The translations under genes and the position numbers were made by a program. The notes below the pieces were generated by a model that searched no databases, was not told the DNA's origin, and saw only the letters and a program-made list of their open reading frames with translations. DNA of 35,687 nt from a bacterium (GTDB taxonomy: Bacteria; Bacillota; Clostridia; Lachnospirales; Lachnospiraceae): positions 1-35,687 of the forward strand of contig CAVHZK010000141.1 of assembly GCA_963640215.1 (NCBI GenBank), given 5' to 3'. Below are positions 1-35,687 of the stretch, one piece after another. Every line of letters starts with the position of its first letter. The first letter of the stretch is position 1.

Positions 1-1
1 T

Positions 2-1318
2 AAGGTAGCTGTAGAAAATATCAAGACGATAACAGGCTCAGACGAATTTAACGAGGCCTCTGACAATACGATAACAGAGAGCGCCATAGCAGATACCAAT
101 ATAGAGGGAGATTATCTGCCGCAGCCGGTTATAGGATACCTCAATAATGTCATCAAGCAGATGGGCTCGGAGGCAGTCACTGAGGACAGTCTCAAGGGCA
201 TGATACCGGATATAGCACTGCTGCTCGACATATACAGCATACTGATTGACCCGTCGGAAACAAGTGATGTTAATGTTAAATATGCGGCAACTACCAGTGA
301 CCTTGCCAGCATGGCAGCGGCACTTAAGTCGGGAGACACCGCACAGATTACGGCGGCGGTAGCTGCTTACGCACAGAAGTATAGCCTAGACAACGCAGAT
401 ATAGCTGCGATGAGCACGAAGCTGCCGGCACTTGCAGGCGGTGCGAGCGCAGCATCCACGGATCTGGCACAGTCATTCGTGGATCATATGATTGCTATGC
501 TGAACCTAAAGCAGAGCGCCAAGGATCTCGGCAATATCACCGCGGATGGCGCAACGACCAACCTCAAGCAGAGCATAGATGACCTCTCAGAGTATGGCAC
601 TGATGCGCTTGCCAATGCGATAACTGCGTATAGTTCCGTGGACTATGATACAGCACTCGACCAGATAAATGCAGTTGTGAGCGACATAGATGATGTCATG
701 GATGCCGGAGCACAGGTGAGCTACCAGACCAGCAGACTCTTAGATAGCTTGCGCAAGGTGACCTCGGATGTGGACAATCTCATAGCTACATTAAACAGCT
801 ACTACGACGACGTGCAGACTGCCATCACCAATGTGTCCAATATAGTCGAAGAGACCGAGAAGACCTCGGACGATTTGACGAGGACGGCACAGGTGCTTAA
901 TGATACCCTGCGCTCTGCATCGGAGGATTTCTCCGCAGCAGGCGATACCGGCATAGCGGTCGGACGTGAGGCTGTGGACAATACCGAGAAGATGATAGAG
1001 AATACCCGCAACATGAAGGCGGCAGGCTCGGATCTCCGTAAGTCCATCAACGACAAGCTTGATGAGGAGGAAGAGGATAACAATTTCATAAACATGGATC
1101 CTGATGCTGCTATGGAGTCATTTACAAGCTCTGAAAATGTCGAGCCAAGCTCTATAGCTATCATCTGCCGCACAGATGAGATCAAGATACCGGACGAGCC
1201 TGATGCCATGCCGGACGCTGAGTTCGCCGAGGAGCCGACGACCTTCGGACAGAGAGTTGCAAACATATTCAAGACCCTGTGGAACAAGATACTTGGCATC
1301 TTCGGTAAGGGTAAGTAA
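2..1318 (+). CDS. C-terminal ~438 aa of a large alpha-helical/coiled-coil protein of unknown function (5' end outside the window)
   Basis: The frame is open from nt 2, with no stop before the listed ATG at 161, so the gene continues upstream. The sequence is Ala/Asp/Thr/Ser-rich and heptad-like, with an acidic tail. It ends in a basic amphipathic helix (FGQRVANIFKTLWNKILGIFGKGK). No catalytic motif recognised. Confidence 0.6.
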   Translation, partial: KVAVENIKTITGSDEFNEASDNTITESAIADTNIEGDYLPQPVIGYLNNVIKQMGSEAVTEDSLKGMIPDIALLLDIYSILIDPSETSDVNVKYAATTSDLASMAAALKSGDTAQITAAVAAYAQKYSLDNADIAAMSTKLPALAGGASAASTDLAQSFVDHMIAMLNLKQSAKDLGNITADGATTNLKQSIDDLSEYGTDALANAITAYSSVDYDTALDQINAVVSDIDDVMDAGAQVSYQTSRLLDSLRKVTSDVDNLIATLNSYYDDVQTAITNVSNIVEETEKTSDDLTRTAQVLNDTLRSASEDFSAAGDTGIAVGREAVDNTEKMIENTRNMKAAGSDLRKSINDKLDEEEEDNNFINMDPDAAMESFTSSENVEPSSIAIICRTDEIKIPDEPDAMPDAEFAEEPTTFGQRVANIFKTLWNKILGIFGKGK

Positions 1319-1323
1319 ACCAT

Positions 1324-1355
1324 CATATCTGCGTGTTTGCAAACACGCAGATATG
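1324..1355 (+). terminator. Perfect 32-nt palindrome just after the stop codon; possible terminator hairpin or protein-binding site
   Basis: CATATCTGCGTGTTTG / CAAACACGCAGATATG are exact reverse complements. It starts 6 nt after the stop at 1316-1318. No T-run follows on either strand. Confidence 0.4.
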
Positions 1356-1356
1356 G

Positions 1357-1385
1357 TTGCTTACAGCAAATCGTAAGAATATATA
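1357..1385 (+). promoter_or_regulatory. Putative sigma-A type promoter for the downstream secreted protein gene
   Basis: TTGCTT (1357-1362), 17-nt spacer, TATATA (1380-1385). It lies in the intergenic region upstream of the 1538 start. Confidence 0.4.
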
Positions 1386-1537
1386 GATAAAAAGGGTAAG
1401 AACTTAGATTTATACTTGAGCTAAAGTTCGATACGTGCAAAGCAAAAGGTCATTACGGTATATAGTAGGAGTTCAATTCACACAAAGCAACGAGCTTGTG
1501 TGGAAAGAGAACAGTACTTGCAGGAGATAGACATACC

Positions 1538-2842
1538 ATGAGGAAAAACAAGAAAATCATAATAGCTGCAGCAGCTCTGATGAGCTTAAGCATGAGCATA
1601 GCCGCATTTGCAGCAACAAAATACGTAGACATAGAGGTCGAGAAGGACAATATACCTGAGCACAACGCGGGTGAGGCCTTCGTGCCGGAGTTTGAGCTCT
1701 CATCGGAGAATGACCTCGACAACATCACCATAGAGTTTGAGAACGCGCCTGAGGCAACAGCCAATCCGACGGTTCCATTTACATATAATATCAAGATACA
1801 TGCGGACGATAACTCCTTGGACGAGGATCTGGAGATAAGGGCTACCGGCGCAAGATATGCTTATGTGGATTATGTGTCGCCGGACAACTCCGAGGCTGAG
1901 GGACGTCTCCAGATATATCCCTACTATCGTCTCATCACGCCGACAGTAACCATCGATAAGAATGCCAAGACCGCTAACTGGAACGAGATACCCTACGCCG
2001 GCAAATACGAGTATGTCATCACCTATACTACCAAGAACGGCAATACCAAGACCCTGCACGGCACTACCAAGCAGACCTACAAGAGTATAGCGAGCGAGCT
2101 TAGTGCGGATGCCGATGGGGAGATAGGATTTGCAGTAAGAGCACTTGCCACGGACGAGGACGGATACTCCGATGCCACGGTTAACTCTGAGGGCAAGGCA
2201 GTCTGGGACAGCATGGACTGGGCCAATCAATACAAGATCTGCATCAAGTATACCAATGCGTCTGGACGTGAGGTCAAGACCTATCATACTGTGACCGGCA
2301 CCAGCTACAACGTGAACAGCTATATCTCGTCATCAGCTGACGGCAAGGTCAAGGTCACTGTGCGCGGCATACCGCAGACCGGAGATAAATCTTATTACAA
2401 TATCGCTATAAGTGAGTTCGGCACGGCAGGCGGAGAGACGGCAGAGACTGGCGATTACGAGGTCGATGATGTGTGGGCATTTATGGGCGACTATTCATCG
2501 GTCAAGGACAATGATTTTGCTAAAAATGTGACTAACTCAGCTAATTCGGGCAGCAATGCCAATGGCATAACCGGTACGGACAGCAACTGGAAGCGTGTCA
2601 CCTATAAGTGGCAGTACACGGTAAACGGTGCGCCCTATAATGCAGGCTGGCTGCAGATAGGCAGTGCATGGTATTACTTTGATACTGACGGATACATGCA
2701 CACCGGCTGGCTCACAGATAACGGCAAGCGTTATTACTTGGAGTCCAAGGTCGGCTCAGGTCAAGGCACTATGGTCACCGGCACAAGAGAGATAAACGGC
2801 AAGAGCTATAGCTTTGATGCAAGCGGAGCCTGCGTAGGCTAA
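1538..2842 (+). CDS. Secreted protein with C-terminal cell-wall-binding (choline-binding type, CW_binding_1) repeats
   Basis: ATG at 1538 preceded by AGGAG (1522-1526). Signal peptide MRKNKKIIIAAAALMSLSMSIAAFAA. Two similar beta-rich modules. C-terminal GWLQIGSAWYYFDTDGYMHTGWLTDNGKRYYL... repeats. The track start at 1496 is a probable over-extension. Confidence 0.8.
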   Translation: MRKNKKIIIAAAALMSLSMSIAAFAATKYVDIEVEKDNIPEHNAGEAFVPEFELSSENDLDNITIEFENAPEATANPTVPFTYNIKIHADDNSLDEDLEIRATGARYAYVDYVSPDNSEAEGRLQIYPYYRLITPTVTIDKNAKTANWNEIPYAGKYEYVITYTTKNGNTKTLHGTTKQTYKSIASELSADADGEIGFAVRALATDEDGYSDATVNSEGKAVWDSMDWANQYKICIKYTNASGREVKTYHTVTGTSYNVNSYISSSADGKVKVTVRGIPQTGDKSYYNIAISEFGTAGGETAETGDYEVDDVWAFMGDYSSVKDNDFAKNVTNSANSGSNANGITGTDSNWKRVTYKWQYTVNGAPYNAGWLQIGSAWYYFDTDGYMHTGWLTDNGKRYYLESKVGSGQGTMVTGTREINGKSYSFDASGACVG

Positions 2843-2884
2843 GCACCCATGCTGTTGGCGTAATTGGTGTAATAGAGGGGGAAG

Positions 2885-3082
2885 CTACTCCCTCTTCGAC
2901 AGGCGTATGAGCAGCAGAAATAGATATATCAGCGCCGGTATCACTACGAGGCAGAATATGGCCGCCATTATGAGTGAGGCATTATGAGTGAGCGTCCCGT
3001 ATATCATCACGATGATAATGGCGGCTATAATTATGAGTGCGGCTATCGCCGCTGCTTTCTTAAGTCGTTTTTTATTATCCAT
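2885..3082 (-). CDS. Small (65 aa) two-TM membrane protein, unknown function
   Basis: GGAGA Shine-Dalgarno about 6 nt upstream of the ATG on the - strand. Basic N-terminus followed by two hydrophobic helices. Independent of neighbouring ORFs. Confidence 0.5.
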   Translation of the reverse strand: MDNKKRLKKAAAIAALIIIAAIIIVMIYGTLTHNASLIMAAIFCLVVIPALIYLFLLLIRLSKRE

Positions 3083-3223
3083 AGCTGTCTCCGTATATAA
3101 TGCGTAAGGAAGATAGTTTCTTAAGTGTTTCGTTTCAATTGCTTATCTCGCAGCATTGCAGGTCTCAGGGTCTGAAATATCTGTATGTAGTTTGGAATAC
3201 GACGCCCTAAGTCTGTCGTGTGA

Positions 3224-5536
3224 CTACAGCTCCAGCTCCTCAAGCTGCTCTGAGAGCTCCTCCCATCTTGCATAGAGCTCGTCTAATTCCTCGCGCAGCT
3301 TAGTCTGCCTCTGGCTTAATTCGTTAAGCTTGGCAGAGTTTGTGGCATTCCCAGGAAGGGAGATCTGGTTGTCTATATCCGCTATCAATTCCTCATGCTC
3401 GGCTATACTTTTCTCACATTCGCAAAGCTTAGAGCGCAGCTTCTGGAGCTGCTGGCGGCGTTCCTTCTGCTCCTGATAGCTGAGCTTAACATTTCCGTTT
3501 GAAGCAGAAGCGGTAGCTTGAGTGCCGCCGCTTAACACAGCCGCATTTTCCTTGGTACTGCCGCCTGATATAGCATCCGCACCTGACGCAGTCGCGGCAG
3601 ATAAGCAGGCAACATTTGCAGCACCACCTGTCACAGGGTAGTTTTCTGGCATCGGTGCCTTGCCTGTTGCAGCTCTGCCTGCCGCAGCTCCCACAGCACC
3701 TGTCACAGCACCAGCCACGCCCGTTGCGCTATGTACTGCACCGCTCACAGACTTTAGCTTGTCAAAATTAGGATCTGCCTGCTTCGCGAGATAATAGTCG
3801 TAATTTCCCTGATAATTTACAAAATGATGAGAGTCAAGCTCCAAGATCCTTGTCGCTATGCGGTTGATAAAATAACGGTCATGCGACACGCAGATAACCG
3901 TGCCCTCGTAGTTGCGCAGTGCCTCCTCAAGTATCTCCTTGGAGGTGATATCGAGGTGGTTGGTAGGCTCGTCAAGCAGCAGCAGGTTAGCCTTGGAGAG
4001 CATGAGCTTCGCTAAGGATACGCGTCCCTGCTCACCGCCCGAGAGCTCCTTTATCTGCTTAAACACCTCGTCGCCCGTGAACAGGAAGGCGGCAAGGAGA
4101 TTGCGTATCTCCGTATTATTCATATAGGGATAGGCATCCGATATCTCGTCAAATACCGTATTGTCAGGATCCAGCACATGGTGCTCCTGATCGTAGTAGG
4201 CAGGCTCGACTAACGAACCAAACTCTATCTCGCCGCTCTCTGCCTGCTCCTGTCCCATGATTATCTTGAGCAAGGTAGTCTTGCCTGTGCCGTTAGGACC
4301 TATGATGGCTAATTTCTCGCCGCGTTTTACATCCAGATTGACACCGTGAAAGAGCTCGTTGCTGCCGTAGGACTTGGACAGTCCGTCGGCGTAGAGCACA
4401 TCCTTGCCGGAGACCTTGGACGGAGTAAAATGCAGCTGCATAGCATCCTCCGCATCAAAGGGCTTGGCAACGCGCTCGACCTTGGCGAGTGCCTTCTCAC
4501 GAGATTCGGCTCTCTTGATAGACTTCTCGCGGTTAAATTGCTTTAGCTTATCTATGACCTCCTGCTGGTGCTTTAGCACGGCCTGATTGTTGAGATAGGC
4601 CTTCATCATGTCCTTGCGCAGTGCGGCCTTTTTCTCTGCAAATAAAGTATAATTGCCAAGATACATTCGCGCCGTGCCGTTCTCTATATCCAATATCTTG
4701 TTGACTGTATGGTCAAGGAAATAGCGGTCATGCGATACTATGATAACAGCGCCGCGCCATGCCTTGAGATAGGACTCAAGCCAGTTCACTGAGCTTATAT
4801 CAAGGTGGTTGGTAGGCTCGTCAAGTATGAGCAGCTCAGGCGCGTCCATGAGCAGACGACCGAGCGCAAGGCGCGTCTTCTGCCCGCCGGAGAGGAGCGC
4901 CGCCGGCTTGTCAAAATCCTCCTCCTTGAAGCCAAGTCCCTTAAGTATGCCGGTGACATTGGAGCGCACGGCATAGCCATTTTCTAACTCATATCGCTGC
5001 GAGAGAGCAGCATAGCGGCTGTAGATGTCTAAGAGAGCGGCGTCAGCATCCGCTGCATGGTCTGTAGCTTTAAGAGCTGAGTCATCGGAGCCGCTGTAAG
5101 AAGTGGTAGCGGCGCCAAGCTCGGACTCGGACACAGCCTTGTTACCGCCATCTGTCAGCACGCCATCAAGGCTGAGCTTGTCACCATTAGCTGACGCATC
5201 ATGTGATGCAAGCTTCATTCTGCGCTCTAAGTCTCTCAGCTCCTCCTCCATATCCAAGAGATATTTCTTGGCACTCAGTACCTCATCGTAGATACTGAGC
5301 TTAGACTTATCAAGAGTAGTCTGCGAGAGATATCCAAGGCGCACACCGCTGCTCAAAGTCACCGAGCCTGTATCAGGAGTCTCCTCACCTACTATCTGCC
5401 GCAGCAGAGTAGTCTTGCCGGCTCCGTTTACGCCGGTGATGCCTAGCTTGTCATTAGCCTCTATATGAAAGGACACGCCCTTAAGTATGTCCCTGCCGTC
5501 GTAGGATTTGGATAAATTGTTGACCGATAATATCAT
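3224..5536 (-). CDS. ABC-F family ATPase (Uup/YfmR-like translation factor type), no transmembrane domain
   Basis: Two NBDs: Walker A GVNGAGKTT and GPNGTGKTT, signatures LSGGQ and LSGGE, Walker B LLILDEPTNHLD and LLLLDEPTNHLD. C-terminal coiled coil. Start taken at MILSVNNLSKSY (ATG 5536, AGAGGA RBS) rather than the track start at 5587. Confidence 0.9.
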   Translation of the reverse strand: MILSVNNLSKSYDGRDILKGVSFHIEANDKLGITGVNGAGKTTLLRQIVGEETPDTGSVTLSSGVRLGYLSQTTLDKSKLSIYDEVLSAKKYLLDMEEELRDLERRMKLASHDASANGDKLSLDGVLTDGGNKAVSESELGAATTSYSGSDDSALKATDHAADADAALLDIYSRYAALSQRYELENGYAVRSNVTGILKGLGFKEEDFDKPAALLSGGQKTRLALGRLLMDAPELLILDEPTNHLDISSVNWLESYLKAWRGAVIIVSHDRYFLDHTVNKILDIENGTARMYLGNYTLFAEKKAALRKDMMKAYLNNQAVLKHQQEVIDKLKQFNREKSIKRAESREKALAKVERVAKPFDAEDAMQLHFTPSKVSGKDVLYADGLSKSYGSNELFHGVNLDVKRGEKLAIIGPNGTGKTTLLKIIMGQEQAESGEIEFGSLVEPAYYDQEHHVLDPDNTVFDEISDAYPYMNNTEIRNLLAAFLFTGDEVFKQIKELSGGEQGRVSLAKLMLSKANLLLLDEPTNHLDITSKEILEEALRNYEGTVICVSHDRYFINRIATRILELDSHHFVNYQGNYDYYLAKQADPNFDKLKSVSGAVHSATGVAGAVTGAVGAAAGRAATGKAPMPENYPVTGGAANVACLSAATASGADAISGGSTKENAAVLSGGTQATASASNGNVKLSYQEQKERRQQLQKLRSKLCECEKSIAEHEELIADIDNQISLPGNATNSAKLNELSQRQTKLREELDELYARWEELSEQLEELEL

Positions 5537-5675
5537 ATATTCCTCTAAAAGTGTTGACGGATACAAAAGCAGGCTGCGTGCTTGCACGCACGCATAGTCT
5601 GAAAGTTGTTACGCGCTCACGCAACATCATATCATAAAGGCAGGGCTTTTGTTTCGATTTTCGTAATTATTCCTT

Positions 5676-8369
5676 ATGTTGTGGGAGCGGGACGCATGTG
5701 ATAAACTAAACATGGGGTCGGAGGCTCTTACAGTACAGATGGATTTCACTAAGGATGCGGTCAATGACCGGCTTGAAGAGATAGCATACGGAGACGAGAA
5801 AGCAGACAACAGGCGCATACATACGCTGAAGCTGCTTTTGATTGTGGTGTTAATGCTGGGCATGCTTGGCGGCGTATCCTTTGGCTGCGGCTGCATCATG
5901 GGAGTTATCGACAATGCTCCCGATATTGATACTTTGTCATTCTCACCCAAGGGATATGCTACCAATACCTTCGACACCAAGGGCAATCACACGGCGACAC
6001 TCATACAGGAGGGCTCAAACCGTGAGGCTGTTACCTTTGACGAGATACCGGAGCAATTAGTCAATGCTTTCGTCGCCATAGAGGATCAGAGATTCTGGAC
6101 GCACAACGGCATAGATCTGCGCTCCATATCGAGAGCTGTGAGAGGAGTCGTGACAGGCGACAGCTCGGCAGGCGGAGGCTCGACCATCACCCAGCAGCTC
6201 ATCAAGAATAACGTATTTTCAGGCGGCAACGAGAAGGGCTTCGACCTCTACGAGAGAAAGTTTCAAGAGTGGTATATTGCGCTCCTCTTGGAGAACCGTC
6301 CGGGTATAGACAAGATAGAGACTAAGAAGGAGATAATCACAGACTATCTCAACACCATCAACTTAGGCAACAATACACTCGGAGTCAAGGTTGCCGCAGA
6401 GAGATATTTCGGCAAGGAAGTCAAGGACTTGGATCTTGATGAGTGTACCGTGCTTGCATCCATTACCAAGAACCCGTCGAGGCTCAACCCGCTGACTCAT
6501 CCCGAGAACAATCAGGTGCGCAGGCTGCAGGTGCTTAACAATATGCTCGAGCAGGGATATATCACCGAGGAGGAGAAGGAGGCTGCATCGAGCACGGCAG
6601 TCTATGATCGTATCAAGGCCAACGATGAGACTATCTCTGATGACAATGATGTCTACAGCTATTTTACCGATGCGCTTATCGCTCAGTGCATCAATGTATT
6701 CGAGGAGAGGCTCGGTCTGACCGAGGCCGAGGCAAGGAATCTCTTGTATTCCGGCGGACTCCGCATCATGACTACGCAGGATCCGGATATACAGGCCATA
6801 GTCGATGCCGAGGTCAACAATCCGGACAATTATGATACAGCCAAGTACAGCTTCAAATGGCGCTGCTCGATACAGAGGTCAGACGGAAGCTTGGAGCATT
6901 ACAGTGAGAAGGATGTAGAGAATTACTACAAGACTGTAAAGGGCGAGAGCTGGGGCGGGCTCTTCCGTACTGAGGAGGCGGCTCTAGCCGCTGCCAATGA
7001 ATATCGCGCCACAGTCTATAATGAGGCAAATGGAGACGAGATTATCGCAGAGACCTTTGATGCGACCCTGCAGCCTCAGGTATCGGTAGTGCTCATGGAT
7101 CAGCATACCAATGAGGTAAAGGCCATCACTGGCGGACGCGGCGAAAAGAAATATTCGCTCACCATCAACCGCGCTACCGGCACCTACAGACAGCCCGGCT
7201 CTGCGTTCAAGGTCATAGCAACCTTTGCTCCTGCCATAGAGGAGAATGGGGCGACTCTTGGTTCCACCTACTATGATTGCGAGTATGAGTTAGGCGACAA
7301 GAAATTCAAGAACTGGTGGAAGTCAGGCAATTATTTCGGATATTCGTCTATCAGGGACGGCATAGAGTTCTCTATGAATATAGTTGCCGTAAGGTGTATG
7401 TTCGAGACCGTGACACCCTTGGAGGGCGTAGAGTTTGCGAAGCGCCTCGGTATAAGTTCACTTACAGATGATGACTTAAATGTAGCTACGGCTCTCGGCG
7501 GCATAACTAAGGGAGTAACTAATTTAGAGCTTACCAACGCCTATGCTGCCATAGCGGACGGCGGCAGATACCATGAGCCGAAATTATTTTCAGTAATATA
7601 TAATCACGACGGCAGCGTGCTCATAGATTTAAAAGAGGACGAGAAGACCCGTGTGATGAAGGAGACGACAGCCTTCCTGCTCACGGATGCGATGAAGGGT
7701 GTTATCGAACCGCATACCAAGTGGGCGTCGGGATATACGGTGAATAATACCTCAAGCCGTTGCAAGTTAGATAACATGGTTGCAGCAGGCAAATCCGGCA
7801 CCACCACCAGGAATGTCGACGTGTGGTTCGTGGGCTTCACGCCTTATTATACCATGGGTATATGGGCGGGCTGCGATGACAACCAGTCGCTCAACGACAG
7901 CGAGACCGGAGTCTATAACGGCGGAACCTCCTTCCATAAGGATATATGGCGCACGATTATGAACAAGGTGCACGAGGGTCTTGAGCCCGTGAGCGAGTTT
8001 GATATGCCGGACGGCATAGTGCAGCTCGAGGTATGCAGAAAGAGCGGACTTCTGCCTAAGCGCGCCTGCTACAATGATTATCGTGCAGGCTCCAATGCCG
8101 TACATATGGAGTATTTTGATGCTGACAATGTACCGACGGAGGAATGTGACCACCACAGCTCCGGAGGCGGCATGATAGTGCCGGAGGCAGACCGCGGCAA
8201 ATATACGGATGATTCCGGCAGGGCGGTAGCCGTGGCACCGGCTGAGGAGACTACGATAACAGATACGCCGGAGGAAACGACAGATTATGACACAAGCGGG
8301 TCAAGCGCCATCATATACGCGCCCGGAGTAAATGCCAACGAAACGGCTGCAGGACCCGGAGGTAATTAA
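5676..8369 (+). CDS. Class A penicillin-binding protein (bifunctional glycosyltransferase/transpeptidase, PBP1A type)
   Basis: GT51 motifs EDQRFWTHNGID, GGSTITQQ and RKFQEW. Transpeptidase motifs SAFK (SxxK), SMN (SxN) and KSGTT (KT/SG). N-terminal TM anchor. Start is ambiguous: 5676, 5712 or 5739 (the last has GGAGG 14 nt upstream). Confidence 0.9.
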   Translation: MLWERDACDKLNMGSEALTVQMDFTKDAVNDRLEEIAYGDEKADNRRIHTLKLLLIVVLMLGMLGGVSFGCGCIMGVIDNAPDIDTLSFSPKGYATNTFDTKGNHTATLIQEGSNREAVTFDEIPEQLVNAFVAIEDQRFWTHNGIDLRSISRAVRGVVTGDSSAGGGSTITQQLIKNNVFSGGNEKGFDLYERKFQEWYIALLLENRPGIDKIETKKEIITDYLNTINLGNNTLGVKVAAERYFGKEVKDLDLDECTVLASITKNPSRLNPLTHPENNQVRRLQVLNNMLEQGYITEEEKEAASSTAVYDRIKANDETISDDNDVYSYFTDALIAQCINVFEERLGLTEAEARNLLYSGGLRIMTTQDPDIQAIVDAEVNNPDNYDTAKYSFKWRCSIQRSDGSLEHYSEKDVENYYKTVKGESWGGLFRTEEAALAAANEYRATVYNEANGDEIIAETFDATLQPQVSVVLMDQHTNEVKAITGGRGEKKYSLTINRATGTYRQPGSAFKVIATFAPAIEENGATLGSTYYDCEYELGDKKFKNWWKSGNYFGYSSIRDGIEFSMNIVAVRCMFETVTPLEGVEFAKRLGISSLTDDDLNVATALGGITKGVTNLELTNAYAAIADGGRYHEPKLFSVIYNHDGSVLIDLKEDEKTRVMKETTAFLLTDAMKGVIEPHTKWASGYTVNNTSSRCKLDNMVAAGKSGTTTRNVDVWFVGFTPYYTMGIWAGCDDNQSLNDSETGVYNGGTSFHKDIWRTIMNKVHEGLEPVSEFDMPDGIVQLEVCRKSGLLPKRACYNDYRAGSNAVHMEYFDADNVPTEECDHHSSGGGMIVPEADRGKYTDDSGRAVAVAPAEETTITDTPEETTDYDTSGSSAIIYAPGVNANETAAGPGGN

Positions 8370-9962
8370 GTGAAGGAGTATATAGATAAACATAGACAGG
8401 AACTTGGCATAATCATAGCGGCGGCAGTGCTGCTTATCGCAGTAGCTGCAATAGCAGCAAGATGCAGTCATACAGGGAGCACGGACGCAGAGGAGGAGAC
8501 CATAGCATCCATCACCTCACTTACAGAGGAGGAGCTCTACGAGATGCGTAGGCAGGAGACCTTGGACGATCTGACCGCTGAGTACGCAGACTTCGGTATC
8601 ACAGAGGTGGACGGATATATCAATATGCGTTCGAAGCCGGACAGCGTGGACATGACCAATATCATAGGTAAGCTTAATGACGGAGCAGCCTGTGACGTTA
8701 TCGAGACCGACGGCGACTGGCTGCTCATTAAGTCCGGCGGCATACAGGGCTACGTCAAGGCCTCGTATATACTTAAAGGTGAGGAGGCGTTTGAGAAGGC
8801 GTGGAACAATATCCGCGACAGAGTCATTATAGATACAGAGGTGCTCAACATCAGATCTGCTCCAGAGATAGATCCTGCCAATGTAGCAGGCAAGGCACGC
8901 AGCGGGGAGCGCTATGAGCTCATATCTCAGGATGGCGACTGGGCCAAGATTAAGTTCGATGCATACGACGGTTCGACAAGTGAGGGATATGTCAATATCG
9001 CTGACGGCAATGCCGAGATAAGGAGCTGTCTTGACGCAGCGCGTAAGCTCGATCTGCGTACCATGGCTCTCACGCAGTATGACAATATAGTAGTATCCAA
9101 TCCGGACGGCGGCTTCATCAATATACGCAAGGAGCCGGAGGACAAGGGCATAGACAATATCTGCGGCAAGTTCACTAAGGGCGCCGGAGCAGAGCTCTTG
9201 GATACAGTGAGCAATTCAGCGGGAACGTGGTACAAGATAAAATCAGGTTCCGTGACGGGATATGTCAGAGCTGATTACTGCCTCACAGGACAGGCTGCCA
9301 AGGATACGGCAGTCAATTATGCAGTGCTTACTGCATTTATAAGAGTGGATTCGTTAAATGTGCGCAGTGAGCCCAACTTAGACGGCAAGGTGTGGACAAA
9401 CGTCACCAAGAATCAGGCATATTCCGTTATCGGCCAGACCGACGGATGGGTAGAGCTTGAATTAGATAATTCCGACGGCGAGGATGCCAACGACCGCGCA
9501 TTTGTATCGACCAGAGATAATAATGTCGAGGTCAGATACGGATTGCCGGAGGCAACAGAGTACTACCCGGCTGTAGAGGCAGCCAATGCTGCTGCGGCGT
9601 TCAGAAACTCGATAGTCAACTACGCCTGCCAGTTCGTGGGCAACCCCTATGTATGGGGAGGAACCTCTCTCACCAACGGAGCGGACTGCTCGGGCTTTAC
9701 TCAGAGTGTTATGAAGCATTTCGGCATATCACTGCCGAGAGTAAGCCGTGATCAGGCCAAGGTAGGCACCAAGGTGACCTCGGACAATATGAAGCCGGGC
9801 GACCTTATATTCTACGCCAATAGCAGCGGCACCATTAACCATGTAGGTATCTACATAGGCAACGGACAGGTGGTAAATGCCGCTTCACGCAAGAGCGGAA
9901 TCAAGATAGCAAGATGGAATTACCGCACACCGGTTGCAATCAGAAATGTTATAGGCTCGTAA
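8370..9962 (+). CDS. Membrane-anchored peptidoglycan endopeptidase: four bacterial SH3 domains plus a C-terminal NlpC/P60 (C40) domain
   Basis: GTG start directly abuts the PBP stop, with GGAGG 7 nt upstream. N-terminal TM helix. Four repeats of the type GYxNxRSxP...W.KIK..G..GYV. NlpC/P60 catalytic Cys (GADCSGF) and His (INHVGIYIG). Confidence 0.9.
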   Translation: MKEYIDKHRQELGIIIAAAVLLIAVAAIAARCSHTGSTDAEEETIASITSLTEEELYEMRRQETLDDLTAEYADFGITEVDGYINMRSKPDSVDMTNIIGKLNDGAACDVIETDGDWLLIKSGGIQGYVKASYILKGEEAFEKAWNNIRDRVIIDTEVLNIRSAPEIDPANVAGKARSGERYELISQDGDWAKIKFDAYDGSTSEGYVNIADGNAEIRSCLDAARKLDLRTMALTQYDNIVVSNPDGGFINIRKEPEDKGIDNICGKFTKGAGAELLDTVSNSAGTWYKIKSGSVTGYVRADYCLTGQAAKDTAVNYAVLTAFIRVDSLNVRSEPNLDGKVWTNVTKNQAYSVIGQTDGWVELELDNSDGEDANDRAFVSTRDNNVEVRYGLPEATEYYPAVEAANAAAAFRNSIVNYACQFVGNPYVWGGTSLTNGADCSGFTQSVMKHFGISLPRVSRDQAKVGTKVTSDNMKPGDLIFYANSSGTINHVGIYIGNGQVVNAASRKSGIKIARWNYRTPVAIRNVIGS

Positions 9963-9971
9963 GGAGGAGCT

Positions 9972-12900
9972 TTGGCAACTAAGAAGACCACAACGAAAAA
10001 GCAGACAGCTAAGTCAGCAAAGAACGGCAGCACAGCCAAGAAGACCGACACAGCGAAGAAGCCTGCCAAGGAGAATAAGCGCACCATAGCCAAGAAGAAG
10101 AGCTTTCTCCAGTCTGAGATAAAGGTAATCGCAGCGCTGGTGCTGGGCGGCTTCATGCTGCTCACGGACTTCGGACTGATGGGAGCAGCTGGAGAGCTGC
10201 TGCTTAAGGTGCAGCGCGGTCTGTTCGGACAGGGCTATATACTGTTTGGACTGAGCATAGTAGCCGCTGCCGCCGTGGCTGTGAGATATAAGGACACATA
10301 CTTCCTTAGGCTAAAGGTGGTATGTGTATTTGGCTTGCTCATAGCTGGCACGGCGCTTATACATGTCATGTTCAGTCCGGACAGAAATGCTGTGAGTACA
10401 GTAGCGCTTAGCGAGCTGTACACAGAGGCAAGCAACGGCATGTCAGGCGGCGGACTCATAGGCGGCGGTATAGCCAATCTCTTAAAGAGTTTCATAGGAT
10501 ATGCCGGAGCCTACTTAGTGCTGGTTGCCTCCATAGTGGCGCTCTTAGTCATCATCACGGAGAAGAGCTTTGTAAATGTAGCTAAGGCGGGCGCCACCAA
10601 GACCGCAGAGGCCGTCATAAACGGCGCAGGCAAGACCGTTGAGGCGGCGAAGCACGGTCAGGCAAGATATCGTGAGATACACAGGGAAAATGTCATCAGG
10701 CGTGATGCCAAGAGAGAGGAGCGCAGACTCCGCAAGCTTGAGGCAGGCTTCCCCGGATATGCGTCCGATGACGGACAGGGCTTAGACGCAGGCAGGCTTA
10801 ATTTGGATGCTGCAGAGAGCGGTATGCCTGCGGACATAGATATATCCGATATGCGTAAGGAGGCAGAGCGGGCAGAGGTATATGCAAGCTACGGCAGAGA
10901 TATAATCGGAGACGGTCAGCCAGGAGTAGAGAGCTTGGGTACGGTTAAGCAGCCCTTATTTGCCTCAGGATATACCAACAGACGCAGCACCGAGGGCATG
11001 AGCTTTGATACGGCGGTTATCGAGGGAGACTTTGAGTCGGATTCTGAGTATATCAAGACAGAGTCAGTCAAGGTCAGAGAGATAGATTACGATTCTGATG
11101 AGATACCCTTTGAGGAGACCGAGGAGGACAGATATAAGTCCTACGCTCATATACTTGAGAGCGGCGAGGTCAGCATGGAGGTCGCAAGACGCGCAGGCTA
11201 TGCCGTGCACGCCGAGGGAAGGACTACCGAGGACAGCGCACTGAGCACAGCCGCAAACGCCGGATATGCGCCGCAGCACATGGAAGCCTTCAGGACAGAT
11301 ACCGATGCGGATATAGACACCAATATAGACGCGGGAACGGAGAGAGTTACAGGTATAGACCATCACGGAGACGTTGCTGATATAATCAACATAAGCACAG
11401 GAGAAACAGCAGACAGAGAGGACTATACAGAACATGCTGGCGATTTTGTTACAGAGAGTAAAAATAGCCAAGATGATGAACATGACTATACAGGCAATGC
11501 TGCAGAAAGTGATATCGGCGCGGATAACGCAGATTCAGCTTACTATACCACGGCAAGCGGCAAGGAGCTGAAATCGCCTGACAGCTATGAGGCGGACAGT
11601 ATACTGCGCGACAAGGGCTTTACGTCGGCATCTGAGCTGAACGCTCAAGTCACTCACGGCAACATAGGCACATATACCTCCAATGGTCCGTCACTTGATG
11701 CGACGGATAAATTGGGAGGCAGCGTATTAGATACAGGACTCGCGGCAGCTAAGGGCGTAAGTGCGGCGCAGCAGGCTGCGCCTAAGCCCAAGCCCAGACC
11801 CAGACCCTACGTATATCCGAGAGTCAATCTCCTTGAGAAAGGCGCCAAGGCGGATCGCGGAGGCTATGAGAAGCTCCGCCAAAATGCTGCCAAGCTCCAG
11901 AAGGTATTGAGGGACTTCGGGGTAGGCGTGACAGTTACCAATATCACTGTGGGCCCGCGAGTATCGCGCTATGAGCTTACTCCCGATGCCGGCGTCAAGG
12001 TATCACGTATAACCTCACTCACGGGTGATATTAAGCTTGCTTTGGCAGCCAGAGAGATACGTATAGAGGCGCCCATACCCGGCAAATCAGCCGTAGGCGT
12101 AGAGGTGCCTAACGAGACCAGCTCAACTGTCAAGTTCAGGGATATATTGGAGTCTGAGGAGTTCAAGAACGCCAAGTCGCGACTGTGCTGGGGAGTAGGA
12201 CTCGATATAGGCGGCAATACCATTATCAGTGATATATCCAAGATGCCGCACATACTTGTTGCCGGTACTACGGGCTCCGGTAAATCCGTAGGCATAAACT
12301 CGCTCATCATGTCCATACTCTACCGCGCGACGCCGCAGGAAGTAAGGATGATACTTGTAGACCCCAAGCAGGTGGAGTTCACGGTATATAACGGCATACC
12401 GCATCTACTTACAGACGTGGTGACAAGCCCGGAGAGAGCACTAAGCGCGCTCAATTGGGCTGTTGCTGAGATGAACCGTCGTTACAAGCTCTTTCAGGAG
12501 TCAGGCACCCGCAATATAAAGGGCTACAACGAGAAGGTCGAGAAGGTTGCCGATACTCTGCCGGAGGAATCAGCACCAGAGAAGCTGCCGTTTATACTCA
12601 TTATCATTGACGAGCTCTCAGAGCTCATGATGCACGCCAAGAAGGACGTGGAGTCCTGCATAGTGAGCCTTGCACAGCTTGCGAGAGCGGCAGGCATACA
12701 CTTGGTTGTGGCTACACAGAGACCATCTGTGGATGTGGTGACCGGACTCATCAAGTCCAATATACCGAGTCGTGTGGCATTCAAGCTTCCGTCGGTGACG
12801 GACTCGAGGACCATACTTGACTCAGGCGGAGCAGAGTCATTGCTCGGAAACGGTGACATGCTCTATAAGCCGGGCGACAAGAGCAATCCCATACGTGTAC

Positions 12901-13277
12901 AGGGCGCATTCCTTAGCGATGATGAGGTTGAAAATGTAGTCAGCTTCATCAAGAAGCACAACCCCAAGGAGTCTGAGCATGAGGTAGATACTGCGATAGC
13001 GCAGCAGATGGAGCTTAATTTCTCCGGGCAGCCTCAGGACAAGGGCAATGAAGACTCATTAGATGAGTATTTCGCAGATGCAGGCAGACTCATCATTATG
13101 AGCGGCAAGGCATCCATAGGCGGTTTGCAGCGTAAGTTCAAGATAGGCTTTAACCGCGCTGCACGCATCATGGATCAGCTGTGTGAGGCAGGTGTCGTCG
13201 GAGACGGCGAAGGCACCAAGGAACGCCGTATACTCATGAGTATCGAGGAGTTCGAGCAGCTGCTTGTAACGAGGTAG
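9972..13277 (+). CDS. ftsK: DNA translocase FtsK/SpoIIIE
   Basis: TTG start with AAGGAGG at 9961-9967. N-terminal TM helices, then a very long acidic linker. Motor domain with Walker A GTTGSGKS and Walker B ILIIIDELSE. C-terminal gamma winged-helix (LQRKFKIGFNRAARIMDQLCEAGVVG). Confidence 0.92.
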   Translation: MATKKTTTKKQTAKSAKNGSTAKKTDTAKKPAKENKRTIAKKKSFLQSEIKVIAALVLGGFMLLTDFGLMGAAGELLLKVQRGLFGQGYILFGLSIVAAAAVAVRYKDTYFLRLKVVCVFGLLIAGTALIHVMFSPDRNAVSTVALSELYTEASNGMSGGGLIGGGIANLLKSFIGYAGAYLVLVASIVALLVIITEKSFVNVAKAGATKTAEAVINGAGKTVEAAKHGQARYREIHRENVIRRDAKREERRLRKLEAGFPGYASDDGQGLDAGRLNLDAAESGMPADIDISDMRKEAERAEVYASYGRDIIGDGQPGVESLGTVKQPLFASGYTNRRSTEGMSFDTAVIEGDFESDSEYIKTESVKVREIDYDSDEIPFEETEEDRYKSYAHILESGEVSMEVARRAGYAVHAEGRTTEDSALSTAANAGYAPQHMEAFRTDTDADIDTNIDAGTERVTGIDHHGDVADIINISTGETADREDYTEHAGDFVTESKNSQDDEHDYTGNAAESDIGADNADSAYYTTASGKELKSPDSYEADSILRDKGFTSASELNAQVTHGNIGTYTSNGPSLDATDKLGGSVLDTGLAAAKGVSAAQQAAPKPKPRPRPYVYPRVNLLEKGAKADRGGYEKLRQNAAKLQKVLRDFGVGVTVTNITVGPRVSRYELTPDAGVKVSRITSLTGDIKLALAAREIRIEAPIPGKSAVGVEVPNETSSTVKFRDILESEEFKNAKSRLCWGVGLDIGGNTIISDISKMPHILVAGTTGSGKSVGINSLIMSILYRATPQEVRMILVDPKQVEFTVYNGIPHLLTDVVTSPERALSALNWAVAEMNRRYKLFQESGTRNIKGYNEKVEKVADTLPEESAPEKLPFILIIIDELSELMMHAKKDVESCIVSLAQLARAAGIHLVVATQRPSVDVVTGLIKSNIPSRVAFKLPSVTDSRTILDSGGAESLLGNGDMLYKPGDKSNPIRVQGAFLSDDEVENVVSFIKKHNPKESEHEVDTAIAQQMELNFSGQPQDKGNEDSLDEYFADAGRLIIMSGKASIGGLQRKFKIGFNRAARIMDQLCEAGVVGDGEGTKERRILMSIEEFEQLLVTR

Positions 13278-13347
13278 CTTAATCAGTAAAGGCGCACGTG
13301 CGTTTATCAGACTATATCGAGAGAGACAAGGGAGTAATGCAGATCAA

Positions 13348-14853
13348 ATGGCTATATTAAGAGATTGGCTAAAAGGCGCAGAATATAAGATACTTAGCGG
13401 CACGGATACCTGCGAGGTCAGTGACGTCGTATTTGATTCGAGGAAGGCAGCAGCGGGCACGGTCTTTCTCTGTATGAAGGGAAGCCGCGTTGACTCGCAT
13501 GATTTCATACCTGATGTTTTATCCAAGGGCTGCAAGAGCTTGGTTGTAGAGAAGCCTCTCAACGAGCTTAACATATCGGCCAAGACACTTGAAAACATAA
13601 ACATCATATATACCGACAATGCGCGCAAGCTGCTTGCATACCTGTCAGCTGCGCGCTTTGGTCATCCTGCCGACAGGCTTAAGCTCATAGGCCTTACCGG
13701 CACCAAGGGCAAGACGACCTGCTCATATATGCTGAAGGCCATATTTGACAGCTGCGGCATCAAGGCTGGAGTCATAGGTACCAATGGCGTAGTCATAGGG
13801 GACGAGCATACGGAGCTTGCCAATACCACTCCCGACAGCTACGAGCTTAATTCATACTTTGCCAAGATGCTCGAGGCGGGCTGTGAGTATGCTGTCATGG
13901 AATGCTCATCGCAGGGCTTCAAGATGAACAGGACAGATGCGCTGCAATTTGAGTGTGGTGTATTCTTAGACATCAGTCCGGACCATATAGGACCCTTAGA
14001 GCACAAGGATTTTGCCGAATACCTCTATTGCAAGTCAAGGCTCTTTACTCAGTGTGACACTGCTGTGGTAAATGCGGACGATGAGCATACAGACGAGCTG
14101 TTGAAGCTTGCTGATTTTAAGGGCAGGCAGTACCGTTTCTCGCTGAGTAACAGTGACTGCGATATATATGCGCGAGAGCTTATATTCGAGAACTCGGCTG
14201 CATTTGCAGGCACTATATTTAAGACCGGAGGCAAGCTCAACGAGACCTTTAAGTTAGGCATACCGGGAGATTATAATGTCAGCAATGCCTTGGCGGCTAT
14301 AACTGTGGCATACAGCCTTGGACTGCCTATGGATAGGGTCAGAGAGGCAATAGAGCGTGTAAGGGTTACAGGCAGGTCAGAGGTAGTATTTAAGTCCGAC
14401 AGATTTACGGTATTGGTAGATTATGCGCATAATGAGGTCGCCATGGTCAATCTCATGGATACGCTTAAGCATTACGAGCCGAGCAGACTCACTGTCGTAT
14501 TCGGCTGCGGCGGCAATCGCTCTAAGGACAGGCGAGTGGGTATGGGCTCTACGGCGGCGCATTGCGCGGACATGAGTATATTTACCGCGGATAACTCAAG
14601 GTTCGAGAAGACTGAGGACATTATAGCTGACATAGAGCACGCATATCTTGAGGCGGGAGGAAGCCGGGAGGCTTACGTCAGGATACCCGACCGTCGAGAG
14701 GCTATCAGGTATGCTATGGAGCACGCAGTGGACGGTGAGATTATCGCGGTCATAGGCAAGGGCCATGAGGATTATCAGGAGGAAAATGGTGTAAGACGCC
14801 ATTTCCTTGATCGTGAAGAGATACTTAAGATAAAGGATGAATTAGGCTTATGA
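13348..14853 (+). CDS. murE: UDP-N-acetylmuramoyl-L-alanyl-D-glutamate--2,6-diaminopimelate ligase (MurE); substrate assignment tentative
   Basis: Mur ligase P-loop GLTGTKGKTT, VDYAHNE and GCGGNRSKDRR. C-terminal specificity motif reads DNSR where DAP-type enzymes have DNPR. Confidence 0.9.
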   Translation: MAILRDWLKGAEYKILSGTDTCEVSDVVFDSRKAAAGTVFLCMKGSRVDSHDFIPDVLSKGCKSLVVEKPLNELNISAKTLENINIIYTDNARKLLAYLSAARFGHPADRLKLIGLTGTKGKTTCSYMLKAIFDSCGIKAGVIGTNGVVIGDEHTELANTTPDSYELNSYFAKMLEAGCEYAVMECSSQGFKMNRTDALQFECGVFLDISPDHIGPLEHKDFAEYLYCKSRLFTQCDTAVVNADDEHTDELLKLADFKGRQYRFSLSNSDCDIYARELIFENSAAFAGTIFKTGGKLNETFKLGIPGDYNVSNALAAITVAYSLGLPMDRVREAIERVRVTGRSEVVFKSDRFTVLVDYAHNEVAMVNLMDTLKHYEPSRLTVVFGCGGNRSKDRRVGMGSTAAHCADMSIFTADNSRFEKTEDIIADIEHAYLEAGGSREAYVRIPDRREAIRYAMEHAVDGEIIAVIGKGHEDYQEENGVRRHFLDREEILKIKDELGL

Positions 14854-16397
14854 GGCTGAGAGCAGCAGAAATAGCTAAGGCAGTAGGCGGCGTAATTATC
14901 GCAGGCAGCGAGGAAACGATAGCTGCAGACATATCCACAGATTCCAACAAGATGAAAGAAAACGACCTCTTTGTGCCCATCATAGGCGCAAGGACGGACG
15001 CGCACAGATATATATTGGGAGCGGCAGCTCACGGTGCCGTTGCAGCGTTTTCCGCTTATGACTTAGATAAGCTAGCAGAGCTTGCCGGGATGAGCACAGA
15101 GGAGTATGTGTGTGCATTAGATGAGGCAAATGGTAGTAGCGAAGGCAAAGCACCGCACTTTACCATCATCAAGGTAGATGATACCTTGGCTGCCTTGCAG
15201 GCTCTCGGAGCCTATTACAGGCGGGAGTATGTACACCTGCCCTATGTAGGTATAACAGGCTCAGTGGGCAAGACCACGAGCCGAGAGATGACAGCCTGCG
15301 CTCTGTCGGCATCATACAAGGTCTATTCGACCAAGGGCAATGCCAATTCACAGACGGGTGTACCGATAACGGTAGCAGAGACAGCCGAGGATGCCAAGAT
15401 AGGTGTCATTGAGATGGGTATGTCTGAGTTTGGTGAGATGAGCCGCCTGTCCAAGGTAGTACAATGCGATACAGCCGTATTTACAGTGATAGGCGTAAGC
15501 CATATTGCTAACTTAGGAAGCCGCGACAATATCCTGCGCGAGAAGCTCCATATACTTGACTGCATACACGAGGGCGGCACGCTCATACTTAACGGTGACG
15601 ACGATATGCTTAGCCGCGAGGATTTAAGCGATTTCTTCCCCGAGGGCACTGATAATAAGCACATAAGGATAGTGTATTACGGCACCGGCGACAATGCTAT
15701 AGTCCGTGCAACAGACATAAGCGAGGAGGATAGCCGCTATAGCTATATGCTCACTATCGGTGGTGAGCCTGTGACGAGAGTGGAGCTAAGTGTTGCCGGC
15801 GAGCACATGCTGCTTAATTCACTGGCAGCTCTCGCCTGTGCCTATGTGCATGGAGCCGATATGGAGAGGGCGGCACAGAACCTGAGAGATTTCACAAGTC
15901 TTGACGGCAGGGGACGCATATACGAGAGCCGAGGCATCAAGGTTATAAATGACGCATATAATGCAGCGCCGCAGTCCGTTAAGGCGGGGCTCAAGGTGCT
16001 CGATAATATCAAGACAGAGGGCAGGCGCATAGCCGTGCTTGCCGACATGCTTGAGTTAGGGGAGCATGAGGCAGACTACCACAGCGAGGTCGGAGCCTAT
16101 ATATCCTCAGACACTCCCAATATAGATATAGTCATGCTCTATGGCAAGCTATCAAAGTATACGGCGGAGGGTATCAAGCAGGGCTTCTGCGAGGAGCCGG
16201 GGCGCCACATGCCGTGGATATATCATTTTGACAGTATGGAGGAGCTTAAAGGAGAGCTCAAGAAAGAGCTCTACGCAGGAGATGCGGTATTATTTAAGGG
16301 CTCCAATTCGATGAAGTTAGGCGAGCTTGTAAGAGAGCTCTGTCCGGCAGATGAGGCGCCGGATGATGGTAAGGCAGGCAGCGTGGACAGAACATGA
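14850..16397 (+). CDS. murF: UDP-N-acetylmuramoyl-tripeptide--D-alanyl-D-alanine ligase (MurF)
   Basis: ATGA overlap with the murE stop. P-loop GITGSVGKTT, NDAYNAAPQS motif, and the Mur ligase middle and C-terminal domain pattern. Confidence 0.9.
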   Translation: MRLRAAEIAKAVGGVIIAGSEETIAADISTDSNKMKENDLFVPIIGARTDAHRYILGAAAHGAVAAFSAYDLDKLAELAGMSTEEYVCALDEANGSSEGKAPHFTIIKVDDTLAALQALGAYYRREYVHLPYVGITGSVGKTTSREMTACALSASYKVYSTKGNANSQTGVPITVAETAEDAKIGVIEMGMSEFGEMSRLSKVVQCDTAVFTVIGVSHIANLGSRDNILREKLHILDCIHEGGTLILNGDDDMLSREDLSDFFPEGTDNKHIRIVYYGTGDNAIVRATDISEEDSRYSYMLTIGGEPVTRVELSVAGEHMLLNSLAALACAYVHGADMERAAQNLRDFTSLDGRGRIYESRGIKVINDAYNAAPQSVKAGLKVLDNIKTEGRRIAVLADMLELGEHEADYHSEVGAYISSDTPNIDIVMLYGKLSKYTAEGIKQGFCEEPGRHMPWIYHFDSMEELKGELKKELYAGDAVLFKGSNSMKLGELVRELCPADEAPDDGKAGSVDRT

Positions 16398-18436
16398 TAT
16401 ATGCCGAGCTTATAATCGATATTTCTGCGGAGCAGGTGGACAGAACCTTTACCTATGCCGTGCCGAGTGAGCTTGAGGGCAGAGTCAGACCGGGTGTGCG
16501 TGTGCAGGTACCATTTGGCAATTCAGGCAGATTGAGAACCGGAGTCATAATCAGCCTAACTAAGGATACTGACTATGACGAGAGCCGTCTTAAGTCTATA
16601 GCTTCGATAGTAGAGGGCGCACAGGATACCGAGGGCGAGCTCATAACGCTTGCGGCGTTCATGGCAGAGGAATACGGCTGTACCATGAATCAGGCGCTTA
16701 TGACAGTGCTGCCGGTGAAGGCAAGCGTGCGAAGGAGCAACAGGCGTAAGGATGCGGTGGAAGCTATCAGAGAGATAGCAGGAAATGAGCAGAGTCTCGC
16801 GGCACCGGTATTAAATGAGGCACAGACTCAGGTTGCTGATGAGATAGCATCAGAGCACGACAGACCCTCACTGCTCTATGGCATAACCGGCAGCGGTAAG
16901 ACAAGAGTATACATAGAGCTCATACGCCGCATGAGGGAGGCACACAGGCAGACCATAGTCCTGATACCCGAGATATCACTTACCTTTCAGACTGTAAATG
17001 AGCTTGCAGATTATTTCGGTGACAGTATAGCTGTCATGCACTCAAGACTCAGTGCCGGAGAGCGCTACGATCAGTTCGAGAAGGCGCAAAACGGTGAGAT
17101 AGATATCATGGTAGGACCGCGCTCAGCGCTCTTTACACCATTTAAGCATTTAGGACTCATCATCATAGATGAGGAGCATGAGAGGAGCTATCAGTCTGAG
17201 ACCTCACCGCGCTATGATGCGAGAGCAGTGGCAGAAAAGAGAGCTGAGCTTGCGGGCGCCAAGCTGCTCTTGGGATCTGCGACTCCGTCCATAGAGTCTT
17301 ATACCAAGGCGCTTAAAGGCACTTATGCTCTGCATAAGCTCTTGAAGAGAGCACATCCCAATGCACAGCTCCCCAAGATAAGTGTCGTAGATATGCGCCA
17401 CGAGCTTGCAGAGGGCAACAGGAGCATATTCTCCGTCAAGCTTAAGGAACTTATAGACGACAGGCTGAGTAAGAAGGAGCAGGTCATGCTCTTTATCAAC
17501 CGCAGGGGCTATGCCAATTTTGTATCATGCCGTAGCTGCGGCACAGTTATCAAATGCCCGCACTGTGATGTCTCACTCACGGCACATAACGACTGGTACA
17601 AGGACCCGCGCACAGGCAGTCACAAGGCGGCATTGCTGTCCTGTCACTACTGCGGTTACACTGCACCCATGCCGAGCCTCTGCCCGGTATGCAACAGTAA
17701 ATACATAGCGCCCTTTGGCACGGGCACACAGAAGCTTGAATCCGCCTGCCGCAATACCTTTCCCACGGCCAGGATACTCAGGATGGATGCAGACACCACA
17801 TCGACCAAGCACGCGCATGAGCGCATACTGGCTGAGTTCAAGGCACACAAGGCGGACATACTTATAGGCACCCAGATGATAGTAAAGGGACATGATTTCG
17901 AGAAGGTTACCTTGGTGGGCATCGTCGCCGCAGATATGTCGCTCAATACCTCCGAATACGATGCCTCGGAGCGGAGCTACCAGCTAATGACTCAGGCAGC
18001 AGGCAGAAGTGGCAGAGGAGGAACACAGGGTGAGGCTGTTATACAGTCCTATGACCCGTCACATTATGCGATAAGCTGCGCCGCAAAGCGTGACTATGAG
18101 AGCTTCTATGAGAGGGAAATGAGCTATCGCAGACTCTTAAACTACCCTCCGGAGACGCTTATGCTCTTCGTGAGGCTGCGCTCCGAGGATGAGGAGGCAT
18201 TAAACCTTGCAGCAGAGCGTGTCGTGAGTGTAGCTATGGAGCACGAGTCAGAGGGCGCCGAGGTCATAGGACCTTGCAGCGAGAGTATATACAAAGTTAA
18301 GGATAATTACAGAAAGATTATATATATTAAGCATAAGCAGCATGATATAATCACAAAGATACGCGAGGATATTATGTCTCACGCTCAGGCTACAGCCGGC
18401 AATGCGAGAGTATATATCAATTTTGACATAAGGTGA
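16394..18436 (+). CDS. priA: Primosomal replication-restart helicase PriA
   Basis: ATGA overlap with the murF stop. Walker A GITGSGKT and DEEH box (IIDEEHE). Cys-rich zinc region CRSCG...CPHCD...CHYCG...CPVCNS. Confidence 0.92.
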   Translation: MIYAELIIDISAEQVDRTFTYAVPSELEGRVRPGVRVQVPFGNSGRLRTGVIISLTKDTDYDESRLKSIASIVEGAQDTEGELITLAAFMAEEYGCTMNQALMTVLPVKASVRRSNRRKDAVEAIREIAGNEQSLAAPVLNEAQTQVADEIASEHDRPSLLYGITGSGKTRVYIELIRRMREAHRQTIVLIPEISLTFQTVNELADYFGDSIAVMHSRLSAGERYDQFEKAQNGEIDIMVGPRSALFTPFKHLGLIIIDEEHERSYQSETSPRYDARAVAEKRAELAGAKLLLGSATPSIESYTKALKGTYALHKLLKRAHPNAQLPKISVVDMRHELAEGNRSIFSVKLKELIDDRLSKKEQVMLFINRRGYANFVSCRSCGTVIKCPHCDVSLTAHNDWYKDPRTGSHKAALLSCHYCGYTAPMPSLCPVCNSKYIAPFGTGTQKLESACRNTFPTARILRMDADTTSTKHAHERILAEFKAHKADILIGTQMIVKGHDFEKVTLVGIVAADMSLNTSEYDASERSYQLMTQAAGRSGRGGTQGEAVIQSYDPSHYAISCAAKRDYESFYEREMSYRRLLNYPPETLMLFVRLRSEDEEALNLAAERVVSVAMEHESEGAEVIGPCSESIYKVKDNYRKIIYIKHKQHDIITKIREDIMSHAQATAGNARVYINFDIR

Positions 18437-18444
18437 TACATCAC

Positions 18445-18942
18445 ATGGCAATCAGGACAATCAGGAAAGACGGCGATCCCATACTCCGCAAGGAATGCAA
18501 GGAAGTAAAGGAGCTGACGGAGCGCATATCGGTACTCATAGATGATATGTTTGACACTATGTATGAGGCCAACGGAGTCGGACTTGCCGCTCCGCAGGTC
18601 GGCATACTTAAGCGTATATTTGTAGTTGATGTAGGCATGGATGAGCCGGAGCCCTATGTATTTATCAATCCGGTTATATTAGAGAAGAGCGGCGAGCAGA
18701 CCGGCAACGAGGGCTGCTTAAGCGTACCGGGATATCAGGGCGAGGTCACGAGAGCAGAGCGTCTAAAGGTGAGAGCCTTTGATGCCGATATGCAGGAGTT
18801 TGAGATGGAGGCCGAGGGACTCCTCGCAAGGTGCATACAGCATGAGGAGGATCACCTGCATGGTGTGCTCTATGTGGACAAGGTAAATGGAGAGCTCTCG
18901 GAGGTCACAGCCGAGGAGGAGACTGAGGACAACGCAGAGTAG
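18445..18942 (+). CDS. def: Peptide deformylase
   Basis: Motifs GVGLAAPQ, EGCLS and HEEDH. Start taken at the ATG giving MAIRTIRKDGDPILR. The track GTG at 18433 overlaps the priA stop and remains an alternative. Confidence 0.92.
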   Translation: MAIRTIRKDGDPILRKECKEVKELTERISVLIDDMFDTMYEANGVGLAAPQVGILKRIFVVDVGMDEPEPYVFINPVILEKSGEQTGNEGCLSVPGYQGEVTRAERLKVRAFDADMQEFEMEAEGLLARCIQHEEDHLHGVLYVDKVNGELSEVTAEEETEDNAE

Positions 18943-19003
18943 CCAAGTCCTAAAGCACAGACAAAAGCAGTGAGAGAGTCCGCACGAGGATAGAAAGCAT
19001 AGG

Positions 19004-19942
19004 ATGAGAATCATTTTCATGGGCACGCCGGATTTCGCGGCGGTCAATCTTGAATATCTGCATAAGGCAGGACACGAGATAATAGCTGTGGTAAGCCAGC
19101 CCGACAAGCCTGTCGGACGGCACGGAGAGCTTAAGCCTACGGCAGTTAAGCAAAAGGCGACAGAGCTTGGCATCAGCAGGATACTTCAGCCGGAGCATCC
19201 CTCGGATCCGTCATTTGCAGAGTATCTCAGAGAGCTTGACCCGGATGTGATAGTAGTCACGGCGTACGGCAGGATACTCAAGAAGACCATACTTGATATA
19301 CCTAAGCACGGCTGCATCAATGTACATGCTTCATTGCTCCCGAGGTGGAGAGGGGCAGCGCCCATACAATGGGCAATTATCGAGGGAGACAAGGAGACCG
19401 GCGTTACTGCCATGCAGATGAACGAGGGACTCGATACCGGAGATATATTGGCAGTAAAGAAGATAAATATTTCGCCGGATGAGACCGGAGGATCGCTCTT
19501 TGACAAACTCGCGGTACTTGGAGGCGAGCTTATATGCGAGACACTTACAGCACTTGAGGCGGGAGAGCTGCATCCCATGCCGCAAGGCGAGGAGGGCGCC
19601 TGCTACGCCAAGCAGCTTACCAAGGCTATGGGAGATATAGACTGGAGTCAGGATGCAGAGAGCATAGAGAGACTGATACGAGGACTCTCTCCGTGGCCGG
19701 GAACCTACACCTATTACGATGGACATACGCTTAAATTACACAAGGCAGCACTTGCTGATGGAGCTTTATTTGCAGACAAGGCAGAGACCGGCAGCCTGCT
19801 CGTAAGAGACGACAGAGTATACGTTGCCTGCGGCAGCGGAGCCTTGGAGATACTTGAGCTTCAGCCAGAGAGCAGAAAGCGCATGAATACGAGAGATTAT
19901 CTGAGAGGCAATACGCTACACGGACGCCTCGGAAGGGAATAA
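19004..19942 (+). CDS. fmt: Methionyl-tRNA formyltransferase
   Basis: RIIFMGTPDFA N-terminus, HASLLPRWRGAAPIQ motif, and a C-terminal tRNA-binding domain pattern. Confidence 0.93.
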   Translation: MRIIFMGTPDFAAVNLEYLHKAGHEIIAVVSQPDKPVGRHGELKPTAVKQKATELGISRILQPEHPSDPSFAEYLRELDPDVIVVTAYGRILKKTILDIPKHGCINVHASLLPRWRGAAPIQWAIIEGDKETGVTAMQMNEGLDTGDILAVKKINISPDETGGSLFDKLAVLGGELICETLTALEAGELHPMPQGEEGACYAKQLTKAMGDIDWSQDAESIERLIRGLSPWPGTYTYYDGHTLKLHKAALADGALFADKAETGSLLVRDDRVYVACGSGALEILELQPESRKRMNTRDYLRGNTLHGRLGRE

Positions 19943-19944
19943 GC

Positions 19945-20637
19945 ATGTATTATTACTATTATGATTGGACATATATACTTGTACTTATAGGATTGGGTCT
20001 TTCACTGTGGGCATCACACAATGTAAATGGACTCATCAGGCAGTACAGGAAGGTTAATTCCTCCACAGGTCTCACGGCAGCGGAGGCAGCTAAGCACATC
20101 TTAAATGACAATGGCATATATGACGTGTCGGTCAGGATGATATCCGGTGCGGCATCGGATTATTACAGCCCCGCCAACAAGGAGGTCTGTCTCCTTAGCG
20201 AGAATTATAATTCAACTAGCATAGCCAGTATAGGCATAGCGGCACATGAGTGCGGACACGCCATACAGGACGCTACGGGGTATTTCCCACTCACTCTCCA
20301 GAGGAGTCTCGCACCGGTATGCTCATTTGCTTCCAACGCGGGAATATATGCTGTCATCATAGGCTTGTTTATCTCATCTACACCGCTCTTAAATATAGGC
20401 ATTATATTATTTTCATTGGGAGTGGCATTCTCTGTATTGCTGCTTCCGATAGAATACAACGCCTCCAACCGCGCTTTAAGGATACTTGAGGGCGAGCGGC
20501 TGATGCAGGGCGAGGATCTGGCTGCAGCCAAGAAGGTGCTCAGAGCAGCCGGACTTACTTATGTGGCGGCAGCGACAGCTTCGATACTGCAGTTATTGAG
20601 GCTATTGATGCTAGCCAGAGGACGCAGAGACCGATGA
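19945..20637 (+). CDS. YugP-like putative neutral zinc metallopeptidase (membrane protein)
   Basis: HECGHAIQ (HExxH) between an N-terminal TM helix and C-terminal TM helices. Starts 2 nt after the fmt stop, and its stop overlaps the rsmB start (ATGA). Confidence 0.8.
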   Translation: MYYYYYDWTYILVLIGLGLSLWASHNVNGLIRQYRKVNSSTGLTAAEAAKHILNDNGIYDVSVRMISGAASDYYSPANKEVCLLSENYNSTSIASIGIAAHECGHAIQDATGYFPLTLQRSLAPVCSFASNAGIYAVIIGLFISSTPLLNIGIILFSLGVAFSVLLLPIEYNASNRALRILEGERLMQGEDLAAAKKVLRAAGLTYVAAATASILQLLRLLMLARGRRDR

Positions 20638-22019
20638 GGGTATTTGCTGCCAAAAAATCTATACATATCAGAGATTATCAAAATGCGCGTGATATCGCGC
20701 TTTTTGTGCTGATTGAGATATGCGAAAACAGGCGCAAATCCAACACTCTGCTCAGAGAGACCTTCCGTGAGGTTCAGCAAAACGGAGCAAGGCTAGATGC
20801 CACTGACAGAGCATTTATAGAGCGCATAGTTATAGGCAGTTTAGATAGGCTGATCAGCCTTGATGCTATATTGGAGCGCTTCCTTACTAAGCCGATGAAG
20901 GTACAGAAGCCGCTCATAAGGGCATTGCTACGCTTAAGTCTCTATCAGATATTATATATGGATAGGGTGCCTGACAGCGCCACAGTTAATGAGGCTGTAG
21001 AGTTGGTTAAGCTCCACGGCATGGAGGGCATGTCAGGACTTGTGAACGGAGTCCTGCGCTCTGTAGTGCGCGAGAAGGAAGCCGGCGGAGCAAAGACAGA
21101 CCTAAGCGGCAGCTTGTCTCTTAAATATGCCCTGCCGGAGTGGATGATAGCTCGGTTTGATGCCGAGTACGGCAGCAAGCTGGCAGAGCGCATATATGCA
21201 GCCTACCTTGCGGAACGCAGCGAGACTGTCAGACTGAATACATCCAAGGCGGCAGAGCGTGATATAGTTGAGAGTCTCATGCAGGAGGGCTTTGAACTTA
21301 AGTCTATAGATATGGAGGAGCTTTTAGAGAGCTCACTGTACCAAGGTAAGCCTGACGGTGCGCTCCCGGTTATGTATGAGATAACGGGAGGAGGAGATGT
21401 TACGCACTCCGAGGCTTTCCGGCATGGATACATCAGCGTGCAGGATCCCGCCTCAGCCTTGGTGGCAAGCTTTGCTGCGCCCATGAGCGGTGACAACGTA
21501 ATAGATGTATGCGCTGCCCCGGGAGGCAAGAGTCTTGCCACGGCAGAGCTTGCAGCTGACCAGTGCAGGATAGAGGCAAGAGATGTCTCACGTCAGAAGA
21601 CAGCTCTCATAGAGGAAAATGTCAAACGCTGCGGATATAACAGCATAAGCGTGAGAGTACTTGACGCACTCTGCGAGGATGAGGACAGCTTATACAGGGC
21701 AGACATACTGCTTGCAGATCTTCCCTGTTCGGGGCTCGGAGTCATAGCCAAGAAGCCGGATATCAAGCTTAACCTGGAGCCATATTCCATAGCTGAGCTT
21801 CAAAGCCTGCAGCGTGACATACTTAACAACGTGAGTCGCTTTGTGAAGCCCAAGGGCAGACTTATATACTCGACCTGCACCCTGAGCCATGAGGAAAACG
21901 AGGATAATACAGCCTATATCGAGGCTGAGTTAGGCTTTAGGAAGACGGCAGAGTGCAAGCTCCTCCCGGGCGAGCATAACGACGGCTTCTATATAGCCGT
22001 ATTGCAGAAGAGATACTAA
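20634..22019 (+). CDS. rsmB: 16S rRNA (cytosine967-C5)-methyltransferase RsmB/Sun
   Basis: NusB-like N-terminal domain. SAM motif DVCAAPGGKS, catalytic DLPCSGLG and YSTCT. Confidence 0.9.
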   Translation: MRVFAAKKSIHIRDYQNARDIALFVLIEICENRRKSNTLLRETFREVQQNGARLDATDRAFIERIVIGSLDRLISLDAILERFLTKPMKVQKPLIRALLRLSLYQILYMDRVPDSATVNEAVELVKLHGMEGMSGLVNGVLRSVVREKEAGGAKTDLSGSLSLKYALPEWMIARFDAEYGSKLAERIYAAYLAERSETVRLNTSKAAERDIVESLMQEGFELKSIDMEELLESSLYQGKPDGALPVMYEITGGGDVTHSEAFRHGYISVQDPASALVASFAAPMSGDNVIDVCAAPGGKSLATAELAADQCRIEARDVSRQKTALIEENVKRCGYNSISVRVLDALCEDEDSLYRADILLADLPCSGLGVIAKKPDIKLNLEPYSIAELQSLQRDILNNVSRFVKPKGRLIYSTCTLSHEENEDNTAYIEAELGFRKTAECKLLPGEHNDGFYIAVLQKRY

Positions 22020-22082
22020 GCAAGCAACCATGCCAGCGCTTTTGCTGGTGCCACATATAATGAAAGTACGGATTGCTGCGCG

Positions 22083-23177
22083 ATGGCGCGCTCTCGCATG
22101 GATAAGACAGACCTTGGCGAATTAAATTTCATAGAGATGGAAGACCTGCTCATGAGTCTCGGAGAGCCTAAGTTCAGGGCAAGGCAGCTCTACGAATGGC
22201 TGCATGTTAAGCACGTCACAAGCTTTGACGAAATGCTTAACATCCCCAAGGCGCTGAGAGAGAAACTCGACGCCAAGTACCGCATCACAGTCATGCAGGC
22301 TGAGGATGTACTTATCTCCAAGATAGACGGGACACGCAAATATATATTTGCATTATATGACGGCAATGTCATAGAGGCTGTGCTGATGAAGTACAGGCAC
22401 GGCAACACGGTCTGCATAAGCTCGCAGGTAGGCTGCGCCATGGGATGCCGCTTCTGTGCCTCGACCATTGACGGCTGCGTGCGCAACCTAAGCGCCGCAG
22501 AGATGCTGTCAGAGGTCTACAGAATAGAGTCAGACTTAGGTGAGCGCATATCCAATATAGTGATGATGGGTTCGGGAGAGCCGCTCGCCAATTATGATGA
22601 GACCGTCAGGTTCCTGCGTATGATATCTGACGAGCACGGCACAAATATATCGGCAAGAAACATCACAGTCAGCACCTGCGGCATAGTTCCAGGCATAGAG
22701 AGACTCTCTGACGAGGGGCTGCCCGTGACCTTGGCATTGAGTCTTCACGCACCGACTCAGGACAAGAGGCTAGAGATTATGCCCATAGCCGCAAGCTATG
22801 AGCTTGGCGAGGTGCTTAGAGCCTGTGCTGATTATTATAGCAAGACCGGCAGACGCTTAAGCTTTGAGTATTCCGTGGTAAGCGGAGTAAATGACAGCGA
22901 CGATGAGGCGCATTTACTTGTGAAGCTGCTTAAAGCTTACGCACGAGGCTTGAGGGGACATGAGGGAGCATTTCATGTCAATATCATACCGGTCAATCCG
23001 ATAGAGGAGAGGAATTATCTAAGTCCCGACAGGGACAGAGTTGAACGCTTCAGACAGATATTGGAGCAAAACGGCATAAATGCTACGGTAAGGAGAGAGA
23101 TGGGCAGAGATATAAGCTCTGCCTGCGGACAGCTCAGGAGGAGGCATATTAAGAATGCAAATCCAAGCATTAACTGA
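22083..23177 (+). CDS. rlmN: 23S rRNA/tRNA (adenine-C2)-methyltransferase RlmN (radical SAM)
   Basis: FRARQLYEWLH N-terminus, radical-SAM CxxxCxxC (GCAMGCRFCAS), and C-terminal SSACGQL with the conserved Cys. An alternative start exists at 22098. Confidence 0.92.
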   Translation: MARSRMDKTDLGELNFIEMEDLLMSLGEPKFRARQLYEWLHVKHVTSFDEMLNIPKALREKLDAKYRITVMQAEDVLISKIDGTRKYIFALYDGNVIEAVLMKYRHGNTVCISSQVGCAMGCRFCASTIDGCVRNLSAAEMLSEVYRIESDLGERISNIVMMGSGEPLANYDETVRFLRMISDEHGTNISARNITVSTCGIVPGIERLSDEGLPVTLALSLHAPTQDKRLEIMPIAASYELGEVLRACADYYSKTGRRLSFEYSVVSGVNDSDDEAHLLVKLLKAYARGLRGHEGAFHVNIIPVNPIEERNYLSPDRDRVERFRQILEQNGINATVRREMGRDISSACGQLRRRHIKNANPSIN

Positions 23178-23904
23178 CATAGGCAGGAAACGGCAGGTCA
23201 ATCAGGATTACATATTCCAGAGTACCGAGCCGGTTGGAGCATTTCCCAACCTGTTTATATTGGCAGACGGCATGGGAGGACACAGAGGCGGAGACTTTGC
23301 GTCCAAATATCTGACCGAGACCATGGTCGGATACATATCGCAGAACAGAAATGAGGACATTATCAAGGTACTGAAGAGTGCCATAGGCATGTCCAATACG
23401 CTTGTGTACGAGAAATCCCATTCTGATCCGGCTCTTAACGGCATGGGCTCCACTATGGTGGCAGCAGTTATCCGTGACGGCATACTTACCGTGGCAAATG
23501 TGGGAGATTCGAGACTTTACATTATCCGCGACGGCATAACTCAGGTCACCAAGGATCATTCCTATGTCGAGGAGCAGGTTGCAAACGGCAATATGGAGAG
23601 ATACTCCGACGAATATAACAGGAAGAAAAACATCATCACGAGGGCAGTCGGCATAGAGGACAGCGTAAAGGCTGATTATTTCGAGGTGGACTTAGTAAAA
23701 AATGACTACATTCTGATATGCTCAGACGGACTAACTAACATGGTTGACGATGACACGATATTTGCAGTTATATCCGGTCACGGCAGTATGCAATACAAGA
23801 CAAATACTCTCATAGAGGCTGCCAATGAGAACGGCGGCAATGACAATATAGCAGTTATACTTATCAAATACGAATCCGGGGACGGTGAGACTGATGTTAA
23901 ATAA
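23155..23904 (+). CDS. prpC: PP2C-family Ser/Thr protein phosphatase (PrpC/Stp)
   Basis: TDIGRKRQVNQDY, ADGMGGH and CSDGL motifs. Overlaps the rlmN 3' end by 23 nt. Confidence 0.9.
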   Translation: MQIQALTDIGRKRQVNQDYIFQSTEPVGAFPNLFILADGMGGHRGGDFASKYLTETMVGYISQNRNEDIIKVLKSAIGMSNTLVYEKSHSDPALNGMGSTMVAAVIRDGILTVANVGDSRLYIIRDGITQVTKDHSYVEEQVANGNMERYSDEYNRKKNIITRAVGIEDSVKADYFEVDLVKNDYILICSDGLTNMVDDDTIFAVISGHGSMQYKTNTLIEAANENGGNDNIAVILIKYESGDGETDVK

Positions 23905-26296
23905 CGGCGACATACTTGACGGAAGATATCGGATAGTCTCCAAGATAGGTCAGGGCGGCATGGCGGCAGTATACAGAGCCCGCGACCTTAAGTTAGAGAG
24001 GGACGTAGCCATTAAGCTGCTCAAACGGGAATATTCGCAGGATGCGGAATTCATAGAGCGGTTTAAGAATGAGGCGCGCTCAGCAGCCAAGCTGTCTCAT
24101 TCCAATATAGTAGCAGCCTACGATATAGTAAACAGCGGCGACATGCACTATATAGTCATGGAGCTTGTTGAGGGTATAACCCTGCGTGACTATATCGCGA
24201 GAAAGGGCAGGCTCTCCAACAAGGAGACCATAGGTACTGCTCTGCAGACTGCGGAGGGCTTGAGTGAGGCGCACAGAAACGGCATAATCCACAGGGATAT
24301 CAAGAGTCAGAATATCATTATCTCCAAGGAAGGCCGTATCAAGATAGGGGATTTTGGCATAGCCAAGGCGGCAAGCACTGACAACAGCGGACAACCAGTC
24401 ATAGGCTCGGCACATTATATAGCGCCTGAGCAGGCAGCAGGCGGAGAGGCGGATGCACGCTCGGATCTCTACTCCCTCGGCATATCCATGTACGAGATGA
24501 TAACGGGTCGCCTGCCATTCCAGGGTGAGGATGCACAGAATGTCATCATGGCGCACATGCACGATGCCATGGTGCCACCCAATGTATATAACAGCGGCAT
24601 CTACCCCGCTCTCAACGATATCATCATCAAGGCGACCAAGAAGTCACCTGAGGACAGATACCAGTCGGCAGAGGAGCTGATAGAAGATCTAAAGCATGCG
24701 GCAGCAGAGCCGAACGGACATTTTGTGAAGATGTATGACTCTGTTCCGTCCGGAAGCCATGAGGGCGTGGATAATGCTGGAACCTTGGGCGGCAGCACGG
24801 ATCATACTGACGTAGCAGCGGGTGCAGCTGCTCACTTGGGCACAACAGCGGCGGGTACCCCAGACTCAGCCGGCAGCGACAACTTAGGCAGAGCTTTTAC
24901 ATCGGATGCAGAGCAGGGCATGGGAGCTCATGCTGCCGGCAGCAGCCAAAGTGGTACAGAGTCAGAGCACAAAGGCAGCTCACTTGAGGATTTCCTCAAC
25001 GGTGAGGATGATGACTACGAGGTTAAGCGTCATGCGCACAGAGGCAGCAGGGGCGGCATCTTGGAGAGCTATGAGGACTCCAAGACCAAGCTGATGATAG
25101 CCGGCATAACCGCTGCTGTGGTCGTATTGGCTCTAATCATAGGCATGTTTGTATTGCAATCGGGAAACACCGCACACGATGCCGCAGAGTCCAAGCTCCA
25201 GAGTACTGTGAGCGAGACGACCACCTCCAAGAGTGAGGAGACCGACAAGGACGCGGATTATACCTTGAGCATACAGGGCGAGGATATAATGCCTGATCTC
25301 ATAGGCAAGACCGTAGATGAGGCGAGGGCACAGCTTGCGACTATACGTATGAGCATGGATTCGTCCACTACGGATTATTCGGATAAGTATGCCAAGGGCA
25401 CGATTATGAATCAGAGTCCTGCCGCCAATGAGGTACTTACCTCAGACTCGACAGTCTATGTTACAGTCTCACTTGGTAAGAGGACAGATTATGTGTTAGA
25501 CAATCTCAAGAACATGAGCCGCGAGGATGCCGTGAAGGTCATAGAGGAAGCCGGTATGGCAGTAAGCGACACGGACGACAGAGCATTTGTCGAGGATGTG
25601 GCAGAGGATCAGGTCGCAGGATATAAGGAGGACGGCACCACTCAGGACGGCAAGCGCCGCGTGAAGCTCGTGCTTAGCTATGGCAAGAAGGATGATTATG
25701 TGCAGATGCCGGATATATGCAATATCTCTATAAGCGATGTAGCCGATATCCTCAAGGAAAGCAACCTGTCCATAGGTACCATTACGGCGCTGAATACCTC
25801 TGATGCCGTAGAGACCGACGTGGTAACTCAGTCTGTCAAGGCGCAGGATTACGTCAAGAAGGGCTCGACCATAGATGTCACCGTCTGCGTGGGAGACGAC
25901 GATCACATAGCTGACGGCACAGTATTTGATGATGTAAATGAGCTCCTGTCGATATTAAGTCCCAAGGAGAGCCAGTCAAGCTCGCAGAGCAGCAGCTCAA
26001 CTGACGGAGCTTATTATTACGGCAGCATAGATACTACCTGCATAGTAGGAGAGGCGGAAGGCCCCGGAGCCTCCAACAATCTGTTAGTGGCAGTAAGGCT
26101 GAGCCAGAGAGTGGACGGTTCCATGGAATATACGGCCATCAGTGAACCTATACCCGTAGCCGCCGGAACCAAGATACCTGTGTCCTACCGCAATATCAAG
26201 GGAGCCTACGGAGTGACAGAGGGCACCGTCGAGGTATATGATGTGGACTCAGGCACGGTCTACAGCTCCTACGTCATCAAGTTCTCCAAGAAATAA
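23894..26296 (+). CDS. prkC: Ser/Thr protein kinase with extracellular PASTA repeats (PrkC/Stk)
   Basis: Hanks kinase motifs GQGGMAAVY, HRDIKSQN, DFG and APE. Single TM helix (LMIAGITAAVVVLALIIGMFVL). Three PASTA-like repeats and an extra C-terminal beta-rich domain. ATG at 23894 preferred; GTG at 23885 is possible. Confidence 0.9.
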   Translation: MLNNGDILDGRYRIVSKIGQGGMAAVYRARDLKLERDVAIKLLKREYSQDAEFIERFKNEARSAAKLSHSNIVAAYDIVNSGDMHYIVMELVEGITLRDYIARKGRLSNKETIGTALQTAEGLSEAHRNGIIHRDIKSQNIIISKEGRIKIGDFGIAKAASTDNSGQPVIGSAHYIAPEQAAGGEADARSDLYSLGISMYEMITGRLPFQGEDAQNVIMAHMHDAMVPPNVYNSGIYPALNDIIIKATKKSPEDRYQSAEELIEDLKHAAAEPNGHFVKMYDSVPSGSHEGVDNAGTLGGSTDHTDVAAGAAAHLGTTAAGTPDSAGSDNLGRAFTSDAEQGMGAHAAGSSQSGTESEHKGSSLEDFLNGEDDDYEVKRHAHRGSRGGILESYEDSKTKLMIAGITAAVVVLALIIGMFVLQSGNTAHDAAESKLQSTVSETTTSKSEETDKDADYTLSIQGEDIMPDLIGKTVDEARAQLATIRMSMDSSTTDYSDKYAKGTIMNQSPAANEVLTSDSTVYVTVSLGKRTDYVLDNLKNMSREDAVKVIEEAGMAVSDTDDRAFVEDVAEDQVAGYKEDGTTQDGKRRVKLVLSYGKKDDYVQMPDICNISISDVADILKESNLSIGTITALNTSDAVETDVVTQSVKAQDYVKKGSTIDVTVCVGDDDHIADGTVFDDVNELLSILSPKESQSSSQSSSSTDGAYYYGSIDTTCIVGEAEGPGASNNLLVAVRLSQRVDGSMEYTAISEPIPVAAGTKIPVSYRNIKGAYGVTEGTVEVYDVDSGTVYSSYVIKFSKK

Positions 26297-26300
26297 GCGG

Positions 26301-27185
26301 ATGACTGGCAAGATAATCAAGGGAATAGGCGGTTTTTACTATATACATGCTCCGCAGACAGACAGGGTATATTCGTGCAGGGCTGTAGGCATCTTCAGGA
26401 GGATAGGCATCAAGCCGCTCGTAGGAGATAATGCCGAGTTTGAGCTCTTGGATGAATACAGACAGGAGGGGAGTCTGACCCGCATACTCGAGAGGGACAA
26501 CGTACTCATACGTCCAGCAGTAGCCAATATAGATCAGGCGCTGGTGGTGTTCGCGGTAAGAGAGCCGGATCTCAACAGCAACCTCCTCGACCGCTTCCTT
26601 ATATATATGGGAATGCAGGATATACCGGTGAGTATATTCCTAAACAAATCCGATTTAGATCGTGACGGACTGATGGAGCATTATCGTGATATATACGAGA
26701 GGGCAGGATACAGAGTCCTGTGCGGTTCCACGGAGCATGAGACCGATGTAGACCGGATAAAGCTTATCTGCAAGGGGAGGACTACTGTCCTTGCCGGTCC
26801 GTCAGGAGTAGGCAAATCCTCGCTCACCAATAAGCTCAACGACGGGGTATGCATGGAGGTCGGCGAGCTCTCAGCCAAGATTAAGCGTGGCAGGCAGACG
26901 ACGAGACACACAGAGCTGTTCACGATAGACGCAGAGAGTTATGTGTTGGATACTCCCGGATTTACCTCCTTAAATGTCACAGGCATAGACAAGGAGCAGT
27001 TGGGCTTTTATTTTGAGGAATTTAATGCCTACTTCGATAAATGCAAATACTCTGTCTGCAGTCATATATATGAATCAGCAGATATCTGTGCCGTAAAGCG
27101 TGCAGTAGAGGACGGCAGCATAGCGCAAGAGCGCTATGACAATTACAGACTTATCTACGAGGAGCTAAAGAGTCGCGAGCGGTGA
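26301..27185 (+). CDS. rsgA: Ribosome small-subunit-dependent GTPase A (RsgA/CpgA)
   Basis: Circularly permuted GTPase: NKSDL precedes GPSGVGKSS. C-terminal zinc-finger motif (Cys/His cluster in CKYSVCSHIYESADICAV). Start at MTGKIIKGIGGFYYI (ATG 26301); the track start at 26238 lies inside prkC. Confidence 0.92.
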   Translation: MTGKIIKGIGGFYYIHAPQTDRVYSCRAVGIFRRIGIKPLVGDNAEFELLDEYRQEGSLTRILERDNVLIRPAVANIDQALVVFAVREPDLNSNLLDRFLIYMGMQDIPVSIFLNKSDLDRDGLMEHYRDIYERAGYRVLCGSTEHETDVDRIKLICKGRTTVLAGPSGVGKSSLTNKLNDGVCMEVGELSAKIKRGRQTTRHTELFTIDAESYVLDTPGFTSLNVTGIDKEQLGFYFEEFNAYFDKCKYSVCSHIYESADICAVKRAVEDGSIAQERYDNYRLIYEELKSRER

Positions 27186-27340
27186 TATGGCGGAGACTAC
27201 TGAGACTGAGCAGCGAAAGCCGCGAGTTTCGCTGCAAGCCGAGCCTTAAACAAGGAAGGACTCGCCAATCCGCAGCAAACCCGATAATCCGGAACGGATA
27301 AAGCATGCGTACGGCTACACAAACAAGGAAGAGGAAGAAT

Positions 27341-28006
27341 ATGGATTACATACTAGCGCCATCAATATTATCAGCTGATTTTGCAAGGCTGGGCGAGGCA
27401 GTCGAGACTGTATCAAAGGCAGGCGCTCAATACATACATATAGATGTCATGGACGGTATGTTTGTGCCAAATATCAGCTTCGGCATGCCGGTCATTAAGT
27501 CTGTTAGACCTTGCACAGACAAGGTCTTCGACGTGCACCTTATGATAGAGGAGCCGATAAGATATATCAGGGAATTCGCAGATGCCGGAGCTGATATCAT
27601 CACTGTGCACCATGAGGCGTGCAAGCATTTGGACAGGACAGTGCAGGCAATCCGGGAATGTGGCTGCCGCGCGGGCGTGGCGCTCAATCCTGCGACTCCG
27701 ATACAGGTATTGGAGGATATCCTGGGGCAGTTAGATATGGTGCTCCTCATGAGCGTCAATCCGGGCTTTGGCGGGCAGAACTATATCCCCTATGTTACCG
27801 AGAAGATAATCAAGCTCCGTCGCATCTTAGACGACAGGGGACTTAGCACAGATATAGAGCTTGACGGAGGCGTTACTACGGGCAATGTGCAGGAGCTTGT
27901 GCGGGCAGGCGCCAATATATTTGTTGCGGGCTCCGCTGTATTTAAGGGAGATCCGGCGGCAAATGTGAGAGCTTTTCTAAGTGAGCTTAAGACTGTCAAG
28001 GTATGA
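27341..28006 (+). CDS. rpe: Ribulose-phosphate 3-epimerase
   Basis: [15 protein letters not shown] and DVHLM motifs. ATG at 27341 is preceded by a purine-rich RBS (AGGAAGAGGAAG). Confidence 0.93.
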
Positions 28007-28066
28007 AATGATGAGCAGACTTCGAGCAGGGTGATAGAGCATAGGAAGACTTAAGGACGAAAATCC

Positions 28067-28756
28067 ATGATAAAAGACAACATTGAGGAAGTAAGAAACA
28101 ATATACGCGTAGCCTGCGAGCGTGTAGGGCGCGATCCGTCAGAGGTTACCTTGCTTGCCGTGAGCAAAACCAAGCCTATCTCCATGATCAGAGAGTGTAT
28201 GGAGGCAGGACAGAGAGCCTTCGGTGAAAATTATGTGCAGGAGCTTGAAGAAAAGTATGCCCAGCTTGGAAACACAGTTGACTGGCACATGATAGGTCAT
28301 CTCCAGAGAAACAAGGTCAAATACGTCATAGATAAGGTGAGCCTCATACATTCTGTGGATAGCTTGAGACTTGCAGAGCAGATACAGAAGGAGGCTGCCA
28401 AGCTTGAGCATACCGCGCGCGTGCTCTTGGAAGTAAATGTCGCGCACGAGGAGAGTAAGTGGGGATTTACCATAGATGAGACCATAGACGCGGTTAAGGC
28501 AGTAGGTGCCATGCCAGATGTAAAGGTATGCGGCCTCATGACCTCAGCACCCATCACGGAGGATGCAGAGACCAACAGGCAATATTTCAGAGAGCTTAGA
28601 CAGCTCTATGATCACATCGGAGCACTGCATATCCCAAATGTAGATATGCAGGTATTATCCATGGGCATGACAGGTGACTACGTGGTAGCAGTCGAAGAGG
28701 GCTCGACCTTGGTACGCGTCGGTACAGGCATATTCGGCGCGAGAGATTATACTTAA
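28067..28756 (+). CDS. yggS: YggS/YlmE-family pyridoxal-phosphate homeostasis protein
   Basis: PLP lysine motif LLAVSKTK, HMIGHLQRNK and MGMTGDY, as in the alanine-racemase N-terminal fold family. Confidence 0.88.
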   Translation: MIKDNIEEVRNNIRVACERVGRDPSEVTLLAVSKTKPISMIRECMEAGQRAFGENYVQELEEKYAQLGNTVDWHMIGHLQRNKVKYVIDKVSLIHSVDSLRLAEQIQKEAAKLEHTARVLLEVNVAHEESKWGFTIDETIDAVKAVGAMPDVKVCGLMTSAPITEDAETNRQYFRELRQLYDHIGALHIPNVDMQVLSMGMTGDYVVAVEEGSTLVRVGTGIFGARDYT

Positions 28757-28782
28757 GCAGACAGGCATGAAAGAGGTACGAT

Positions 28783-29124
28783 ATGGGACTCTTCGAGAAG
28801 AAGGTTGACATATTTAGGAAGAAAGACAGCGAGACTTGGCACGAGATTAAGCAGGCGCTTAAGGAAGCCGGCTTCAAGGGAGTGAGTGCGGGACATTATC
28901 TGCAAGACTCAGTCATGGCAGGCGGCTGCGGAGCCAAGCTTGATCCGAGAGATTTCGGTGCCAAGGGCAAGATAGACCATGATATATACTATATCAAGGT
29001 CAAGGAATCTCAGGCTGAGGCGGCAAGAGCCGAGCTCACCAGGAGAGGCATAGTTGCTGAGGTTAAGTCACAGGCAGAGCTGATGACGGATGCGGCACTC
29101 AAGGTAAGGGATGGAGAGCTCTGA
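28783..29124 (+). CDS. Small (113 aa) soluble hypothetical protein
   Basis: AAGAGG RBS upstream and codon usage like its neighbours. No recognised motif. A possible small alpha/beta signal-transduction-like fold is speculation only. Confidence 0.5.
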   Translation: MGLFEKKVDIFRKKDSETWHEIKQALKEAGFKGVSAGHYLQDSVMAGGCGAKLDPRDFGAKGKIDHDIYYIKVKESQAEAARAELTRRGIVAEVKSQAELMTDAALKVRDGEL

Positions 29125-29277
29125 CGGACAGGCTCGCCTAAGCAAAGGCATATTTGCTTGATTCATTGGCAATTTGTTAGATAAATAACAAACGATCAAC
29201 ATTCTTTTAGTGCAATTTCTACATAAAGACCCCGATTTTTTATACACATTTTCATTAATCTGAAGTCAGATTGTGTA

Positions 29278-29306
29278 TTGATTTCGTGCTATTTAAGTTT
29301 TATATA
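29278..29306 (+). promoter_or_regulatory. Strong sigma-A type promoter for the CstA-family gene
   Basis: TTGATT (29278-29283), exact 17-nt spacer, TATATA (29301-29306), within a 230-nt AT-rich intergenic region. It implies a ~44-nt leader ahead of the 29357 start. Confidence 0.55.
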
Positions 29307-29356
29307 TGTACTATAAAGAAGTTCCCTTTGCAGGCGGGAGCTTTGGGAGGTTTGTT

Positions 29357-30832
29357 ATGATTAGTTTTTTCCTTTGTCTTATAATCCTCGTTGTAGGTTA
29401 CTTTACCTACGGCAAGATTGTAAATGACACCTTGGGACCGGATGACAGAGAGACACCTGCCATTGCCATCAATGACGGAGTAGACTTCGTCGTTATGCCG
29501 CAGTGGAAGCTGTTCCTTGTTCAGCTGCTCAATATAGCAGGTCTTGGTCCTATCTTCGGTGCACTTCAGGGTGCATTGTGGGGACCCATAGTATTCCTGT
29601 GGATTACCTTCGGTACTATCTTCGCCGGTGCGGTTCACGATTATTTCTCCGGTATGCTTTCCGAGAGAAACAGGGGCGCATCCATTTCCGAGGTTACGGG
29701 TATATACTTAGGCCCTGTTATGAAGAACATCATGCGTGTATTCGCAGTTGTTCTCCTGATCATGGTAGGTACAGTATTTGCAGTAGGTCCCGCAGGACTT
29801 ATTGTTAAGCTACTCACGGAGAAGGGCGTCAGCGGCGCATTTGCATCCACTACCGTATGGCTTACCATCGTACTTATCTACTACTTCATCGCGACTTTCC
29901 TGTCAATCGACAAGATTATCGGCAGGATCTATCCGATATTTGGTCTCTGCCTTATCGGTATGGCTGTCGGAGTTGCAGGAGGAATCGTGCTCAATCCGGA
30001 TTTCGTTATTCCGGAGATATGGGCTAACTTCAGGAGTATGCACCCGGATGATACACCGGTATGGAGCTTCATGTTCATAACCGTAGCCTGCGGAGCAGTG
30101 TCGGGCTTCCACTCAACACAGTCACCGCTTATGGCACGCTGCCTTGCATCAGAGAAGCAGGGACAGTTCGTATTCTACGGCGCCATGGTAGCAGAGGGTA
30201 TTATAGCTCTTATCTGGGCTGCAGCAGGCTGCTCAATCTATGAGGTCAAGGAAGGTCTCAACACCGGACTTCAGGAGGCGTTGGCAGCAGGACAGTCAGC
30301 AGCTATCTATGATGTATCGCTCAAGACCATGGGCAGCATGGGAGTTATCCTTGCCATGATCGGCGTTGTTGTATGCCCCATCACATCGGGAGATACAGCA
30401 TTCCGTTCAGCAAGACTTACTCTGTCTGACTGGTTCGGCATCGAGCAGGAGTCATATGCAGGCAGACTTAAGCTCTGCATCCCGGTACTTGGTATCGGCG
30501 CACTCCTCGGCTACGGCAACACCTTCGGTGTGCTCAGCTATCAGGTAGTATGGAGATACTTCTCATGGTCTAACCAGACACTGGCCATGCTCGTGCTCTG
30601 GACAGGTGCTATGTATCTTGCCATGAACAAGAAGAACTTCTGGATATGCGCTGTTCCGGCTACATTTATGAGTGCCGTATCGGTTACTTATTTCTGCATG
30701 GCAGGCGAGTGCCTCGGTATGATTCCGTTCTTCAAGAACAATACCGCAGTTGCTTATCCTGTAGGTATAATCTTTGCAGTTGCTTTCCTTGCGCTCTTCA
30801 TGACTAAGTCCAAGAAGTATCGCACGGCATAA
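29357..30832 (+). CDS. cstA: Carbon starvation protein A (CstA) family transporter (peptide/pyruvate uptake type)
   Basis: Polytopic membrane protein with the CstA-like N-terminal region (NIAGLGPIFGALQGALWGP). GGGAGG RBS 6 nt upstream of ATG 29357. The track start at 29306 lies inside the predicted -10 box. Confidence 0.85.
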   Translation: MISFFLCLIILVVGYFTYGKIVNDTLGPDDRETPAIAINDGVDFVVMPQWKLFLVQLLNIAGLGPIFGALQGALWGPIVFLWITFGTIFAGAVHDYFSGMLSERNRGASISEVTGIYLGPVMKNIMRVFAVVLLIMVGTVFAVGPAGLIVKLLTEKGVSGAFASTTVWLTIVLIYYFIATFLSIDKIIGRIYPIFGLCLIGMAVGVAGGIVLNPDFVIPEIWANFRSMHPDDTPVWSFMFITVACGAVSGFHSTQSPLMARCLASEKQGQFVFYGAMVAEGIIALIWAAAGCSIYEVKEGLNTGLQEALAAGQSAAIYDVSLKTMGSMGVILAMIGVVVCPITSGDTAFRSARLTLSDWFGIEQESYAGRLKLCIPVLGIGALLGYGNTFGVLSYQVVWRYFSWSNQTLAMLVLWTGAMYLAMNKKNFWICAVPATFMSAVSVTYFCMAGECLGMIPFFKNNTAVAYPVGIIFAVAFLALFMTKSKKYRTA

Positions 30833-30848
30833 GCACAGCGATTGCTAT

Positions 30849-30920
30849 AGCGTGTAAGCGTGAAGCAATTCGTTACATTTATACTGCAAGATGCCTGTAA
30901 ATATACAGGCATGGAGATTC
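30849..30920 (+). promoter_or_regulatory. Conserved ~72-nt element, copy A (25-nt box + 9-bp hairpin + GGAGATTC); candidate cis-regulatory RNA or specialised promoter/operator
   Basis: AGCGTGTAAGCGTGAAGCAATTCGT (30849-30873) matches 35105-35129 at 23 of 25 positions. The hairpin ATGCCTGTA-AATA-TACAGGCAT (30891-30912) corresponds to the copy-B hairpin, with compensatory changes and nearly identical spacing. Confidence 0.45.
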
Positions 30921-30931
30921 GATAAAGTATT

Positions 30932-30999
30932 AGCCGGCTCACAGGCTTACGCATGGCAGTCTGCCTGCAGTCCATGCGCACTGAGCCGGCTCGTTTTTT
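30932..30999 (+). terminator. Rho-independent terminator / possible attenuator
   Basis: Outer stem AGCCGGCTCA (30932-30941) / TGAGCCGGCT (30982-30991) and inner stem CGCATGG / CCATGCG, followed by a T6 run (30994-30999). It ends 5 nt before the AGGAGG RBS of the next gene. Confidence 0.7.
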
Positions 31000-31016
31000 C
31001 TAATAGGAGGAGTCCT

Positions 31017-32039
31017 ATGCTCTTTGCTCCTAAGAAATTAGGCAATACAGCCTTATCGCCGGACGAGCTTGCGGCAGACAAGAAAGCCTGCATCAAGATA
31101 GGTCCCTGCGGCATAGGCGAGAAAGCCATATATCTTAATTCATTTTTCTTGGACCGCATATACTATGTGCGCAACAATGACGTGCGCAGGATATATAAGC
31201 GCATCGCCATGACCAAGGGCGGCTTCACCGGTAAGGGCATGTTCGGCTCTATGCCCTATCTCGTCGTTCTGCTATCAGACGGCACTGAGAAGCAGTGCAA
31301 TTTCAAGTACGAATCGGATGTCGATAATTTTATAAACAGGTTTCATGCGATGCACCCTGAGGTACCGACACACAGCGCGGCGGCAGAGCAGCGTATAGCA
31401 GCAGAGCAACGCAAGGAAGAAGCCCGTTACCTAAAGAGCCTGAGTCCGGAGGCAGAGCGCGCGGTAAAGGAGCTTAGGCGTGCCTCGGATTATCTTGATG
31501 CCGAGCCAGCACTATACAGTGAGCTCTCACGCAGCGCCAAGCAGAAACGCATAGTCGACAATATCAAGCCGGGATACAAGATATTCGCATGCATCATAGT
31601 TTTATTCTCACTTGCAGCCTGCGCGTACGGTGTATATGCAGTTATTGCGAAAAAAGGCTTGCAGGTGTACTTCCTGCTGTTCGGATTTGCATTTTTATTC
31701 TATGCCATGAGTATGCAGGTGCTCCCGACAGGACGCAATAATGCCAATAATGCCAAGCGTGAGTTTGATGCGGCAGTGAACAATATAAGCGAATATATCT
31801 CGGGATATGAGGGAACATTTCCGATCCCTGCACAATATGCACACCCATCGACCTTGTCACGCATGATCAGGATCATCAGAGAGGGAAGGGCGCAGAGCAT
31901 AGGCGACAGCTACAAGCTTATGAAGGATGAGCTTAAGGCTATAAATAACACAGTTACGGTATCACAGCTCGAATATGATGAGATAACAGCTATCAAGCCG
32001 ATGTTCCTTAACTGTGCTTATGCGGACAGCATAGATTAA
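31017..32039 (+). CDS. Uncharacterised 340-aa membrane protein (cytoplasmic N-domain, coiled coil, TM hairpin, C-domain); first gene of the MoxR/VWA operon
   Basis: AGGAGG at 31005-31010 and ATG at 31017 (MLFAPKKLGN). Two hydrophobic helices (KIFACIIVLFSLAACAYGVYAVIA and VYFLLFGFAFLFYAMSMQVL). The track start at 30891 runs through the terminator and is rejected. Confidence 0.7.
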   Translation: MLFAPKKLGNTALSPDELAADKKACIKIGPCGIGEKAIYLNSFFLDRIYYVRNNDVRRIYKRIAMTKGGFTGKGMFGSMPYLVVLLSDGTEKQCNFKYESDVDNFINRFHAMHPEVPTHSAAAEQRIAAEQRKEEARYLKSLSPEAERAVKELRRASDYLDAEPALYSELSRSAKQKRIVDNIKPGYKIFACIIVLFSLAACAYGVYAVIAKKGLQVYFLLFGFAFLFYAMSMQVLPTGRNNANNAKREFDAAVNNISEYISGYEGTFPIPAQYAHPSTLSRMIRIIREGRAQSIGDSYKLMKDELKAINNTVTVSQLEYDEITAIKPMFLNCAYADSID

Positions 32040-32073
32040 AGACCGTAGACAGAGGATACAGAGGAAAACACCG

Positions 32074-32997
32074 ATGAGTGAGGTTTTGGATTTCTTAAGA
32101 GGAGAGGGCATAAACCCAGAGCTTATAGCGGGCGTAGAGAGCTTTAGGGATGCACACAGGGCACCGGAGGCATACCTTAAGCGCATACCGGAGCCGGAAT
32201 ACTTTTTCTACGGCAGAGAGGTCTGGGAGCAGGCGATAGCAGCAGTGCTCGCAGGCAAGAATATACTGCTTGCAGGTCCCAAGGCGACAGGCAAGAATGT
32301 GCTGGCGGACAATCTTGCCGCCTTATTTATGCGCCCTGAGTGGAATGTTTCCTTCCATATCAATATGGACGCGTCATATCTCATAGGCACGGACACCTAC
32401 GACGGCTCCAAGGTGACATTCAGAGCAGGTCCGGTGTATCTTGCCGCGGTATATGGCGGCTTCGGTGTCTTGGATGAGATAAATATGGCTAAAAATGAGG
32501 CTTTAGCAGTGCTGCACTCTGCACTTGATTACCGCCGCATGATAGATGTGCCGGGATACGATCGGATAGAGATGGACCCTGCCTGCCGCTTTATAGCCAC
32601 CATGAACTACGGATATGCCGGTACGAGAGAGCTAAATGAGGCACTCAGCTCGCGCTTTGTTGTCATCAGTCTGTCGCCTATAGCAGAGACAGATCTGGTG
32701 CGACTCATAGCAAGGCGCTTTCCTAAGATGCAGGAGAGCTTCACCCTACAATTTGCCAAGCTCTTCAAGGAGATAGATAATAAAGCGCAAAATGCAGAGA
32801 TATCGGAGCGTGCGCTTGATTTAAGAGGCCTGCTTGATGCGATAAGCCTGATAGAGACAGGCCTTAAGGCGGGGGCGGCACTTAAGCTGTGCATAGTCAA
32901 CAAGACCTTTGACTTATATGAGAGGAAGCTCATCAGTGATGTGATAAATGCACGCATACCCGAGGAGCTTGATAGGACAGCAGTATTCAGGGCGTAA
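32074..32997 (+). CDS. MoxR-class AAA+ ATPase of the CbbQ/NorQ (AAA_5) type
   Basis: P-loop ILLAGPKATGKN (atypical: N where S/T is expected). Walker B FGVLDEIN, sensor-1 FIATMN, and LSSRF (the conserved MoxR motif usually assigned as the Arg finger/sensor 2). About 300 aa, a single AAA module, as in CbbQ/NorQ. Confidence 0.85.
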   Translation: MSEVLDFLRGEGINPELIAGVESFRDAHRAPEAYLKRIPEPEYFFYGREVWEQAIAAVLAGKNILLAGPKATGKNVLADNLAALFMRPEWNVSFHINMDASYLIGTDTYDGSKVTFRAGPVYLAAVYGGFGVLDEINMAKNEALAVLHSALDYRRMIDVPGYDRIEMDPACRFIATMNYGYAGTRELNEALSSRFVVISLSPIAETDLVRLIARRFPKMQESFTLQFAKLFKEIDNKAQNAEISERALDLRGLLDAISLIETGLKAGAALKLCIVNKTFDLYERKLISDVINARIPEELDRTAVFRA

Positions 32998-33000
32998 GAG

Positions 33001-34929
33001 ATGATTAAGAGATATTACTCTCCTGATTCGAGGCGTATGCTGAATGTAATATGGAATGCAGCGGGACGGTATGATTTTGAGCCGTCCTTTTTGGCATTTC
33101 ATACTGACGGCGAGCCTGATTTCTATTTCAATATAATCATAGGACTGGCTGAAAAATGGCTGGATATGGAGAAAATATCGGCGTTCTTCGATAGCTTCGC
33201 CTACGCAAGAGAGTCTGACGAATACTCCGAATACGTCTGGCTCGATCTCGAGAGCTGCCTGTATCATAAGGAGCTTCCCGAGCGCCCTGTGCTCACCGAG
33301 CTTAGGAAGGCACATGCCGAGGCTTTCTTCAGAGTCCAGCAGCAATTGTCCAAGCAGCAGATGGAAGTCATGAGTATGGGCGTATATACCCAGCAGCAGG
33401 CAAGATGGGCGGAGGTTACCGGCAGGAGACTTCCGGCGATGTCTGCCAGGGAGCAGGGCATGTACGAGGCTCTGAATATCGGCGGGGCCTGTGACACGGA
33501 CGAGGTAATAGAGAAGCTTAAAGCCTTCATCACACAGTATTGCGGGTTTGATTTTGATGAATCAGGCTATGAGAGAGCACACAAGCCCAGTCTCATAAGG
33601 AGACTCTGGGGCAAGCATGTCCACTCACAATATAAGAATACAGACCGCCTGATAATAAGGAGCGGCAGCGGTACGGGCGACCCGCGGGATGCAGTGCATC
33701 TCAATCAGCAGACGGGATTCAAGACAGATACAGACAAGGCGGCACGAGACAGAGCATATATAGAAGGCTGCTTCGGCAAGAGCCTCTACCGCGAGGAAGA
33801 GCTCAAGGAGATAGAGAGGGAGCTCTGCGTAAAGGAGGACGCAGGCTGCAGACTTTGGTTCACGGACGTAAGTGTTGACAGCGCGTCAGACAGCGAGAAG
33901 AATATTGACAGTGAAGGCAGGATAGAGGCAGATTACGTCGGTACCAATGCCAGCGCAGGTACCGACGCCAACATAGGGGTCAGCGCCAACGCCAATAACA
34001 ATAATAAAGCTGTTGGTGGTGGAATCATAAGCCACAGCGCTGGCATTAACATTAGCAGCACCGACCGCAAGGAGATAGCCGAAGTGCGTCGCTCTGCCTT
34101 AGAGCAGCGCAGGCGTAACGAGGAATACTTTAAGAGAAATTCACTTCAGATAAGAGAGAGCATACGCAAGCTCTCATCAGAGATAGAGGTACTCATGAGT
34201 ACCTTCCTTAAGCATCTGCCGGAGCGCGCCGAGGCAGGACGCATAGTTGCAAGCAGGGCATATAGGGCGGCGCTCTTTAATGACAGCAGGATATTCCTAA
34301 GAGACGGCGATGAGACGGAAAACAATATATGTATAGACATATTACTGGATGCCTCACAGTCTCGTATGAACTCGCAGGAGCTCATAGCAGCAGAGGCCTA
34401 TGTGCTTGCCGAGAGCATGAGACGTGCAGCCGTGCCCGTACAGGTAGCGGCATTTCGCAGCCTGCGCGGATATACTGTTATCGAGAGACTAAAAGCGTAC
34501 GACGATAAAAATGCGGAAAATATATTCGGTTATTTCGCATCAGGCTGGAACCGTGACGCCTTGGCTATCAAGGGAGTCGGCAGGATGATACGCGATGTAT
34601 CAGAGCAGGACAGCACCAAGAGGCATATACTGCTCATACTCACGGACGCAAGCCCCAACGACTCGACACCGATAGCTCCCTGCGGAACACGTACCAAGCC
34701 CGCAAATTATGAGGGACTCCCGCCGGTCGAGGCAGCAGAGTCTGCCGTGAAGGAGCTCAAGAGAGAGCATATACATACCGCTGCCGTATTTCACGGAGCA
34801 ACGGCACATCTTGAAAATGCATATCGCATCTATGGCAAGGAGTACATACGCATACGCAGCCTCGCACAGCTGTCGGCTGGATTTACCGATCTGATGCAAT
34901 CAGCCTTGCAGGAGATGGAGGCGGAATAG
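33001..34929 (+). CDS. von Willebrand factor A (VWA) protein of the NorD/CbbO type, partner of the preceding ATPase
   Basis: Starts 3 nt after the ATPase stop. C-terminal VWA domain with MIDAS DASQS (DxSxS), NRD motif (SGWNRDALA) and LILTDASPND. Long helical N-terminal region with an Asn/Ala/Gly/Ser low-complexity insert. Confidence 0.8.
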   Translation: MIKRYYSPDSRRMLNVIWNAAGRYDFEPSFLAFHTDGEPDFYFNIIIGLAEKWLDMEKISAFFDSFAYARESDEYSEYVWLDLESCLYHKELPERPVLTELRKAHAEAFFRVQQQLSKQQMEVMSMGVYTQQQARWAEVTGRRLPAMSAREQGMYEALNIGGACDTDEVIEKLKAFITQYCGFDFDESGYERAHKPSLIRRLWGKHVHSQYKNTDRLIIRSGSGTGDPRDAVHLNQQTGFKTDTDKAARDRAYIEGCFGKSLYREEELKEIERELCVKEDAGCRLWFTDVSVDSASDSEKNIDSEGRIEADYVGTNASAGTDANIGVSANANNNNKAVGGGIISHSAGINISSTDRKEIAEVRRSALEQRRRNEEYFKRNSLQIRESIRKLSSEIEVLMSTFLKHLPERAEAGRIVASRAYRAALFNDSRIFLRDGDETENNICIDILLDASQSRMNSQELIAAEAYVLAESMRRAAVPVQVAAFRSLRGYTVIERLKAYDDKNAENIFGYFASGWNRDALAIKGVGRMIRDVSEQDSTKRHILLILTDASPNDSTPIAPCGTRTKPANYEGLPPVEAAESAVKELKREHIHTAAVFHGATAHLENAYRIYGKEYIRIRSLAQLSAGFTDLMQSALQEMEAE

Positions 34930-35043
34930 GATCTGAATCAGAGTCTCGTTATACAGTCTGCATTCAGGCTTGATTCGCTCTCAACGCGTGGTACTTAGGT
35001 GTACAACCAACAAAAGTGTAGAACACATTTTCTTCACAAATAA

Positions 35044-35070
35044 TTAGCACTCAACGCTTGCAAGTGCTAA
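35044..35070 (+). promoter_or_regulatory. CIRCE operator (HrcA binding site)
   Basis: TTAGCACTC-N9-AAGTGCTAA against the consensus TTAGCACTC-N9-GAGTGCTAA. Left arm is perfect, spacing is exact, and the right arm has one mismatch. Upstream of clpB. Confidence 0.75.
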
Positions 35071-35086
35071 CAACATGTGCTATAAA
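35058..35086 (+). promoter_or_regulatory. Putative sigma-A promoter overlapping CIRCE
   Basis: TTGCAA (35058-35063), 17-nt spacer, TGc-TATAAA extended -10 (35078-35086). Confidence 0.45.
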
Positions 35087-35104
35087 AGGGTTGACGGACG
35101 CGGG

Positions 35105-35175
35105 AGCGTGTAAGCGCGAAGCAATCCGTACTTTTGTTATATGTGGTGCTTGCGAATGCGCAGGCATGGAAAATC
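35105..35175 (+). promoter_or_regulatory. Conserved ~72-nt element, copy B, in the clpB upstream/leader region
   Basis: AGCGTGTAAGCGCGAAGCAATCCGT (35105-35129). Hairpin GTGCTTGCG-AATG-CGCAGGCAT (35146-35167), then GGAAAATC. Collinear with copy A. Confidence 0.45.
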
Positions 35176-35201
35176 AGACTAATGCGAGGAGGTAAATGAT
35201 T

Positions 35202-35687
35202 ATGAACATTAACAAATTTACCCAGAGATCTATAGAAGCAGTCAACGGCTGCGAATCCGTTGCAACAGAATACGGCAATCAGCAGATAGAGCAGGCACAT
35301 CTCCTATACAGTCTATTGAATGTAGAGGACAGCCTTATCGCTAAGCTACTGCAGAGGATGAATATTGACACCGCAAGCTTTGTGAAGGACCTTACCGATA
35401 TTATATCCAAGTATCCCAAGGTAAGCGGCGGCAACATGTATTTCTCCAATGACTGCAACCGCGTGCTCACAGAGGCGGAGAATCACTCCAAGGCGATGGG
35501 AGACGAGTATGTGTCAGTCGAGCACATTTTCCTTGCCATCTTGGACAGGGCAGACAAGGATATGAAGCAGCTCTTTGCAAGATATAATGTTACAAAGGAC
35601 GGCTTTCTCAAGGTGCTCTCCGAGGTAAGAGGCAATCAGAAGGTCATGTCCGACAATCCGGAGGCGACCTACGATACGCTCAAGAAA
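35202..35687 (+). CDS. clpB: ATP-dependent chaperone/disaggregase ClpB, N-terminal 162 codons (continues beyond the window)
   Basis: GAGGAGG RBS 9 nt upstream of the ATG. MNINKFTQRSIEAV...IEQAHLLYSLL...PKVSGG...GDEYVSVEHIFLAIL is the typical ClpB Clp_N repeat domain. The frame stays open to the window end, so it is absent from the ORF track. Confidence 0.88.
   Translation, partial: MNINKFTQRSIEAVNGCESVATEYGNQQIEQAHLLYSLLNVEDSLIAKLLQRMNIDTASFVKDLTDIISKYPKVSGGNMYFSNDCNRVLTEAENHSKAMGDEYVSVEHIFLAILDRADKDMKQLFARYNVTKDGFLKVLSEVRGNQKVMSDNPEATYDTLKK

Follow-up and report, generated by a model that had tools for sequence, protein, structure and literature searches.

A NorQ/NorD-like ATPase and VWA protein pair is genetically linked to a CstA-family transporter and a two-TM membrane protein in gut and rumen Clostridia

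Three consecutive genes of a Lachnospiraceae genome, coding for a two-TM membrane protein (gene 1), an AAA+ ATPase (gene 2) and a VWA protein (gene 3), make up the downstream end of a unit of five genes that is centred on the adjacent CstA-type transporter (Table 1). They are located in a stretch of 35,687 nucleotides (contig CAVHZK010000141.1, assembly GCA_963640215.1), which we refer to as the window. The ATPase and the VWA protein form a NorQD-like pair in tight genetic linkage with a CstA-family transporter and an uncharacterised membrane partner, which suggests that Clostridia of the gut and rumen use an ATP-driven remodelling machine similar to NorQ/NorD to service a membrane transporter.

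Table 1. Positions of the features discussed in the text, numbered from the first letter of the window.
Feature	Position	Strand	Description
p113 gene	28783-29124	+	113-aa soluble protein; newly linked fifth component; weak DUF2007-like similarity
Compact CstA-family transporter gene	29306-30832	+	508 aa; invariant neighbour of gene 1; likely client or partner
~77-nt element	30849-30925	+	second copy upstream of clpB, 35105-35180
Terminator-like hairpin AGCCGGCTCA...TGAGCCGGCT and T-run	30932-30999	+	6 nt before the RBS of gene 1
Gene 1	31017-32039	+	340 aa; two-TM membrane protein of an unnamed family
Gene 2	32074-32997	+	307 aa; single-module AAA_5 (MoxR-class) ATPase, NorQ/CbbQ-like
Gene 3	33001-34929	+	642 aa; NorD-like VWA protein

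The open reading frames of genes 1-3 and all the motifs quoted in the first-pass annotation of this DNA were recovered in the sequence (GVLDEIN, FIATMN and LSSRF in gene 2; LLDASQS, GWNRD and LTDASPND in gene 3). The genes are separated by 34 nt (genes 1 and 2) and 3 nt (genes 2 and 3), and their GC content (0.49-0.52) is similar to that of the rest of the window. The ATG of gene 1 is 6 nt 3' of a GGAGG sequence (31006-31010), and the N-terminus of the protein aligns with those of its homologues; a longer version starting at 30891 is an artefact of the listing of open reading frames.

The loci that we inspected are the 80 best of 539 genome matches to gene 1, plus a few anchored look-ups. In 72 of the 72 GTDB species loci whose upstream flank is 1.7 kb or longer, a CstA gene is present directly upstream of the gene-1 homologue and on the same strand; the count is 79 of the 80 loci if partial matches are included. 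The first-pass annotation had recognised no client in the window; this is contradicted by the CstA-family gene, which immediately precedes gene 1. A role of the membrane protein as client or adaptor would fit the data. A gene-1 homologue with 32% identity belongs to a locus whose order is permuted (gene1-CstA-AAA_5-VWA), and the gene of another one (33% identity) shares 4 nt with the CstA gene and has genes for a histidine kinase and for a LytTR regulator on its downstream side; btsT, a CstA-family gene of E. coli, has a regulator of this type (PMC10653868). The outer flanking genes of the module are different in each independent locus looked up, and a yggS homologue occurs in 1 of 90 loci. 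CstA and gene 1, always encoded side by side in the inspected loci, are the core of the module, and their products most likely form one membrane complex.

The transporter is assigned to the CstA family (TC 2.A.114) by its match to Pfam PF02554 (8.9e-54; 183.6 bits versus a gathering score of 27). Over residues 27-311 and 359-461, its identity with E. coli CstA is 29%. With the NCBIfam equivalog model of the E. coli-type pyruvate/H+ symporter (NF011590) it scores 92.7 bits, far below the cut-off of 1188, so that the substrate of the latter cannot be transferred to it with confidence; by family precedent, the window CstA may transport pyruvate or peptides. Our search for solved structures related in sequence to this protein returned none.

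Gene 1 has no match in Pfam, NCBIfam, PADLOC, PHROG or the PDB, which bears out the earlier description of a two-TM protein outside any named family. Its AlphaFold2 model (pLDDT 92) starts with a beta domain, followed by a stalk of long helices, by the TM hairpin (segments 185-211 and 216-232) and by a C-domain that is helical. The N-terminal domain had also been described as possibly PH-like: the local Foldseek matches to PH domains (USP37, GRK2, MTMR6 and chain k of 7xsx, an RNA polymerase II-nucleosome complex) are weak (probability 0.84-0.97, E 0.25-0.8). By the positive-inside rule, the PH-like N-domain and the helical C-domain would face the cytoplasm. The family has 421 clusters at 50% identity and 1814 at 90%, and relatives are present in 539 GTDB species, mostly Lachnospiraceae and Oscillospiraceae of the rumen and gut.

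Whether homologues of gene 1 co-occur with the ATPase/VWA pair in other genomes had been named as a point on which the three-gene system of the first-pass annotation depends. The answer is divided: the pair is present in 29 of the 57 gene-1 loci with enough flank and neither of its genes in 28 of them, which goes against that system in half of the cases. No locus among these 57 has just one of the two genes. The loci that have the pair are scattered over the gene-1 tree, the set having been repeatedly gained or lost, and the conservation of gene 1 and of CstA is the same whether or not the pair is present. The core plainly functions without the accessory set at the locus in half of the lineages. 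Only two positions of gene 1 differ between the two groups, H113 (93% versus 38%) and E135, so that no clear docking surface is apparent. The four look-ups anchored on the VWA gene all gave CstA-gene1-AAA_5-VWA.

A third gene belongs with the pair. Homologues of p113 were found in 18 of 31 GTDB species loci that have both the ATPase and the VWA gene and in 0 of 28 loci without them (Fisher 3e-7). They occupy variable positions, directly preceding cstA or directly following the VWA gene, and can be on either strand; in all three look-ups anchored on p113, this gene adjoins VWA-AAA-gene1-CstA. With an E-value limit of 1, seven of 16 members of the p113 family match DUF2007 (PF09413), and the best match (4e-4) scores below the gathering score; the protein of the window itself reaches 16.3 bits for a cut-off of 25.7. 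Of the "three-gene operon", the tight spacing of the genes is confirmed, but the conserved units are a core (CstA and gene 1) and an accessory set (AAA, VWA and p113).

These observations bear on the earlier proposal of a self-contained three-gene MoxR-VWA system, in which the membrane protein would be the sole partner (client, adaptor or effector) and an element in common with clpB would point to a stress or proteostasis role. The proposal has in its favour the narrow gaps between the genes, the CIRCE-like repeat that marks clpB as a heat-shock gene, and the element itself, which does exist: a 25-nt core, within an aligned similarity of about 90 nt, is present in 2 copies versus 0 expected, one of them in the clpB leader. 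However, the element (about 77 nt) has no Rfam match and was found upstream of gene 1 in none of the relatives, and the clpB N-terminus was found near gene-1 homologues in 0 of 80 related loci, as opposed to the constant presence of CstA. Since neither the adjacency of clpB nor the shared element is conserved, the stress inference falls; the element is probably not part of the system. The loci devoid of the pair, in which gene 1 is no less conserved, also argue against the proposal, and so does the position of the hairpin and T-run, which are between cstA and gene 1 and not upstream of a separate promoter. The neighbourhood data largely refute this proposal, and we now regard it as very improbable.

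Regarding the hairpin, the folding of the RNA between cstA and gene 1 has a z-score of -3.15, and a hairpin followed by a T-run was detected in 48 of 83 related cstA-gene1 spacers in a lenient scan without control. It is possible that this is a partial terminator or an attenuator. The co-transcription of cstA and gene 1 is not assured, because of this terminator-like hairpin between them.

The description of gene 2 as a single-module MoxR-class AAA+ ATPase holds. Its match to Pfam AAA_5 (1.1e-19) is well above the cut-off (71.3 versus 22 bits), and Walker A, Walker B, sensor 1 and the SRF motif are kept across 44 homologues; Walker A reads GKN, not GK[ST]. Its nearest solved single-module relatives in the PDB are NorQ (1.8e-15) and CbbQ (2.9e-14). 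The E-value of Midasin is stronger than that of NorQ because it is summed over several AAA modules; the best single Midasin module scores 35 bits, versus 51.5 bits for NorQ. The C-terminal domain of NorQ and CbbQ (Pfam CbbQ_C) is absent from the matches of gene 2 at E up to 0.1, and no named NCBIfam model scores above threshold, the only match being GvpN (32 bits for a cut-off of 267).

In the AlphaFold2 model of the gene 3 product, a helical N-domain (residues 40-290, approximately) is followed by a variable disordered linker (294-347), a helical hairpin (353-403) that may be a pore finger, and the VWA domain (430-642). The best Foldseek match is the VWA domain of NorD (9qh6_G, 4.4e-10; 9qhd_G, 1.2e-9), followed by the MIDAS domain of human MDN1 (2.3e-8), and phmmer detects NorD at 2e-3. 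The MIDAS residues D450, S452, S454, T548 and D549 do not vary among 33 homologues. The fold and this conservation agree with the first reading of the protein as NorD-like with an intact MIDAS. The only Pfam match of gene 3, to the VWA family CobT_C, is below threshold (19.7 bits for a cut-off of 21), and it is faint in some homologues.

This last similarity, together with sub-threshold similarities to CobS and to the phage "porphyrin biosynthesis" (CobS-like) family, would fit a reading in which the ATPase, the VWA protein and p113 are a chelatase-like or metal-insertion set of the CobS/CobT or NorQD type, whose client is encoded elsewhere and which merely rides beside CstA and gene 1. The repeated gain and loss of the set would also fit, as would the fact that no sequence feature of CstA or gene 1 clearly tracks the pair. 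On the contrary, all the look-ups anchored on the VWA gene or on p113 adjoin CstA-gene1 despite unrelated outer flanks, and the linkage outlasts the change in gene order seen with the 32%-identical homologue. Gene 3 has 235 homologues, the best 120 of which match over the full length with scores of at least 531 bits, and the four that were looked up share the CstA-gene1 context. No cobN, nor, cbb, cox or gvp gene is present in any inspected locus. We therefore consider it unlikely that the set is a mere passenger.

MoxR-vWA cores also occur in ternary conflict systems, and one could imagine an anti-phage system whose membrane-disrupting effector is the two-TM protein; Foldseek searches against viral models did return "2TM effector" matches, which are not significant (E 0.16-0.6, probability at most 0.38). 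Yet genes 1-3 have no PADLOC match at E up to 0.1, they lie in a housekeeping region and have a native composition, and no nuclease, protease, TIR or STAND partner is present in any listed locus. The system always accompanies a nutrient transporter gene and, far from being sporadic, is shared by hundreds of species, so we find a role in conflict barely credible.

The reading that we favour, with moderate confidence, is a transporter-centred module, in which an accessory set that resembles NorQD and includes p113 acts on a CstA/gene-1 core complex. Starting from the observed gene linkage, domain architectures and conservation of catalytic and MIDAS residues, we infer every physical contact, and the direction of the effect, in the following scheme. 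The TM hairpin would anchor gene 1 in the membrane beside CstA. By analogy with NorQD, the helical hairpin of the VWA protein would insert into the pore of the ATPase hexamer, and its MIDAS site and N-domain may hold acidic surfaces on the cytoplasmic side of the CstA/gene-1 complex. ATP hydrolysis would then remodel this complex, either for its assembly or activation or for the gating or regulation of transport, and p113 could be a regulator or a cofactor. A more specific version, that the motor spends ATP to assemble, activate or gate the CstA transporter via the two-TM protein as adaptor, with the DUF2007-like protein as sensor or cofactor, is put forward tentatively.

To our knowledge, the only clients of Q/D-type MoxR-VWA chaperones that are understood are nitric oxide reductase, Rubisco, cobaltochelatase and the pre-ribosome. 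If our proposal is correct, a nutrient transporter would be a new class of client, and CstA transporters of gut and rumen Firmicutes would have a new layer of regulation. The uptake of pyruvate-like or peptide substrates by the organisms concerned bears on cross-feeding. This raises the questions of why CstA transporters need a partner, and of whether a MoxR-VWA motor can act on a secondary transporter. The study also defines two protein families without a Pfam model, that of the 340-aa partner and that of the 113-aa protein.

As regards known systems, we know of no AAA+/VWA pair in the CstA and BtsT systems of E. coli. The window transporter is shorter than E. coli CstA (508 versus 701 aa), and its 340-aa partner is unrelated to DUF466 or to any part of E. 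coli CstA. The likeness is in the arrangement, a CstA-family gene followed by a dedicated partner gene: in E. coli, the genes of the pyruvate transporters CstA and BtsT are followed by that of a small DUF466 protein, YbdD or YjiX (bioRxiv 10.1101/2022.07.06.499078). The LytTR-type two-component system that adjoins one divergent locus is reminiscent of BtsSR, which accompanies btsT.

Regarding the motor, Midasin/Rea1 would share the finger-in-pore logic, its individual AAA modules align with gene 2 and the MIDAS domain of human MDN1 matches the VWA domain of gene 3, but Midasin is a eukaryotic single-chain motor with six modules that acts on pre-ribosomes. CobS/CobT, the motor of the aerobic cobaltochelatase, also combines an AAA_5 ATPase and a VWA protein, and gene 2 has a weak similarity to CobS and matches the phage CobS-like genes of phrog_249; however, all the matches to CobS/CobT are below family thresholds, and the module contains neither a CobN partner nor B12 genes. 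CbbQ/CbbO, the Rubisco activase, is likewise a Q/D-type AAA+-VWA pair, in which client capture is MIDAS-dependent, and gene 2 matches the CbbQ structures 5c3c (3e-14) and 6l1q (4e-10). It differs in that no Rubisco or carboxysome genes are present here, and the client would be membrane-embedded.

NorQ/NorD is a close parallel, despite a low identity in the VWA domain (about 19-21%), the lack of a CbbQ_C match and the additional 113-aa protein. No norCB, cbbLS/Rubisco or cox client genes are found in the window or in the loci with listed gene content; the neighbour here is a secondary transporter with a novel two-TM protein, rather than a relative of the haem-copper oxidases. We know of no metal centre in CstA proteins. 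Both systems consist of a single-module MoxR-class AAA+ ATPase and a partner of about 600 aa (N-domain, linker, helical finger and C-terminal VWA domain with a MIDAS), NorD being the best fold match of gene 3 and NorQ the best single-module sequence match of gene 2. The client of NorQD, whose mechanism has been described (PMC13036017), is nitric oxide reductase, an integral membrane protein that is approached from the cytoplasm, as we propose for the CstA/gene-1 complex.

The invariant partner of gene 1, the gene of a membrane protein with two transmembrane (TM) segments, is a transporter gene. Neighbourhoods were counted in the 80 best loci of gene-1 homologues: a homologue of the ORF that precedes gene 1 lies directly upstream, on the same strand, in all 72 whose upstream flank reaches 1.7 kb or more; with partial matches included, the figure is 79 of the 80. 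This ORF encodes a CstA-family transporter (Pfam PF02554, 8.9e-54), which is compact, 29% identical to E. coli CstA over the core, and far under the equivalog threshold of the E. coli-type CstA. The first-pass annotation had seen no client in the window; the adjoining transporter, as the invariant partner of gene 1, contradicts that statement.

The same annotation had tied gene 1 to the AAA/VWA pair, that is, gene 2 (a MoxR-class ATPase of the AAA_5 type) and gene 3 (a VWA protein), in a three-gene system, and had proposed a survey of their co-conservation. Genes 2 and 3 do go together, being both present or both missing in every locus with sufficient flank, but the pair is optional beside gene 1, and CstA is the sole invariant partner. 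Of the 57 loci whose downstream flank reaches 3.2 kb or more, only 29 have homologues of genes 2 and 3 after gene 1. In the remaining 28, unrelated, variable genes take this place, and no conserved downstream gene was found in the loci that lack the pair. In a neighbour-joining tree of the gene-1 proteins, loci with and without the pair intermingle, which implies that it was lost or gained repeatedly. The degree of conservation of gene 1, and likewise of CstA, is equal in the two groups. When a docking signature, in the form of AAA/VWA-specific residues, was sought in gene 1 and CstA, only H113 and E135 of gene 1 were found to track the pair, and only H113 (window 31353-31355) did so strongly (conserved in 93% of the positive vs 38% of the negative lineages).

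Look-ups from four diverse gene-3 homologues each led to CstA, followed in order by a protein of 335-344 aa without Pfam match, an AAA_5 protein (307-309 aa) and a VWA protein, with outer flanks that were unrelated from locus to locus. In a divergent locus (L095, 7001-12530), whose gene 1 is 32% identical to that of the window, the order is permuted to gene1-CstA-AAA_5-VWA. In another (L096, 5562-10132; 33% identity), the gene-1 and CstA genes share 4 nt, and the genes after them encode a histidine kinase (HATPase_c_5) and a LytTR response regulator; no AAA/VWA pair is present. This kinase/LytTR pair recalls BtsSR, the pyruvate-sensing system that controls E. coli btsT. Regulators of the LytTR class control btsT, a CstA-family gene of E. 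coli (PMC10653868).

The module has a fifth component, p113, a 113-aa protein encoded just upstream of cstA in the window. Homologues of p113 are found in 18 of 31 GTDB loci with the AAA and VWA genes vs none of 28 without them (Fisher 3e-7, uncorrected for phylogeny), either upstream of cstA or just 3' of the VWA gene and on either strand; that the linkage outlasts such rearrangement speaks for a functional tie. All three look-ups that took p113 as anchor fell beside VWA-AAA-gene1-CstA. The family comprises 217 clusters, every one annotated as hypothetical, and its matches to DUF2007 all stay below threshold.

The layout of genes 1 to 3 is as the first-pass annotation had described it: the ORFs are co-directional, with gaps of 34 nt (genes 1-2) and 3 nt (genes 2-3), all the motifs it had quoted are found in the sequences, and the composition is native (GC of 0.49-0.52, the same as in the remaining window). 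The window spans an entire NCBI contig (35,687 bp). A mechanical ORF list placed the start of gene 1 at 30891. We rejected this start in favour of the ATG at 31017, because the latter has a GGAGG 6 nt before it and the same Met begins 34 homologues. A same-strand housekeeping run precedes the module; its domain-scanned part encodes an RlmN-like protein, a PP2C phosphatase, a PASTA Ser/Thr kinase, RsgA, ribulose-phosphate 3-epimerase and a YggS-like PLP protein. Other genomes do not keep these neighbours beside the module; yggS, for one, was found in 1 of 90 loci.

Features of the CstA/gene-1 region and parts of the gene-3 protein
Feature	Window position	Strand	Length or residues	Remark
Housekeeping run	19004-28756
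p113	28783-29124		113 aa
cstA	29306-30832
Shared element, first copy	30849-30925			cstA/gene-1 spacer
Terminator-like hairpin and T-run	30932-30999			between cstA and gene 1
Gene 1	31017-32039	+	340 aa
Gene 2	32074-32997	+	307 aa
Gene 3	33001-34929	+	642 aa
Gene 3, helical N-domain			about 40-290	AlphaFold2 model
Gene 3, disordered linker	33880-34040		294-347	low-complexity, Ser/Asn/Gly/Ala-rich
Gene 3, helical hairpin			353-403	confident in AlphaFold2 model
Gene 3, VWA domain			430-642	AlphaFold2 model
CIRCE-like inverted repeat	35044-35070
Shared element, second copy	35105-35180			clpB leader

Gene 1 has no sequence match in Pfam, NCBIfam, PADLOC, PHROGs or PDB, and profile and sequence searches of the PDB returned nothing credible. 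The structural check proposed for this protein in the first-pass annotation gave a confident AlphaFold2 model (pLDDT 92): residues 1-112 form an N-terminal beta domain that includes a helix, residues 121-181 form long helices, 185-211 and 216-232 pair as a TM hairpin, and 243-332 make up a helical C-domain. Foldseek found no significant full-length match to it in the PDB or among viral models, and matched PH domains weakly and locally only. Since basic residues flank the TM hairpin on its N- and C-sides, the two soluble domains are probably cytoplasmic. We rejected the idea that gene 1 split off from the C-terminal end of long CstA proteins (hhalign probability of 0.65% against E. coli CstA).

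The gene-1 family comprises 421 clusters at 50% identity and 1814 at 90%; a database look-up found the exact sequences of neither gene 1 nor gene 2 on record. The genome locus scan used a 9-sequence alignment, because an alignment of 35 sequences was too diverse. Relatives are encoded in 539 GTDB species genomes, mostly of Lachnospiraceae, Oscillospiraceae/Ruminococcaceae and Oribacterium, with some Erysipelotrichaceae, and a rumen source is common. The only names given to the homologues are "ATPase P", "DUF308 domain-containing" and "hypothetical"; the first two, carried by several NCBI records, look like propagated misannotations, because no domain match that we found supports either.

The domain calls of the first-pass annotation for genes 2 and 3 were right. 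Gene 2 matches Pfam AAA_5 (1.1e-19) and has the expected motifs. It falls below the family thresholds for NorQ, CbbQ and GvpN. Among solved structures the lowest E-value is that of Midasin, but this is an artefact, because the value adds up several AAA modules: taken singly, the highest-scoring module of Midasin reaches 35 bits, less than NorQ (51.5) and CbbQ (47.7), which are therefore the nearest solved single-module relatives. The Walker A motif (residues 68-75) has the sequence GPKATGKN in nearly all of 44 homologues; an Asn, conserved in at least 95% of them, takes the usual Ser/Thr position of the Mg ligand.

Gene 3 is a NorD-type VWA protein with an intact MIDAS site, whose residues D450, S452, S454, T548 and D549 are invariant. 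Sequence matches are weak (NorD, 2e-3; CobT_C in Pfam, below threshold), and the best Foldseek matches are a VWA fragment of NorD (4.4e-10, 1.2e-9) and the MIDAS domain of human MDN1 (2.3e-8). The AlphaFold2 model, built from 33 homologues (pLDDT 75), has four parts. The linker is absent in some homologues and as long as about 100 residues in others; its equivalent in NorD is the element that the motor stretches. NorD has the same layout of N-domain, linker, finger and VWA domain (PMC13036017). Residues 12-28 at the extreme N-terminus of gene 3 (RRxLNxIWNAAGRYDFEP) are among its most conserved stretches: N15, W18, N19, A20, A21, G22 and Y24 are invariant. The stretch, which is nevertheless modelled with pLDDT <50, has the look of a docking peptide that may serve the ATPase or the client.

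A stress or proteostasis role had been proposed from the adjacent clpB and a shared upstream element. This link fails: the clpB N-terminus was found in 0 of 80 related loci, and the element was not seen ahead of gene 1 in related genomes. The shared element itself is real: about 77-90 nt are common to the cstA/gene-1 spacer and the clpB leader, and the 25-nt core AGCGTGTAAGCGYGAAGCAATYCGT has 2 copies vs 0 expected by chance. It may be a leader RNA, an operator or a small repeat; a search of Rfam (E up to 1) over 28000-35687 gave no match, the element included. A CIRCE-like inverted repeat, TTAGCACTC-N9-AAGTGCTAA, precedes the clpB start (ATG at 35196 or 35202) by about 130 nt and suggests HrcA control of clpB. 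A defence system is disfavoured by the absence of PADLOC matches for genes 1-3, together with the housekeeping setting.

The terminator-like hairpin between cstA and gene 1 is strong and has perfect arms of 10 bp (AGCCGGCTCA/TGAGCCGGCT) followed by the T-run CGTTTTTT, and stops 6 nt short of the gene-1 RBS. A consensus promoter/terminator scan performed no better than on shuffles and missed this hairpin because its loop is long; a lenient scan, run with no control, found a similar hairpin in 48 of 83 related cstA-gene1 spacers. It may be that the hairpin sets differing expression of the transporter and of the downstream genes.

Genetic linkage, architectures and intact catalytic and MIDAS residues are demonstrated, and we are highly confident that the module consists of CstA, gene 1, the AAA and VWA proteins and p113. 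We put the chance that the motor works on the transporter complex at about even. We propose this remodelling mechanism because of the precedent of NorQD, which works from the cytoplasm on an integral membrane enzyme, with MIDAS contacts to acidic surface residues (PMC13036017). CstA and gene 1 would form one membrane complex, whose cytoplasmic face the VWA protein would grip via its MIDAS site and N-domain; its helical hairpin would dock into the pore of a gene-2 hexamer, in the way that NorD docks in NorQ, and ATP hydrolysis would remodel the complex, either to assemble or activate it or to gate it. The protein p113 would be a regulator or a cofactor. Against this mechanism, half of the lineages have a functioning core of CstA and gene 1 without the accessory set (the AAA/VWA pair and p113), neither the gene 1 nor the CstA sequences show a docking signature, and the putative terminator separates cstA from gene 1 in the window.

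Literature searches brought up no paper in which CstA is linked with MoxR, AAA+ or VWA proteins. The known partners of CstA are the small DUF466 proteins YbdD and YjiX (bioRxiv 10.1101/2022.07.06.499078), which are unrelated to those seen here. What is new is the setting of a MoxR-VWA pair of the Q/D type: it has a presumptive new class of client, and both its adaptor family and its small partner are new as well.
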